A stretch of 61,934 bases of DNA, counting the filler, from a bacterium (lineage in GTDB: Bacteria; JAJRZV01): the NCBI GenBank assembly GCA_024275095.1. It is 4 parts of 4 records of this genome, joined end to end, with 100 filler letters (N's around TTAATTAATTAA, not from the genome) between each part and the next. Parts side by side here need not be neighbours in the genome. Positions count along the whole stretch, not along the records: positions 40,960 to 57,253 come from JAJRZV010000018.1; 3 more parts are not named here. One strand, 5' to 3'. The notes beneath the pieces are model-generated. The model searched no databases, was not told the DNA's origin, and worked only from the letters and a program-made list of their open reading frames with translations. Made by a program: the position numbers and the translations under genes. This document shows, piece after piece, positions 1-61,934 of the stretch. How positions within the stretch are numbered: position 1 is the first letter of the stretch; every line of letters starts with the position of its first letter.

Positions 1-1019
1 CCGTGCTGCAAAAATTTGCTTCTATGGGCATTATTGATGCACCAGGGCTTAAACAGGAAGATGAATGTGACCTCTCCGAAAAAGAGCGTCGCGAAATCGA
101 CGTTTTCGTGAAAAAATTAGAAGAAAAAAACTACTTTGAAATTCTCGGAGTCTCTCCGGAAGCGGATACAGAAGAAATCAAAGACGCGAGTATCATGCTC
201 ATACGACGCTTCCATCCGGACCGTTTCTTTCGACGAAAACTCGGGCCTTACAAAAGAAAACTTGAACATATTGTCACCCGCCTTCAAGCGATTTCAGAAA
301 CACTGGCCAATCCAGAATCGAGAAAAATATATGCTGAACAATTCGGCGCACCACGCAAATCCACACATGCCGTGCGTGTAGAATACGAAGCCGTTCGGGA
401 GGAAAAGGAGGAAAAAAAGAAAGAACAAGCGGTACCCGAGAAAGACACCGCTGGTAGACCACACCGTAAAAAACCGGGTGTCGAACTGATACGAGAACGC
501 ATAAAAAAAGCCCGCAGGCTTTTTGAAGAGGCCGCTCAGAAAGAAAAAAACGGTGACATTTCCGGAGCAATACTCGACCTCCAGCTCGCTCTCGCATATG
601 ACCCCTTCTGCCGTGAATATCAGGAAGCTCTGTCTCGATTGAAAGAGTTACACGAACGGAAAACAGGCAGCTGGGAGAACTTCTACCAGGAGGCTCTTTC
701 ACTTATCGCACAGGGCGAAACGGAAAAAGCTGAAAAGGTTCTTCTTCGCTGCATCACACAGAAACCTTCCTCTCCTGATCCATATCGTGACCTGGCCAGC
801 CTGCTTCTGGAAAAAGGCAAGGAAGACAAAGCACTGGAGATAGCAAAAATAGCCACGAACGAGTTTGAAGACAACCTCGAACTTCGAATGATGCTCGTAT
901 CCATATACGAACGAATGCTTCAGTACGATAGAGCACTGGCGGAGATGAAAAAAATTTTGAAATTTTTAGTTAAAGAAGGGCGAATAGATGGTAAAATTGT
1001 GCAAAGTTTTGTCAGATAA
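1..1019 (+). CDS. J-domain (DnaJ-like) plus TPR protein, 5' partial
   Basis: NYFEILGV...FHPDRF J-domain with HPD motif; C-terminal TPR-like helices; ORF open to window edge. Confidence 0.85.
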   Translation, partial: VLQKFASMGIIDAPGLKQEDECDLSEKERREIDVFVKKLEEKNYFEILGVSPEADTEEIKDASIMLIRRFHPDRFFRRKLGPYKRKLEHIVTRLQAISETLANPESRKIYAEQFGAPRKSTHAVRVEYEAVREEKEEKKKEQAVPEKDTAGRPHRKKPGVELIRERIKKARRLFEEAAQKEKNGDISGAILDLQLALAYDPFCREYQEALSRLKELHERKTGSWENFYQEALSLIAQGETEKAEKVLLRCITQKPSSPDPYRDLASLLLEKGKEDKALEIAKIATNEFEDNLELRMMLVSIYERMLQYDRALAEMKKILKFLVKEGRIDGKIVQSFVR

Positions 1020-1035
1020 GTAAGGGGGTGGGGAT

Positions 1036-2607
1036 ATGAGCGTGCCTGTGGGAATCGACCTGGGAACCACCAATTCAGCCGTGGCATACATAGACGGCGA
1101 CCAGCCCAGAATTATCACCGATTCAAGCGGACAGAACACGTTCCCATCTGTATTTGCCGTCACCAAGGACGGGAGCCGTCTGGTGGGAAACCTCGCCAAA
1201 CGACAGATGATCATTAATCCAGAAAATACCATTTACGCAGTAAAAAGACTTATTGGCCGACGCTTCGACTCGGAAGAAGTACAGGAGGCCATAAAAAAAC
1301 TCCCCTACCGCATTGTACGCGGGCCCAACGACGATGTGAGAATAGAACTGCCTGACAAAATTTACAGCATCCAGGAAATTTCCGCTGCCATTTTAATTTA
1401 TCTGAAAAAAATCGCAGAAGAGGCTCTTCAAACAGAAGTCCACGAAGCTGTTATTACCGTTCCTGCTTACTTTAATGACAATCAACGCCAGGCAACCAAA
1501 GACGCTGGCATTATCGCGGGACTGGATGTGCTGCGCATCATCAATGAACCCACAGCGGCTGCGCTTTCTTTCGGACTTCACAAAAAGACCGACAGGGCCA
1601 CTATTGCTGTTTACGACCTGGGAGGTGGCACATTTGACATTTCCATACTGGAGATGCGCAAGGGTAATTTTGAGGTCCTTTCCACGGCTGGTGATACATA
1701 CCTGGGAGGAGAGGATTTCGACAGGCGCCTGATGGAATACATGATGGAAAAATTTAAAAAAGAAACAGGGGTAGATCTATCAGAAGATAAAATGGCGATG
1801 CAGCGCCTCAAAGAAGCAGCGGAAAAAGCAAAATGTGACCTGTCATTCACCAGCGAAATTGAAATAAAACTTCCTTTTATTGCGATGGGGGAAACCGAGC
1901 CTCTTCATCTGAACCTCGTCATCACAAGAGAAATCTTCGAGGATCTCGTAGCCGCGCTGGTACGCACAACCATCGAAACATGTGCCCAGGCACTGGAACT
2001 TGCGGGGAAGAAGCCCTCGGACATTGATGAAGTCCTTCTCGTGGGCGGCCAAACCCGCAGTCCCATCGTCCAGAGAGAGGTGGAAAAGTTCTTCGGTCGC
2101 AGACCTTCCAAAAACGTGAATCCTGATGAAGCAGTGGCCCTTGGAGCAGCGGTACAGGCTCATGCCCTTACCAGCGGGGGTGAAATATTTCTCTACGATA
2201 TTACCCCCTTCAGCCTGGGCATTGAAACGGCAGGGGGCAAATTCGCGCGCATTATCGAACGAAACTCCACGGTCCCTGTTACGAAAACACGGGTGTTCAC
2301 CACGTCTGAAAACGATCAGCAGGCTGTAAAAATCCGCGTGTATCAGGGTGATAAAGAAATCGCTGAAGAAAATGTCTTTCTCGGCGAATTTGTGCTCTCA
2401 GGAATCAGGCCTGCACCAAAAGGGGTCCCACGCATTGAGGTAAGCTTTCACATTGACTCTGACGGAATTGTCAATGTTTCAGCTAAGGATCTGGACACGG
2501 GCAAAGAACAGTCCATTACAATTACGTCATCAAGTGGCCTTACAGAAGCGGAAGTTCAGGAAATGGCAGAAGAAGCAAAAATTTACGAGCTGGAGCTGGA
2601 AGTATAA
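1036..2607 (+). CDS. dnaK: Hsp70/DnaK-family paralog, 523 aa, lacking most of the C-terminal helical lid
   Basis: GIDLGTTNS, TVPAYFND, NEPTAAAL, DLGGGTFD, GVPRIEV motifs; ends shortly after SSGLTEAEVQEM. Confidence 0.9.
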   Translation: MSVPVGIDLGTTNSAVAYIDGDQPRIITDSSGQNTFPSVFAVTKDGSRLVGNLAKRQMIINPENTIYAVKRLIGRRFDSEEVQEAIKKLPYRIVRGPNDDVRIELPDKIYSIQEISAAILIYLKKIAEEALQTEVHEAVITVPAYFNDNQRQATKDAGIIAGLDVLRIINEPTAAALSFGLHKKTDRATIAVYDLGGGTFDISILEMRKGNFEVLSTAGDTYLGGEDFDRRLMEYMMEKFKKETGVDLSEDKMAMQRLKEAAEKAKCDLSFTSEIEIKLPFIAMGETEPLHLNLVITREIFEDLVAALVRTTIETCAQALELAGKKPSDIDEVLLVGGQTRSPIVQREVEKFFGRRPSKNVNPDEAVALGAAVQAHALTSGGEIFLYDITPFSLGIETAGGKFARIIERNSTVPVTKTRVFTTSENDQQAVKIRVYQGDKEIAEENVFLGEFVLSGIRPAPKGVPRIEVSFHIDSDGIVNVSAKDLDTGKEQSITITSSSGLTEAEVQEMAEEAKIYELELEV

Positions 2608-2660
2608 TAATGCGTGGTGGCTTGCCGGAGTTTAACTGCCACATTGTTTAAGACATAACC

Positions 2661-3209
2661 GTGAGAACACACATTCGAGAATTACTTGACAAAGGGCTTG
2701 AACATTATGGATACGGGAAATACAAGGAAGCAATCGAATGCTGGAAGCAGGTTCTCAGGATAGACCCCACCAACGAAGAAGCACGCGATTACCTCACCTC
2801 CGCCGGTGAACCCATCAGCGAATTGCCCCCTTCTCACCCACCGGGCAAAACTGTGGAAAACATGCGTGAAGCCTTTAATAAGGGGGACTTCGCTTCAGCC
2901 TGTGTTCTGGCAACCATGTTCACACAGCCTTCCATACCTACAGAAACGCATCAAATATACGTTCTTTCAGCATTGAACCTGATCGATTACTACTTGAATA
3001 ATAAAAAATTCCGAGAGGTTCGACCTGTACGAACAGAAAAAAATGCGGACATAGAAAATTTTGTCCTCACAACCCAGGAAGCCTTTATTCTGGGGCTCTG
3101 TGACGGCCAAACCACGGTGGAGGAACTAAAAAGTCTTTCACAATTGAACGAAATGGAAACAACGCGTGCACTGCTGCGGTTGAAAAGCATGGGATTGATA
3201 AAATGGTGA
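2661..3209 (+). CDS. Hypothetical protein: N-terminal TPR and C-terminal winged-helix-like domain of the type seen in DUF4388-associated proteins
   Basis: GKYKEAIECWKQVLRIDPTN TPR; LTTQEAFILGLCDGQTTVEEL...LLRLKSMGLI pattern. Confidence 0.65.
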   Translation: MRTHIRELLDKGLEHYGYGKYKEAIECWKQVLRIDPTNEEARDYLTSAGEPISELPPSHPPGKTVENMREAFNKGDFASACVLATMFTQPSIPTETHQIYVLSALNLIDYYLNNKKFREVRPVRTEKNADIENFVLTTQEAFILGLCDGQTTVEELKSLSQLNEMETTRALLRLKSMGLIKW

Positions 3210-4138
3210 ACACACCTGAAACTACAGAAAAGACTCTACTTAAATACCTGCGGACCGGAATTCTGGTACTGACCAGAAAATTTGACGTTTTATACATCAA
3301 TCCTGCAGCAGAAAAATTGTTAAACGTGTCCTCACCTTTTTTGAAAGAAAACAAAAAACTCTCAATTGATGATATTTTCACACAAAAAGAAGCTGGTATT
3401 GTACGGTTATGGGTGGACAACACACGGCGTCATTCAAACGCTTTTCTGGAAATTAAAAAGGATGGAAGAGTGCTCCGATTTGTTGCTCATCCCATTGTGG
3501 AAGGAAGGAACGACCTGGGAACAATAGTGGAAATTATTGATGTAACCTCATGGACAGAAAACATGTCTCGACAGGACGAATTCGTCAATCAACTTGCAAG
3601 AGAAATTACCGGCAAACTATCTGGCAAACTCCCACCAGGATGCGAAGACCTGCCACAGGAGATTGCAGACGAAATCCACAACCTCGCGTCTTGGTACCTT
3701 ACCTCTGCTTTTGGTGAAGGGGTTGAATTTTTCGAACTATCTACAATAGTACATGAGATGCTGGATCGCATGTCTTCAAATCTCAAAAACACCGCCGTAT
3801 TCCACTTCATTCCGGCGATGTTACCTCCGGTTCTGTGTGTGAGAAGCGCTCTTGAAAAAGGGTTCAACTTTCTCATGCGTTTCGTTATCGAACAGGCGGA
3901 CACTAATCACCCCCTTATATTTGCTGTTAAACCCTCCCAGACTGGAAAAGGCCTCGGGGTTCTTATATCATATGCCCTGTTTTTAAAAGATAAGGCTGCA
4001 CTCAGGGGCGATACAAACCTGTCCAGAGGTCGAGCCATGCTGGAAAAGGCAGGTGGCGAGGTTGAAGTTCTCACTCATACCAACGGTTCAGCATGTATAA
4101 CAACCTTTCTACCAGCGTCCCAGAGTGCCGTAGCCTGA
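3203..4138 (+). CDS. PAS-domain protein with degenerate histidine-kinase-like C-terminus
   Basis: GILVL...YINPAAEKLL PAS start; FVNQLAREIT where the H-box is expected; LEKAGGEVEV resembles the HATPase end. Confidence 0.6.
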   Translation: MVNTPETTEKTLLKYLRTGILVLTRKFDVLYINPAAEKLLNVSSPFLKENKKLSIDDIFTQKEAGIVRLWVDNTRRHSNAFLEIKKDGRVLRFVAHPIVEGRNDLGTIVEIIDVTSWTENMSRQDEFVNQLAREITGKLSGKLPPGCEDLPQEIADEIHNLASWYLTSAFGEGVEFFELSTIVHEMLDRMSSNLKNTAVFHFIPAMLPPVLCVRSALEKGFNFLMRFVIEQADTNHPLIFAVKPSQTGKGLGVLISYALFLKDKAALRGDTNLSRGRAMLEKAGGEVEVLTHTNGSACITTFLPASQSAVA

Positions 4139-4165
4139 AAAGATTATTTTTTTCCGGAGTGTGTC

Positions 4166-5377
4166 ATGAAAAACTCTGTGTCAAAAATTGTTCTTGCTTA
4201 CTCAGGCGGCCTTGACACATCTGTCATCCTGTATTACCTCCGTGAGCGGTACCAGTGCGAAGTTATTGCTTTCATCGCTGACCTGGGGCAGGAAGAAAAT
4301 CTCAAGGAAATCAGGGACAGAGCACTGGCGACAGGTGCCTCGAAAGCATATGTGGAAGATGTGAAAGAAGAATTTGTACGGGATTATGTATTTCCCATGA
4401 TGCGGGCAGGAGCAATCTACGAAGGAGTATATCTTCTGGGTACTTCTATCGCGCGGCCCCTCATTGCCAAAAAACAGATAGAAATCGCCGAAAAGGAAGG
4501 AGCGGATGCAGTTGCCCACGGAGCCACGGGAAAAGGCAACGACCAGGTAAGATTTGAACTCACATACTACGCTCTCAAACCCGATATTCAAGTAATAGCA
4601 CCCTGGAGAGAATGGGAATTTGTTGGCCGTCGAGACCTTATAGAGTATGCAAAAAAGCATAATATCCCTGTAGAGGCATCTGAAGAAAAACCTTACAGTA
4701 TCGACAGAAACGTTCTGCACACGAGCTATGAGGGAGGCATACTGGAGGATCCCTGGACAGAACCACCAGAGGACATGTTTTTAAATACCGTATCTCCGGA
4801 AAAAGCACCGGATACGCCGGAATACGTGGAAATCGAATTTGAAGAAGGTAACCCTGTCGCCGTGAACGGTGAAAAACTCAGCCCGTACAAGTTACTCGCA
4901 CGACTCAACACACTTGGCAGCCGTCACGGAATCGGCAGAGCCGACGTCGTAGAAAATCGATATGTGGGGATAAAAAACCGCGGCGTATATGAAACACCGG
5001 GAGGAACCATCATCTACACAGCCCATCGTGCGCTTGAAGGTCTCACACTCGACAGGGAGGTTTTACATCTTCGAGACTCACTCATCCCGCGGTATTCAGA
5101 ACTGGTGTACTATGGCTACTGGTTCTCACCAGAAAGGAAAATGCTCCAGGCAGCCATGGATGAAGTCCAGAAAAACGTCACGGGGATCGTACGGTTAAAA
5201 CTTTACAAAGGAGCCGTCCACGTGGTGGGCCGGCGATCACCCTATTCCCTCTTCGATGCTGATCTGGCCTCGTTCGAGAAATCGGGAGATTACAACCAGC
5301 AGGATGCTACAGGTTTCATCCGCGTCAATGCACTCAGATTGAAAACAATCGCCAGGAAACGAGGAGGACTATCGTGA
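4166..5377 (+). CDS. argG: Argininosuccinate synthase
   Basis: [30 protein letters not shown] motifs. Confidence 0.97.
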
Positions 5378-6414
5378 TCTTTGACAATCTCGTCGGATGG
5401 TTTTCCAAAGACCTGGCCATTGATCTTGGCACTGCCAACACTCTTGTCTACACACGCGATAGAGGAATCATCCTGAGAGAGCCCTCTGTCGTAGCCGTGG
5501 CGCTTGATGAACGTGGAACCAAGCGCATCATTGCAGTGGGAGATGAAGCCAAGGATATGCTTGGAAAAACACCTGGAAATGTACAGGCCATACGTCCACT
5601 GCGAGATGGTGTCATCGCGGACTTCGAAGTGGCTCAGGCAATGCTTCGTTTTTTCATCAGCCGTGTACATCGACGCCGCAGCCTTTTAAGACCCATTATT
5701 GTTATCAGCATTCCACACGGAATCACGGAGGTTGAAAAACGCGCTGTTAAAGAAGCAGCGCTGTCAGCCGGTGCACGCGAGGTTTACCTTGTAGAAGAAC
5801 CCATGGCCGCTGCCATCGGCGCAGAAATACGTGTGGAAGAACCTTCCGGAAACCTCATCGTTGACATTGGAGGCGGCACAACCGAAGTGGCTGTCATTTC
5901 CCTTGCGGGCATCGTTCAGTCACGGTCTGTCAAGGTGGGGGGAGACAAAATGGACGAGGCCATTATTCAATACATCAAAAAACAACACAACATCCTCATA
6001 GGTGAAAAAACCGCAGAAAATATAAAAATAGAAATTGGGAACGCCAAACCCGCTCAAGACGAAGAGCCTCGAAAGACTCTTGTGAGAGGTCGTGATCTGC
6101 TCATGGGAATACCGAAACATGTTGAAGTCTCTGATGCAGAAATCGCGGAAGCGCTCAGACCCACCTTACAAGCTATTGTGGAAGCCATACGTTCAACCCT
6201 GGAGAAGACACCGCCTGAACTTGCTTCAGATATTATTGAAAAGGGGGTTATCCTCACTGGAGGAGGTAGCCTTCTGAAAAACCTGGACATACTCATTCGC
6301 GACGAAGTGCAGTTGCCGGTTACAGTTGTTGAAAATCCTCTCGATTCGGTAGTTCTGGGATGCGGCCAATTGTTAGAAAATCCAGATCTGTTAAGCCGCG
6401 TAGCTGTTGGTTGA
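5374..6414 (+). CDS. mreB: Rod shape-determining protein MreB
   Basis: [36 protein letters not shown]. Confidence 0.97.
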
Positions 6415-7210
6415 AAAAATATTCAGATACAAACGAACCCTGTACTACATTTTTCTCCTCTTAATTTCGCTCAACCTTTATTCCACATCCACAATTGGTA
6501 AAGGTCTCCACCGCATAGCACTGGACATACTCGGGTATCCTGTCGCGCAAATACACAGGGTGGTCCTGAAAACAAAAAAACTGCACGAAAAGTATCAACA
6601 CCTTTTAAAAGCACTCGACGAAAATCAAATGCTGAAAAAAAAGCTGGCTCAGCTTACACATGAAAAAACCCGACTCGAAGCCCTGCTGTCAGAGATGGAA
6701 TCTTTTGCACCGGAGTTGAAACGCCTGCGCCGAAGCAACGTCCACATTAAAAGCATATGTCGTATTGTGGGTGAAGTTCGAAATTCGGCTGTATTTATCA
6801 TTGATTGCGGAGAAAAGGAGAGTGTGCAGCCGGGTGATCCTGTGCTCAGCCCGGAAGGTATTGTCGGCAAGGTAAGCAATACCGGTCGATATTTCTCCAC
6901 GGTAATTACAATTTTCAATCCTGAACTGGCTGTGGATGCGATTACGGTTGACTCCCGCTCAAGAGGAATTGTCAAAGGTGGAAAAGACGCGCTTACAATG
7001 CTTTACATCATGCCATCAGCAACCATTGCAATTGGAGATAATGTGGTCACATCAGGGCTGGACGGAACATTTCCTTACGGCATTCCCGTAGGGCAGGTCG
7101 AAAAAGTGCTGCTGGACCGCCAGAAGGTGATGAAACAGGTGGTCTTAAAACCAGCTACAACAATGAATGCTCTCACTGCAGTAATTGTACTGAAAAGGAG
7201 AAGCCCGTGA
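6407..7210 (+). CDS. mreC: Rod shape-determining protein MreC
   Basis: N-terminal TM, coiled coil, VTSGLDGTFPYGIPVG motif; follows mreB. Confidence 0.88.
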   Translation: MVEKIFRYKRTLYYIFLLLISLNLYSTSTIGKGLHRIALDILGYPVAQIHRVVLKTKKLHEKYQHLLKALDENQMLKKKLAQLTHEKTRLEALLSEMESFAPELKRLRRSNVHIKSICRIVGEVRNSAVFIIDCGEKESVQPGDPVLSPEGIVGKVSNTGRYFSTVITIFNPELAVDAITVDSRSRGIVKGGKDALTMLYIMPSATIAIGDNVVTSGLDGTFPYGIPVGQVEKVLLDRQKVMKQVVLKPATTMNALTAVIVLKRRSP

Positions 7211-7683
7211 AGCAAATATTCATTGATGTGGTGCTGGCGATTACGGGTTATACTTTCTCCACTGCGGGAGTCCTTCCTGAATTCATATCGCCGCACTTTT
7301 CAATCGTATTTTTCTCCTGCCTGATAATGAGAAACAGTTACTTTGAAGAAGTAACAGAGGCGTTTTTTCTCGGCATCATTAACGATATTTTTCTCGGACT
7401 TCCAGCAGGCTCTACTCCTCTCCTTTTTATCATTCTTTATCCCCTATCCAAGGTTGTGAAGAACAACCTGTATGTGGAACGCAAAACCGTACTGGTCATT
7501 CTTGCCACAGGACACACTCTTATACTGGCACTGGGATATTACATATTACCGGGGGCAGGGGCCTTCACAAGTACTGGAAACGTCATTCTTAAAACCCTTC
7601 TCAACGGAATATGGGCCCCAGTGTTGTTTTCACTTTCCACGAAAACATACGAGACACTGAGAAAGAAAAAAGGAAAATTGTAA
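7207..7683 (+). CDS. mreD: Rod shape-determining protein MreD
   Basis: 158-aa hydrophobic protein with FFLGIINDIF...G between mreC and mrdA. Confidence 0.75.
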   Translation: MKQIFIDVVLAITGYTFSTAGVLPEFISPHFSIVFFSCLIMRNSYFEEVTEAFFLGIINDIFLGLPAGSTPLLFIILYPLSKVVKNNLYVERKTVLVILATGHTLILALGYYILPGAGAFTSTGNVILKTLLNGIWAPVLFSLSTKTYETLRKKKGKL

Positions 7684-9516
7684 ATGGAGCTCTACTCCAG
7701 TGGAGATATTCTTCTCTTCCGTCGCAGGATTATCTATCTCACTGTTTTGGTTTTCTGCGTGTTTGCGGGTGTCACGTTCAGATTTTTTTACCTCCAGATT
7801 ATCCAGAACCCCCGCTTCAAAGCACTTTCGGAAGAAAACCGGATAAAAACCAAAAGGTTATTTCCAATCCGCGGATTAATATATGATCGGCATCTGCGTC
7901 CAATAGCCGACAATCAACCCTTATATAAAGTGCTCATTCGACCTGAGTACATAAAAAATGAAAAAGAGACAGCCCTGTGGCTTGAAAAAAACCTGAACAT
8001 TTCCCAAAAAGACTTCGAGACCAAGCTCACCAACCACTTAAAAGTTAATCCACCCTTTGTACCCCTTGTTCTCCTGGAAGATGCCACATTTGACCAGGTC
8101 TCAAGAGTGGAAACATCCAAATTCGCTCATCCCGAGCTGGAAGTGGCGGTAGTACCTGTGCGGCACTATCCTTACTCATCTGCTTTTGCTCATGTACTGG
8201 GGTACGTGGGAGAAATCACGCACGACGAACTCAAGCTATACAAACGCTACGGATATCGAATAGGAGATTTTGTCGGCAAGGCCGGAATAGAACTCGCCTT
8301 TGAAAAAAATCTGCACGGCCGCGAGGGAGCCCTCTTTGTTGAAATTGATGCGACAGGTCGAGAACTGCGGGTGGTGAAGGAAATTCCACCTGTCCAGGGA
8401 GATTCGGTAATAACAACTCTCGATCTTCAACTGCAGTTGTATGCTGATAAACTCATGAAAAGCAAATCCGGAGCCTTTGTCGTCATCAATCCTCACTCGG
8501 GGGAAATACTTGCTGCTGGAAGTTATCCATCATTTGATTCAAACATTCCGGCACGACCAAGGCTGCGAAGACAATGGCTCAAACTTTCCAGGTCACCTCT
8601 TCACCCCCTTCTGAACAGGCTTATTCAGGGCTTGTATGCTCCAGGTTCCACTTTCAAACCCGTGGTAGCCCTTGCAGGCCTCGCGGAAAAAATTATAGAC
8701 CCTCAAGAAACCCTGGTGTGCCGGGGACGATACCGAATTGTAAGAAGATGGTTCAGGGATTGGAAACGCTGGGGGCATGGCACCGTCGACATGATCCGTG
8801 CCCTGGCAGTATCGTGTGATGTGTATTTTTATCACCTTGGACTTCTGGTCGGGCCCTGGGAGATTTTCAAGTATGCCAAACTTCTCGGGTTCGGAGAAAC
8901 CACAGGCATTGAAATCCCCGGTGAGAAAACAGGATTTGTCCCCTCTCCATCGTGGAAGGAAAAGGTCATAGGTGAAGGCTGGACAGCGGGTGAAACAGCC
9001 GTTCTATCCATTGGACAGGGGTATATACTCGTCACCCCGCTTCAAATGGCCCTTGCATACGCAGCACTTGTCACGGGCGGGCACATACCTCATCCGTACA
9101 TCGTTTCAGACATCATATCTCCCGATGGAAAAAAAATATGGCATCGAGAACCCGAAATCTTGCGAGATGTTAATATTCAACCAGACGCCCTGGAAATTCT
9201 GAAAGAAGGCCTGTTTGAAGCAGTAAACGCACGAAACGGCACAGGTATCAGGGCCCGATCCCGCATCATCCACATCGCCGGGAAAACAGGTACGGCTCAG
9301 GTCATCGCTTCGCAAAAAGACGAGAAGGAAATACCGGAACACTTGCGTGACCACGCGTGGTTTATAGGAATGGCCCCGGCGGAGGATCCTGAAATCGTTG
9401 TCGCCGTAATTGTGGAACACGGAGGTTCCGGGGGTAAAACGGCTGCTCCCATTGCCCGGGCAATCATAGAAAAATATTTCAGCATACGCTCAGGAGAGTC
9501 CACGGATGTATTTTGA
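7684..9516 (+). CDS. mrdA: Penicillin-binding protein 2
   Basis: RGLIYDR, GSTFK (SxxK), SCD, KTGTAQ; mre operon context. Confidence 0.95.
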   Translation: MELYSSGDILLFRRRIIYLTVLVFCVFAGVTFRFFYLQIIQNPRFKALSEENRIKTKRLFPIRGLIYDRHLRPIADNQPLYKVLIRPEYIKNEKETALWLEKNLNISQKDFETKLTNHLKVNPPFVPLVLLEDATFDQVSRVETSKFAHPELEVAVVPVRHYPYSSAFAHVLGYVGEITHDELKLYKRYGYRIGDFVGKAGIELAFEKNLHGREGALFVEIDATGRELRVVKEIPPVQGDSVITTLDLQLQLYADKLMKSKSGAFVVINPHSGEILAAGSYPSFDSNIPARPRLRRQWLKLSRSPLHPLLNRLIQGLYAPGSTFKPVVALAGLAEKIIDPQETLVCRGRYRIVRRWFRDWKRWGHGTVDMIRALAVSCDVYFYHLGLLVGPWEIFKYAKLLGFGETTGIEIPGEKTGFVPSPSWKEKVIGEGWTAGETAVLSIGQGYILVTPLQMALAYAALVTGGHIPHPYIVSDIISPDGKKIWHREPEILRDVNIQPDALEILKEGLFEAVNARNGTGIRARSRIIHIAGKTGTAQVIASQKDEKEIPEHLRDHAWFIGMAPAEDPEIVVAVIVEHGGSGGKTAAPIARAIIEKYFSIRSGESTDVF

Positions 9517-10609
9517 ACGCAAGTCTGGCACAGAGCTGGTAGCACCTCTGACTTTGATGGCCATTGTAATGGTGTGCGGTCTCCTGAACTTATCAAGCTC
9601 AACTGCCACCTCGGGGTTTAAAGGACTGCTGGCACGGCAATTCATATGGGACATGTTTGCTGCTGGTATCTTCGTGGCCACGGCTTTCGTAGGCAGACGT
9701 TCCCTGAAAACTTTCGCTTACACCATCTACGCAGCAAGTCTCTTAAGTCTGATAGGGGTACTCATTCACGGCACGGGACCCGGCGATGTAAAACGCTGGC
9801 TCACCCTGGGCCCCTTGAGATTTCAACCCTCCGAATTGACCAAAGCAGGGGTCATCAGCGTAATGGCCGTTTATCTCAGTACAGTTACAGAAAAAGAAAC
9901 CAGGGACCTGTCAAAACTTCTGGGGACAATGTTAGTCAGCGGCGTGCCGGTCATCCTCATTGCTCTGGAACCCGACATAGGAACAGCGGGAGTAGTACTT
10001 CTCTCTGCAGGGTGCCTTCTTCTTATTGCAGGTCTAAACAAACGCACCCTTCTTATACTGACAATCGCTGGCATTGTAGCAATGCCTGTCGTCTGGAAAT
10101 ACGGGCTTAAAGATTACCAGAAGAAACGGATAGAAACCTTTCTCTCACCTGAGAAAGATCCAATGGGTGCAGGGTACCAGAGCATTCAATCCAAAATCAC
10201 AGTAGGCTCCGGGGGACTCTGGGGAAAAGGTTTCCGCAAAGGCACCCAGACTCAGCTTCGCTTCCTGCCCGAGCAACACACCGATTTTGCATTTTCCGTC
10301 TGGGCTGAAGAATGGGGATTTATGGGGTCACTATTTGTTATTGCCATGTATTTTTTTCTTGCATTGATATACGCAGAGGGCGCCGCAAGTGCCCACTCAC
10401 TGGACACCCTGTTTCTCAACGCAGGGGTATGCATACACATTACCCTTCATGCATTTTTTAACCTGGGCATGGTCGCGGGTATGCTGCCCGTTGTAGGTCT
10501 GCCGCTGCCATTTTTCAGTTACGGAGGCTCAACCGCCATTGCCACCGCACTCCTTATGGGTCTGGCAGAAGCCTCAAAAAACGTCTCTCTTTTCGATGCG
10601 CGACTCTGA
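9506..10609 (+). CDS. rodA: SEDS peptidoglycan polymerase RodA
   Basis: FQPSE, GSGGLWGKG, FLPEQHTDF, LPFFSYGGS. Confidence 0.93.
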   Translation: MYFERKSGTELVAPLTLMAIVMVCGLLNLSSSTATSGFKGLLARQFIWDMFAAGIFVATAFVGRRSLKTFAYTIYAASLLSLIGVLIHGTGPGDVKRWLTLGPLRFQPSELTKAGVISVMAVYLSTVTEKETRDLSKLLGTMLVSGVPVILIALEPDIGTAGVVLLSAGCLLLIAGLNKRTLLILTIAGIVAMPVVWKYGLKDYQKKRIETFLSPEKDPMGAGYQSIQSKITVGSGGLWGKGFRKGTQTQLRFLPEQHTDFAFSVWAEEWGFMGSLFVIAMYFFLALIYAEGAASAHSLDTLFLNAGVCIHITLHAFFNLGMVAGMLPVVGLPLPFFSYGGSTAIATALLMGLAEASKNVSLFDARL

Positions 10610-11518
10610 CTACAACCACTTGTCAACAAACAATCCCGCAACGATAAGAACACCAGCGACTGTTTGCGTTTGAATGGTGGTTGCCTGAGAAGCTACGAGT
10701 TTTGGCGGATTGTCGTAGTTTAACCAGAGATTGGATGTAGCCTTAAGCACCGCGGGGACAGTAATCAATGCGGCAAGTGTGTAATACGAATACACTCCGG
10801 AGATGGCGAGACAGATAATGGAAAGGTAAAACAACATCGCTATCATTGCGTAACCGTAACGGGCTCGAGAAAGTCCCAACCTCACGACAAGATTCCTCTT
10901 ACCTGCGCTCGCATCAGCTTCAAAGTCTGGAAACTCATTGACCCACAAAATATCAGTAACGATAAACCCCATGGGCACTCCCATGAGAAAGTAGGCCCAC
11001 GAAAAAACTCCCTCCACCGCATAACCCGTACCCAGGGTAATCAGCGGTCCGAAAGCGAAGAAAATAACTGCTTCACCAATCCCACGGCTCATGAGTTGAA
11101 TCGGCGCCCAGGAATAGAGAAAACCACACAAAAATCCCACCACCCCGAGAGTAAGCACATGGGGGCGTCCCCTGAAAACCAGGATGCCACCGAACACCCC
11201 GGCCATAGCGAAGCAAAAAAGAGCGAGGTGAAGAATTTCGCGTTTTGTCATGAGGCCTTCAAGAACCACACGCGATCCCCCGGAGAAAGGGGTGGGAAAA
11301 CGATTTATCCGGTCGGACCCTTCTGTGTCGAAATAATCATTGATGACATTGGCTCCGAGGTGTAAAAACATCACCCCGAGCACTGCCAGCAAGCTATTCA
11401 AAAGGTCAAAACTTTGCCCGTATACCCATGCCCACGTCACAGCAATAAGCGCCGGTATTACCGAGGCACTGACGAAAGGAAGTCTCAAAGCCCGAACATA
11501 CACACCCGCCTTCTTCAT
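10610..11518 (-). CDS. menA: UbiA-family prenyltransferase, 1,4-dihydroxy-2-naphthoate prenyltransferase-like
   Basis: ANVINDYFD and VNEFPDFEAD aspartate-rich motifs; multi-TM. Confidence 0.8.
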   Translation of the reverse strand: MKKAGVYVRALRLPFVSASVIPALIAVTWAWVYGQSFDLLNSLLAVLGVMFLHLGANVINDYFDTEGSDRINRFPTPFSGGSRVVLEGLMTKREILHLALFCFAMAGVFGGILVFRGRPHVLTLGVVGFLCGFLYSWAPIQLMSRGIGEAVIFFAFGPLITLGTGYAVEGVFSWAYFLMGVPMGFIVTDILWVNEFPDFEADASAGKRNLVVRLGLSRARYGYAMIAMLFYLSIICLAISGVYSYYTLAALITVPAVLKATSNLWLNYDNPPKLVASQATTIQTQTVAGVLIVAGLFVDKWL

Positions 11519-11603
11519 ACCAAAACCTCCGAATCATTAAAAATTCTTCTATAAAATTAGCAACAGCTCTGCAATAGAGTCAATGCCGGCCGTGTCTTCA
11601 ATA

Positions 11604-12443
11604 TCAAAGCATGCTCATGTACCTGCGGAGTGCATCCCGCCACGAAGGGAGCAGCCCGGGTTTGACTTCACTCGCGAGAGCGGAATACCGGGGCCTTTTT
11701 GCTTTTCGCTTGAGATGTGCCCATGTCACTTCACGAATTTGCGCCCGAATGCCTGCAACAGCGAGAATCTCCCTGCCCACCTTCACCCATGAAACAGCGC
11801 CCTCATTTGCCATGTGGATTATGCCCGAAGGTTTCTCGGCGAGTATCCCCAAAATTCCTTTCGCCAGATCAAATGTGAATGTGGGGGAGAGCACGTGATC
11901 CTGAACCAGTGTCACCTCTCCCTTTTCTCGAGCAGCTGTTAGTACAAATAGAACAAAGTTATAGGCTCCTTTCCCTTCAAACGATGGCCCGTAAAGTCCT
12001 GATGTTCTTACTACCAGGGCGGAAGGAGAATTGCTGAGAACCAGGTGCTCTCCCGCAAGCTTGCTCACACCGTAAATGCTCACAGGGAAAGGATGGTCTG
12101 ACTCCACGTATGGACTGTTTTTACCGCCGTCAAACACGTAATCCGTGCTGATATGGATAAAGTAGACGCCCCTTTTATGGCACTCTGCAGCCATAAAACC
12201 CGGAGCCACTGCATTAACAGCGAATGCCTGTAGAGGCCGGTCTTCACATCCATCAACGTCTGTATAAGCAGCACAGTTGATGACCACATCAGGGTTGACT
12301 TCCTCCACTGCTCTGACAAAATCCTCGGTGCGGGTAACATCCACATCTTTTTCGCTTCTTGCTTCCAGAACCACATCATCTGCAGCTACCATTTGAAAAG
12401 CCGTTCCAAGTTGCCCGGTACTTCCCGTTACAAGAACACGCAT
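11604..12443 (-). CDS. rfbD: dTDP-4-dehydrorhamnose reductase
   Basis: GSTGQLG, ISTDYVFDG, YGVSK; ATG 12443 chosen for SD spacing (GTG 12449 alternative). Confidence 0.92.
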   Translation of the reverse strand: MRVLVTGSTGQLGTAFQMVAADDVVLEARSEKDVDVTRTEDFVRAVEEVNPDVVINCAAYTDVDGCEDRPLQAFAVNAVAPGFMAAECHKRGVYFIHISTDYVFDGGKNSPYVESDHPFPVSIYGVSKLAGEHLVLSNSPSALVVRTSGLYGPSFEGKGAYNFVLFVLTAAREKGEVTLVQDHVLSPTFTFDLAKGILGILAEKPSGIIHMANEGAVSWVKVGREILAVAGIRAQIREVTWAHLKRKAKRPRYSALASEVKPGLLPSWRDALRRYMSML

Positions 12444-12541
12444 CAGCACCCCCTACATCCTCAGGCAATAAACATTTATAATTGCATAAATCATCCCTGG
12501 TGTCAGGTCATATTACCAGGGCTACCTGAGGAGGACAAGGC

Positions 12542-13594
12542 GTGAAAAAATGGATAGACAAATACCCGCCGCTTCATGAACGTTCCTACTGGAAGAAAAT
12601 CGTCAAAACATTTAAATATTTCCTTGCGTTTATACCCGTTGCCGGTATTGTCTGCGTGTTTTTCCTCCCCCGTTTTCTCGGTGAAGAAAAAATCGTGCTT
12701 GTGGAAAGAGGCCAGTCTCTCAAATCAGTTGCTCAGGTGCTCGAGAAGGAGAAGCTGATAATTGACGACCGCCTTTTCACCGTCGCCGGCCGCATTATGG
12801 GTCTCAGCAAACACATTCAGGCAGGAGAATACCTCATTTCCCCGTTAGAACCGCCTTACAAAATTCTCAGAAAACTTGCACGGGGAGAGGCCCTGCTTCA
12901 TAAGGTTGTTATACCTGAGGGTTCCAACCTCTTCGATATTGCCAGCGCTCTCGAAAAAGCAGGGGTCTGCAGCGGAAAAGAATTTCTCAAGAAAGCCACT
13001 GACAGAAAATTTTTACAGACACTGGGTATCAAGGCTGCAAGCGCAGAAGGTTTCCTGTTTCCGGATACGTATTACTTCCGCCGGGGCACATCACCAGAGG
13101 AAGTCATATCACGCATGGTTGACAACTTCCGAACACGCATCACACCTTCCATGAAAAAAAGGTTGAAAGAACTCGGCTTTTCGCTTTTCGAAATCATTAC
13201 GCTCGCGAGCATCATCGAAAAAGAAACAAGCATAGACAAAGAGCGACCCCTGGTCTCTGCAGTATTTCACAATCGGCTGAAACTGAACATGCCTCTTCAG
13301 GCGGATCCCACGGTCATATACGGGCTTAAAAAATTCGGCCAGCGACTGAGAAAAGCCGACCTTCGTTCACGCAATCCATACAACACGTATATCTATCGGG
13401 GGTTGCCTCCGGGACCAATCTGCAACCCGGGACTCAAATCCATACATGCAGCACTTTACCCGGCTGACGCAGATTACCTCTATTTCGTCTCAAAAAATGA
13501 CGGAACACACGACTTTTCACGCACACTGCGAGAACACAATCGAAAGGTCTACGAATACCAGATCAAACCCTATCTACAAAAGCGCAGACAGTAA
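12542..13594 (+). CDS. mltG: Endolytic murein transglycosylase MltG
   Basis: EGFLFPDTY, LASIIEKET, LQADPT, GLPPGPICNPG. Confidence 0.95.
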   Translation: MKKWIDKYPPLHERSYWKKIVKTFKYFLAFIPVAGIVCVFFLPRFLGEEKIVLVERGQSLKSVAQVLEKEKLIIDDRLFTVAGRIMGLSKHIQAGEYLISPLEPPYKILRKLARGEALLHKVVIPEGSNLFDIASALEKAGVCSGKEFLKKATDRKFLQTLGIKAASAEGFLFPDTYYFRRGTSPEEVISRMVDNFRTRITPSMKKRLKELGFSLFEIITLASIIEKETSIDKERPLVSAVFHNRLKLNMPLQADPTVIYGLKKFGQRLRKADLRSRNPYNTYIYRGLPPGPICNPGLKSIHAALYPADADYLYFVSKNDGTHDFSRTLREHNRKVYEYQIKPYLQKRRQ

Positions 13595-13596
13595 AC

Positions 13597-14118
13597 TTAA
13601 CTCTTCTGTTCGTTTTTACACCGGCGGTAATACTCGAATATACGACCAGTCGTTTTCACTCCCACACCCCTGGGCCATGGCTCGCCTCTTGAGAACGCAC
13701 CGGACGCTATGTCCCCCGCGATGAGAGCTGCCCTGGACGGGCCGATGCCGGGAATAGTTGAAAGTTCACGCACAGAGGCATCTCTCAAGCACTTTTTTAA
13801 TCCGAGTGCGCGCAGCACTTGTACGTGCATTGGTTTCTGCCCGGGTTGCTCATCAGGATAAGGCACATACGCGCGACAACCGTTACACACTTCTACATTC
13901 TTTTCGAGGTCCACCGGCACCACGAGTCCGCTTCCACAGGCAATCAGGTCTGAAAAATGAGGTTTTTCGGTGAAAGTACAAATTAAAGGTTCAACGACAT
14001 TTCCCTCCACACGTGCAATAAAAATTTTCTCCGGAGAAGGAGCTATGACAAGGCGTGTTAACGACCACAAACTGCCCAGCACAGCAATGCAGAGCGGAAA
14101 AAGAAAACCCAAATTCAA
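13597..14118 (-). CDS. Membrane-anchored helix-hairpin-helix protein, ComEA-like
   Basis: N-terminal TM; ELSTIPGIGPSRA and PRGVGVKT HhH motifs; start moved to in-frame TTG just past the cimA stop (uncertain). Confidence 0.6.
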   Translation of the reverse strand: MNLGFLFPLCIAVLGSLWSLTRLVIAPSPEKIFIARVEGNVVEPLICTFTEKPHFSDLIACGSGLVVPVDLEKNVEVCNGCRAYVPYPDEQPGQKPMHVQVLRALGLKKCLRDASVRELSTIPGIGPSRAALIAGDIASGAFSRGEPWPRGVGVKTTGRIFEYYRRCKNEQKS

Positions 14119-14123
14119 AAATT

Positions 14124-15725
14124 TCAGGTTTTCTTTCTCTGTCGTCTGCGCTTTTCCTTGTTGAGCTTGTACTCCACGCTGTCCAGAAGAGCCTGCCATG
14201 ATGCTTCGATAATATTTTGACTCACTCCCACGGTGGTCCAGGTTTCCTCTCCGTCTCCCGAGACAATAAGCACGCGCACCACAGATGCTGTGCCTTTGCC
14301 CTCGGGAATAACCCTCACCTTGAAATCTTCGAGTTTCAATTCTCGAAGTTCAGGGTAAAACTTCTCAAGCGCTTTCCTCAACGCGTTGTCCAGTGCATTA
14401 ACTGGACCGTTGCCTTCAGCAGCAGTGTGTTCTACATTGCCGTCCACTTCGACCATAATCGTGGCCTCCGAACGAGGCGGCTCACCCAATCTTGTTTTTT
14501 CATCAATTACCCTGAACCCCCGGAACCTGAAAAAGCGCCGCATGCGCCGTTTTACTCGCCGAATGAAAAGTTCCAGGGAAGCATCCGCACCCTCAAACTG
14601 GTAGCCTTCAGATTCCAGCTCTTTAATTCGTTCAAGTATCTTGGCGAGCTGTGGATCCTCCTCACTCAAATCCAGCCCCAGTTCCCTGGCTTTGAGAACA
14701 AGATTACTGCGTCCTGCAAGGTCGGAAACAATAATACGATTCTGATTACCCACAAGAGAAGGATCTATGTGCTCATAGGTGGTGGGGTCCTTGAGCACTG
14801 CACTTGCGTGGATACCACCCTTGTGTGCAAACGCGTTGTCACCTACATAAGGTTGATGTTTGTCTGGAGGAAGATTGGCCATTTCGTAAACAAAAATGGA
14901 CACCTCTCTTAACTTTCTAAGATCCCTTGAATCCAGGCACCTGTAACCCATCTTCAACTGAAGATCGGGGATAATGGCACACAAATCTGCATTGCCACAG
15001 CGTTCACCAATACCGTTAATCGTACCCTGAACGTGGACAACACCCGCGCGCACGGCTGCGATACTGTTGGCCACCGCGAGACCACCATCGTTGTGCGCAT
15101 GGATACCAAGGGGTACGTTCACTTCTTTTGCCGTGTCCTTAACGATTTCTTCAATCTCCCAGGGCAAAGAACCTCCATTGGTGTCACACAGCACAATGAC
15201 ATCCACACCAGCCTCTACAGCAACTTTCAAACACTTTAAAGCATAGGCGCGGTTGGATTTAAACCCGTCAAAATAGTGTTCTGGATCGAAAATGACCATG
15301 TCTGCACGCTTTTTCAGATACGCAATGGTGTCACTGATCATTCTCAGGTTCTCATCAAGCGAAGTTCTCAGTGCTTTTGTGACGTGAAAATCCCAGGTTT
15401 TACCGACAATGGTAAAAACGCCAACATCCGCTTCCAAAAGGGCACGAACGTTCGAGTCTTTCTCTACCTTTACACGCGGACGCCTGGTGGAACCAAAAGC
15501 GGCAATGCGACACTTGCGCAAATTTAGCGATTTTACCTCACGGAAATAGCTGGCATCCTTGGGATTGGAGCCCGGCCAGCCGCCCTCCACGAAATGGATC
15601 CCCAGATCGTCCAGGACTTCGGTAATTTTCAGTTTGTCGTGAAGTGAGAATGAAACGTCTGCAGCCTGAGCGCCGTCGCGCAGGGTTGTATCGTAAACGT
15701 AAATACGCCTGGACCTGGGAGACAT
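14124..15725 (-). CDS. cimA: (R)-citramalate synthase
   Basis: [41 protein letters not shown]. Confidence 0.92.
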
Positions 15726-16790
15726 TATCCACGGTCAAGGCCAAAGGCGCTGTGAAGCACCCTGACAGCCAGTTCGGTGTATTTGTCTTCGATAACACAG
15801 GAAATCTTGATTTCCGAGGTGCTGATCATCAAGATGTTAATTCCTTCACGGGCGAGTGTTTCAAACATTTTAGAAGCAACGCCTGAGTGACTTCTCATGC
15901 CCAGACCCACAATCGAAACCTTGGCAATGTTTTCATCGGCGATCACATCTGCTGCACCAATTTCCTCCGCCACTTTTTTCACCGTATCCAGAGCTCTGCC
16001 CAACTCCGTCTTGGGAACCGTGAACGTAAGATCCGTATATCCTTCAACGCTCACGTTCTGAATGATCATGTCCACCAGAATGTTCTGGTCCGCGAGCGGA
16101 CCAAATATCTTTGCTGCAATCCCCGGTCTGTCAGGCACCCGCATGACGGTAATTTTTGCCTCCTTCTTATCGTAAGTCACCGCGGAAACAACCTGTTCTT
16201 CCATCTCGTCATCCTCCTTCACGACCCAGGTCCCTTCTCCTTTGGAGAAAGTGGACCTGACGTGTATTGGAAGGTTGTATTTCATTGCGATCTCTACTGA
16301 ACGGTGCATAAGCACCTTGGCACCGAGAGAAGCCATCTCCAGCATTTCTTCGTAAGCAAGCCTTTCAATCTTGCGAGCCTTCTCGCACACATTGGGATCG
16401 GTTGTAAAAACGCCCTCTACATCCGTGTATATCTCACACACATCGGCCCCCACCGCCGCCGCCACCGCTACTGCCGTTGTATCTGATCCTCCACGCCCCA
16501 GGGTTGTAATCCGCCCATCGCCTGCAATCCCCTGAAATCCCGCGACAACAGGAATAATGCCCTGTGCAACGTCACGCAGCAGATTGCTTTTCTCTATCTC
16601 CACTATCCGTGCCTTTGCGTGCGCGCCATCGGTTTTAATGGGCACCTGTAAACCAAGATAGGAACGTGACTTCATCCCGAGTTCCTGGATGGCCATGGCC
16701 AGAAGCCCAATGGATACCTGTTCTCCAGACGAGACAACCACATCGTACTCACACGGATCGGGCTTGCTTGATATATCATTCGCAAGACCC
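15725..16790 (-). CDS. lysC: Aspartate kinase, 5' end cut off by contig end
   Basis: [17 protein letters not shown], two ACT domains; frame stays open ([17 protein letters not shown]) to the gap; TAATG overlap with cimA. Confidence 0.95.
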
Positions 16791-16890
16791 NNNNNNNNNN
16801 NNNNNNNNNNNNNNNNNNNNNNNNNNNNNNNNNNTTAATTAATTAANNNNNNNNNNNNNNNNNNNNNNNNNNNNNNNNNNNNNNNNNNNN
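16791..16890. other. Artificial contig spacer
   Basis: 44 N + TTAATTAATTAA (stops in all six frames) + 44 N. Confidence 0.98.
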
Positions 16891-17879
16891 GCGCTCACAT
16901 CATCAGTACAGGGATGTACGTACCCCCGAAAGTCATCACCAACAAGGATCTGGAAAAACTCATGGACACGTCTGACGAATGGATTGTGGAAAGAACCGGC
17001 ATTCGAGAAAGACGATTTGTCGAAGAAGGAATGGGAAATTTCGACATGGCTTACGAAGCTTCCATAATGGCTCTGAAAAATGCAGGACTCACTGTAGATG
17101 ACATTGACTTCATTATTTATGCTACGCTCAGTCCAGACTACTGCTTTCCTGGCTCCGGAGTGCTTCTTCAGCACAAGCTTGGTTGCAAAACGATCGGTGC
17201 TATGGATGTGAGAAATCAGTGTTCAGGATTTATATATTCACTTGCTGCAGCAGATGCCTTCATACGCGCAGGTTATTACAAATACATCCTTGTCGTGGGT
17301 TCAGAAATTCACAGCACAGGGCTCGACCTTACGACGCAAGGTAGAGATGTTTCCGTTATTTTCGGCGACGGCGCCGGAGCAGCAATCATTGGACCAATCG
17401 AAGATAAAAACAGAGGAATTCTTTCATGTCACCTGCACTCCCAGGGGGAGTTTGCAAAGGAACTCTGGACAGAAGCTCCAGCAAGCATTTACCACCCCCG
17501 CATCACGCATGAAATGCTTGACGAAGGACGTCACTATCCCAAAATGAACGGGCGCTTTGTGTTCAAACACGCTGTGACCCGGTTTCCTGAGGTTATCAAA
17601 GAAGCACTTGAAGCCAACAACTATTCCATAAATGACCTTGACCTTCTCATTCCCCATCAGGCCAATCTCCGAATATCTCAGTTCGTAGCAAAATCGCTCG
17701 GGCTTTCGGATGAGAAAGTCTTTAACAATATTCAAAAATACGGCAATACCACTGCCGCCTCCATACCCATTGCACTACATGAAGCACTGGAGGAAGGAAG
17801 AATTAAAGAAGGGAGTCTCGTGTGCCTGGCCGCGTTCGGTTCAGGTTTCACCTGGGCTTCTGCACTGTTGAGATGGTAA
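16891..17879 (+). CDS. fabH: 3-oxoacyl-ACP synthase III, missing first few codons
   Basis: Catalytic NQCSGF, PHQAN, GNTTAAS; frame open upstream of 16914 (AHIISTG). Confidence 0.93.
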
Positions 17880-17946
17880 TACGGAGATAACCGAGGCTCT
17901 ACAAAATATTGTTAAGCAGCTATTCTTACCTTTTCTCACATTCTGG

Positions 17947-18876
17947 TTACTTCGATTCAGTATCCTGCGCACAACGAAACCCGAGGAAAACCCCCCTGTA
18001 CGTGGGAAAAAGCCAGTACCGGTTGGAAACTCGTAGATGTCGTTGCACCTCGTACCACCAGGAACCACCACGCAAAATGCGATACTTCCCGGCAGAAGGT
18101 CCTTGAGGATTACGGAGAGGTGAATGCTGGTAATAATTTGAACTGTACCAATCGGCAACCCACTCCCATACATTACCCGTCATGTCACATAAACCATAAG
18201 GAGAATTACCCAAAGGTTTACTGCACACCGGCCATGTGCTCTTCCTGCCGCAACCGGGAACCTTTTGGTACATTTCGTACATTACTGCATATTTACATGA
18301 AGCTCCGGCATCACCCCACGGATACACCCTTCCATCCGTACCACGTGCCGCCTTTTCCCACTCGGCCTCCGTTGGAAGACGTTTCCCGGCCCATCTGCAA
18401 TATCTGTCAGCTTCATACCAGCTCACACAATTAACAGGGTGTTTTTCCTTTCCGGGTTTCCCCCAGTTACAGTATTCGCCGTGTTCGCCTTTGCCAGGTA
18501 TTTTGCATACACCCTCCCGCACGCACAGTCGATACTGCTCCACTGTCACCTCGTGGCGGTCTATCCAGTATCCGTCAAGGTACACTCTGTGATACGGCCT
18601 TTCGTCGGAGTCGCATTTCCTATCCTCAGGTGCACAGCCCATCATGAATTCTCCCGGTGGTATGTAAACCATTTCAGCATTATCCCTGCCTCTCTTTTCA
18701 ACCCTGGATTGCGTTGTTTTTGGAAACAATCCTTTACTCTTTTTCACAGACCTGCCTGCTATCCTTTCCACATTGCTCAGCGTGAAAAGATCATTTATGG
18801 TATCTCCTGCTTCACCCCAGGCTGTACAGGCGTACACAAATATAAAAACCGCATTAATCCATGCTTTCATCATCAA
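17947..18876 (-). CDS. Secreted formylglycine-generating-enzyme (FGE-sulfatase/SUMF1) domain protein
   Basis: Signal peptide; RLPTEAEWEKAARG, GLCDMTGNVWEW, RGGSW, GFRCA. Confidence 0.92.
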   Translation of the reverse strand: MMMKAWINAVFIFVYACTAWGEAGDTINDLFTLSNVERIAGRSVKKSKGLFPKTTQSRVEKRGRDNAEMVYIPPGEFMMGCAPEDRKCDSDERPYHRVYLDGYWIDRHEVTVEQYRLCVREGVCKIPGKGEHGEYCNWGKPGKEKHPVNCVSWYEADRYCRWAGKRLPTEAEWEKAARGTDGRVYPWGDAGASCKYAVMYEMYQKVPGCGRKSTWPVCSKPLGNSPYGLCDMTGNVWEWVADWYSSNYYQHSPLRNPQGPSAGKYRILRGGSWWYEVQRHLRVSNRYWLFPTYRGVFLGFRCAQDTESK

Positions 18877-19143
18877 CAGGCACCTCGATCCTTATCCTTA
18901 ATATTTGAAATCCTCGAGCAAGAAATGGATACACACAAAAAGGTATTCATAGGCATCATTACCAAAATTTATAACTGTGAAAGCAGTTAACCACACCTCA
19001 AGGATCACGGACATTCAGCGCCATACCATCTGATTTTGAATTTCCCTGTTATCATTTTCAAGTCGCACCTGCTCAAATGGTACTCTATCATTTACTTATT
19101 ACTCCATGCTGTATAGAATTTTCATTCATTCTCGGGGGATGCT

Positions 19144-22100
19144 ATGGAAGATATTTTAAATAGAGCTCAGCTCATTTCTTCACCTGTCGAGCGTTCAACT
19201 TTTTTGCTTATAAAAGGCATAGAAAGGCTGCAGGAAGGCAATCCTCAGGAAGCAAAGAAATTTTTCGAAGAAAGTCTCAGCGTTCACCCTGATAACAGCG
19301 CCGCTCGCACGCATTTGTTTGCACTTCTTGTAAAGGACCAGGATGTGGACACTGCAGAAGCACTTTTAAGAGCCGCACCTGACTTCAATACAAATGAAAG
19401 ATGGAAATACATGCTTGCGGTCCTGTTATTCAGACAGGGAAATAAACTTGAGGAAGCGTTGAACATAACCGCAGAACTTGGAGAAAGGCACCCTTCTCTT
19501 CTCGCAACAGCCGCCACAAGTCTGGACAGGCATAAAAGAGGAGATCTGCTTGTAGATTTTGTACTCAAACACCTCGAACAATTTGCAGGAGACATTCGTC
19601 GCTATGTACTCGAACGTGCTCTCAAGTATGCGTGGAATGAGAAAAAAGACGAGAACACCACCGCCACGCTCTTGAAAGCCGTTTTTTCTGCAGGCGACCC
19701 TCATCCTGCTTTCCTCCATAATGCCCTTGAATGGGCTGCTCATACAGGACAGTGGGCAAAAGTTCAGGAATTGCTCATGCAGGCGGCTGAAAATACAGAC
19801 GACGAAAAAGAAAAAGCTCTGCTACTCATGTCAGCTGGAGAAATCGCTGAAGTACACCTGAAAAATGTTCAATCAGCTCTGGAGGCATACACAAGTTCTG
19901 CAAAACTTTATCCATCAAGGGAAGTGTTCAACCGCATCATCATCCTGTGTGAACACGAAGGTGACGAGAACACTAAGAAAGAATTTCTCCGGGAATGGAT
20001 CAAAATCTTCCCCGAGGATCCTGAACCCCGGTACGAACTATCGCGCATTTTTTACCGGGCTGGAGAGCTTTCCACAGCAGCTGAGCTCCTTGTTCCCGTC
20101 GCAGGTGCTGACCCAGTAATAGCCCGTTTTTACCTCCGCATACTGGAAGACGAAGGCCGATGGAAGGATGCAGCAGAATTTCTGCGTCAATACCTGGACA
20201 CTTTAGAAAAAGGCGAAACGCGCGAGTCATTCATCATTCAACTTGCAGAAATTCTCGTGCATCACCTTTCTGATTATGAAACCGCTGAGTCACTTCTAAA
20301 ACCCCTACTTGAATCAGAACACGTTAATCCACAGGGCCTGTCAATACTTGCATTTATTTACCGGGAAAAAAACAAATGGTCAGACCTCGTAAAAGTCCTT
20401 GACCGGCTCCTGGCAGCTACCACTGATCCCAAGGAAACGATTTCCTATCTCATGCAAAAGGGTGAAATTTACGAGTTCAGGCTCATGGACACGGATTCCG
20501 CTCTCAAGTGTTATCAGGAACTGTATGAAATTGCACCAGGTCACCTGCCCGTGCTCGATGCCCTGAGAAGGCTCTACAGAAAAAAGAAAGAATGGAAAAG
20601 GTTGCTGTGGGTTAACGACTCCAAAATAAGCCTTATCACAGACCCGGCGGAACACATGGCTCTCATCCGTGAAAACGCAGAAATAGCCCTTCACGGGTTA
20701 AAAGATATGGAAAAATTTGAAGGATATCTTGAACAGGTTGTCAGCTATGCTCCCTCTGACCTGGATGCACTTTCAGCACTCTTTGCGCTTGCTGAAAAAA
20801 ATAGCGACAAAGAAAAAATGCTTGATGTACTCAAACGCATAGAAGAGAGTGAGCTCTCCACGGACATAAAAAAAAGAGCAATTGCTCTCCAGATTCTGCT
20901 TCTGTTGAGAGAAAACGTCAGTTCTGCATGGGAATGTGCTTCACGCTTACTTGAGGCGAATCCCTCCACGGAACTGGAATGGCGTGCACTGTGGGCATGT
21001 GCCACAGCGGCTGGACAGGAAGAAAAACTCGCCATTGAAGCAGTAAAGTTACTGCCCCAGATATCTCTTGAATATCTCAGGCGTAACGTGGCACTGGCTG
21101 CAGCAGGTGTTCTTGATGCTATGGGCAATAAAAACGCAGCACTGGAGGCACTGAAAAGCAGCAACCTCAGCACACAGGACCTCAGCGCGAAACTCGAGAG
21201 CATGTACTGTGGTGAAAACGAAGAACTTTACTCGTGGGTCTCACCCATGGAATTTCGAAGTGAGTTTTTGAAAAAATGGAAAAATTATACTTCCTATCTC
21301 CATGAAGACGCCCCACCCCACTCTGCATTAAAAAGCGAAGACGATATCCTCTTCGCACTGCTCCTCGCACTCGATGCCCGAGCCGAAGAGGGTGCACGGG
21401 TAGAGGCACTGCAACGTATTACCGCAGAAAACGAAAAACGGATGCTGTTGCCCGCCGTAGGATTGCTTGAAGAAAAAAGGGAAGTACTTGAAAACCTTCC
21501 GTGGGACAGTATCACCTCTGCAGAAGCCGCGTCCGTAGAAACAGAAGGACTCATATTAGACCAGATACAGCTCATTGAAAAAAGCCTGGAAGTGTTGCGT
21601 CAGAAAGAAGCCGTACAGGAAGAAAACCTCATCGCTCTCTCACTTCACCTTCAATCTGCAAACAGACTGGATGAAGCCCTGAAACTTCTTGAAGAAATAA
21701 ACCGTCCCGAACTTCGACCACAGGCTCTCATCACGGGAGCACAGATGCTGGAAAAGGCACAGCGGTTTCAGGAGAGTGCACGCTGGCTTGCAAAAGCGTG
21801 TGAACTCGTAAAAGAACCTGAACGACGAAAAGAAACCCTGCACAAACTTCTCGTCATCCAGACTGAAAAACTTGCAGCTCCAGAAGAAGCTGCATCCACG
21901 GCAATCTCATATCTACAGGAGTTCCCCGGAGACATGGAGATTGTAACGACCGTCACGGACACGTTCAAAAAGCAGGGAAAAACTGAAGAAGCAATAGATT
22001 TTATAGTGAATGTCACTGACCACTTCCCTGAGGAGGAAATTCGGGCATTGCTTTTTACAAGCGCCGCCGACCTGGCGGAAAAAGAACTCAACAACCCGGA

Positions 22101-23811
22101 ACGGGCCCTCAACGTGCTTCAAAAAGCCCGCGAATCATTACCATCAAACACGGAAATAGCTCTTGCATACTGCGAATTGCTGGAGCGGCTTGAACGCTGG
22201 GAAGAGCTTGTAGAAGCCCTGAAAAAGCGACTGGAAATAGAACCGGTGGAAAACCATGCAGAGATTCACTTTAAAACAGGCCTGGTTTACGAAACATCAC
22301 TACAGGAAGAAGACCGCGCTATAGAAGAATATCATCTTGCAGTCGAAACCGACCCCTCGCACCTGGGCGCCATACAGCATCTTCTCATTCTTCATTACAA
22401 GCGCGGTAACAAAGAACTGGCTCTCAAGTTTGCCCAGGCTGTTAGAGGGCGAGAAGACGAATGCCCTGCGAATGTACTGTGCACCGCTGGATACGCATAT
22501 TTAGATGCGAAAAAACTTGATGAAGCAAAAACTCTCTTTGAAAAAGCACTGGAAAAAGACTCCAAGAACGTTGAAGCCATGAAAGGCCTCATGTCCATAC
22601 ATGAGGTCCAGGAGGACTGGGAGGCGTATTTTGCCACTGCCAGCGAATTCGCGTCAGCGCTGGAAAAAGAAAATCCCGACCTGGCAGCACGTATACATAC
22701 GGAAAGTGCAACAGTGGCACGCGAAAAATTAAATAAATCTGAAGATGCATTACATCAGTTGCGAAGAGCAGTAAATCTGGATCCCAAACTCTTCGATGCC
22801 CGGTTCCTTGCGGCAGACATCATGGTGAAAGACCTCAGAAAATACCGTGAAGCCATAAACGACGCGCGCCAAGCTCTTCAACTGGAACCTGAAAATGAAA
22901 TATTGTGGCATCATCTGGCAGAATGTCACTATGCAGTGAAACAACACGATCATCACTTTGTTGCTCTCGACGTACTTTCCTATTTCGGAAAGCTGACCGA
23001 AACAGAAAAACGACTGCACCAGGTGGCAGCTCAGCGGGCGCGCAGTTTCTGTGAATCTCCCGTACGCTGGGAAGAAGTGGAAAAATACACCCGTGCGCGG
23101 GAAGCCGTGGAGGAAGTTCTGGAAACAATGAAGGCTCTTGAGCGCACAGCATGGAATATTACAGGTCCGGTTACAGAACAATATAGCGAAAAAATACGTC
23201 CTGTTCCGGAACACGACAAAGCTCTCATTGACATAAGAGCAACGGAGAAATTGTTCGGAATGGAGAAGGTGCAGGTGTGGACCGCACCAGAACTCTTTAC
23301 TGCATCCCTTGCGGGGAAACCGGAAGTCATCCTTCCAGATGAAGTAGCACGCGATGTAAATGCCCGACGTTTCTTTTTCGCATTTGCTGCGTGGACTTTA
23401 AAACACAGCCTTTCCTTTCTCGTTTTCAATGATTTAAAAACAATCGGTACGCTCATCCGTTCGCTGGCAAAGTATTTCGACGTGGAAGTAAAAGGTGAAC
23501 TCGAACACGGAGAGCTCATCGATGAAAAACAGGTGAAAAAGGGACTTTCGTGGAAATCACGTTTTGAAATCAAAAATCCCGTCAAGAGTGCAGCATCGTT
23601 AAATACCCAAAATCTCGAAAAAGCAAAGCAACAAGCCCTGGAAAATGGTCTCCGATTTGCAGCTTCAAGTCTGGGAATGCCATCGCGGGTTCTTAAAGCA
23701 GCGGAGCAATTTACCCTTTATCCTGAAACCTTGCAATTTATACTGAAATTCTTTACATCAGAGACGTATTTTGCTTTAAGGAGAACACTCGACCTGAGTC
23801 TTGTAGGATAA
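19144..23811 (+). CDS. Giant TPR-repeat protein (1555 aa), resembling myxobacterial AgmK-like proteins
   Basis: Many TPR-like units (e.g. DSALKCYQELYEIAPGHLPVLDALRRLY); non-repeat C-terminal region; AgmK similarity is by recollection only. Confidence 0.75.
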   Translation: MEDILNRAQLISSPVERSTFLLIKGIERLQEGNPQEAKKFFEESLSVHPDNSAARTHLFALLVKDQDVDTAEALLRAAPDFNTNERWKYMLAVLLFRQGNKLEEALNITAELGERHPSLLATAATSLDRHKRGDLLVDFVLKHLEQFAGDIRRYVLERALKYAWNEKKDENTTATLLKAVFSAGDPHPAFLHNALEWAAHTGQWAKVQELLMQAAENTDDEKEKALLLMSAGEIAEVHLKNVQSALEAYTSSAKLYPSREVFNRIIILCEHEGDENTKKEFLREWIKIFPEDPEPRYELSRIFYRAGELSTAAELLVPVAGADPVIARFYLRILEDEGRWKDAAEFLRQYLDTLEKGETRESFIIQLAEILVHHLSDYETAESLLKPLLESEHVNPQGLSILAFIYREKNKWSDLVKVLDRLLAATTDPKETISYLMQKGEIYEFRLMDTDSALKCYQELYEIAPGHLPVLDALRRLYRKKKEWKRLLWVNDSKISLITDPAEHMALIRENAEIALHGLKDMEKFEGYLEQVVSYAPSDLDALSALFALAEKNSDKEKMLDVLKRIEESELSTDIKKRAIALQILLLLRENVSSAWECASRLLEANPSTELEWRALWACATAAGQEEKLAIEAVKLLPQISLEYLRRNVALAAAGVLDAMGNKNAALEALKSSNLSTQDLSAKLESMYCGENEELYSWVSPMEFRSEFLKKWKNYTSYLHEDAPPHSALKSEDDILFALLLALDARAEEGARVEALQRITAENEKRMLLPAVGLLEEKREVLENLPWDSITSAEAASVETEGLILDQIQLIEKSLEVLRQKEAVQEENLIALSLHLQSANRLDEALKLLEEINRPELRPQALITGAQMLEKAQRFQESARWLAKACELVKEPERRKETLHKLLVIQTEKLAAPEEAASTAISYLQEFPGDMEIVTTVTDTFKKQGKTEEAIDFIVNVTDHFPEEEIRALLFTSAADLAEKELNNPERALNVLQKARESLPSNTEIALAYCELLERLERWEELVEALKKRLEIEPVENHAEIHFKTGLVYETSLQEEDRAIEEYHLAVETDPSHLGAIQHLLILHYKRGNKELALKFAQAVRGREDECPANVLCTAGYAYLDAKKLDEAKTLFEKALEKDSKNVEAMKGLMSIHEVQEDWEAYFATASEFASALEKENPDLAARIHTESATVAREKLNKSEDALHQLRRAVNLDPKLFDARFLAADIMVKDLRKYREAINDARQALQLEPENEILWHHLAECHYAVKQHDHHFVALDVLSYFGKLTETEKRLHQVAAQRARSFCESPVRWEEVEKYTRAREAVEEVLETMKALERTAWNITGPVTEQYSEKIRPVPEHDKALIDIRATEKLFGMEKVQVWTAPELFTASLAGKPEVILPDEVARDVNARRFFFAFAAWTLKHSLSFLVFNDLKTIGTLIRSLAKYFDVEVKGELEHGELIDEKQVKKGLSWKSRFEIKNPVKSAASLNTQNLEKAKQQALENGLRFAASSLGMPSRVLKAAEQFTLYPETLQFILKFFTSETYFALRRTLDLSLVG

Positions 23812-23821
23812 GGAGGTTCAC

Positions 23822-24787
23822 ATGAGCAGGACACCACTTCATACAGAAGTATGTGATATTCTGGGCATACGTTATCCAATTCTGCTCGGTGGAATGGTGT
23901 GGGTTTCAAACTGGAGACTCGCCTCTGCTGTTTCTGAAGCAGGCGGGCTCGGAGTTATTGCCGGTGGAAGCTGTCTTTCTGCTGATGAACTAAAGGAAGA
24001 AATTCGTAAAACCCGTGACAATACAGACAAGCCTTTCGGCGTAAACATTCCCATCATGAATCCCAATTCTCCGTGGATGGTTGATGTATGCCTGGAAGAA
24101 AACGTTCCTGCTATTATCACCTCTGCAGGCAATCCCAAAACATACGCCGAAAAAATAAAGTCGACTGGCATTAAATTTCTTCACGTGGTTGCCACTCCCA
24201 GACAGGGACAAAAAGTTGAAGAGGCTGGAGCTGACATTATCGTGGCCGAGGGTATCGAGGCCGGAGGCCATGACAGCCCGATGGAAATCACCACCTTCGT
24301 GCTCATTCAAAGAATTACAGAACTCGTAAAAACCCCGGTGGTCGCTGCCGGTGGTATTGCCACAGGGCGTGCTCTCGTAGCCGCATTAGCCCTCGGAGCC
24401 AAAGGAGTGCAGATGGGTACACGGTTTATCCTCACACCAGAGTGCGAGGTACATGAAAACTTTAAAAAAGCCCTGCTTGAAGCCACTGAAGAACAGGTGG
24501 TACTTACCGCGCGCAGCGTGGGACATCCTGTCAGGTGCCTGCGCAACAAACTGGCCGAAGAAATACTCGAATGGGAGCGCAAAGGTGCATCAGACGCTGA
24601 ATTGATGGAAAAAATCGGGCCAGGTCGAAGCCGCAAAGCCGCAAGAGAAGGCGACGTAGAAGAAGGAACGGTTATGACAGGTCAATGTGTAGGCCTGGTC
24701 AAAGAAATAAAACCGGTAAAAGAGGTTATCGAAGAAATCATCAATGAAGCACATGCTGTTTTAAGCCGACTGAGTATCTCTTCCTGA
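23822..24787 (+). CDS. Nitronate monooxygenase / enoyl-ACP reductase FabK family flavoprotein
   Basis: GGMVWV, AEGIEAGGH, AAGGIATG, GVQMGTRF. Confidence 0.88.
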   Translation: MSRTPLHTEVCDILGIRYPILLGGMVWVSNWRLASAVSEAGGLGVIAGGSCLSADELKEEIRKTRDNTDKPFGVNIPIMNPNSPWMVDVCLEENVPAIITSAGNPKTYAEKIKSTGIKFLHVVATPRQGQKVEEAGADIIVAEGIEAGGHDSPMEITTFVLIQRITELVKTPVVAAGGIATGRALVAALALGAKGVQMGTRFILTPECEVHENFKKALLEATEEQVVLTARSVGHPVRCLRNKLAEEILEWERKGASDAELMEKIGPGRSRKAAREGDVEEGTVMTGQCVGLVKEIKPVKEVIEEIINEAHAVLSRLSISS

Positions 24788-24796
24788 ACAGGTACA

Positions 24797-26230
24797 GTGA
24801 GGGTTTACATTCCCGATAGTTTTCTGAACGACCTTGAAAAAGGTCCTTCACATGCTGTGAAAGCATTACGAAGACTCGTGCGTACCGGGGCCGTTACACT
24901 CTGGTCATCACGGAAAATAAAAATAAACAACCTGCCTGTTCAAAAAAGCTGGCCCGAAATGAAAGACGGTTTTTTTCACCTTAATTTGAAGAAAAGAAAA
25001 ATTAAAGGAGGGGTGGTAGAACATATCATTCAGACATTTGACAACCAATCAGTACCTCTGTTCACCATTTCACGAGAAAACGATCTCCTTCTGGAGGAAG
25101 TCAACGCTGCGGTAAAACGAGTCATTACAAGCGGACGTTTTGTGCTCGGTTCAGAAGTGGAAAAACTTGAAAAAGAGCTGAGTGCTTACCTCAATGTAAA
25201 ATACGCAGTCACTGTAAATTCAGGCACGGACGCCCTGGAGCTTGCACTTCGAGCACTCATTGATCATGCACCTGCAGGAGTTATTACCACCCCGTTTACA
25301 TTCCACGCTACAGTAGAAGCTATATTCAACGCGGAGCACATACCCTTCTTCGTTGACATTACTGAGACAGGTTTCTTGATGGATGCGACCGCAGTTGAAA
25401 ACTTCCTGAAGCGTGAGTGCAGAAAGGGCAGAGATGGCTGGATACACTCATCGGGCATACCTCTGCGAGCGTTACTGCCCGTTCACCTTTATGGAGAACC
25501 CTGCAACATGGAGGAACTGGAAGAAATAGCCCGTTCCGCAAAGCTTGTTATCATTGAAGATGCGGCCCAGGCATTTGGGGCAGTGCTCACGCGAAAAAAT
25601 CAATCCTTTTTTGCCGGCACTGTCAGCGACGCAGGCGCATTCTCATTCTATCCTTCCAAACCCCTGGGGGCACTGGGAGATGGAGGCGCAGTGGTTACAT
25701 CGAGCCAAAAAGTAGCAGAAGCAGTAAAAAAACTTCGAGACCACTGCCGTTCGGGAGCAACGCACGAAGGAATAGGAAGAAACAGTCGGCTCGACGAACT
25801 TCAGGCAGCAATACTGCGAGTAAAACTTAAACACGTAGAAAAATTTCAAAAAAGACGCGAACAGGTGGCCGCTTATTACATGAAGCACCAAAGGTTATTC
25901 AACGATAACCTTCACCTTCCTCATCCCCGGAATCATGTAAAACGTCACGCATGGCACCTGTTCACAATTCGTGCATGTGGAAGTACAGGTAGAGAATGGG
26001 TATCTTTGCTCAGAAAACACAATGTAGAAAGTCGTATCTACTATCCTCATCTCATTACTGACCTCCCATTCATATTCACTTGCAGTCCCCAAAAGCATAC
26101 GGAATTCCCCAATGCAAAGCAACGCACTCAGGAGGTTTTCTCCGTTCCCATGGGTGGAGCGCTGTCTCAAAAAGAAATAAACCGTGTTGTCCAGGCACTC
26201 ACAAGTTCAAAACACACAAAAAGAAAGTGA
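24797..26230 (+). CDS. DegT/DnrJ/EryC1/StrS PLP-dependent sugar aminotransferase
   Basis: NSGTDAL, PVHLYG, IEDAAQA, SFYPSKPLG, NSRLDELQAA; start uncertain because of an ~80-aa N-terminal extension. Confidence 0.9.
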   Translation: MRVYIPDSFLNDLEKGPSHAVKALRRLVRTGAVTLWSSRKIKINNLPVQKSWPEMKDGFFHLNLKKRKIKGGVVEHIIQTFDNQSVPLFTISRENDLLLEEVNAAVKRVITSGRFVLGSEVEKLEKELSAYLNVKYAVTVNSGTDALELALRALIDHAPAGVITTPFTFHATVEAIFNAEHIPFFVDITETGFLMDATAVENFLKRECRKGRDGWIHSSGIPLRALLPVHLYGEPCNMEELEEIARSAKLVIIEDAAQAFGAVLTRKNQSFFAGTVSDAGAFSFYPSKPLGALGDGGAVVTSSQKVAEAVKKLRDHCRSGATHEGIGRNSRLDELQAAILRVKLKHVEKFQKRREQVAAYYMKHQRLFNDNLHLPHPRNHVKRHAWHLFTIRACGSTGREWVSLLRKHNVESRIYYPHLITDLPFIFTCSPQKHTEFPNAKQRTQEVFSVPMGGALSQKEINRVVQALTSSKHTKRK

Positions 26231-27102
26231 AAGAAAACATTATACCGTGCATTTCCACCATTGTGTTTCTTTCTCTATACATTGCCGGTTGCGGTGGCGA
26301 GAGAACCTCGCTTCCAGAAACGTGCAACGGTTCGCCAGAATACTGCGCGCGACGGTACAATGAACTTGCGTATCCCACCGCCCACAATGCAATGTCGTGT
26401 GCAGACGCCGGGTGGGCCATGCCCAACCATTACCACTGCATAGAGCAACAACTACACGACGGCATACGCGCATTTATGCTGGACCTGCACTATTTTGGTG
26501 GAGAAGTATGTCTCTGTCACGGTGTATGCATGCTCGGTTACCGGCGACTGGAAGAAGCACTGAGAGTATTCAAATCCTTTCTTGAAACCAACCCCGGCGA
26601 AGTCCTCACTTTCATTTTCGAAAGTTACGTGGAACCAGAGGATGTAAAAAATATTTTTAAATCCACGGGGCTTCTCAAATATGTTCATTCCCAAAATCCG
26701 GATGAAGAGTGGCCCACACTCGAAGAAATGGTCACTTCCGGCATGCGACTCGTTGTTTTTACTGATTACGGTGGGGGAAGATATTCATGGTATCTGGACA
26801 TATGGAAGTTTGCCTGGGAGACGCCGTATTCGGTAAAGCATGGTGAAGAGTTCCCATGCACCGTCAACAGGGGGGAGCCGACAAATAGTCTCTTTATTCT
26901 CAATCACTTCGTCACCGATCCACTGGCCTTTCCTGACTATGCCAAAGAAGTAAACTCCTATTCCTCTCTCATCGAGCACATCCACCGGTGTGCTCTCTTA
27001 TACAACCGCCTGCCGAACTTTGTAGCCGTGGACTTTTATTCAGTGGGTGATCTCATGAAAGTGGTAAAAGAAGTTAATTCCTCACTCAAGCCTGCGCCAT
27101 GA
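26227..27102 (+). CDS. PI-PLC-like phosphodiesterase lipoprotein
   Basis: GTGA overlap with upstream stop; lipobox IAGC; AHNA, QLHDGIRAFMLD, LCHG, FLETNPGEV, PNFVAVDF. Confidence 0.8.
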   Translation: MKENIIPCISTIVFLSLYIAGCGGERTSLPETCNGSPEYCARRYNELAYPTAHNAMSCADAGWAMPNHYHCIEQQLHDGIRAFMLDLHYFGGEVCLCHGVCMLGYRRLEEALRVFKSFLETNPGEVLTFIFESYVEPEDVKNIFKSTGLLKYVHSQNPDEEWPTLEEMVTSGMRLVVFTDYGGGRYSWYLDIWKFAWETPYSVKHGEEFPCTVNRGEPTNSLFILNHFVTDPLAFPDYAKEVNSYSSLIEHIHRCALLYNRLPNFVAVDFYSVGDLMKVVKEVNSSLKPAP

Positions 27103-27927
27103 ACCGGTGAAATATACGAGCATAAGCCCGACAATAAGTAATAATATTGAACCTGTTAGACCTTCAGGTCCGGCAACGAGCATGTTGTACTCTGATGCAA
27201 AAACTGCCAGCGTACTGCCAGCGCTCATATAGACACCCCAGAAAACAGCAGAACACACCGCACTTCTCGTGCGCGCGTACACAGCACCCATAATTAACCC
27301 AAGGGAAAAACGATTGAAAAAAACCTCAATTGAACCGACGACAGGATGACCTGGATAAAGCACCCCTGACCATGCAAGGGGCACATGGTAAAGCGCCCAG
27401 GCCGTTGCTGAAAAGAGGAGTCCCGCAAACGAGGGCGTATCGTTCATGAGCCATTGCCTCCAGAACCACTCTGAAGGCCACGAAAAAAGGAATAGCACGG
27501 CCGGCCCTACAAAAAAACCTCCCAGGAAAACCGCCAGAAGCAAATGGATCTCTTTCACACCCTTGCGAGCGAGGTATTCTCTGAGAATTTCTTTTACCGC
27601 GGGCATATCCCACGAAAGAGATAGAAATCCCAGTGCCCACGAAACTCCGTATATAACTACAGGGATAAAAACGCCGGCTGCGTAAATCAACAGGAGATGT
27701 TTAACCCTCGTTGGAGAAGCCGTCGCCTGCACAGTCAATCCTGCACGGATGCAAAAAAGAAGTGCTGCAGCCGGGAAAAGAGGATGAAGCAATACCGATA
27801 TACTGCAAAAGCCGCGACCACATCCCTGGAGGAAACACCCCAGGCCCGCAGAAAACATAAGGGCAACTGCAATGAGTATCAGGCGAACACTACCTGCAAA
27901 CCGTGCTTTCACATCTTTTTTCTTCAT
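27082..27927 (-). CDS. CPBP (CAAX protease/Abi) family membrane protein with degenerate motifs
   Basis: PSEWFWRQWL, WALYHVP, RTRSAV, LVAGPEGL; multi-TM. Confidence 0.65.
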   Translation of the reverse strand: MKKKDVKARFAGSVRLILIAVALMFSAGLGCFLQGCGRGFCSISVLLHPLFPAAALLFCIRAGLTVQATASPTRVKHLLLIYAAGVFIPVVIYGVSWALGFLSLSWDMPAVKEILREYLARKGVKEIHLLLAVFLGGFFVGPAVLFLFSWPSEWFWRQWLMNDTPSFAGLLFSATAWALYHVPLAWSGVLYPGHPVVGSIEVFFNRFSLGLIMGAVYARTRSAVCSAVFWGVYMSAGSTLAVFASEYNMLVAGPEGLTGSILLLIVGLMLVYFTGSWRRLE

Positions 27928-28649
27928 ATTTTCACGGGTATCTCCTTGTTCAAATACACCCTGGGGACATCCACCCGTGCCTGAAAAGCGCGTACGCGGA
28001 CTCCTGCTTTCACGGCATCTCGAACAGCGACAGCGAATAGGGGATCCACTTCTTCGTTCAGTCCCACGGAGCTCGCCAGAGCAGAACCAGCGACAAATAC
28101 AAGTTCGCAGTGCTTGCCATGCCTCGCCAATCGTGTCATGACATCTACATGATGCTTTCCCCGGACTGTCGGCGCGTCTGGAAACAAGAACAAGCCTTTT
28201 CTGTCCTTCATCAGGTTAACACCCTTCACTTCTATCACCTTTTTCACACGGCCCCTGTGAAGAATCACAAAATCAAAACGCACATCTTCCATATAGAATT
28301 CACGCTTTATCCTCTCCGGGGAATGAATTTGAAGAAGGTAACAAAAAAACAATTCATTGGGAAGGGACGAATTGACAATGAAAAAATGACCACGGCGAAT
28401 GGCAAAGTAAAGTGTCCACTCTGTTTTCCTGGAAACTGAAAGACGCTCTCTTTTCACCACAACCTCTGCCCCGGGGAACAGCAATTCGTTTAAACGGCCG
28501 GAATCCCTGAGATGAGCAAGAACGGGTACGTCATCAATACGGACCTCTGCAAGGAACCGGTTAAGACGGCGCACAAAAATCCCCTCTCTCAATTCTCCTC
28601 TTATGTGAAAGGTCGGTATAATGGAATTATTGAAGTTTCCAGGCCTCAT
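27924..28649 (-). CDS. sfsA: DNA/RNA nuclease SfsA
   Basis: RRLNRF, HLRDSGRLNELL, RFDF, EVKGVNL, FPDAPTVRGKHH; start uncertain. Confidence 0.88.
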   Translation of the reverse strand: MRPGNFNNSIIPTFHIRGELREGIFVRRLNRFLAEVRIDDVPVLAHLRDSGRLNELLFPGAEVVVKRERLSVSRKTEWTLYFAIRRGHFFIVNSSLPNELFFCYLLQIHSPERIKREFYMEDVRFDFVILHRGRVKKVIEVKGVNLMKDRKGLFLFPDAPTVRGKHHVDVMTRLARHGKHCELVFVAGSALASSVGLNEEVDPLFAVAVRDAVKAGVRVRAFQARVDVPRVYLNKEIPVKI

Positions 28650-29550
28650 AATTGTCATCTTTATCTTTACTCCTGTAACCGCCTCTTCACAAAATTTTCT
28701 TATACAAAAAACCCGTCTCGCCATCTTTCATTATCACCCTTCCGACGCCCTCTTTGCCAGGTACGTGATCAAGGACTTTGACAGGTACGTATCCACAATG
28801 ATGGAAAAAGCAGGGATATCTCAATTTCAAGAAAAAATTAAGATCTTTATTGCTCCCGGAAAGGAAGAATTCTTCCAGTATCAACGCAATAAATTTCTCC
28901 CTCCATGGGCTGTTGGAACTGCATATTCACACGAACTTCTGGTATTCGTACTTTCTCCGTGGGCCATCAACACATCGTTAAAAGCCGCTAAAAAAACAGT
29001 ATTTCACGAAGTAGCTCACCTTATCGTGGACCAATGCCTCGGTAAAAAAGAAATACCCCGGTGGCTATCTGAAGGTCTTGCCATGTACCTCTCGAATGAA
29101 TGGGAAGTGCTTAACTCTGTGGAACTGGCACGTGCTGCACTGGGCGGCTACCTTTATCCTTTGAGTATGCTGGGGAGCTATTTTCCTGAAAAAGCTCACA
29201 GGGCAAACCTCGCATACTCCCAGTCTGCTTCGTTCGTGTGGTTCCTGGTGGGGCAGGCAGGGAGTGTCAAAAACTTACTGGACTCCATCTATCATGCACC
29301 TTCCTGGAAGGTGGGAATTAAAAAAGCAACTGGGAATGGCGTCTACTACCTTTTCTCACAGTGGAAAAAACGCGTTCGCAGGCGTTATACCTGGATAAGC
29401 ATACTCGGAAGCGCTACAACATTCTGGTTTCTAATGAGCATATTCTTCATCCTTTCTTATGTATTCAAGCGACACAGAACTCGAAAAAAAATGGAACAAA
29501 TGGACCAGGAAGAAAACGGGTTTTCATCCCCCGACAATTTACTTCATTAA
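28621..29550 (+). CDS. Peptidase MA-like zinc metallopeptidase with signal peptide and C-terminal TM
   Basis: HEVAH (HExxH) followed by PRWLSEGLA. Confidence 0.8.
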   Translation: MELLKFPGLIIVIFIFTPVTASSQNFLIQKTRLAIFHYHPSDALFARYVIKDFDRYVSTMMEKAGISQFQEKIKIFIAPGKEEFFQYQRNKFLPPWAVGTAYSHELLVFVLSPWAINTSLKAAKKTVFHEVAHLIVDQCLGKKEIPRWLSEGLAMYLSNEWEVLNSVELARAALGGYLYPLSMLGSYFPEKAHRANLAYSQSASFVWFLVGQAGSVKNLLDSIYHAPSWKVGIKKATGNGVYYLFSQWKKRVRRRYTWISILGSATTFWFLMSIFFILSYVFKRHRTRKKMEQMDQEENGFSSPDNLLH

Positions 29551-29562
29551 GCTCTATCAAAT

Positions 29563-29594
29563 AAAAAGCGGGGTGCCAGGGTTGGGCACCCCGC
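29563..29594 (-). terminator. Rho-independent terminator for the 29644-30828 gene
   Basis: 10-bp perfect stem GCGGGGTGCC/GGCACCCCGC, 7-nt loop, then T5 on the minus strand. Confidence 0.8.
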
Positions 29595-29643
29595 GGGAAC
29601 CTTCTAAATTACACTCAATGTTTCTTCTACGAACCGATCCCCA

Positions 29644-30828
29644 TCACGAACCACAGACGGCATCAGTAACGTCAACTCCGTTGTAAATCACAGCAGCGGG
29701 ACAGCCGTCTGTACAAATCTGGTCTGAGAAATCAAGCTGTAGTGTATCCACCCCGTTGGACAGGGTTACGCTTCCATCGAATGGTTCGTTATCTTCTAAA
29801 AGAGAAGAATAGTAGCAATTTGCATAATCCATAACAACGGAATCGAAATCAACGCTTCCGTAACCGCCTTCTGTCCCATTCCACCATGCATTTTCAAGAA
29901 AACCGTCGATGGTGAACCCATAATCAGAAGCATCTTTAACCCACAGGTTATCCACAACACCGTATTCAGCCATGTAACAGTCCGTAATATCAGTCCAGTT
30001 TACAGGGCAATCCATTGAGCCGTACTCCAGGTCTATGTAATAGTCAGGATAGGTAGAAGAATTGGTATAGGATGTCTGTACGGTTCCTTTCGCTGCCTCC
30101 TCGTAATACCCCTCGCTCGTGTCCTGGAGCTGATAATAAGCCAGATCCAGATTGACCTCTTCAGTAGCAGGGTCGTAAGAACCGTCCACATATATCACAG
30201 CGACAAAATGAAAAGAGTTACCCAAATCGTCTGTACCGTTGAGGTCGGCATTTACAATGAATGTGCCACTGTTTTCTCCCTTAATTCGAATTTCCACATA
30301 AGCCTTTCCTTCAATATGAGCACCCTGCACGTCACAGGAACCGTCAAACTTGATGATCATGTAGGTGCACGAGGAAGAAGAGTAAGTGGTATCGTAGCAA
30401 TCCGTATCAACCTGGACCGCATTTCCACAATAGGTGGTGAGATCAAAAGGATCCTCAATTACCTCCTGAAGCGGTTTAATCTTCAGCGCTTTCTTCGTCA
30501 TCCCAAGCACCGCGGGAGGGGAAAGGGACGAGCCTGATTGGGTGAACATAGAAAAAGCGCTGGCCATGTCCACGCCGGGAAGAGAACTCACATCGCTGAA
30601 ACCTCTCACGCCCTGGTCTCCCAGAAGGGCTGCCGGTTGAAAATCAGAGCTGCCGGGATCCAGAGGAACGGGCTCAGCCGTCTCCTTGATTTGATTAATA
30701 CCTTGGGAAACTTCAGCATCTGCTTTGTTCTGCGCGTCTTCCTTGGTTACAGCCGAGGGTCCGCTTTCCCCGCAGCCAAACACGAAAAATAACATCGCCA
30801 TCCCTGCTATTCCTATCTTCCATTTCAT
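29644..30828 (-). CDS. Acidic Cys-containing lipoprotein of unknown function
   Basis: MKWK...VFGC lipobox; SD GGAGGTG; Asp/Tyr/Gly rich, beta-strand-like patterns. Confidence 0.8.
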   Translation of the reverse strand: MKWKIGIAGMAMLFFVFGCGESGPSAVTKEDAQNKADAEVSQGINQIKETAEPVPLDPGSSDFQPAALLGDQGVRGFSDVSSLPGVDMASAFSMFTQSGSSLSPPAVLGMTKKALKIKPLQEVIEDPFDLTTYCGNAVQVDTDCYDTTYSSSSCTYMIIKFDGSCDVQGAHIEGKAYVEIRIKGENSGTFIVNADLNGTDDLGNSFHFVAVIYVDGSYDPATEEVNLDLAYYQLQDTSEGYYEEAAKGTVQTSYTNSSTYPDYYIDLEYGSMDCPVNWTDITDCYMAEYGVVDNLWVKDASDYGFTIDGFLENAWWNGTEGGYGSVDFDSVVMDYANCYYSSLLEDNEPFDGSVTLSNGVDTLQLDFSDQICTDGCPAAVIYNGVDVTDAVCGS

Positions 30829-30870
30829 GTCCTCACCTCCTGGAAATGTTCATTTTTTTCTTTCCATTCC

Positions 30871-30945
30871 TGGAGCCGGCGGCCAGATTTGAACTGGCGA
30901 CCTGCTGATTACGAATCAGCTGCTCTACCGCTGAGCTACGCCGGC
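30871..30945 (-). tRNA. tRNA-Thr(CGT)
   Basis: GCCGGCG acceptor stem, anticodon arm GCTGA-TTCGTAA-TCAGC, TTCAAAT T-loop, encoded CCA. Confidence 0.95.
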
Positions 30946-31009
30946 CTGCTACTTTAAATAAAGTTTCTCCCACCTCCCTGCACCGTGCTGATTTATCCTA
31001 TCCCCTGCC

Positions 31010-32032
31010 TTACACGCTCCGTCCTACCGCCTCTGCCACCCTCCTTACACCCTCCATCAGCTCTGCAAATTTCTCGGGCTTGAGTGACTGGGCGCCATCA
31101 GACTTGGCACGTTCCGGGTCATTATGCACCTCCACTATAAGCCCGTCTGCTCCCGCTGCCACAGCCGCAAGGGCCATGGGCTTTACATACTTCCACACGC
31201 CTGTACCATGGGAAGGATCGACAATTACGGGCAGGTGAGTCCTGTCCTTAAGAACAGGAACGGCGCTGATGTCCAGTGTGTTCCGTGTGGCCGTCTCAAA
31301 CGTGCGGATGCCCCGTTCGCACAAAATCACGTTGGGATTGCCCTGGGAAAGAATGTACTCTGCAGCCATCAGGAACTCCTCGATTGTGGTCATCATTCCC
31401 CTTTTAAGAAGCACCGGCTTGTTCACCTGCCCCAGCTGTTTGAGAAGTGCAAAATTCTGAACGTTTCTCGCGCCTACCTGGAGAACGTCCGCGTATTCAG
31501 CCACGAGTTCCACATCGCGGGTATCCATCACTTCTGTTACCACTGGCAGGCCAGACTCTGCGCGAGCATCACTGAGAATCTTCAATCCTTCCTCTGCAAG
31601 TCCCTGGAAGCTGTAGGGGGATGTGCGTGGTTTAAAAGCACCGCCGCGCAGTGCTCTGGCTCCTGCATCTCGAACCTGTTTGGCGATTTTAACCATCTGC
31701 TCGCGCGTTTCCACTGAGCAGGGACCTGCAATTACAACAAGCGCGTTTCCACCCACCTCAACGTTTTCGGCAATCCTGACCTTTGTGCCTTCAGGATGTG
31801 TTTCTCTTGAAGCCAGCTTATAAGGTTTCAGCACATAGGTCACACTTTCCACACACCGCAGGGCCTCAAGGGCTTCTTTTAAATCACCCTTACCGCGTTC
31901 ATCTCCGATACATGCGATAACGGTCTTCTCCACCCCTTTAAGAACATGAGGGGTATAACCCATTTCGCGTATACGCTGGGCTGTCGCCTGAATCTCCTCT
32001 TCGCTAACGCCGGTTTTCAAGACAACGATCAC
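31010..32032 (-). CDS. aroF: 3-deoxy-7-phosphoheptulonate synthase, class I-beta with N-terminal regulatory domain
   Basis: [35 protein letters not shown]. Confidence 0.95.
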
Positions 32033-32152
32033 CGTCTCACCTCTCTCTTTTTTGTTTGATGTTAAAATTCAAGTGAACATGTAGCTTCATTATTATACTT
32101 TCTATTTTCCACTTTTAAAACAAGCATTATTCCTGCACATGCCTTCATAAGG

Positions 32153-33625
32153 TTAAAAGTATACTGACAATCCGCCTTCAATTTTACTCTCGTTGGGAAC
32201 GCGTTTATCAAGAAAGCTACTAAACGAACTCACGGTTACTGCCATGTCAAACTTGAGAAACAGCAAACTCAGTCCCAGGCCTGCAAAATATACGTTTCCT
32301 GGTGCGCTGTTTTTAAGATCCCTTCTGTAACCTGCACGGATCTGAAGAACCTTTATGTTTGCCTCCACACCGGCTGCAATCTCCTGGTTTTCCACTTCGG
32401 GATTGAACGTGGACTTTGTCGGAAGGATATCTGCATCAAAGGAAAAACTGAGGACTTTCAACAGGTGAAAGTTAAATCCTGCACGAAGTTTCGGTTGTAT
32501 TTCTATTGACCCTCCATTTGCTGTTTTGATGTTGGGAGCATTAACATCTTTCGCGACAAATCCCAGGTTGATCATGGGAAACTGAGCCATAATCCCGAGG
32601 TCAACACTCATATTGGTGCTGGGATGTCCTTTGAACATTTCCACAAGTTTTTCAACATCACGACCTTTTACAAGGTCTGATACACGAACGATTTCGTCCA
32701 CTGCCCAGCCCTGAATGATTTTCAGTGCAGCACCCAGGGCAAGAAAATCGGTCAGACGTATCCCGGCAGCAAGCGGGAACTCCACCGCCGTATACCCGCG
32801 AATACGAGCCCCTGTTTGATTCTCCGAGAGCGGGTTGGTGTTCATTGGTGCTATGGCAAGAGTATAGATCGCATTGTCAATGTCCGGGGTTGAACGAGGA
32901 ATACCCCTTTGCTTATAGTGATACCCCATGCGGTTGAGATAATCATCCACAAAGGGATTGGATGTGAAACTATTAATTTCATTCCATTCAGAATATTCGT
33001 TCACAATTCGACTGCGCAGTTCCTGGTATTCATTCTGGCTGAAGAAATCTGCACCCTGACGCGGTTCCGTACCTGCAAGGGCCAGGATGTACGCCCTGCC
33101 TCCAGCATTATTGGCGTCAACGAGGCCCGTATTTTGAAGGTCAATGTACGGCCCTGCACCAATGTCGCCCTGAATAACTATTCCAACACCAAAACGATGA
33201 ATAGCCAGGAATGCTCCCCCATCAGCTACCAGCCCGAAACCTGTCTTCTTATCAAATTCACCAAGTCGTTCTATAAAATCAGTGATATATGAAAGGTCAT
33301 AGTTAAGCAGTGCTTCAGTACTTGCAGCAGCCGCGTATATACCCTTGGGGTCCAGTTCAATAAGACTGTCCAGTTTGCCAATAAGATCGCCGTATGTGTT
33401 GTAACCCGTCCCCACCGTAACTCCCACGCCTCTTTCACCCCCTTCGTTGAAAGCGAGGGCTGCCGGGTTCCAGTATACTGCGGACGAGTCGTCAACTTTT
33501 GCCACAAAGGCACCACCAAGAGCCAGTGCCCGCGGACCGATAATGCGGAACCTGTCAGCATGTAAACCCGCGGGAGCCAGTGTTATGACCAACACCACAA
33601 AAAGCACATCTCTTCTCGGGCCCAT
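32153..33625 (-). CDS. Outer-membrane beta-barrel of the TraF_2/PorV/FadL-like superfamily
   Basis: Signal peptide; GPRALALGGAFVA...AVYWNPAAL; amphipathic strands; C-terminal GLSVYF beta-signal. Confidence 0.75.
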   Translation of the reverse strand: MGPRRDVLFVVLVITLAPAGLHADRFRIIGPRALALGGAFVAKVDDSSAVYWNPAALAFNEGGERGVGVTVGTGYNTYGDLIGKLDSLIELDPKGIYAAAASTEALLNYDLSYITDFIERLGEFDKKTGFGLVADGGAFLAIHRFGVGIVIQGDIGAGPYIDLQNTGLVDANNAGGRAYILALAGTEPRQGADFFSQNEYQELRSRIVNEYSEWNEINSFTSNPFVDDYLNRMGYHYKQRGIPRSTPDIDNAIYTLAIAPMNTNPLSENQTGARIRGYTAVEFPLAAGIRLTDFLALGAALKIIQGWAVDEIVRVSDLVKGRDVEKLVEMFKGHPSTNMSVDLGIMAQFPMINLGFVAKDVNAPNIKTANGGSIEIQPKLRAGFNFHLLKVLSFSFDADILPTKSTFNPEVENQEIAAGVEANIKVLQIRAGYRRDLKNSAPGNVYFAGLGLSLLFLKFDMAVTVSSFSSFLDKRVPNESKIEGGLSVYF

Positions 33626-33689
33626 TTCACACCTCCGGTGCAGATTTTCTCAAACGAACACTTACTTGTATGTGATATTTCTCACGCGG

Positions 33690-35741
33690 TCACCTCTTTC
33701 TTCTACGCGTACGCTGCTTTCTCCTCGTGTGTTTCTCAATGATTATTGTCGCCTCACCAGCTGCTACAAGCAATTGTTTCAGACGCCTGATGCGATCACG
33801 GATACTGGCAGCACGTTCAAACTCCAGCAAGTCGGCAGCTTCTTTCATTTCTTTCTGCAAGCGTTCAATCAGTTTTTCCAGCTCATCAGGTTCATATACT
33901 TCCTCACTTTCTTCAGCTATTGGAACCGTAAAATAATCCCGTTCATATATAGATTCCAGCACATCGTGAATGTGCTTTTTTATGCTCTGAGGGGTAATGC
34001 CGTGCACTGTGTTGTACTCTATTTGTTTCCTTCGCCTGCGCTCAGTCTCTTCTATTGCACGCTGCATGGACTGAGTCACGATATCCGCATAAAAGATAGC
34101 ACGACCTTCCACGTTTCTCGCTGCTCGGCCCACCACCTGGATGAGCGAACGGTCCGACCTGAGAAATCCCTCTCTGTCAGCATCAAGTACTGCAACCAGT
34201 GTAACCTCAGGGATATCCAGCCCTTCCCTGAGAAGGTTGATCCCTACAATTACATCGTAAACGCCTTTGCGAAGGTCCCTGACGATCTCCAGGCGTTCCA
34301 AGGTATCAACTTCCGAGTGAAGGTAGTGGACTTTAATACCCAGCTCCGAAAGATAATCCGTCAGATTCTCAGCCATGCGCTTGGTAAGGGTAGTGACAAG
34401 GACCCTTCCCCCTTTCGACACCTCTTTTCTAATTTCACCCACAAGATCATCCACCTGCCCCTGTGCAGGACGCACCTCTATCTGAGGATCAATCAGCCCC
34501 GTTGGTCTGACAATCTGTTCCACCACGTGAGGACCAGCTTTATACAACTCATAATCACCCGGCGTGGCGGATACAAAAATCACCTGTCCCACCCTCTCTT
34601 CCCACTCTTCGAACTTCAATGGTCTGTTATCCAGTGCAGAAGGCAGCCGGAAACCGTATTCCACGAGATTCATTTTTCTGGTACGGTCACCTTCGTACAT
34701 GGCCCGGAGCTGAGGAATTGTCATGTGGCTCTCGTCAACAATCGTAAGAAAGTCCGGCGGAAAATAATCGAGAAGTGTCGGTGGAGGCTCCCCCGGCCTG
34801 CGGCCTGTAAAATGTCGGGAATAGTTCTCTATTCCCGGGCAGTACCCTGTCTCCCTCAACAATTCGAGATCGTAACGTGTTCTTTGCTCCAGGCGCTGGG
34901 CTTCCAGGAGTTTCCCCTGAGCCCTTAACTCTTTCAGGCGCACTTCCAGCTCCTTTTCGATGGACTTCACGGCTCTCTCGAGCACCTCCTCTTCAGCAAC
35001 GTAATGCGTCGCAGGATAAACAGTGTATTTCTCCACACGCGAAATCATGCGTCCTGTAAGCGGATCAAACAAAAAAATCTTTTCTACGCAATTCCTGGTG
35101 ACACGTATACGCACAGCCACATCCTCTTCGTGGGAGGGAAACACATCTATACAGCCACCCCGCACACGAAACTTACCGCGACGAAAATCATAATCGCCGT
35201 GCTCATACCTGATTTCAACCAGTTTTTCACGGATGTGGCGCAGTGACGCATCCTCTCCTTCACGCACCTGGAGCAACATGGCCGAATACGAATCTGGCGA
35301 CCCCAGGCCGTATATGCACGATACGCTGGCCACAATAATGACATCTCGCCTTTCCAAAAGTGCTGTTGTGGCGCGGTGCCTCAATCTATCAATGTCATCG
35401 TTGATGGAAGCCTCCTTTTCAACATAAAGGTCCTTTTCAGGAACATAGGCTTCAGGCTGGTAATAGTCGTAATAGCTGACAAAATACTCCACTGCATTGT
35501 CTGGAAAAAGCTGTTTCAGTTCGCCGTAAAGCTGACCAGCCAGCGTCTTGTTGTGTGCAATTATAAGCGTGGGACGATTGAGTCTTGCAATTACATTGGC
35601 GATGGTAAAAGTCTTTCCGCTCCCTGTAACTCCCAAAAGCACCTGATGGCGCACACCAGAGACCACACCTTCGACAAGTTTCTCAATAGCCTGGGGCTGA
35701 TCCCCCGCCGGCCGATATTCTGACTGGAGTTTGAACTTCAC
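33690..35741 (-). CDS. uvrB: Excinuclease ABC subunit B
   Basis: [33 protein letters not shown]-terminal UVR domain. Confidence 0.97.
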
Positions 35742-36475
35742 CGTCCTTTGTTTCTGCGTTTACGAGGCCTGATGCGGCCTCTCATCCTTTCCCATGCCAT
35801 CGCTATAGGAATGGACAAAATGCGCTTTTCAATAGGTTTAAGGCGGCGTACATAAAGCATTCCAAAAACAGCAGCAACCATTCCACCGAGCGTATCAAGA
35901 ATGAGGTCCCACATGGTATCTTCAAGTCCAGCCTGAGCGTGTACATGAAAAAACTGGTCCACGGCGAACTCACCGATCTCCCACAGCACACCGATAGCCA
36001 TGGTGAAAACCACCGTAAAAAAACCTACAAGAGAAACACTCAATCTCACCTTCCCGGAATAATGCAACCCGAACACAATCATGAACGCGGTAAAGGCGAT
36101 GAGCCCGGTGGAGAAAAAGTGAAGAAATTTATCGTAATAAGGCACGCGAACGTACCAGTTAAGCACATCACCGAAAACCAGGTGCAGGAAAATTACCAAT
36201 GTGATAACAAAATCAATCTCCCACGGTAAAGTCATTTTGTAAGAGCGTTCAAGAATACTGGGCAACAGCGACGCGATAATACACAGGATGGTGAGAAATA
36301 CAAACAGGAAATCTCCGTGCCATGCAAAATAAAACAGTGAAGCCGCCATAACGCCTTTCATAATCCACGAAATGATAACAGCGACGTGGACTTCCTTTAC
36401 GCGGGATAGTGCAGATTTCACAGAAATCTTATTTTGACTCTTTGTAGCTGGGGCGCAAATATCAATACCCTCCAA
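35738..36475 (-). CDS. Integral membrane protein, DUF2238/VanZ-like
   Basis: YDKFLHF, WEIGEF, DTMWDL motifs in a multi-TM protein. Confidence 0.65.
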
Positions 36476-36480
36476 ATCTT

Positions 36481-37609
<1,129 letters not shown>

Positions 37610-37675
37610 CTCCGCAACTGCTTAAATGTAAATAAATTATCATTGTAGCAAAAGTGACGTCTTCAAAAGAAATAC

Positions 37676-39772
37676 TTATTTTTTAACGACAACATTTACC
37701 CGGCCTTCCTTTCTTCTCACCTGAACCACCACATCAGCATCATAACGCCTTAAAACCAGGTCCACGCATTTGTCACCGAGTCTGAGATTATAAACTTCCA
37801 CCACAGAAAGAAAATCTGGAAGATATGGAGAGTCAAAAGCAATAAGATTTTCTTGGGGGTCAAATACCAATCCTAAAAGGGAGCTCATCAACAAAAATAC
37901 ACTCCCCGCAGCCCAGGCCTGCGGACGACACGCACCTGGATAAAGTGTTGGACCCTGCCCCGGGCGTCTACGAAAACCGCAGAAAAGTTCTGGAAGACTG
38001 TGAAGCTGGAGAAATACCGCAGCATCAAAAAGTCCCCTGAAGATGCGTGCTGCGTATTCCTTCATTCCGTAGCGGGCAAGTCCAGCAGCAATAATACTGT
38101 TATCGTGAGGCCATACTGAACCATTATGGTAACTCATAGGATTGTAGAGAACCTCGGTTTCAGCCACAGTGCGAACACCCCATCCGGAAAAGAAAGGTTT
38201 GTCCATGAGCATTTTACCTACCTGGTCAGCCTGGACACCAGAGGCGGCTCCGGCAAAAAGCACGTGTCCGGCATTGGATGTTCTCACCTCGCACGGACAT
38301 TTTTTTGCATCCAGTGCCAGAGTAAACATTCCGGTATTCTCAGACCAGAAAGCACGATGAAATCTCTCCAGAAGTACCCGAGCCCTCTCATAAGCTTCCC
38401 GAGCCAGTGCGGCATCATTCATACGACGGGCAAGCTGAGCCACCTCTGTCAACGCCCTGTAGGCATAAGCCTGCACTTCTACCAAGGCAATGGGAACCTC
38501 GGGAAAGCTTCCGTCTGCATGGAAAACAGCATCATCAGAATCCTTCCATCCCTGGTTTCGCAAACCCCGGTCCGAAAGAGGGCGGTACTCAATGAATCCA
38601 TCGCCATCAATATCACCATATTCAACCATCCAGCGTACAGCCTGTTTCACCGGACCCCACAGGTGCAGCAGTGTCTCTTCGTCTCCAGTGCGTCGGAAGT
38701 ATTCTCCTGTGAGCATGAGGAACAACGGAGTCACATCCACCGAACCATAGTACAGGGCAAATGGGACATCTCCTACTCGAGCCATTTCGCCTTTTCGTAG
38801 CTCATGCGGGAGTTTTCCTGGCTCGGCGTCCCTGTCACGTTCTGTGCGAAGTGCCTGGAGGCGGCTCAATGTCACCAGCACACCTCTCGCCACATCCGGG
38901 GCAGCCCATAAAATTTGTAAAGCTGTAACCAGTCCGTCTCTGCCAAAAATTGTGTTAAACCAGGGAACTCCTGCGTAAGGATAGAGTCCCTCCTGTGTCT
39001 CGGTCAAAGCTGTGCACAGGTCCGCGCGTGAACGGTTAAACCAGCTGTTGAAGAGTTCGTTATCAGTCTCGATGTACACCATCCGGCTTTGTAAATTTTC
39101 ATAATGAGTTACAGCTTCTTTATAAGCATCTTCATAGTGCCTGGGAATGGATATATCCTCCCCGTATGCTGCTGTGACAGTAACATAAAAATAGAACTCC
39201 TGACGCGGACGAAGGAGGAATGTAAAATATGCCCTTGTCTCCTCTATTTTCTCAGGCACATGACTGAAAAATACTCGAGTCACGCGCCTCAAGCCATCAG
39301 CACCTTCGTAATGGAAAGTGAATCCTTCTGGAGAGCTCTCTATTCCTGAAATGCGGCCGTACGTTCTTCGAGGTGCTCCCCGCAATTCAAATATATCTGC
39401 ATAATCTGCACCAAACTCCAACTCCACTGGAAATGCAATCGAGGCATTAAGATAATTACGAAAACGATACCGTTCATAAACAGTGTTTCTCCACACAAAT
39501 TTCGACCTGAACACATGTACATAACCTCCGCGGATAAGCTGACCGGCACGGCTTTTCAAACCCGGATTTGTCAGATCTGAACCGAATAGAATATTGTCCT
39601 GGGTAATACTGCAACTGAGAAGATAGGGAGGCTTGCCACCAAAGGAAAGCTTCCAGCGATTGAGAAAGCGCACATCGTCGAGGAAAAAGCCCTGTTCGGG
39701 CGAAAGCTCAGAGTCAATATCACCCAGAGGACCCACCACGAAAAAAGCATCTCCACTTTTAATAGCGTACAT
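37676..39772 (-). CDS. Amylo-alpha-1,6-glucosidase family (glycogen-debranching-like) glycoside hydrolase
   Basis: AGVPWFNTIFGRDG, YYGSVD, NQGWKDS, SYHNGSVWPHDN, LPELFCG, PQAWAA; SD GAGGTG. Confidence 0.92.
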   Translation of the reverse strand: MYAIKSGDAFFVVGPLGDIDSELSPEQGFFLDDVRFLNRWKLSFGGKPPYLLSCSITQDNILFGSDLTNPGLKSRAGQLIRGGYVHVFRSKFVWRNTVYERYRFRNYLNASIAFPVELEFGADYADIFELRGAPRRTYGRISGIESSPEGFTFHYEGADGLRRVTRVFFSHVPEKIEETRAYFTFLLRPRQEFYFYVTVTAAYGEDISIPRHYEDAYKEAVTHYENLQSRMVYIETDNELFNSWFNRSRADLCTALTETQEGLYPYAGVPWFNTIFGRDGLVTALQILWAAPDVARGVLVTLSRLQALRTERDRDAEPGKLPHELRKGEMARVGDVPFALYYGSVDVTPLFLMLTGEYFRRTGDEETLLHLWGPVKQAVRWMVEYGDIDGDGFIEYRPLSDRGLRNQGWKDSDDAVFHADGSFPEVPIALVEVQAYAYRALTEVAQLARRMNDAALAREAYERARVLLERFHRAFWSENTGMFTLALDAKKCPCEVRTSNAGHVLFAGAASGVQADQVGKMLMDKPFFSGWGVRTVAETEVLYNPMSYHNGSVWPHDNSIIAAGLARYGMKEYAARIFRGLFDAAVFLQLHSLPELFCGFRRRPGQGPTLYPGACRPQAWAAGSVFLLMSSLLGLVFDPQENLIAFDSPYLPDFLSVVEVYNLRLGDKCVDLVLRRYDADVVVQVRRKEGRVNVVVKK

Positions 39773-39811
39773 CCTTTTTACACCTCTTATTACCGAATAA
39801 TCGAGATACCT

Positions 39812-40849
39812 TCAGGCTGCCCTTCTTAAATGCACTGTTCGCTGGTATATTTGAACATAATCCTGTGCCATACGCCTTGACGTAAAGCGCTTTTCGAACA
39901 CTTTTCTTATCCGGCGCCGATCCAGGGTTTTAACCTTCTCAAGAGCAATTACACCTTCTCTCACATCCTTGATTATGAACCCTGTAACACCGTGTTCCAG
40001 CACTTCAGTAACTGCTCCACACGGCCTGGCAATCACGGGTGTTCCACAAGCCATTGCCTCTATCATCACAAGCCCAAACGGTTCCGGCCAGTCTATCGGA
40101 AACAACAAGGCATATGCATTTGCGAGAAATTCCCCTTTTTCACCTTCACCGACTTCACCGATAAACTCCACCAGGGGATGCTTGAGCAGAGGCTTTATCA
40201 CCGTATTGAAGTATTCCTCATCTGCTTTATCAACCTTCGCAGCAATCTTCAGAGGCATACCCGCCATTACAGCAATTTAAATGGCCAGATCCGGCCTTTT
40301 TTCAGGAGAGATACGTCCGAGAAAGGCCAGGTACTTTCCAGGCTTATAGATAGGTTGATAAAGGTCTTTTGGAATCCCGTGGAAAACTGTACCCACCCAG
40401 TTAACATCTGGCAAGGGCAGGCGCTGGGAATCAGATATGGACACCAATGGTACATGTGCAAAAGCACGATAAAGAACTTGCAGGTCTGGCAGGTCGAGTC
40501 TCCCATGAAGCGTAGTAACAGAAGGCACCTTCAGATATGTCAGCAACGGATAATGCAGGTAATCAATGTGGAAATGAATCACATCAAACTCGGACTGTCT
40601 CTCCATCACCTGCTTTAACATGGCCACATGGTGTGCTACGGGATCTTTCACATTTCCCGCCAGCCGCAGGGCCCTCGGCGTTCCAGGTACAAGGCGTGCA
40701 GACGTGCGGGAATCACCACTGGCAAATAGGGTGACATTAAACCCCATGGACACAAGCTCCTCCGTAAGGTAGTAAACCACCCTCTCAGTACCTCCGTACA
40801 GCTTAGGAGGTACAGCTTCGTACAAAGGTGCAACCTGCGCAATTCGCAT
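39812..40849 (-). pseudogene. GT4 glycosyltransferase interrupted by one in-frame TAA at 40277-40279
   Basis: MRIAQVAP...YGGTER, GRISPEK, EPFGLVMIE; read-through PDLAI*IAVMAGMPLKIAAK is in frame. Confidence 0.88.
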
Positions 40850-40859
40850 GTTACACCCC

Positions 40860-40959
40860 NNNNNNNNNNNNNNNNNNNNNNNNNNNNNNNNNNNNNNNNN
40901 NNNTTAATTAATTAANNNNNNNNNNNNNNNNNNNNNNNNNNNNNNNNNNNNNNNNNNNN
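40860..40959. other. Artificial contig spacer
   Basis: 44 N + TTAATTAATTAA + 44 N. Confidence 0.98.
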
Positions 40960-41189
40960 CTCAAATAAAGCAATAACAACGATTTGTTTTAGAACGATAT
41001 TTTTTCAAATTGGGATATTGAGACAACATGCAGGCCAACAATTCGTCATATATTACACCAGGTTAGACCTCTACAACATGAGCGTCGCCATATTGATTCT
41101 GTAGCCGATGTTGCTTTGGAATAATTTTAGAAATATAACTGTTTTTTCAAACCAATACGGACACACAAAAAATTTTCAAACTGGCTCGT

Positions 41190-41780
41190 TCAGCGCGTAT
41201 TCGAACCATTGGTCTCAAGGGTTGCAGATACCCTGCTGAAAAGTTCTCTCAAAAAAGCGCGGATGCTTTCCCGGTCAACTTTTTTACCAGCCCGGCGAAG
41301 AGAGTGGATCTCCTCTATGAAACCCGAGATATCCTCTGTAATCACACCTTCCAGAATTCGTCGAATTTCCGCTGCTATTACGGGTGCGAGAGCTGATGTG
41401 GATATTGCCAGCAGGAGATGGCCCTTTCTCACGACAGCAGGGAAAACAAAATCGCACATGTCCGGCGCATCCACCACATTGCACAAAATTCCTCTTTCAT
41501 GACAGTCATCCCGGACCTTCCTGGCTGCATCCCCTCCACACGCAACCACGACAAACCGGAAACCCTCTTTAAGGCATGAACCTTGATAGCTTCCGTTTAT
41601 CCACTCGAGTTTTCCATCCTGTATGAGCTCCCGCATCTCATCACACACATGCGGCGAAATCACTGTCACCCTTGCACCGGCTTCCAGCAATGCCTTCACT
41701 TTTCTGAAAGCGACCTTTCCACCACCAACCACAAGCACGTGCAGATTGTCGGTTTTAAACACAAGTGGCAAGTATCCCAT
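41190..41780 (-). CDS. Precorrin-2 dehydrogenase/sirohydrochlorin ferrochelatase (CysG N-terminal/SirC-like)
   Basis: YLPL, VVGGGKVAFRK, NVVDAPDMCDFVFPA, AISTS. Confidence 0.88.
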   Translation of the reverse strand: MGYLPLVFKTDNLHVLVVGGGKVAFRKVKALLEAGARVTVISPHVCDEMRELIQDGKLEWINGSYQGSCLKEGFRFVVVACGGDAARKVRDDCHERGILCNVVDAPDMCDFVFPAVVRKGHLLLAISTSALAPVIAAEIRRILEGVITEDISGFIEEIHSLRRAGKKVDRESIRAFLRELFSRVSATLETNGSNTR

Positions 41781-41851
41781 GGCCGATATTCTACCAGAAA
41801 TCCCTGAACTTCTTTTGATGAAATCTTCACGGTCGGTTACACTTAAACACC

Positions 41852-42643
41852 ATGATAAGGCGCGTGAAAGAAAAGGTTGTATTCATTACCGGGGCATCAA
41901 GCGGTATTGGTCGGGCGACAGCTGCGCTTCTGGGGCGTAAAGGAGCACGGGTCATTCTTGTCGCACGGAGATCTGAAAAGCTGGAAGAAATCGCCAACGA
42001 AATCACGGCTTCAGGCGGCGAAGCCCTTGTGTGCCCTGCGGACGTAACCCGCACAAACGAGGTCGAGCGTGCGGTAAATGCGGCAATAAAAAAATTCGGC
42101 CATGTGGATGTACTTATCAATAACGCGGGAGCAGGACTCGCAGTCCCCGTAAAAGAACTCTCAGAGGACCAGCTCCGCAGACTGTGGGAACTCAACTTCA
42201 TGGGTATGTTTCACTGTACAAAGTTGCTTCTGCCCCACTTTCTCCAGCGGAACAGCGGTCACATCATCAATATTGCATCGGCCGCCGCACTGCGTGCACT
42301 CCCTTTATACGGTGCATATTGCGCGACGAAATCTGCAATGGCCGCGTTCTCAGACTCCCTGCGCAGTGAACTCCTGGGTACGGGTGTGAAGGTTACAGTC
42401 GTGTATCCCTTCATCACGCGCACGGAATTTTACGAGGTGGTCGAAAAAACATCCGGCGGGAGGGGCCGGGTAACAGGTCTGGCCCAGTCACCCGAGTGGG
42501 TAGCACGCGTTATCCTCTGGTGCATCAAAAGGCGCCCTTCACAGGCATTCACGATTCCTGGTATCAAAACCGCCGCTGCACTCAACCACTTTTTCCCTGG
42601 ACTCTTCGACCGGGTGGCACGACTTGTCATCGGGGACATCTGA
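41852..42643 (+). CDS. Short-chain dehydrogenase/reductase
   Basis: TGASSGIG, NNAG, YCATK (YxxxK). Confidence 0.93.
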   Translation: MIRRVKEKVVFITGASSGIGRATAALLGRKGARVILVARRSEKLEEIANEITASGGEALVCPADVTRTNEVERAVNAAIKKFGHVDVLINNAGAGLAVPVKELSEDQLRRLWELNFMGMFHCTKLLLPHFLQRNSGHIINIASAAALRALPLYGAYCATKSAMAAFSDSLRSELLGTGVKVTVVYPFITRTEFYEVVEKTSGGRGRVTGLAQSPEWVARVILWCIKRRPSQAFTIPGIKTAAALNHFFPGLFDRVARLVIGDI

Positions 42644-42822
42644 TTAATTCGTGTCTACGGACTCATCCTCTTCAAGAGGGCGAGGAAGCACATGTGGTAG
42701 CTCTTGCATCTGTAGAGTATCCTGGTTCCTCGTCTCCACCTTAAAGAGGGAAAGATATAAAGGGTGGTGGCTACAGGCATTGCAGCATCATTAATTTTGA
42801 CTCTTGAAGCTGGATCCCACCA

Positions 42823-42911
42823 GTTATTGCGAGGAGTCCTGCCACAGGCAGGACGACAAAGGAGCCCCACAAATTGCTTCGCCTTGGTATAGCAGGGCGA
42901 CCGGAGCAATC
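42823..42911. repeat. Palindromic intergenic element (REP-like, degenerate)
   Basis: Perfect hairpin GTCCTGCC-ACA-GGCAGGAC (42836-42854) and an imperfect hairpin ATTGCTTCGCC...GGCGACCGGAGCAAT; single copy in this window. Confidence 0.4.
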
Positions 42912-43020
42912 CCACCCCCCGCACTCCACCGCGCCTAAAACCTCAGCGTTGAACCCCGAATGTCCAATGTTGAGACCAGACCCCGAAATGCATGCCCAAC
43001 ATAAATCGCTTCCATCCATG

Positions 43021-43104
43021 TGCGAGGGGAGGGACTTTAACCCTCACCCCATTTCCGGGACTGGATTCTAAGTCCAGCGCGTCTACCAGTTCCGCCACCC
43101 TCGC
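43021..43104 (-). tRNA. tRNA-Leu(TAG), with atypical T-loop TTAAAGT
   Basis: GCGAGGG/CCCTCGC acceptor, CTGGA-CTTAGAA-TCCAG anticodon arm, long variable arm; CCA not encoded. Confidence 0.9.
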
Positions 43105-43206
43105 ACTATGCACAGCGGCTTTGCGTGCTTTTTACATTATATAAGTATAATTCAGGATGTACGACCGAATGTTCGAATATCTCTGAAAATCATCTATTAC
43201 TATTAC

Positions 43207-43280
43207 TGGGCCACCCAGGACTCGAACCTGGAACCAACGGATTAAGAGTCCGCTGCTCTACCATATTGAGCTAGTGGCCC
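43207..43280 (-). tRNA. tRNA-Lys(CTT)
   Basis: GGGCCAC/GTGGCCC acceptor, GCGGA-CTCTTAA-TCCGT anticodon arm, TTCGAGT T-loop; CCA not encoded. Confidence 0.95.
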
Positions 43281-43468
43281 ACGGATGCTTTCTTCTTCGC
43301 TGCTCAGTATAGGCCGCCATTCTCCTATTTTCAACACCTGTAAAACTCTTTTGAAACTTCGGGCGCTTAACAAAGCGACCCCAGGTTATATTGACCCACC
43401 AGAGTGAAACATGACTTGTGTAAGGGATGCACGAGACAGGATTAAATTTCTATTTGACCCTTAAGGAA

Positions 43469-43861
43469 TCAGGCCACTGCGATCCTATCCAGGACAAATT
43501 CTTTAACCTTTTCTGCTATCTCTATTGATTCTTTAGCTTCGCTACGACTGGGAAAGTATATTTCATCTGGATATCTTACCACTACTGAATATTTTGTAAG
43601 ATAATCTGCATTCCAGCCAGGCATTTCTTCAAATTCATTATCAACTTCTGCACACGCTTTGATCAATTCTGTAATGTCATGGTTTTTTCTTATCTCCTTG
43701 TCGTGATAAGTAAGAAAGGCCTTCAAAAACTTTTCAACACATTGCTGAGAACGGAAACAAACTGATCTGAAAACCGGGTCCTCTGAATTCATCTCATGAC
43801 GGGCAGTTTTCAAATCATCCTTTGCAAGTTGAATCCAGTTTTTCACTATCTCTTCATTCAT
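43469..43861 (-). CDS. HEPN domain protein
   Basis: WIQLAKDDL..A, CFRSQQCVEKFLKA, HDITEL, RYP pattern; ATGA overlap with the upstream MNT remnant. Confidence 0.88.
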   Translation of the reverse strand: MNEEIVKNWIQLAKDDLKTARHEMNSEDPVFRSVCFRSQQCVEKFLKAFLTYHDKEIRKNHDITELIKACAEVDNEFEEMPGWNADYLTKYSVVVRYPDEIYFPSRSEAKESIEIAEKVKEFVLDRIAVA

Positions 43862-44177
43862 ATTTCAACACCTTCTTTAAGAGCATAATACGTTATAATT
43901 CTTACATTGATCTTCTGTTTTTCAACATCCATCAGGGATTTTATAAAAATATCATTGGGAATCTTTCTTTCTGCCAATCTCCTTTTAATCTTCAGAATTA
44001 TTTCCCATTTTTTTATACGGGATTTCCCTATCTGCTACAACAAAAAAATCCCAGTCGCTTTCTTTTCTACCCATTCCCCTGACTCTGCTTCCAAAAAGAA
44101 GAATTTTGATCACTATAGCCTTCTTTTTCCACTTCTTCTTCTATTATCCGTTTAGCAGTGTGGAGAACGGATTTCAT
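43858..44177 (-). pseudogene. Minimal nucleotidyltransferase (MNT) antitoxin with two frameshifts; absent from the ORF track
   Basis: Manual translation: MKSVLHTAKRIIEEEVEKEGY / VIKILLFGSRVRGMGRKESDWDFFVV...PYKK / WEIILKIKRRL...ALKEGVEI*; shifts near 44114 and at the A7 tract 44008-44014. Confidence 0.85.
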
Positions 44178-44491
44178 AACGTGGTCTCAAAAAATATTTT
44201 GCTTTGAGTACTTATTGTACACCCATACTCACTCGAAAGAAGCAGAATAACAGCTTGCATGAAAGTTTTTAAATTACCTCCCGGCCGGCCATGTTTTCAG
44301 GGCTTTACCACATTAAGATCAAGCCACGGCAATCTTTCTGTGGCATTACGCCCTGGGACAAAGGAAATCACAATGCGTGATATCCTGCTATCACGTTCTC
44401 ACAGAATTCCTCACCTTCCGCTACTCCCCACTCAGACATATACCCTCGAATACATGAAATGTTAAGTCCCTACAACAGCAACCCACAAAAT

Positions 44492-46140
44492 CTATTCTGT
44501 ACCAATCTCCATGCCCGGCACACCGACCTGGAGCCATGCCAGCAGCTTGTTAAGCGAGTAAAGGTCTGCCGGAGCGAAACCCAGAACATCTGCTTCAGGA
44601 AGATAAGGCAACTGAGAGAGGTCAAGGAAAAGCATTCCATTAAACGTGGGGTCCTGGAATCCGATATAAAAGATGGTTTCGTCAAACACTGGTCCCATGT
44701 CAGGCCCAATACCGTCTGCGGCGATTTTTGTGGCTACAGCCTGACCCTTGAACTGCACCGCATCCGGGAAATGACTCCAGTCATAGCCGGCCACATGAGC
44801 CGAAGAGTAATAGAGGCTTTCACCTTCCACGAGAAATTCCTTTGGCGTATCAGGACTCCCGTCATCATCATACCAGATGGGCAGGTAATCCCTCAGAGGC
44901 TTTGGACCTGATGTGTACTCGGGTCCGGGGCCGAGAAAGAAAGCCGCGGGATCTATCCGTACCACGTTGGGGATTTCCGGCACATCAAACAAGGGAGAAA
45001 ATCCCTGAAGAATCTCATTTACATCAGCAGCATCAATGTACACAGGCTGACCACCGCCTTTGTCCACCATTGCAAGGCTCTGCTCCAGTTTCCAGAAAAG
45101 TGCAGAAACACTCTGGTGCACGCTGTCAAACACCTGGGCCAGATCGGCATTGAGAGTAAGAACAATTCCCTCGGGCATGGAAGGAACGGATATTACATCT
45201 CCAACCTCTGCACCTCTCACTCCAATGATGAACTTATCCCCGGGCGAGAACCTGCCCAGGGGTACGGTGTCAACAAATCCCAGAACATTGTCTGTAACGT
45301 CGGCGTCAACCTGAGCCTGCTGAAAGAGGAAGGGTATAATTCCCTCGTCATCTGAGACATCTTCTGCCACTTCACCGGAATCATTCAGTGCACGCAGAAG
45401 GTCAAGCCAGCGGTTGTCAATGTTGTCAAATCGAACCCGGTCTTCCGCATTACTGGAAAGGCCAAAAGGTCCGGATTCCAATCCATAAGGGCCCCAAGAG
45501 AGCGGATCATTTCAACCGTGTTCTCCTCGTTCAAATCCGGCATCTGAAAAACCTCTACTTCGAGAGAATGAGAATAGAGAAAATCAAACATGGAGAGGAT
45601 AAACTCTCCAACAGCATAAACAACCCGAGCCACTGTCTGATCCCACTGGTAACCCAGTGTGACGGAGAATGACATCCAGGATTCAGGGCCGGTGATGGAA
45701 AAGTTCACCCCATAAGGCGTGTAAAAAGTACAGTTGTTCTGATACGCATAAAGAGCATTGTCCCTCAATTCGGTAATCAGGTTTTCATAGGGATCGAGAT
45801 AAGTGTGCACGTAACTCATCAGGTCAACACCCAGGGTCTGAATGTCTGAAAGAGCATTTTGGGTCGCTGCTTCCGCTCCCATATTCATCAAGTTTTCAAG
45901 TGTGTCCAGAAGCTCCTGAATATTGACCAGCATGTAGAGGTAGTGTTTCTCACATTCAGTGAACTCTCCGTCCAGCTCAGGCTCCTGTTCCTTGACTGCG
46001 CTGTAATCACTGGAAGCAAGGGCCTGGTACACACTTTCCTTCACATCCGGGGCATTTTCTTTCACCCCGTCAGAACATGAACACATGAAGGCAAAAATTA
46101 ATGCCCAGATGACCCACCCTTTATTCCTCATAAAAATCAC
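44492..46140 (-). pseudogene. Large acidic lipoprotein-like protein (about 549 aa if joined) split by a frameshift near 45457-45467
   Basis: Signal peptide with FMCSC; two overlapping ORFs of similar acidic composition; one added T joins DLLAF to SSNAEDRVRFD. Confidence 0.6.
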
Positions 46141-46309
46141 CTCCTTCCCCCTCTAAGGAATGATGCCTCTATCACTTCTATCTATCATAAATAATTATAT
46201 CAAATACTTCGGCAGAGCGCTTTAAAATTTTCGAGTGCACTTTTTTGAAAAAAAATAGCAGGTGTGACGAACTTAACAGCAAATGCAAGAAAGATTCGCT
46301 ATTTTTTTA

Positions 46310-46337
46310 TTGCAAAATACACATCAAAATGTAAGAT
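46310..46337 (+). promoter_or_regulatory. Putative sigma70 promoter
   Basis: TTGCAA-N16-TAAGAT upstream of strong SD AAGGAGG and ATG 46398. Confidence 0.4.
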
Positions 46338-46397
46338 GTTTATGAAGTTTATGGAGATTATAAATTCAAACAATCAAACCCTGAAGGAGGTGGTGAT

Positions 46398-46979
46398 ATG
46401 AGAAGAATCACCAAGATTGTAACAGGTTTGTCTGTCCTCGCATTCCTCGCTGCCTGCGGAGGTGGGGTTAAGCCGCCCGAGTGGGTTACGAAAGGTTCGG
46501 GTGCGTTCCCCGGAGATCAGGGCGCTGTACTTTATGGAGTGGGTGTGGCGAGCAAATCTCCAAATATTGCTCTCCAGCGAAAAATTGCAGATAACCGTGC
46601 GCGCCAGGAACTTGCTGCTCAGATCAGCACTTATGTGGCCACTTTCATGAAGGATTTCATGGAACAGCACAAGGACTATTTCAATCCTGATGCAGCAGGA
46701 TCAGATGAACTCGTACAGTTCGTTTCCAAGTCCGTATCCGAAGCCACACTCGTAGGTTCTCAGATCGTGGACAGGTGGACCGATCCACGAGACGGCACCC
46801 TTTACAGTCTGGCCGTCCTGCGTGTAGACGACGTGCTTAATCAGATCAAGGAAAAAACCAAGCAGGCCATCCGTGCACAGCACAGGGCCGTGGTTGTGGA
46901 AAAAGCCAACGAGCTGGTAAAAGAGCTGGATAAGGCTGTAGAGCAGAAAAGGCAGTACGAGTCCGGGGTGGTCCAGTAA
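46398..46979 (+). CDS. LPP20-family lipoprotein
   Basis: LAAC lipobox; PEWV, YGVG, ADNRARQELAAQI, GTLYSL. Confidence 0.8.
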   Translation: MRRITKIVTGLSVLAFLAACGGGVKPPEWVTKGSGAFPGDQGAVLYGVGVASKSPNIALQRKIADNRARQELAAQISTYVATFMKDFMEQHKDYFNPDAAGSDELVQFVSKSVSEATLVGSQIVDRWTDPRDGTLYSLAVLRVDDVLNQIKEKTKQAIRAQHRAVVVEKANELVKELDKAVEQKRQYESGVVQ

Positions 46980-47006
46980 CCGGTTACTTTTTAAAAGTCC
47001 GAAACA

Positions 47007-47939
47007 ATGAAAAAAAAGGGAGGTTGCCGTGGAAGAAGGGTAATCTCCCTTTTTTTACTTCTTCTACTTTTTTCTCCATTTCCAGCATGTTCACCCTCAC
47101 AAACGCCTCACGTTCCATCGTGGATAAAGCGTACCCCGGCAGAACACGGTTATGTTTATGCTGTCGGTTCCTGCGGAAAAACATTCTTTCCACGAGACGC
47201 TGAAAATTGCGCGCGTCGGGACGGTGTTGTCAACCTTGCCCTCATGTTGAACGCGTCCGTCAGTGAAAAGACGGTAACGTTCACGGGCAAGCATACAGTA
47301 ACTACCGAAAGTGCTTTAGATGTATATCTCCCTGTGGACATACTCGCGAAAATCACTGAAAAAGCAGAAGTTGTTGATATATGGTACGACGAAAAAGGGT
47401 TATCAGGTCCGCCAGGCACCACGTATGCGCTGCTGAGAACACCGTTAAAAGAAATTGCTCAATTCGGAGCAGCCCGTCCACCACAAGAAGAATGGAAGGA
47501 CATAACACTTTCCGCGGTTAACCAGTGCAAGGGAAGTTTTTCCAAAGTGCTGCTTAAGTCTAAAATAGCTGCCGAAGGCATCTGCCCGCCCCGTTTTTTC
47601 AGAAAAGATGCTATGCTGTGTGCACGCAAAGAAGCATTTGCAGAACTTGCCAGAATAATAGTGGTGTCTGTAAAGGAAGTGATACTCGATTTCGTGGACA
47701 ATTCCCGTACTGGTTCTTACATAATCTCAACCATAATCACCGACGCTGTTCTCAACGGTGCAGTACTTGATAAATTTTTCTTCGACGAAAATGGTAATGC
47801 TCATGCTGTCGTATCAATCAGTGGCAAAAATCTCACCCAGAGCATCGAAAACACTGCCAAACACCTCCGGAGAAGTGGCAAAGAAGGAACAGCAAACCTA
47901 CTAACGTGCCTTTTGAAGCACATTACATTCGGGAAATGA
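47007..47939 (+). CDS. Lipoprotein with two tandem LPP20-like domains
   Basis: FPAC lipobox-like; PSWI...YAVG; internal repeat G.C...FF..DA..CAR......LA. Confidence 0.65.
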   Translation: MKKKGGCRGRRVISLFLLLLLFSPFPACSPSQTPHVPSWIKRTPAEHGYVYAVGSCGKTFFPRDAENCARRDGVVNLALMLNASVSEKTVTFTGKHTVTTESALDVYLPVDILAKITEKAEVVDIWYDEKGLSGPPGTTYALLRTPLKEIAQFGAARPPQEEWKDITLSAVNQCKGSFSKVLLKSKIAAEGICPPRFFRKDAMLCARKEAFAELARIIVVSVKEVILDFVDNSRTGSYIISTIITDAVLNGAVLDKFFFDENGNAHAVVSISGKNLTQSIENTAKHLRRSGKEGTANLLTCLLKHITFGK

Positions 47940-49507
47940 ACCCCGATGCTCAATCACTCAATGTGGCTGATGCCCTCCTTCAAATGCTACTTCAGAAAGA
48001 AATTAACACGTGTTTTCAACTGCCGGGCAGCCAGGTAATCCATTTTCTCTCCAGTAAAGTGCTAAAAAAATTCAAAGTGGTGGATATGGTCCATGAAAGT
48101 CACGGGGTGTACATGGCGGGGGGTTATGCAGCAGCCTCAGGTCGTGCGGCACTCGTACTCACCGCCGGGGGACCGGGTGTACTCAACACCGTATGTGCCC
48201 TATCTCACCTTTCAAAATACAGTTTTCCGTGCGTGATGATCTCAGGAACGGTGTCAAAAAGTGGAAGGATTTCCCATGCATTTCAGGATATTAACGTCTT
48301 TCCGGTGATACAAAAAGTCGTCAAAAGTGCTGTGCGTCTTACAGAGCCTGCAAATCTGGACAGAGTAAAAGACCTTGTTGAATTGACACTTAAAGAACCG
48401 GCGGGGCCCGTATATCTGGAGGTACCGATAGAAATACAAAAGTTGAGTCTCTCGACACCGCAGTTAAAAATCAGACATTCTTCCTGCACTCACAGGAACA
48501 TATCACTTAAACATGACCGGAAAAAAATGCTTAAATCCAGAAAGCGTGTTGTAGTCATCGCTGGCGAGAGGTTTTTAACAAATCCTGCCTTAAAGAAAAC
48601 TTTAAAAACTTATCTGCAAAAATACCCCGTAGCGGTTGTAGCACCATACGGGATAAAGGGGGTGCATCTCCATGAATTGAAGCTCGTGCCCCTTCTTCAT
48701 CCAGAAAAGATTTTCCAGCAAGATGTGCTTGTGGTTACAGCTGGTGTGGGAAAAGACTGGCGGATAAAAGCTCTGTTAAAAGGCCTTAACACGGAGGTTC
48801 TTAGAATCGAGAGCTGTGAAATTGATTCCCTCTTCAAAACAATGAACAGAAACCTTCTTGATGGAGAATGGGTACAGGCACTGGAAAAATACGAACACCA
48901 CCTCATTGAGGAATACGTCAGCACCGGGGACTCCAACCCGGCGGTACTCCTTCAAAAGGTGGCCAAAGTCCTGTGTGAACCTGTGAATCTGGTAGCAGAT
49001 GGAGGAGATGCTTCGGTACTGGCCGAATGTTTTTTCCCTTCCGGATTAACATTATCGTTTGCTGGTCCCGGACCTCTCTGGAATATTGGAGCAGGACTGC
49101 CGACAGCAATTGGAATGTGGGTGGCTTCTGGCAAAAAAACCCTTCTCATCACCGGAGACGGATCTATGGGCATGTCATTTTCAGAAATATTCACCCTTAA
49201 AAAACTCAATGCAAACGTCAAAATTCTTGTTCTTAACGATGCATCGTGGGGACTGATCAAAAAAACACACGGAAATGAAGGAAAGTCTATACAGAGGGCG
49301 ACAGAACTGGATGTTCGGCTGTACGGTGCAGCAGCAAAGGCGCTCGGCATAAGCGGCACAGATGTAGATATTCGAAAAGTTAACGAAAGGCTCCTCGCCC
49401 GTTTCTTCAGGAACAACGGACCCGCTGTTATTAATGTTTTCACTGGCAACAACAGGCCGTCGCATGCAAAACTACTGATACAAAAAGCTCTGGAGGGTTA
49501 CCTGTGA
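47936..49507 (+). CDS. Thiamine-diphosphate-dependent enzyme (acetolactate synthase-like superfamily)
   Basis: HES catalytic Glu, GPGVLN, GPVYLEVP, GDGS...LNDASWG; ATGA overlap sets start at 47936. Confidence 0.85.
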   Translation: MNPDAQSLNVADALLQMLLQKEINTCFQLPGSQVIHFLSSKVLKKFKVVDMVHESHGVYMAGGYAAASGRAALVLTAGGPGVLNTVCALSHLSKYSFPCVMISGTVSKSGRISHAFQDINVFPVIQKVVKSAVRLTEPANLDRVKDLVELTLKEPAGPVYLEVPIEIQKLSLSTPQLKIRHSSCTHRNISLKHDRKKMLKSRKRVVVIAGERFLTNPALKKTLKTYLQKYPVAVVAPYGIKGVHLHELKLVPLLHPEKIFQQDVLVVTAGVGKDWRIKALLKGLNTEVLRIESCEIDSLFKTMNRNLLDGEWVQALEKYEHHLIEEYVSTGDSNPAVLLQKVAKVLCEPVNLVADGGDASVLAECFFPSGLTLSFAGPGPLWNIGAGLPTAIGMWVASGKKTLLITGDGSMGMSFSEIFTLKKLNANVKILVLNDASWGLIKKTHGNEGKSIQRATELDVRLYGAAAKALGISGTDVDIRKVNERLLARFFRNNGPAVINVFTGNNRPSHAKLLIQKALEGYL

Positions 49508-50739
49508 AAATTGTAGAAATTGCTAACTACCACGTGCGTAAAGCAGCAAAAACACTGGGTATGTCCAAACGAATAGAGAAACTTCTCATAAATCCTCGTC
49601 GCGAGGTAAAGGTAGAACTTGTCATTGAAAAAGAAGACGGCACCCTTGGTATTTACACGGGCTATCGGGTTCAGCATTCTAACGCTCGTGGGCCGATGAA
49701 AGGAGGGCTGCGGTATCACCCCACAGTCGATGACGACGATGTAAAAGGCCTGGCATCTCTCATGACCTGGAAGACAGCGCTTGTAAATATTCCATTTGGT
49801 GGAGCAAAAGGTGGAATATCCGTCGATCCCGCGGAGCTCTCCGAAAAGGAAAAAGAGCTACTAACGCGTAAATTCGTCGAAAGTATCCACGAAATCATTG
49901 GACCAAACATCGACATTCCTGCCCCGGACGTCAACACCAACCAGCAGGTGATGGCGTGGATTATGGACGAATATGCAAAATTCCACGGATTCGAACCGGC
50001 GGTTGTCACCGGAAAACCTGTTGATCTCTTCGGCTCCCCTGGCAGAGAAGAAGCAACCGGCCGTGGAGTCTTCATCATTACAAAAACATACCTGGAGAGA
50101 ATGGGTAAACCGGCAAACGTAACCACATTTGCCGTCCAGGGATTTGGGAACGTGGGTTCTCATGCAGCGTACTTTGCATGGGAAGCAGGTGGAAAAATTG
50201 TGGCCGTGTCTGACGTAACATGCTGTATTTACAATCCAGAAGGCATACACATTCCATCAGCTATTGAACATGTAAAAGCCCACGGTGCACTCAAAGGCTT
50301 TGACGGGGGTGAGGAAAAAGAACGCGACTTTGCACTCTACTGCGAGTGCGATGTACTTGTACCGGCAGCACTGGGTGGAGTTATCTCCACAGAAAATGCA
50401 GATGAGATAAGAGCGAAGATAATCGTTGAAGGTGCCAATGCCCCGATCACACCTTCTGCTGAGGAAACTCTGGAAAAGAAGGGCGTTCAAATTATTCCTG
50501 GAATTCTTGCTAATGCAGGAGGTGTAACAGCTTCGTACTTCGAATGGGTACAGAATATTCAGCGCTTCCGCTGGTCAAGAGAACAGGTGTACCGCGAAAT
50601 GGACAAAATTATGCTCGAAGCCTACAACAAGGTGGATGAACTTGCGCGTGAGAAAAAACTGAAGTTTCGAGAAGCAGCGTATATCATTGCACTGGGCCGC
50701 GTGGCCAAATCAGTGGCGCTCAGGGGGGTAATGGGATGA
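49504..50739 (+). CDS. gdhA: Glu/Leu/Phe/Val dehydrogenase, glutamate dehydrogenase type
   Basis: KGGLRYHP, MTWK, GGAKGG, PAPDVNT, QGFGNVG, NAGGV. Confidence 0.92.
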   Translation: MKIVEIANYHVRKAAKTLGMSKRIEKLLINPRREVKVELVIEKEDGTLGIYTGYRVQHSNARGPMKGGLRYHPTVDDDDVKGLASLMTWKTALVNIPFGGAKGGISVDPAELSEKEKELLTRKFVESIHEIIGPNIDIPAPDVNTNQQVMAWIMDEYAKFHGFEPAVVTGKPVDLFGSPGREEATGRGVFIITKTYLERMGKPANVTTFAVQGFGNVGSHAAYFAWEAGGKIVAVSDVTCCIYNPEGIHIPSAIEHVKAHGALKGFDGGEEKERDFALYCECDVLVPAALGGVISTENADEIRAKIIVEGANAPITPSAEETLEKKGVQIIPGILANAGGVTASYFEWVQNIQRFRWSREQVYREMDKIMLEAYNKVDELAREKKLKFREAAYIIALGRVAKSVALRGVMG

Positions 50740-51272
50740 AATGTCGACAAAAGCTTGAAAACCAGATAAGCAAATTAAAACTCTTCAAAAACTTCCCGGC
50801 TGACCTCATCAGAGAAATCTGTGAATTCTCCACCATTGAAGAGTACAGCAAAGGGGACATCATTTTTCATCAGGGTGATAAAGGAGATGCAATGTATATC
50901 ATTCTTGAAGGCAAAGTGAAAATATGCAGGATAGAAAAAAATCAAAAAATTAAGATTGCAGAACTCTCCAAAGGCGACTTCTTCGGTGAAATGGAAATAT
51001 TTGCTCCATCGCGTTCAGGTAGAGCCGGTGAAGCTGTTGCCATGACACGCACACGACTTTTAAAAATGGGCAAAAAGGAACTTCTGAAAGCCATCTCATC
51101 GGGAGCCAAGTCGGCAACACGTTTTCTTCTTACACTCAACAAAGTACTCATACAGAGACTTCGTAAGATGGATGAAGCATATACCCGTCTATTCATTGAA
51201 TATCATGGGAAAGAAAAAGTTGATGAACTACGTACACTGAAGGAAAAAATACTGAAAGAGTGGAAAATATAA
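50736..51272 (+). CDS. Stand-alone cyclic-nucleotide-binding domain protein
   Basis: IFHQGDKGDAMYIILEGKV, GDFFGEM, R in phosphate cassette; no CRP HTH. Confidence 0.88.
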   Translation: MKCRQKLENQISKLKLFKNFPADLIREICEFSTIEEYSKGDIIFHQGDKGDAMYIILEGKVKICRIEKNQKIKIAELSKGDFFGEMEIFAPSRSGRAGEAVAMTRTRLLKMGKKELLKAISSGAKSATRFLLTLNKVLIQRLRKMDEAYTRLFIEYHGKEKVDELRTLKEKILKEWKI

Positions 51273-51281
51273 ATAGACCCC

Positions 51282-52252
51282 CTATCCACCAAGAGAAATC
51301 ATGCCTTTTGACGCAGAAATATGCGGTTTTTCTGCCGAGTCTCCCGGAGGCTTGAAAAAAGGCTGCGGCGGAGGGCAGCAGCAATCTCTGCATCTGATTT
51401 GCCTTCCCTCAGCATTTTCTTGATGTCAGGACCCAGCGGACTGTAAAGGCATAGCCGCAATTTACCACTACTTGTAAGTCTGATCCGGTTGCACTCTCCA
51501 CAAAAACCCCGTGTTCTGGCCGGGATAATTCCAAATTCCACCCCCGGACGCGAGGATGAGTATACGTTTTCAACACCTTGTGAACGCAGGTAAGCAACGT
51601 GTGTCACACATTTCAAAAATTTCAACATTTCCTTTTCGCTCATGTACCCCTTTTCGGACCAGGAACTACCTGTCTCCACCAGCTCAATAAATCTGACTCT
51701 GATACCTGTCTCGCGGGAGAAATTTAAAAAATCCAGCATTTCTTCGTGATTCTGTCCCTTTATGATCACAACGTTGAGTTTTACGACCAGTCCTTCCCGA
51801 CGGGCGGATTCTATTCCATTCAACACGGAATAGAGCTCGTCACGTCCTGTAATGCTTCTGTAAACCCGGCGGTTGAGAGAGTCAAGGCTCACATTAACAC
51901 GTGTGACCCCAGCACGGCGAAGTTCACCAGAAAAATCCGCAAGTAAAGTTCCATTGGTTGTTAGAGTCACCTCCTGTATCCCTGGCATCGAAATTATACG
52001 CTCCATGAGCCCCACCGAGCCCTTTCGCAGAAGAGGCTCACCCCCAGTAAATCGAACGCGAGAAATACCCAGAGCTGCAAAAATCTGAATTACACGGTGA
52101 ATCTCTTCAAGTGACAGCAGTTCTCCTTCGGGGGTAAAGTATTCGCACTGCGCTGCAGGAACACAGTAACGACACTTCAAATTACACCTATCAGTAAGAG
52201 ATACGCGAAGGTATGTAATTGTCCTGCCCAGCCCGTCTCGCAAGTGAAGCAC
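51282..52252 (-). CDS. moaA: GTP 3',8-cyclase MoaA with a frameshift in the T6 tract at 51355-51360
   Basis: CNLKCRYC, TGGEPLLR, FCGECNRIRL...LCL; the conserved tail FKPP...MISLGG* lies in another frame ending at TAG 51282. Confidence 0.92.
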
Positions 52253-52253
52253 C

Positions 52254-52466
52254 CTATTCTTTCTGTTCCTCGTCAGAGGCGGAACTCACCTTTTCAGAAA
52301 TGGCTTTCTTGTCCTCTCCACCACCTTCATCCACCTCTCTCACTGCTTTTCTGAATTCTCTCATGGCCTTGCCCATGCCTTTGGCAACCTCTGGCAGCTT
52401 CCTGCCTCCAAAGATAAGCAGAACAATGGCCAGAATAATGAGTAGTTCATAAAAACCCATTGTCAT
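52254..52466 (-). CDS. tatA: Twin-arginine translocase TatA/E
   Basis: ELLIILAIVLLIFGGRKLPE..KGMGKAMREFRKA. Confidence 0.93.
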   Translation of the reverse strand: MTMGFYELLIILAIVLLIFGGRKLPEVAKGMGKAMREFRKAVREVDEGGGEDKKAISEKVSSASDEEQKE

Positions 52467-52472
52467 AGGATA

Positions 52473-53168
52473 TCACCTCCCATGGCAGAATATACAGGGC
52501 CGATCGGTTTCTCTATCGAGCCCCGGATGCTTCTCGACCCATCCCGGGGGATGTGGATTGCCCCCGATACCCCCTGCACGATGACATTCAATACAATCTG
52601 TTGCAGCACCTCTTTCATGACACGAAACGCATTTGACAATATTTCGTCTGGCTTCAGTTCCGTGATTCCATGCAGATGGATGAGGATTTCGAGGAAGCGA
52701 CGAAGAACCTGGAGCGTAAGACTTGTCTACGTGACAATCGTAGCAATAACTCTGTGTATGACACCGATAGCACCGGTCTGGCTCCACCTTTGCCTCAACG
52801 AAGTGCCGTGATATCCAGTTGCCTCTGTGGGGGAAGGTGCTTTCTACATCTTCAGGATTTTTCTCCGAGGGTTTCAACGATTGTTTGAAAGAGTGACACT
52901 CTGCACAGTAAGTTCGGGAATGACATTTTTCACACTCGGCTGATCTGTTGACAGCCACTGATTTATGCACATCAACCCATACAGCGTTATGAGTAAGGAT
53001 TTCAAGTCTTACCGATGTGTCATGACATGTGCTGCACCGGGCTTCCTGTATAGTGTCTTTATGCTGAATGAACACCTGTCTCCGCGTGGCTGCCAGCACA
53101 TTTGAAACACATGTCAAAAAGAAAAGCCAGGTGATAACGGCGATTCTCTCTTTCATCTTCAAGACCAA
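52473..53168 (-). CDS. Periplasmic octaheme c-type cytochrome
   Basis: Sec-type signal; eight CxxCH motifs; nine further His; alternative start ATG 53156. Confidence 0.92.
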   Translation of the reverse strand: MVLKMKERIAVITWLFFLTCVSNVLAATRRQVFIQHKDTIQEARCSTCHDTSVRLEILTHNAVWVDVHKSVAVNRSAECEKCHSRTYCAECHSFKQSLKPSEKNPEDVESTFPHRGNWISRHFVEAKVEPDRCYRCHTQSYCYDCHVDKSYAPGSSSLPRNPHPSAWNHGTEARRNIVKCVSCHERGAATDCIECHRAGGIGGNPHPPGWVEKHPGLDRETDRPCIFCHGR

Positions 53169-53171
53169 CTC

Positions 53172-54434
53172 TCACAATTCATACGTAAGTTTTCCCATTC
53201 CCTTAATTCTCCACGTATATTCTACACCCCCGGCAATACTTACAGCTGCTGTAATTTTTACATTTTCAACCAACTCGTATTTTAACGAAATGGTAGATTC
53301 ATAACTCCAGAGCATATCCTCACGAACTTCCTCATCAAAAACATCCCACACTGTATCCACGTTCCCTTGCAAGGAAGTCAGGATAAGTGCACTGGCAGCA
53401 AAACGAAGTTCCGTATAACTGGTGTCGGAACGCAACCTCGAAGCATGAAGTAACAGCAGGTATCTCTCCCCGTCAAAATAGCGTTTCGCCTTTATATAAA
53501 TACGATGAGCTGCGGTTCGGCTGTCCGCATACATCAAAAATTCATACCCTGTGCCCACCATCACACCTGACACCTCGAACAATCCGGAAACTTTCAAATT
53601 TGCGTAATCACCTGATGCAAACACACTTAAAACAGACTGATTCCCGAGAAAACTCATTGCACTTTTCGTCCCTGCCTCTACAGCAAACAGTTTCCACATT
53701 CGTGAAGCAGGGTAATATGAAAATGTCACAGATGAATCATGCAGTCTGCTGTAAGTAATATCATAACTCAAATATCCGGTAATATTCATCGAAGGAGAAA
53801 TATGAAACCAGCCGTCAAATCCGAGCCTGTTAAAATTCACGTCTTCACGTTCTTTTTGCAAAAAATACGAAACCCCCAATTCTGCCCTGGTCCCCCACCG
53901 GTGACCTGCTCTAAATCCGGCAAGCCAGTCACCTTTGCGTGACCCATCCATATCATTGAGAGGAATGCCCGTGTAAAGATTTATCGAAGTTCCACCTTTT
54001 GTGCTGAACGATACATATCCACCATCCATCTGGAGTGTAAGAGGGGCTGCACCTGCATTAATCAGCATGCGTCCCACCTTCGTATCCAAACGGGCATCAC
54101 TGCTTCGGAAACGCACATATCCGTAAAGGAGACTACCCTTCCAGCGCTCTTCCTTCCACCAGTCCCACGTTTCCACTTTCGCCCAGCCGGAAAAGACAAC
54201 TTCGAGTCCCTTCACCCCAACATCCAGTGCTTCAATATCAGCAAACTCGTAAAGAGGAGCAAGGGTCGCTTCAACATTACCTCTGACATCCGGATAAACG
54301 GTAACGATCGTGCGTAATCTTGTGTGCAGAGAATAAGCACTGCTACTTGCAGGAACTCCGACGGATAATACTGCAAAAAAATATAAAAAGAAAAACACTC
54401 CTCTTGAGCACATAGACGTAAAGGAGCGATTCAC
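53172..54434 (-). CDS. Predicted outer-membrane beta-barrel (porin partner of the cytochrome)
   Basis: Signal peptide, alternating aromatic-rich strands throughout, C-terminal KLTYEL; SD AAGGAGG; 3 nt from the cytochrome gene. Confidence 0.72.
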   Translation of the reverse strand: MNRSFTSMCSRGVFFFLYFFAVLSVGVPASSSAYSLHTRLRTIVTVYPDVRGNVEATLAPLYEFADIEALDVGVKGLEVVFSGWAKVETWDWWKEERWKGSLLYGYVRFRSSDARLDTKVGRMLINAGAAPLTLQMDGGYVSFSTKGGTSINLYTGIPLNDMDGSRKGDWLAGFRAGHRWGTRAELGVSYFLQKEREDVNFNRLGFDGWFHISPSMNITGYLSYDITYSRLHDSSVTFSYYPASRMWKLFAVEAGTKSAMSFLGNQSVLSVFASGDYANLKVSGLFEVSGVMVGTGYEFLMYADSRTAAHRIYIKAKRYFDGERYLLLLHASRLRSDTSYTELRFAASALILTSLQGNVDTVWDVFDEEVREDMLWSYESTISLKYELVENVKITAAVSIAGGVEYTWRIKGMGKLTYEL

Positions 54435-54567
54435 CCGGATCCTCCTCCTTTAGAAATGGAAATCAAAATCTTTTCAGACTTTACTGCTGAGGCTAATAAA
54501 AATCAAGCACCCGACCCCGGATTTCTATCGCAAAAAGCAGGTCTTACAGGTATATTGAAAGTATAAA

Positions 54568-55173
54568 ATGAAAACAGGTGTGCATATCGCCGGTGTGGTC
54601 CTTGTTGGTGGCAAAGGTAAACGTATGGGATGTGACAAACTATCCCTGGTTATTCGAGGGCATCGTGTGCTGCAGTACGTGGTAAACGAGCTTGCACAGG
54701 TCTGTGAGGAAATCATATTCGCGGGACGCAGTGGAGGACCCCGGATCACCTGCCGCAAGCCCACAAACTGGATACCTGATATCATACCGGAACGCGGGCC
54801 GCTCGCTGGAGCAGTCTCGGCTATGAAACATTCAAGAGCGCTCTGGTTTTTGATAATCCCATGTGATATGCCATTTTTAAATGCAGCGGTATTTCGACGC
54901 TATCTCGCTGAAAAAGAAACAGCCTCTGTTATTGTTTCTCCGTTCCGCGGTTTTCCTGTACTGATACACCATTCAGTATTACCAGTGCTGGAGAAAGCCC
55001 TGAAAATGGAAAGTCTTTGCTTTTTTGACGTAATATTTCAGGCTTCCTCCGTACGAATGCTGTCCAGGGAGAAACTTGCAGACCTCGGGAATCTCGATGT
55101 AATCTTCTGTAATATTAACACACCTGAAGATCTTTCATTTGCAGAACAGGTGTTCACGTCCGTGTGGATGTAA
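54568..55173 (+). CDS. mobA: Molybdenum cofactor guanylyltransferase
   Basis: LVGGKGKRMG.DK, GPLAG, PCDMPF, NINTPEDL. Confidence 0.9.
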   Translation: MKTGVHIAGVVLVGGKGKRMGCDKLSLVIRGHRVLQYVVNELAQVCEEIIFAGRSGGPRITCRKPTNWIPDIIPERGPLAGAVSAMKHSRALWFLIIPCDMPFLNAAVFRRYLAEKETASVIVSPFRGFPVLIHHSVLPVLEKALKMESLCFFDVIFQASSVRMLSREKLADLGNLDVIFCNINTPEDLSFAEQVFTSVWM

Positions 55174-55179
55174 ATTCCA

Positions 55180-55422
55180 ATGAAAGTAAAAGTTAAATAT
55201 TTCGGCATATTAAAAGATATTACCGGTGTTCCAGAAGAAACCCTTGTCACGAATACAGCAACCATTGAAGAGCTGCTTCGCTCCCTTGCAGCACGTTATC
55301 CCCTGCTGGCACAACATATAGAATCAGTACGTGTTGCTCTCAATGGTCGGCTGGTGGATAAAAGCAACTCTGTTGAAAACGATGGTGAAATAGCACTGCT
55401 TCCTCCTGTAAGCGGAGGCTAA
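55180..55422 (+). CDS. moaD: Molybdopterin synthase sulfur carrier
   Basis: 80 aa, VKYFG, ends LPPVSGG. Confidence 0.92.
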   Translation: MKVKVKYFGILKDITGVPEETLVTNTATIEELLRSLAARYPLLAQHIESVRVALNGRLVDKSNSVENDGEIALLPPVSGG

Positions 55423-55424
55423 AA

Positions 55425-55856
55425 ATGGGAAAAATCACTCGCAATCCCATAAACATTCAAAAAGTTATAGAAGACGTGTCACTACCTCACTCAGGGGCGG
55501 TGGCTGTATTTACCGGGACAGTGAGAAATCACGACCGCGGTAGAAAAGTGGCTTATCTCGAATACGATTGCTATGAAACAATGGCTGATGAAGAACTGAT
55601 CAAAATTGAAAAAGAATTAAGTAAAAAATACAGACTCAATGCCTGTTGTATCATTCATCGGATTGGTCAGCTCAGGGTCGGAGAAATCAGCCTTATAGTC
55701 GCTGTATCTTCCGACCACAGGAAAGAAGCCTTTGCTGCTCTTTCCGAAGCAGTGGAGATGGTAAAAAAACGTGTACCCATATGGAAGAAAGAATATTTTA
55801 CCGATGGCACGTCTGTGTGGATTAATGGAGAAAAGCTGGAGGTCGGAAATGATTGA
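55425..55856 (+). CDS. moaE: Molybdopterin synthase catalytic subunit
   Basis: GAVAVFTGTVR, HRIG, HRKEAF, KKRVPIWKKE. Confidence 0.94.
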   Translation: MGKITRNPINIQKVIEDVSLPHSGAVAVFTGTVRNHDRGRKVAYLEYDCYETMADEELIKIEKELSKKYRLNACCIIHRIGQLRVGEISLIVAVSSDHRKEAFAALSEAVEMVKKRVPIWKKEYFTDGTSVWINGEKLEVGND

Positions 55857-56781
55857 CATCAGTAACAAATACAACACCCTTCGGTTTGCCAGAGCAAAAG
55901 CCCTCGTAGAATTATCGCTTGATACAATGGAGAAAATCCGTACCGGAAACCTTCCCAAACAGGACCCGCTTGCAGTCGCCCGTGTCGCAGCCATACAGGC
56001 AGCAAAAAAGACATGGGAAATTGTACCTTACTGTCACCCTATACCACTCGATTGGGTTAATGTAGAGTTTGACATAACCGGGAATACCATTTGCATCATC
56101 GCTGAAGTAAAAGCCGTCTACAAAACAGGAGTGGAAATGGAAGCGATGACAGCTGCCTCTGTGGCAGCTATTACACTGTACGACATGCTCAAACCTGTGG
56201 ATGCAGACATTGTTATCCGCGAGATCCGGCTGGAAGAAAAGAAAGGGGGTAAATCTGATTACACAGACACCTATGACAGATCGCTCACAGCGGCTGTTAT
56301 TGTTGTGTCAGATTCAGTTTCCGCGGGTGAAAAAGAAGATCGGGCAGGAAAAGCCGTAATAGCAGAGTTAAAAAAATACAACCTGCACATAGAAGGTTAC
56401 GATATTGTACCCGACGAAAAAGAATTAATAGAAGCCGCTATAAAAAAGTATGCAGATGAGAAAAAAGTGGATATGATTCTCACATGTGGTGGTACGGGCC
56501 TGGGCCCGAGGGATGTGACTGTTGACGTGACTGCAAAGCTTATCGAGCGGGAGGTACCCGGAATCAGCGAGACTATTAGAAAATACGGAACAGAACGCAC
56601 ACCTTACGCCATGCTTTCAAGGGCCATAGCCGGCGTGAGAGGTCGAAGTCTTATCGTAAATCTTCCCGGAAGCACCAGAGGCGCCACAGAAAGCATCCAG
56701 GCCATCATGCCGGGAGTGCTGCACATATTTCACATGATGGCAGGTCGCGGGCACAATAAAAACACAGGAGAAAAAGAATGA
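55849..56781 (+). CDS. moaCB: Bifunctional MoaC/MoaB (MogA-like) protein
   Basis: MIDIS, PYCHP, TGVEMEA (MoaC) then GGTGLGPRDVT, NLPGS (MoaB/MogA); start at ATG 55849 after GGAGG. Confidence 0.92.
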   Translation: MIDISNKYNTLRFARAKALVELSLDTMEKIRTGNLPKQDPLAVARVAAIQAAKKTWEIVPYCHPIPLDWVNVEFDITGNTICIIAEVKAVYKTGVEMEAMTAASVAAITLYDMLKPVDADIVIREIRLEEKKGGKSDYTDTYDRSLTAAVIVVSDSVSAGEKEDRAGKAVIAELKKYNLHIEGYDIVPDEKELIEAAIKKYADEKKVDMILTCGGTGLGPRDVTVDVTAKLIEREVPGISETIRKYGTERTPYAMLSRAIAGVRGRSLIVNLPGSTRGATESIQAIMPGVLHIFHMMAGRGHNKNTGEKE

Positions 56782-57248
56782 CGGATATCATTGTATCCAG
56801 GGCTGTAAAAATCTTGTTTCTCCTCAATCAAATCAATCAAAAGGGCAAGTCCTTCAAAATCACAATTCCCCCCGAGCAGGTGGAAAGGATACTGCGTACA
56901 GCTTACATGGTGTCGCTCATGCTCCTGATTTCCTGCTTTCTCATTTCCTGGTTAGTCTCATTCTCCCTGCTTCTCAAAGGTGTAAGCAGAAAGATTATGC
57001 TCCTTTTTTCCGGTCTCATGTTCGCAATAATGTGGGCTCTTTATCTTTCACTTATGGGACCCTACGGATTGAAGATAGGCACTATACCTGCATCTGTGAC
57101 CATTGTATTCGGGGGAATAACAGGCTGGGCAGTGGGCAGAAATCGAACGTCGAACATTGTGAAATTTGGAGTGGCCCCCTTTGCAGGGGGTATAATAAGC
57201 CTCACATCTTTTCTTCTATTCACCTTTGTATTTAAAAAATTGTTTTAG
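56778..57248 (+). CDS. Hypothetical membrane protein (about 4 TM)
   Basis: ATGA overlap with moaCB; hydrophobic segments. Confidence 0.6.
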   Translation: MTDIIVSRAVKILFLLNQINQKGKSFKITIPPEQVERILRTAYMVSLMLLISCFLISWLVSFSLLLKGVSRKIMLLFSGLMFAIMWALYLSLMGPYGLKIGTIPASVTIVFGGITGWAVGRNRTSNIVKFGVAPFAGGIISLTSFLLFTFVFKKLF

Positions 57249-57253
57249 AAAAC

Positions 57254-57353
57254 NNNNNNNNNNNNNNNNNNNNNNNNNNNNNNNNNNNNNNNNNNNNTTA
57301 ATTAATTAANNNNNNNNNNNNNNNNNNNNNNNNNNNNNNNNNNNNNNNNNNNN
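57254..57353. other. Artificial contig spacer
   Basis: 44 N + TTAATTAATTAA + 44 N. Confidence 0.98.
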
Positions 57354-57497
57354 TTAGGCTTCCCCATGAAAGTGACACTATATTATGAAAGATTTAATAG
57401 TCAAGTAATAAATTAAAAACCTTGATGTTATAGAGATGTTGAGAGCCACACTCCAACCACAGTGACATATTGAAACAGTATTGATATATTTACGCAT

Positions 57498-58088
57498 ATG
57501 CTCGCCCGAGTAATGGATTTTTCTCTTGCATCCATACTTATATTGTTATTCAGTCCCTTGTTTCTCATCATTTCTCTTCTCATCTACATAGAAGACGGCT
57601 CACCGATTCTTTTCTCTCAGGAGCGTCTCGGCCAGGGAGGTAAAACATTTCGAATATTGAAATTCCGCACCATGAAAAAAAACACGGCGGGACCCCTCAT
57701 CACTGCTGCAAACGATACGCGGGTGACGCGCGTGGGAAAGGTGCTCCGGCGCTGGCGCCTGGATGAATTGCCTCAGCTGATCAACGTGCTGAAAGGAGAA
57801 ATGAGTCTGGTAGGCCCGAGGCCGGAAGTTCCCGAATTTGCATGGGCTTACAAAGGACCTTATCAAGAGGTTCTCTCTGTAAAACCGGGCATTACAGGAC
57901 CAACACAACTTGCTTTTAAAAACGAAGAGGAAATGCTCGCACATGCCAGAAATGTGGAGGAATTTTACAGCAATCGCATTCTTCCGCAAAAGCTCCAAAT
58001 GGACCTTCAATACGTGTATCGCAAAAGCGTGTGGTATGATTTAAAAATCCTCTTGCACACTCTGGCGGCACTCGTGAGGACAAAATAA
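57498..58088 (+). CDS. Priming sugar (phosphoglycosyl) transferase
   Basis: KFRTM, LDELPQLINVLKGEMSLVGPRPE, KPGITG. Confidence 0.93.
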   Translation: MLARVMDFSLASILILLFSPLFLIISLLIYIEDGSPILFSQERLGQGGKTFRILKFRTMKKNTAGPLITAANDTRVTRVGKVLRRWRLDELPQLINVLKGEMSLVGPRPEVPEFAWAYKGPYQEVLSVKPGITGPTQLAFKNEEEMLAHARNVEEFYSNRILPQKLQMDLQYVYRKSVWYDLKILLHTLAALVRTK

Positions 58089-58090
58089 TA

Positions 58091-59929
58091 ATGCTCAGTG
58101 AATTTACCAGACGCCTCTTTAAAGCCCTGATGGACGTGGCCCTGGCAACAGCAGCTTATCCGCTGGCGTATTTGTTCAGATATAACATTAAGCCCGAGCC
58201 CGAACTTTTTCCCCAGATGTGGATTACCCTTCCTATCGTGGCTGCATCACGTTTTGTGTTTCTGTATCGCTTTGGCACCTTCCGTTCATTCCTGGCCTAC
58301 GCAGGAATTAACGATATCAAAAACATTATTTCCGCAGTGACGCTCTCCAGCCTCCTAAACATCGTGGCCATCGCGTTTACCTTCCACTTTCAGGGCTTTT
58401 CGAGGGCAGTGTTTCTGCTGGACTGGATGTTTGCCATTGTGCTTCTTTCAGGTGTCCGCCTTGCATACCGGCTTTACAGGGACGTGGCCGCACCTGAAAT
58501 TCCCGCCAACGGCGCTACCCCCAAAAGAGCTGTCATTGTCGGGGCAACAGACCTCGCTGAACACTTCATACGGTATTCGAGAACGCATCCGGGCGGAGAA
58601 CACATTATCGCCATTGCTGACACCCCCGAGCGCAAAGGGCTGGAAATATCCGGGGTTCCCGTGTCGTGTACCATTGATGAGCTACCTCGCTTTGTGATAC
58701 GGCACAACGTTGAACTCGTTATTTTCGCCTACCCATCTGGACAGGAAGAACAGGTCAGCAAAATCGTTCGTCAACTTGCCCACCACGGTGTTGCATTCAA
58801 AACAGTACCGGACCCATCCAATACCCGGGGTGGGCCCGCAGTAATACGCGACCTGGATGTGGCAGACCTCTACCGCCGCGAGCCCATATCCATTGATACA
58901 GCGAGACTCAAACACTCCTTAAAAAATGCGTGTGTACTTGTAACCGGTGCGGCAGGTTCTATCGGAGCAGAACTTTCAAAACAGCTGGCTGCACTGAATC
59001 CGGAACGCATAATCCTTCTCGACCGCTCGGAAAGCGGTCTCTTTCACCTTCTTGAAGAATTCAAACGCACGTGTTCTAACGGGCGACTCGAACCTGTACT
59101 TGCAGACATTTGCAACAGCGAGCGAATTCACCGGATACTCCAGAAGTATTTTCCCGAATTTATTTTTCATGCAGCCGCTTACAAGCACGTTCCTCTTATG
59201 GAGGTCAGCCCCTCGGAAGCCCTGCTGGTCAACGTAATTGGAACCTTCAGGTTGCTGGAGGAAGCAAAACGCTCAGGAGTTAAAAAATTCCTTTATATAT
59301 CCACAGATAAAGCCATCCAGCCGGTGAGCGTTATGGGTGCTACCAAGTACCTTGCGGAGAGGGTGGTGGAAGCATTTGCACAGGAGGATTTTCACACAGT
59401 AATTGTGCGTTTCGGTAACGTAATGGACAGTATAGGCAGTGTAATCCCCATCTTCCGGGAACAGATCCGCCGGGGCGGTCCCATTGAAGTCACCCATCCT
59501 GAGGCCAAGAGATACTTCATGAGCGTGGAAGAAGCCGTCATGCTGGTACTTCAGGCTTTCATTATGGGTGGAAAAGGGGAAGTGTTCGTGCTCGACATGG
59601 GAGAGCCTGTAAACATTACGGAACTGGCCGAAAGAATGATTTCACTGGCCGGGCTCACGCCTCACAGGGATGTTGAAATCAAATTTACAGGCCTCAGGCC
59701 CGGAGAGCGGGTGGAAGAAGAACTGTTTGATAAAGCAGAAAAACCAATATTAACCTCTCATCCTCGCATTCTTCATGCCTTTCGAAAAAGTCCCGTAAAC
59801 AAAGAGTTATTAAAAGAAGTAAAAAAAATAGCTTCTCAAGCACCCTTTCCAGATGACCAGGAAGCATTACAGTTTCTCCAGGACTATGTCCCTTCCTTTC
59901 AGGGTAAGAAAAATAACTTTTCCAAATAA
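58091..59929 (+). CDS. Membrane-bound nucleotide-sugar 4,6-dehydratase, CapD/PglF/WbpM type
   Basis: 4 N-terminal TMs; TGAAGSIG, HAAAYKHVP, STDKA, MGATK, RFGNV, GLRPGE. Confidence 0.92.
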   Translation: MLSEFTRRLFKALMDVALATAAYPLAYLFRYNIKPEPELFPQMWITLPIVAASRFVFLYRFGTFRSFLAYAGINDIKNIISAVTLSSLLNIVAIAFTFHFQGFSRAVFLLDWMFAIVLLSGVRLAYRLYRDVAAPEIPANGATPKRAVIVGATDLAEHFIRYSRTHPGGEHIIAIADTPERKGLEISGVPVSCTIDELPRFVIRHNVELVIFAYPSGQEEQVSKIVRQLAHHGVAFKTVPDPSNTRGGPAVIRDLDVADLYRREPISIDTARLKHSLKNACVLVTGAAGSIGAELSKQLAALNPERIILLDRSESGLFHLLEEFKRTCSNGRLEPVLADICNSERIHRILQKYFPEFIFHAAAYKHVPLMEVSPSEALLVNVIGTFRLLEEAKRSGVKKFLYISTDKAIQPVSVMGATKYLAERVVEAFAQEDFHTVIVRFGNVMDSIGSVIPIFREQIRRGGPIEVTHPEAKRYFMSVEEAVMLVLQAFIMGGKGEVFVLDMGEPVNITELAERMISLAGLTPHRDVEIKFTGLRPGERVEEELFDKAEKPILTSHPRILHAFRKSPVNKELLKEVKKIASQAPFPDDQEALQFLQDYVPSFQGKKNNFSK

Positions 59930-60001
59930 ATTCTTGACAGCCCTGCGTAAAGATGAAAAAATATCAGTAAAATTCAAGAATAAATCCCGAGGAGGGATCT
60001 G

Positions 60002-61756
60002 ATGAGGTGGGGTAAACTTTTAGGGTCTTTATTTGTTGTTATTTTGGTCGGGGCGTGCGCGCGACAGCCGACGCCCCTCGAAGAATATTTACAGGGACGG
60101 GTAGAGGGGCCTGTTGCATACATTCCCGACATTCAGGTGCTCACTATAGCTGAGCGGGTACCGGTGAACAACGATGGAACATTTCAGGCGCTCACGCCCA
60201 CAGACGGAATCAATACTCTCATGGTTGTATCACCCGAAAGCCAGCGCCCCCTGATGCTGGGAATATTCTTTCCTGAAAAATACTACAGGCCCGGTATTGC
60301 CCGATTTGTCGGCGTGGCACCGGTCGTGGACGCTGAAAGCACGGCTCTCGCCCTCGTGCTCATGAACCCGTTCTTCGTCGGAGTCTCTGATAAATCAAGG
60401 GCGGAGATGGCCGAAGTGATCGTTTCTCTCCCGGAATTCCAGGATCTCGTAAACGCTATTGAAAAAGCAGCAGACGAGGACCCCTACCGCGTCCTGGATG
60501 CTTCACGCCACCCGGAAATTTACCGGATGGCCGTTGACATCCTTCCAAGAGCACTTGAGGCCCGATTTGGCACCAGCGAAATCCGGTACCGGCGTAGCGG
60601 TGTCACCATTGATGATTCAAGACCGTGGGTGGAGTGTCCTGATGGCACAAGCATCAACTTCATCAATCCCACCATGGTGTATTACTGGGCAGATATCGTG
60701 CAGTACGACTTTGTTAATGCTGGAGCATCCTGTGCAGATCCTGCAGAGCACTACATTCTCCCCAAAACGCGATTTTACGACCTGACCTGCGTGTTTGAGG
60801 ACATTTCCTGTGTGCTGGACCTGTTCCAGGTTCCACCGGAAGACACGCCCATGGATAATTTCCCGCCGGGTGAAGCTCACCTCGTGAGCATGTACAAGGG
60901 CTTTGGTGACTACACCATTGGACCTGCAACCTGCGGGGCAAAGAAATACGCCATGCTGGCCAACCTGTGGCAGGCTATCAAATACATCCTTACCCTCGCC
61001 ACCAGCGCAGGCAATCTCCTGCCTGAGGGGCACCTCGTGGTTACCGGTCTCAATGCCATCATGGACGAAAGCAAACAGGCGGAATTTAAAGAGGCACTGC
61101 ACTCTCTGGACATGTGGACAGCCATCGACTACATCATGGGAATCGTCGGGCTCTTCAAGGACCAGATCGTGAGCTACCTGGCTGACCAATTTGGTGCTGA
61201 TGCAGCTGATACCTTACTGAGCGCGGCATCGACGGTACTGGCGGACGTGTTCAAGTTCGCTTCCATGGCCTACGAGCTCTCCTCGAGAACGGGGCCCTTC
61301 TTCTACGATTTGCTCACCGTTCCAGAGTACTCCGCTTATTTCGTGGACCCGGATGGCGGATGCCTGGTGGACGGAACCCCCATCATCGTCAAAACACTGC
61401 CCTCCATTATTTCTCCCGGAGGGAAGCTGGTGCTGCTCGGCTTCTTCTTCGGCAATGACAAGACCGCGGGAACTGTATATGTGGGAGGAACCGAGGCTCC
61501 CGTGGTTTTTGACTGGAGAGAAACCAACATCACGGTACAGGTGCCGCTCAACGTGGTGAACAATGCAGTATACGTGGTGGTCAACGGCAAGAAGAGCAAT
61601 GTAATACGCATGAGAATCAAAACATCGGGCGCTGCTCAGGACGAAGGGGGTGGCTGCGTCATGGCTGGAGAGGGCGCATCAGTTCACCCCCTCTATGGCT
61701 TGATATTCCTTCTTCCCGGACTCACAATACTCGCTCTCAGACGCAGGTTCCGGTAA
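60002..61756 (+). CDS. Lipoprotein with IPT/TIG-like domain and C-terminal GGGC-TM-RRR sorting signal
   Basis: LVGAC lipobox; PGGKLVLLG.FFG...GTVYVGG...W..TNITVQVP; DEGGGCVM...hydrophobic...RRRFR. Confidence 0.8.
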   Translation: MRWGKLLGSLFVVILVGACARQPTPLEEYLQGRVEGPVAYIPDIQVLTIAERVPVNNDGTFQALTPTDGINTLMVVSPESQRPLMLGIFFPEKYYRPGIARFVGVAPVVDAESTALALVLMNPFFVGVSDKSRAEMAEVIVSLPEFQDLVNAIEKAADEDPYRVLDASRHPEIYRMAVDILPRALEARFGTSEIRYRRSGVTIDDSRPWVECPDGTSINFINPTMVYYWADIVQYDFVNAGASCADPAEHYILPKTRFYDLTCVFEDISCVLDLFQVPPEDTPMDNFPPGEAHLVSMYKGFGDYTIGPATCGAKKYAMLANLWQAIKYILTLATSAGNLLPEGHLVVTGLNAIMDESKQAEFKEALHSLDMWTAIDYIMGIVGLFKDQIVSYLADQFGADAADTLLSAASTVLADVFKFASMAYELSSRTGPFFYDLLTVPEYSAYFVDPDGGCLVDGTPIIVKTLPSIISPGGKLVLLGFFFGNDKTAGTVYVGGTEAPVVFDWRETNITVQVPLNVVNNAVYVVVNGKKSNVIRMRIKTSGAAQDEGGGCVMAGEGASVHPLYGLIFLLPGLTILALRRRFR

Positions 61757-61788
61757 AAAACATATAGATAACTGCAGAAAGGAATTAC

Positions 61789-61817
61789 CCCCACCCTTTC
61801 TTGGGTGGGGTTTTTTT
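61789..61817 (+). terminator. Rho-independent terminator
   Basis: CCCCACCC-TTTCTT-GGGTGGGG followed by T7. Confidence 0.88.
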
Positions 61818-61934
61818 ATTTAATTATTCCTGCTGCCAAACGAGGAAAATCGTGACATCGAGGTGCGAGAATTTCTCATTTCTCGCACCCGATTTATTTT
61901 ATCCTCGTGCTTAAAACAAAACTACCATGGAAAA

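Follow-up and report, generated by a model that had tools for sequence, protein, structure and literature searches.

The window analyzed here, a 61,934-nucleotide stretch of DNA, holds a four-gene operon on contig JAJRZV010000018.1 of the bacterial genome GCA_024275095.1 (JAJRZV01; 2.45 Mb, 136 contigs, 97.02% complete). All four genes lie on the minus strand, in the order barrel, cytochrome, tatA, and moaA, separated by gaps of 3 to 15, 6, and 1 nt. The leading gene (53172..54434; ORF of 420 aa) encodes a predicted Pcc-type, porin-like outer-membrane beta-barrel, and the next (52473..53168; ORF of 231 aa from a TTG codon) encodes an exported octaheme c-type cytochrome. A tatA/E paralogue (52254..52466; TIGR01411, 67.5 bits, over the cut-off), belonging to a genomic set of three TatA/B/E genes, begins 6 nt past the cytochrome stop codon. 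It is followed by moaA, for GTP 3',8-cyclase (51299..52252; TIGR02666, 318.9 bits, over the cut-off), which starts at a GTG 1 nt past the tatA stop and is the final gene of the operon. Upstream of the barrel gene, a divergent intergenic region of 133 bp was read from the sequence (54435..54567); it is too short to accommodate further genes between barrel and mobA, and it carries a strong ribosome-binding site, AGGAGG, some 9 nt before the barrel GTG. A consensus scan found no sigma-70-like site in this region, and the scan for promoters and terminators gave nothing above the shuffled expectation. Beyond it, on the plus strand, a block of molybdenum-cofactor genes (54568..56781) comprises mobA (54568-55173), a moaD-like gene (55180-55422), moaE (55425-55856), and a moaC-MoCF fusion (55771-56781).

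The sequence-only reading had described the first two genes as exported proteins of 420 and 231 aa lying 3 nt apart. Both ORFs are present, and both have signal peptides. The short gap depends on the cytochrome start codon: a TTG at 53168 yields 231 aa and the 3-nt gap, while an ATG at 53156 (MKERIAV...) yields 227 aa and a gap of 15 nt. The latter is the likelier start, since the public gene call has 227 aa and orthologues begin with MK, so the spacing originally proposed should probably be widened.

The mature cytochrome has 205 aa and a mass of about 28 kDa with its eight hemes, that is, 25.6 aa per heme. Its Sec-type signal peptide, as read from the sequence, would be cleaved between NVLA and AT, and there is no canonical lipobox. 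Counting along the sequence bore out the eight CxxCH motifs (at residues 45, 79, 88, 133, 142, 180, 192, and 225) and the nine spare His among 17 in total (36, 60, 68, 114, 122, 163, 169, 206, and 214), seven of which are invariant across 34 cytochrome homologues. As the mature part contains no Met, His/Met ligation is impossible and all hemes must lack Met ligands. The repeat noted earlier, H-x3-W-x1-3-H followed by CxxCH-x4/7-CxxCH, is legible as three full copies and a fourth with a single CxxCH. The protein matches Pfam Cytochrome_C7 (32 bits; cut-off, 24.8) and aligns with the C-terminal eight-heme portion of 13-heme homologues of about 350 aa. The cytochrome family profile, but not the window protein alone, weakly matched MtrA (E of 1.6e-7). 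Modeled alone and without hemes, the cytochrome gave a weak structure (pLDDT, 70.3; pTM, 0.35), and Foldseek returned no match for this low-confidence model.

The genome scan proposed in the earlier reading located 23 ORFs of at least 70 aa with at least two CxxCH motifs in 2.45 Mb, as well as three CcsA-type PF01578 genes for cytochrome maturation. The CxxCH DNA pattern occurs 447 times in the genome, versus 140 for a reversed control pattern. Given this excess and the small number of multiheme ORFs genome-wide, the eight-CxxCH gene is not a product of chance. Only one of the 23 ORFs lies on the locus contig; there is no second multiheme ORF there, and thus no OmcB-like gene beside the pair, as had been stated.

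The mature barrel protein has a computed length of 387 aa and mass of 43.7 kDa, contains no Cys, and follows a Sec-type signal peptide whose sequence suggests cleavage between ASSSA and YS. The beta-barrel-like patterning seen at first materialized in the AlphaFold2 model as 22 strands (pLDDT, 92.6; pTM, 0.82). Barrel width had been set beforehand as the point on which a conduit could fail; the model falls in the 22-strand class, with no plug and with very short loops, none longer than 19 residues. A conserved loop, FLGNQSVLSVF (residues 262-272), joins strands 13 and 14. The best structural matches (VIA-align) were 22-strand TonB-dependent transporter barrels, namely, 5t3r_D (Z of 20.8, rmsd of 3.7 A, 365 residues aligned), FyuA (Z of 19.7, 4.4 A, 352 residues), and BtuB (Z of 19.5, 4.1 A, 345 residues); MtrB (6r2q_B) also aligned (Z of 16.0, 4.7 A, 342 residues). 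Foldseek retrieved general porins and ushers at TM scores of 0.53 or less and was uninformative. According to the model, this is a 22-strand transmembrane barrel, of the size in which TonB-dependent transporters house a plug domain. With neither plug nor long loop, such a barrel, if empty, would be an open hole in the membrane. No Pfam or NCBIfam family was matched by the barrel, including MtrB_PioB (PF11854), of which no member occurs in the whole genome.

The barrel belongs to a family with 320 representatives and no Pfam match. A profile built from 78 members matched 70 of the 401 genomes sampled at an E value of 1e-5 or less, with a single match in this genome. Searched against PDB sequences, the family profile yielded only weak LptD matches (E of 0.0014), and a word-index homology search with the 78-sequence profile found nine proteins. 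Among 20 family members, names were either "hypothetical protein" or missing, and the ESM Atlas offered unnamed clusters plus one labeled "Beta-barrel porin 2 family protein." An alignment of seven barrel sequences, the window protein included, has 74 invariant columns, all of which the window protein keeps.

Pairing was examined at the 29 best family loci; the strict test, which required a same-strand multiheme ORF between -60 and +300 nt from the barrel end, was passed by 24 of the 29 loci. Three others (L008, L010, and L029) miss it because longest-ORF start calls overlap the barrel end; at L023, the cytochrome gene lies 336 nt downstream; and L022 is cut by a contig end and hence was not assessable. 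Consequently, a cytochrome gene with 5 to 14 hemes lies no more than 340 nt downstream at 28 of 28 assessable loci, bearing in mind that related genomes are non-independent samples. Furthermore, the similarity matrices of barrels and cytochromes covary (Mantel r of 0.89), a value reached in none of 5,000 permutations. Homologues of the two genes thus co-occur, as the conduit reading anticipated.

The two proteins were also predicted as a complex, with a score of 0.83 against 0.00 for the best of three controls. Among 157 solved complexes, 116 attained this mark, compared with 2 among 215 mismatched pairs; this calibration is rough here owing to custom alignments, and the score may partly reflect predictor memory since a similar complex, MtrAB (6R2Q), has been solved. 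Across runs, contact agreement was at least 76%, and the partner pLDDT was 61 or more. Of the 22 strands, 19 carry confident contacts, usually at every second residue (37/39/41/43/45, 62/64/66/68, 80/82/84/86, and so on), and further such contacts involve the conserved barrel loop 259-275. This pattern of contacts places the cytochrome, in the predicted model, within the lumen. With the wide plug-less barrel and the consistent pairing, the complex prediction supports the porin-cytochrome conduit first proposed from the sequence.

The closest published architecture is the Geobacter-type porin-cytochrome (Pcc) conduit OmbB-OmaB-OmcB, likened here by architecture, not sequence: the match rests on the numbers of strands and hemes, the order of the genes, and the sizes of the proteins. 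The published clusters were recognized by BLAST similarity (E below 0.01) to OmbB/OmbC and OmaB/OmaC. In both, a barrel gene is followed by the gene for a periplasmic multiheme cytochrome. Pcc barrels have 18-22 strands and their periplasmic cytochromes 5-14 hemes (Shi et al. 2014, PMC4245776), so that the 22 strands found here lie inside the range, and the eight hemes are as in OmaB. The masses of 43.7 and about 28 kDa compare with 45 kDa for the OmbB band and 27 kDa for that of OmaB (Liu et al. 2014, PMC4282303). In contrast, there is no OmcB-like surface lipoprotein cytochrome here, a component present in most, not all, described clusters. Two-gene clusters without a surface cytochrome, which are counted among the Pcc clusters, occur in Anaeromyxobacter and Kuenenia with 12-14 hemes (PMC4245776), compared with the eight observed here, and eight hemes may be too few to span to the cell surface without an outer partner. 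No solved structure of a Geobacter-type conduit was found.

Another difference from the Pcc clusters is that the nearest relatives of the pair are operon-linked to a molybdoenzyme. Close orthologues occur in four other lineages (L035, L036, G081 [L037], and G001 [L061+L040]), and in all four the pair sits within an operon for a Tat-exported, Psr/Phs/Arr-like molybdoenzyme. This operon comprises the enzyme (MoA), an FeS subunit, a diheme lipoprotein, a TorD-like chaperone, the barrel, and the octaheme cytochrome, with moaA next wherever the sequence continues; moaA likewise lies downstream of the cytochrome gene in L001/L040, L035, and L036. Upstream of the operon in L035 and L036 are mobA, 46% identical to the window mobA, and an ABC transporter. 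L037 has a 297-nt gap at the expected place of the diheme gene, in which that gene could not be identified, and the contig stops 210 nt past the cytochrome gene, leaving moaA out of view; in G001, the operon is split over two contigs. The MoA proteins (882-921 aa) carry a Tat RRDFLK motif, a CxxCxxxC...C motif, and a Cys motif, TTCE, aligned with HSSVC of ArrA and VSLC of PsrA. Their nearest characterized relatives are the reductases PhsA, ArrA, and PsrA. Since the operon has no inner-membrane anchor subunit, the enzyme would be located at the outer membrane or cell surface. MoA-like and FeS genes near two distant loci of the family, L044 and L050, were rejected as the same system, being 24% identical to the clade MoA and having other membrane-module genes beside them. 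The conduit clade is monophyletic, with the window barrel as its first branch, in trees built with FastTree and IQ-TREE. An earliest branch means that the enzyme link could postdate its split; the mobA and moaA flanks common to both argue against a later origin.

A link between a Pcc-type conduit and a molybdoenzyme was described in none of the full texts covered by our literature search (supplements and subscription journals excluded). PMC4245776, PMC13186404, and 10.1101/2020.04.01.018762 contain no description of it, and the string "molybd" has zero occurrences in Shi et al. 2014 (PMC4245776). The nearest functional parallel, though made of unrelated components, is DmsEFABGH of Shewanella oneidensis, in which a porin-cytochrome pair feeds an extracellular DMSO/iodate reductase (PMC11302344). 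Like the relatives' operon, this system combines a barrel and a periplasmic multiheme cytochrome with a Tat-exported bis-MGD subunit, an FeS subunit, and a TorD-like chaperone, and it lacks an inner-membrane anchor; its DmsE and DmsF are homologues of MtrA and MtrB, that is, a decaheme cytochrome and an MtrB_PioB-family barrel. However, the window pair has 22 strands, no PF11854 match, and eight hemes; the relatives' enzyme is Psr/Phs/Arr-like, not DmsA-like; their operon adds the diheme lipoprotein, mobA, moaA, and the ABC transporter; and the window lacks the enzyme half. Geobacter ExtHIJKL offers a further likeness, a Pcc-type barrel and periplasmic cytochrome with a non-cytochrome exposed partner, and in the accessible part of their paper Jimenez Otero et al. 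(2018, PMC6148476) advise that non-cytochrome partners, FeS proteins among them, are to be anticipated when searching. In the same accessible part, the Ext partner is a rhodanese-like lipoprotein, not a molybdoenzyme, the cytochrome is pentaheme, and the cluster is not described as including genes for cofactor biosynthesis.

The structure of MtrB has 26 strands, compared with 22 for the barrel modeled here, which does not match PF11854; likewise, MtrA is decaheme, whereas the window cytochrome has eight hemes. What the MtrAB/MtoAB/PioAB systems (6R2Q) share with the predicted complex is a heme wire held within an outer-membrane barrel.

The molybdoenzyme appears to be missing from this genome. 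PF00384 and PF01568 have no match in the 2.45 Mb, MoA gave no tblastn match in this genome, and the TorD-like protein had no match in it even at an E value of 0.1 or less. The diheme protein had two weak matches (E of 0.006 and 0.015), both multiheme genes on other contigs. Remnants of the enzyme, chaperone, and diheme genes were sought by relaxed tblastn searches (E of 10 or less on the contig and 0.1 or less in the genome), which returned only noise. The genome nevertheless keeps the barrel, the cytochrome, tatA, moaA, and mobA, and it encodes an AOR-family enzyme (PF01314). Because the assembly is in 136 contigs and 97% complete, the enzyme could lie in missing DNA.

Taking these lines of evidence together, we consider it likely that the pair forms a two-part Geobacter-type (Pcc-like) conduit whose ancestral molybdoenzyme was lost here and which now stands alone. 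Against this, the conduit could still serve the molybdoenzyme, with the enzyme, FeS, diheme, and chaperone genes encoded in DNA absent from the assembly. The incomplete, fragmented assembly would allow it, G001 has the same operon on two contigs, and mobA, moaA, moaD, moaE, moaC-MoCF, and the operon-linked tatA are intact around the pair, mobA serving solely enzymes of this molybdoenzyme's class. We judge such continued coupling unlikely, though far from negligible: the barrel gene lies 133 bp from the divergent mobA, which means that the enzyme genes are not in their ancestral place, no PF00384, PF01568, MoA, or TorD-like match or relic turned up in 2.45 Mb, and the AOR-family enzyme can account for the retained pterin pathway. 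It is very improbable that the pair is a functionless remnant of the enzyme-gene deletion. The enzyme, chaperone, and diheme lipoprotein genes of the four other lineages are indeed absent here; yet both ORFs are intact, the eight heme motifs and seven invariant distal His are kept along with all 74 invariant barrel columns, and the operon has a strong ribosome-binding site and tight coupling to tatA and moaA.

The direction of electron flow and the nature of the barrel invite other explanations. Heme wires are reversible in principle, and an inward conduit like MtoAB or PioAB would bring electrons from Fe(II), a mineral, or a partner cell to periplasmic carriers. A two-gene module lacking a surface cytochrome is also what Fe(II)-oxidizing Mtr-type clusters have (PMC4245776). 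Set against the nearest relatives, which couple the pair to an enzyme akin to the reductases PhsA, ArrA, and PsrA, and against a genome with no MtrB_PioB family member, an inward role seems improbable. Finally, an ordinary diffusion porin may have come to lie by chance beside an unrelated periplasmic cytochrome, in keeping with the general porins and ushers at the top of the Foldseek list and with the weak matches of 3 of the 78 family members to Porin_4 and 3 of the 78 to OMP_b-brl. Pairing at all assessable loci, the covariation of the two proteins, and the contrast between the complex score and its controls render this scarcely credible; moreover, a plug-less 22-strand barrel without long loops, if empty, would be an unguarded opening.

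Under the favored reading of a conduit that has lost its enzyme, the 22 strands of the barrel would line an outer-membrane pore that its short loops could not close. The cytochrome would be exported by Sec, matured by the CcsA-type system, and furnished with hemes ligated by His only; held within the barrel lumen, its eight-heme chain would move electrons across the outer membrane. Most likely, the conduit of this clade originally connected periplasmic carriers with a molybdoenzyme at the outer membrane or cell surface. With the enzyme, FeS subunit, diheme lipoprotein, and chaperone absent from the locus and not found in the assembly, the conduit would stand alone beside the cofactor and Tat genes left behind. 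It now probably has other partners, for which the many multiheme cytochromes in the genome are candidates, and the organism may thereby carry out extracellular electron transfer.

Through porin-cytochrome conduits, electrons pass between bacteria and minerals, electrodes, or partner cells. The locus described here provides a compact, confidently modeled barrel with an eight-heme wire, whose predicted interface includes a conserved loop. Because the barrel family has no database model, annotation calls it "hypothetical"; on the evidence from many sampled genomes this unnamed family is a reliable conduit marker. A conduit of this type linked to an exported molybdoenzyme, as in the nearest relatives, is apparently undescribed, and it suggests that the outer-membrane wiring of molybdoenzymes, so far known from Shewanella DmsEFAB, arose more than once. 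More tentatively, and as a possibility that we do not yet favor, the conduit clade may represent a second, independently evolved conduit-fed outer-membrane molybdoenzyme, in which a Pcc-type barrel, an octaheme wire, and a diheme lipoprotein feed a surface Psr/Phs/Arr-like enzyme. If so, its members could respire a sulfur, arsenic, or selenium substrate that is insoluble or impermeant, and the window would show a conduit outliving its enzyme as a free-standing module, direct evidence that such parts are reusable. The molybdoenzyme link thus indicates a testable route for insoluble sulfur or metalloid respiration in uncultured anaerobes.

On contig C105 (window 40960-57253; 16,294 bp), the ORF of the 420-aa barrel protein (53172-54434, minus strand) starts with GTG behind a strong AGGAGG site and is the first of four tightly packed genes. 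It is followed on the same strand by the ORF of the 231-aa cytochrome (52473-53168) and, from family matches, by a TatA/E paralogue (52254-52466) and moaA (51299-52252), with gaps of 3, 6, and 1 nt. The barrel-cytochrome spacing of 3 nt given by the sequence-only reading is thus right for these ORFs and becomes 15 nt with the likelier cytochrome start, an ATG at 53156. The divergent genes upstream are mobA, a moaD-like gene, moaE, and a moaC-MoCF fusion, mobA adjoining the barrel gene directly across a 133-bp gap. The window's contigs are joined by N spacers (16791-16890, 40860-40959, and 57254-57353), and genes flanking a spacer are not genomic neighbors. The genome (2.45 Mb, 136 contigs, 97% complete) encodes two other TatA/B/E paralogues, for three in all, at C120:12889-13020 and C34:15562-15714, the conduit operon holding one and another lying beside the C34 quinone module described below.

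The barrel protein matched no Pfam or NCBIfam family, and an exhaustive search found homologues in 320 cluster representatives (E<=0.001), mostly of 400-450 aa. A model built from an alignment of 78 of these representatives was very confident (pLDDT 92.6, pTM 0.82) and bears out the beta-barrel-like patterning noticed earlier, with 22 strands, turns of 2-6 residues on the periplasmic side, and outer loops of 2-19 residues. When the model was compared with about 48,000 solved chains, independently of Foldseek, the top-ranked matches were 22-strand barrels of TonB-dependent transporters, namely 5t3r_D, of that type (Z 20.8, rmsd 3.7 Å, 365 residues aligned), FyuA (Z 19.7, 4.4 Å, 352 residues), and BtuB (Z 19.5, 4.1 Å, 345 residues), followed by the ushers FimD (Z 19.4, 5.2 Å, 342 residues) and PapC (Z 18.6, 5.5 Å, 338 residues) and by MtrB (6r2q_B; Z 16.0, 4.7 Å, 342 residues). 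In TonB-dependent transporters, a plug domain fills the pore of such a barrel. The modeled protein has no plug, and none of its loops is long enough to shut the pore, so that something else would have to fill it. As modeled, the barrel would be wide enough for a cytochrome, the property on which the conduit proposal had been made to depend. Conservation across the family is highest in FLGNQSVLSVF, a motif carried by the longest loop (residues 258-276).

The cytochrome has eight CxxCH motifs and 17 His, nine of them spare, as counted before, and its mature form lacks Met; its heme density is 25.6 residues per heme. It aligns to the C-terminal 8-heme part of 13-heme homologues of about 350 aa, and in 34 aligned sequences the eight heme motifs and seven distal His show no variation. 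The 13-heme homologues mostly have lipoprotein-type N termini (e.g., L-A-A-C), which the 8-heme forms lack, and to judge by these termini they may be anchored differently. The profile of its family gives weak matches to c7-type polymers, MtrC/F, and MtrA. Modeled alone without hemes, the cytochrome gave a weak prediction (pLDDT 70.3, pTM 0.35) with no structural match in the PDB. Just 23 ORFs genome-wide carry at least two CxxCH motifs, and C105 holds only this one, which agrees with the earlier remark that no surface cytochrome is adjacent. Three CcsA-type maturation genes are present in the genome.

With signal peptides taken off and both alignments as input, the barrel-cytochrome complex scored 0.83 (runs of 0.78, 0.84, and 0.83), against 0.00 for the highest of three controls. 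Of 157 solved complexes, 116 attained this mark, as did 2 of 215 mismatched pairs; these counts are only a rough guide here, as our own alignments were used. Contact agreement between runs was at least 76%, and partner pLDDT was at least 61. On the barrel side, confident contacts touch 19 of the 22 strands, for the most part at every second residue, as well as the conserved loop (259-275), and on the cytochrome side they involve residues 63-228; the model therefore places the heme protein in the lumen. This prediction supports binding of the cytochrome within the barrel, an arrangement that the predictor may have learned from the solved MtrAB complex.

Pairing of the two genes is a property of the whole barrel family. 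At E<=1e-5, the family profile had matches in 70 of the 401 genomes sampled and just one match in the genome under study; the 400 comparison genomes are labeled only as of the same domain. Among the 29 best loci, where related genomes do not count as independent, a downstream cytochrome with 5 to 14 hemes was found in 28 of 28 assessable cases, so the two genes do co-occur, as the proposal had supposed. A strict rule, requiring a same-strand multiheme ORF between -60 and +300 nt of the barrel end, was passed by 24 of the 29. In three of the others (L008, L010, and L029), the longest-start cytochrome ORF calls overlap the barrel end, in L023 the cytochrome gene lies 336 nt downstream, and L022 is cut at a contig end. 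Across 15 loci, barrel and cytochrome similarity matrices correlated (Mantel r 0.89; none of 5,000 permutations as high), which fits inheritance of the pair as a unit and also shared genome ancestry. At L029:569-3028 (G229:C74), an 819-aa ORF with 12 CxxCH overlaps the same-strand barrel ORF (1438-2772), which might reflect a frameshift, a fusion of cytochrome and barrel, or a long frame that is spurious. A distant member at L005:4287-7062 (G007:C67) has the full three-part layout of barrel, periplasmic pentaheme cytochrome, and lipoprotein tetraheme cytochrome; next comes a lipoprotein with a Tat signal and repeated HSH motifs, which may bind metal at the cell surface.

In Liu 2014 (PMC4282303) and Shi 2014 (PMC4245776), porin-cytochrome (Pcc) clusters are defined by a porin-like protein of 18-22 predicted strands and an adjacent periplasmic cytochrome of 5-14 hemes, usually with an outer lipoprotein cytochrome; two-gene clusters are known from Anaeromyxobacter and Kuenenia (PMC4245776). 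The pair agrees with this description in every structural and contextual respect save the optional surface cytochrome, and its computed masses (43.7 kDa, and about 28 kDa with hemes) compare with the 45-kDa OmbB and 27-kDa octaheme OmaB bands reported there (PMC4282303). The proposed porin-cytochrome interpretation is upheld by the fold, the family pairing, and the complex score, and the pair is most aptly classed as a Pcc-like conduit, on structure and gene context rather than on a sequence match to Geobacter. The Mtr family was ruled out, as the barrel has 22 strands and no MtrB_PioB match and the cytochrome has eight hemes. Two features are new: the two genes supply just eight hemes, and the other members of their clade are tied to a molybdoenzyme.

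The close orthologues group into a single clade (barrels 38-46% identical, cytochromes 46-53%), of which the window's barrel is the first branch in our trees. In all other lineages of the clade with available DNA, the pair stands at the tail end of a larger operon (L035:1301-11838, L036, L037, and L061+L040, all from uncultured relatives), of which, as a whole, we found no printed description. In the metagenome contigs L035 and L036, it runs from a solute-binding protein, permease, mobA, and ABC ATPase with a TOBE domain through a Tat-signal molybdopterin oxidoreductase of 882 aa, a four-cluster FeS protein of 223 aa, a diheme lipoprotein of 104 aa, and a TorD-like chaperone to the barrel, octaheme cytochrome, and moaA. 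In G081 (L037, G081:C66), enzyme, FeS protein, chaperone, barrel, and cytochrome share one short contig, which ends 210 nt past the cytochrome gene without showing moaA; no diheme gene was identified in the 297-nt gap at its expected site. In G001 (L061+L040), the operon is split across contigs C100 and C6. The enzymes (882-921 aa; diheme lipoproteins, 102-104 aa) fall under every NCBIfam cutoff, PhsA, ArrA, and PsrA being nearest; they retain the N-terminal Cys cluster motif and a motif aligned with HSSVC of ArrA and VSLC of PsrA, whose Cys is presumably the Mo ligand. The operon has no NrfD/PsrC-type membrane anchor gene. Directly after it (L035:11963-19204) lie genes for a Rieske protein, cytochrome b, an octaheme cytochrome, a Tat-FeS protein, NrfD, and a 9-heme cytochrome, with orthologues (53-79% identical) on contig C34 of the genome under study; this module is likely the conduit's link to the quinone pool. 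The closest known arrangement, although its component parts are unrelated, is Shewanella DmsEFABGH, in which an outer-membrane DMSO/iodate reductase with a TorD-like chaperone is fed through a barrel and decaheme cytochrome (PMC11302344). In the main texts of the openly accessible literature searched, we found no report linking a Pcc-type conduit to a molybdoenzyme.

The genome under study lacks this enzyme as assembled: PF00384 and PF01568 had no match anywhere in the assembly, tblastn with the relatives' enzyme and chaperone found none, and no relics of their genes were found on C105. The enzyme may sit in unassembled DNA, an explanation to which we give a minor but real share of the probability. 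Given the absence of enzyme, chaperone, and relics, a barrel gene abutting mobA, and a pair that is intact and conserved, we take this to be a conduit that would now be without its enzyme, through either loss or separation. On another contig (G000:C88:19319-20491, L056), a match to the aldehyde:ferredoxin oxidoreductase family (PF01314, E 2.8e-107) contains one in-frame TAG, which could reflect a frameshift, two genes, or recoding; an enzyme of this family can account for the retention of the pterin pathway.

That conduit clusters may have exposed partners other than cytochromes was predicted by Jimenez Otero 2018 (PMC6148476). The window's barrel is the only conduit barrel that we recognized in its genome, which also encodes about 22 other multiheme cytochrome ORFs, including 12-, 13-, and 16-heme proteins. 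Such ORFs occur on contigs C108 (about 14-41 kb), C34, C58, and C31, among their products proteins of 1429 aa (13 hemes), 687 aa (16 hemes), and 357 aa (12 hemes), and contig C96 encodes a hexaheme with a lipoprotein signal. These further cytochromes are candidate partners of the conduit, and a wider role of the pair in outer-membrane electron transfer in this bacterium is plausible.
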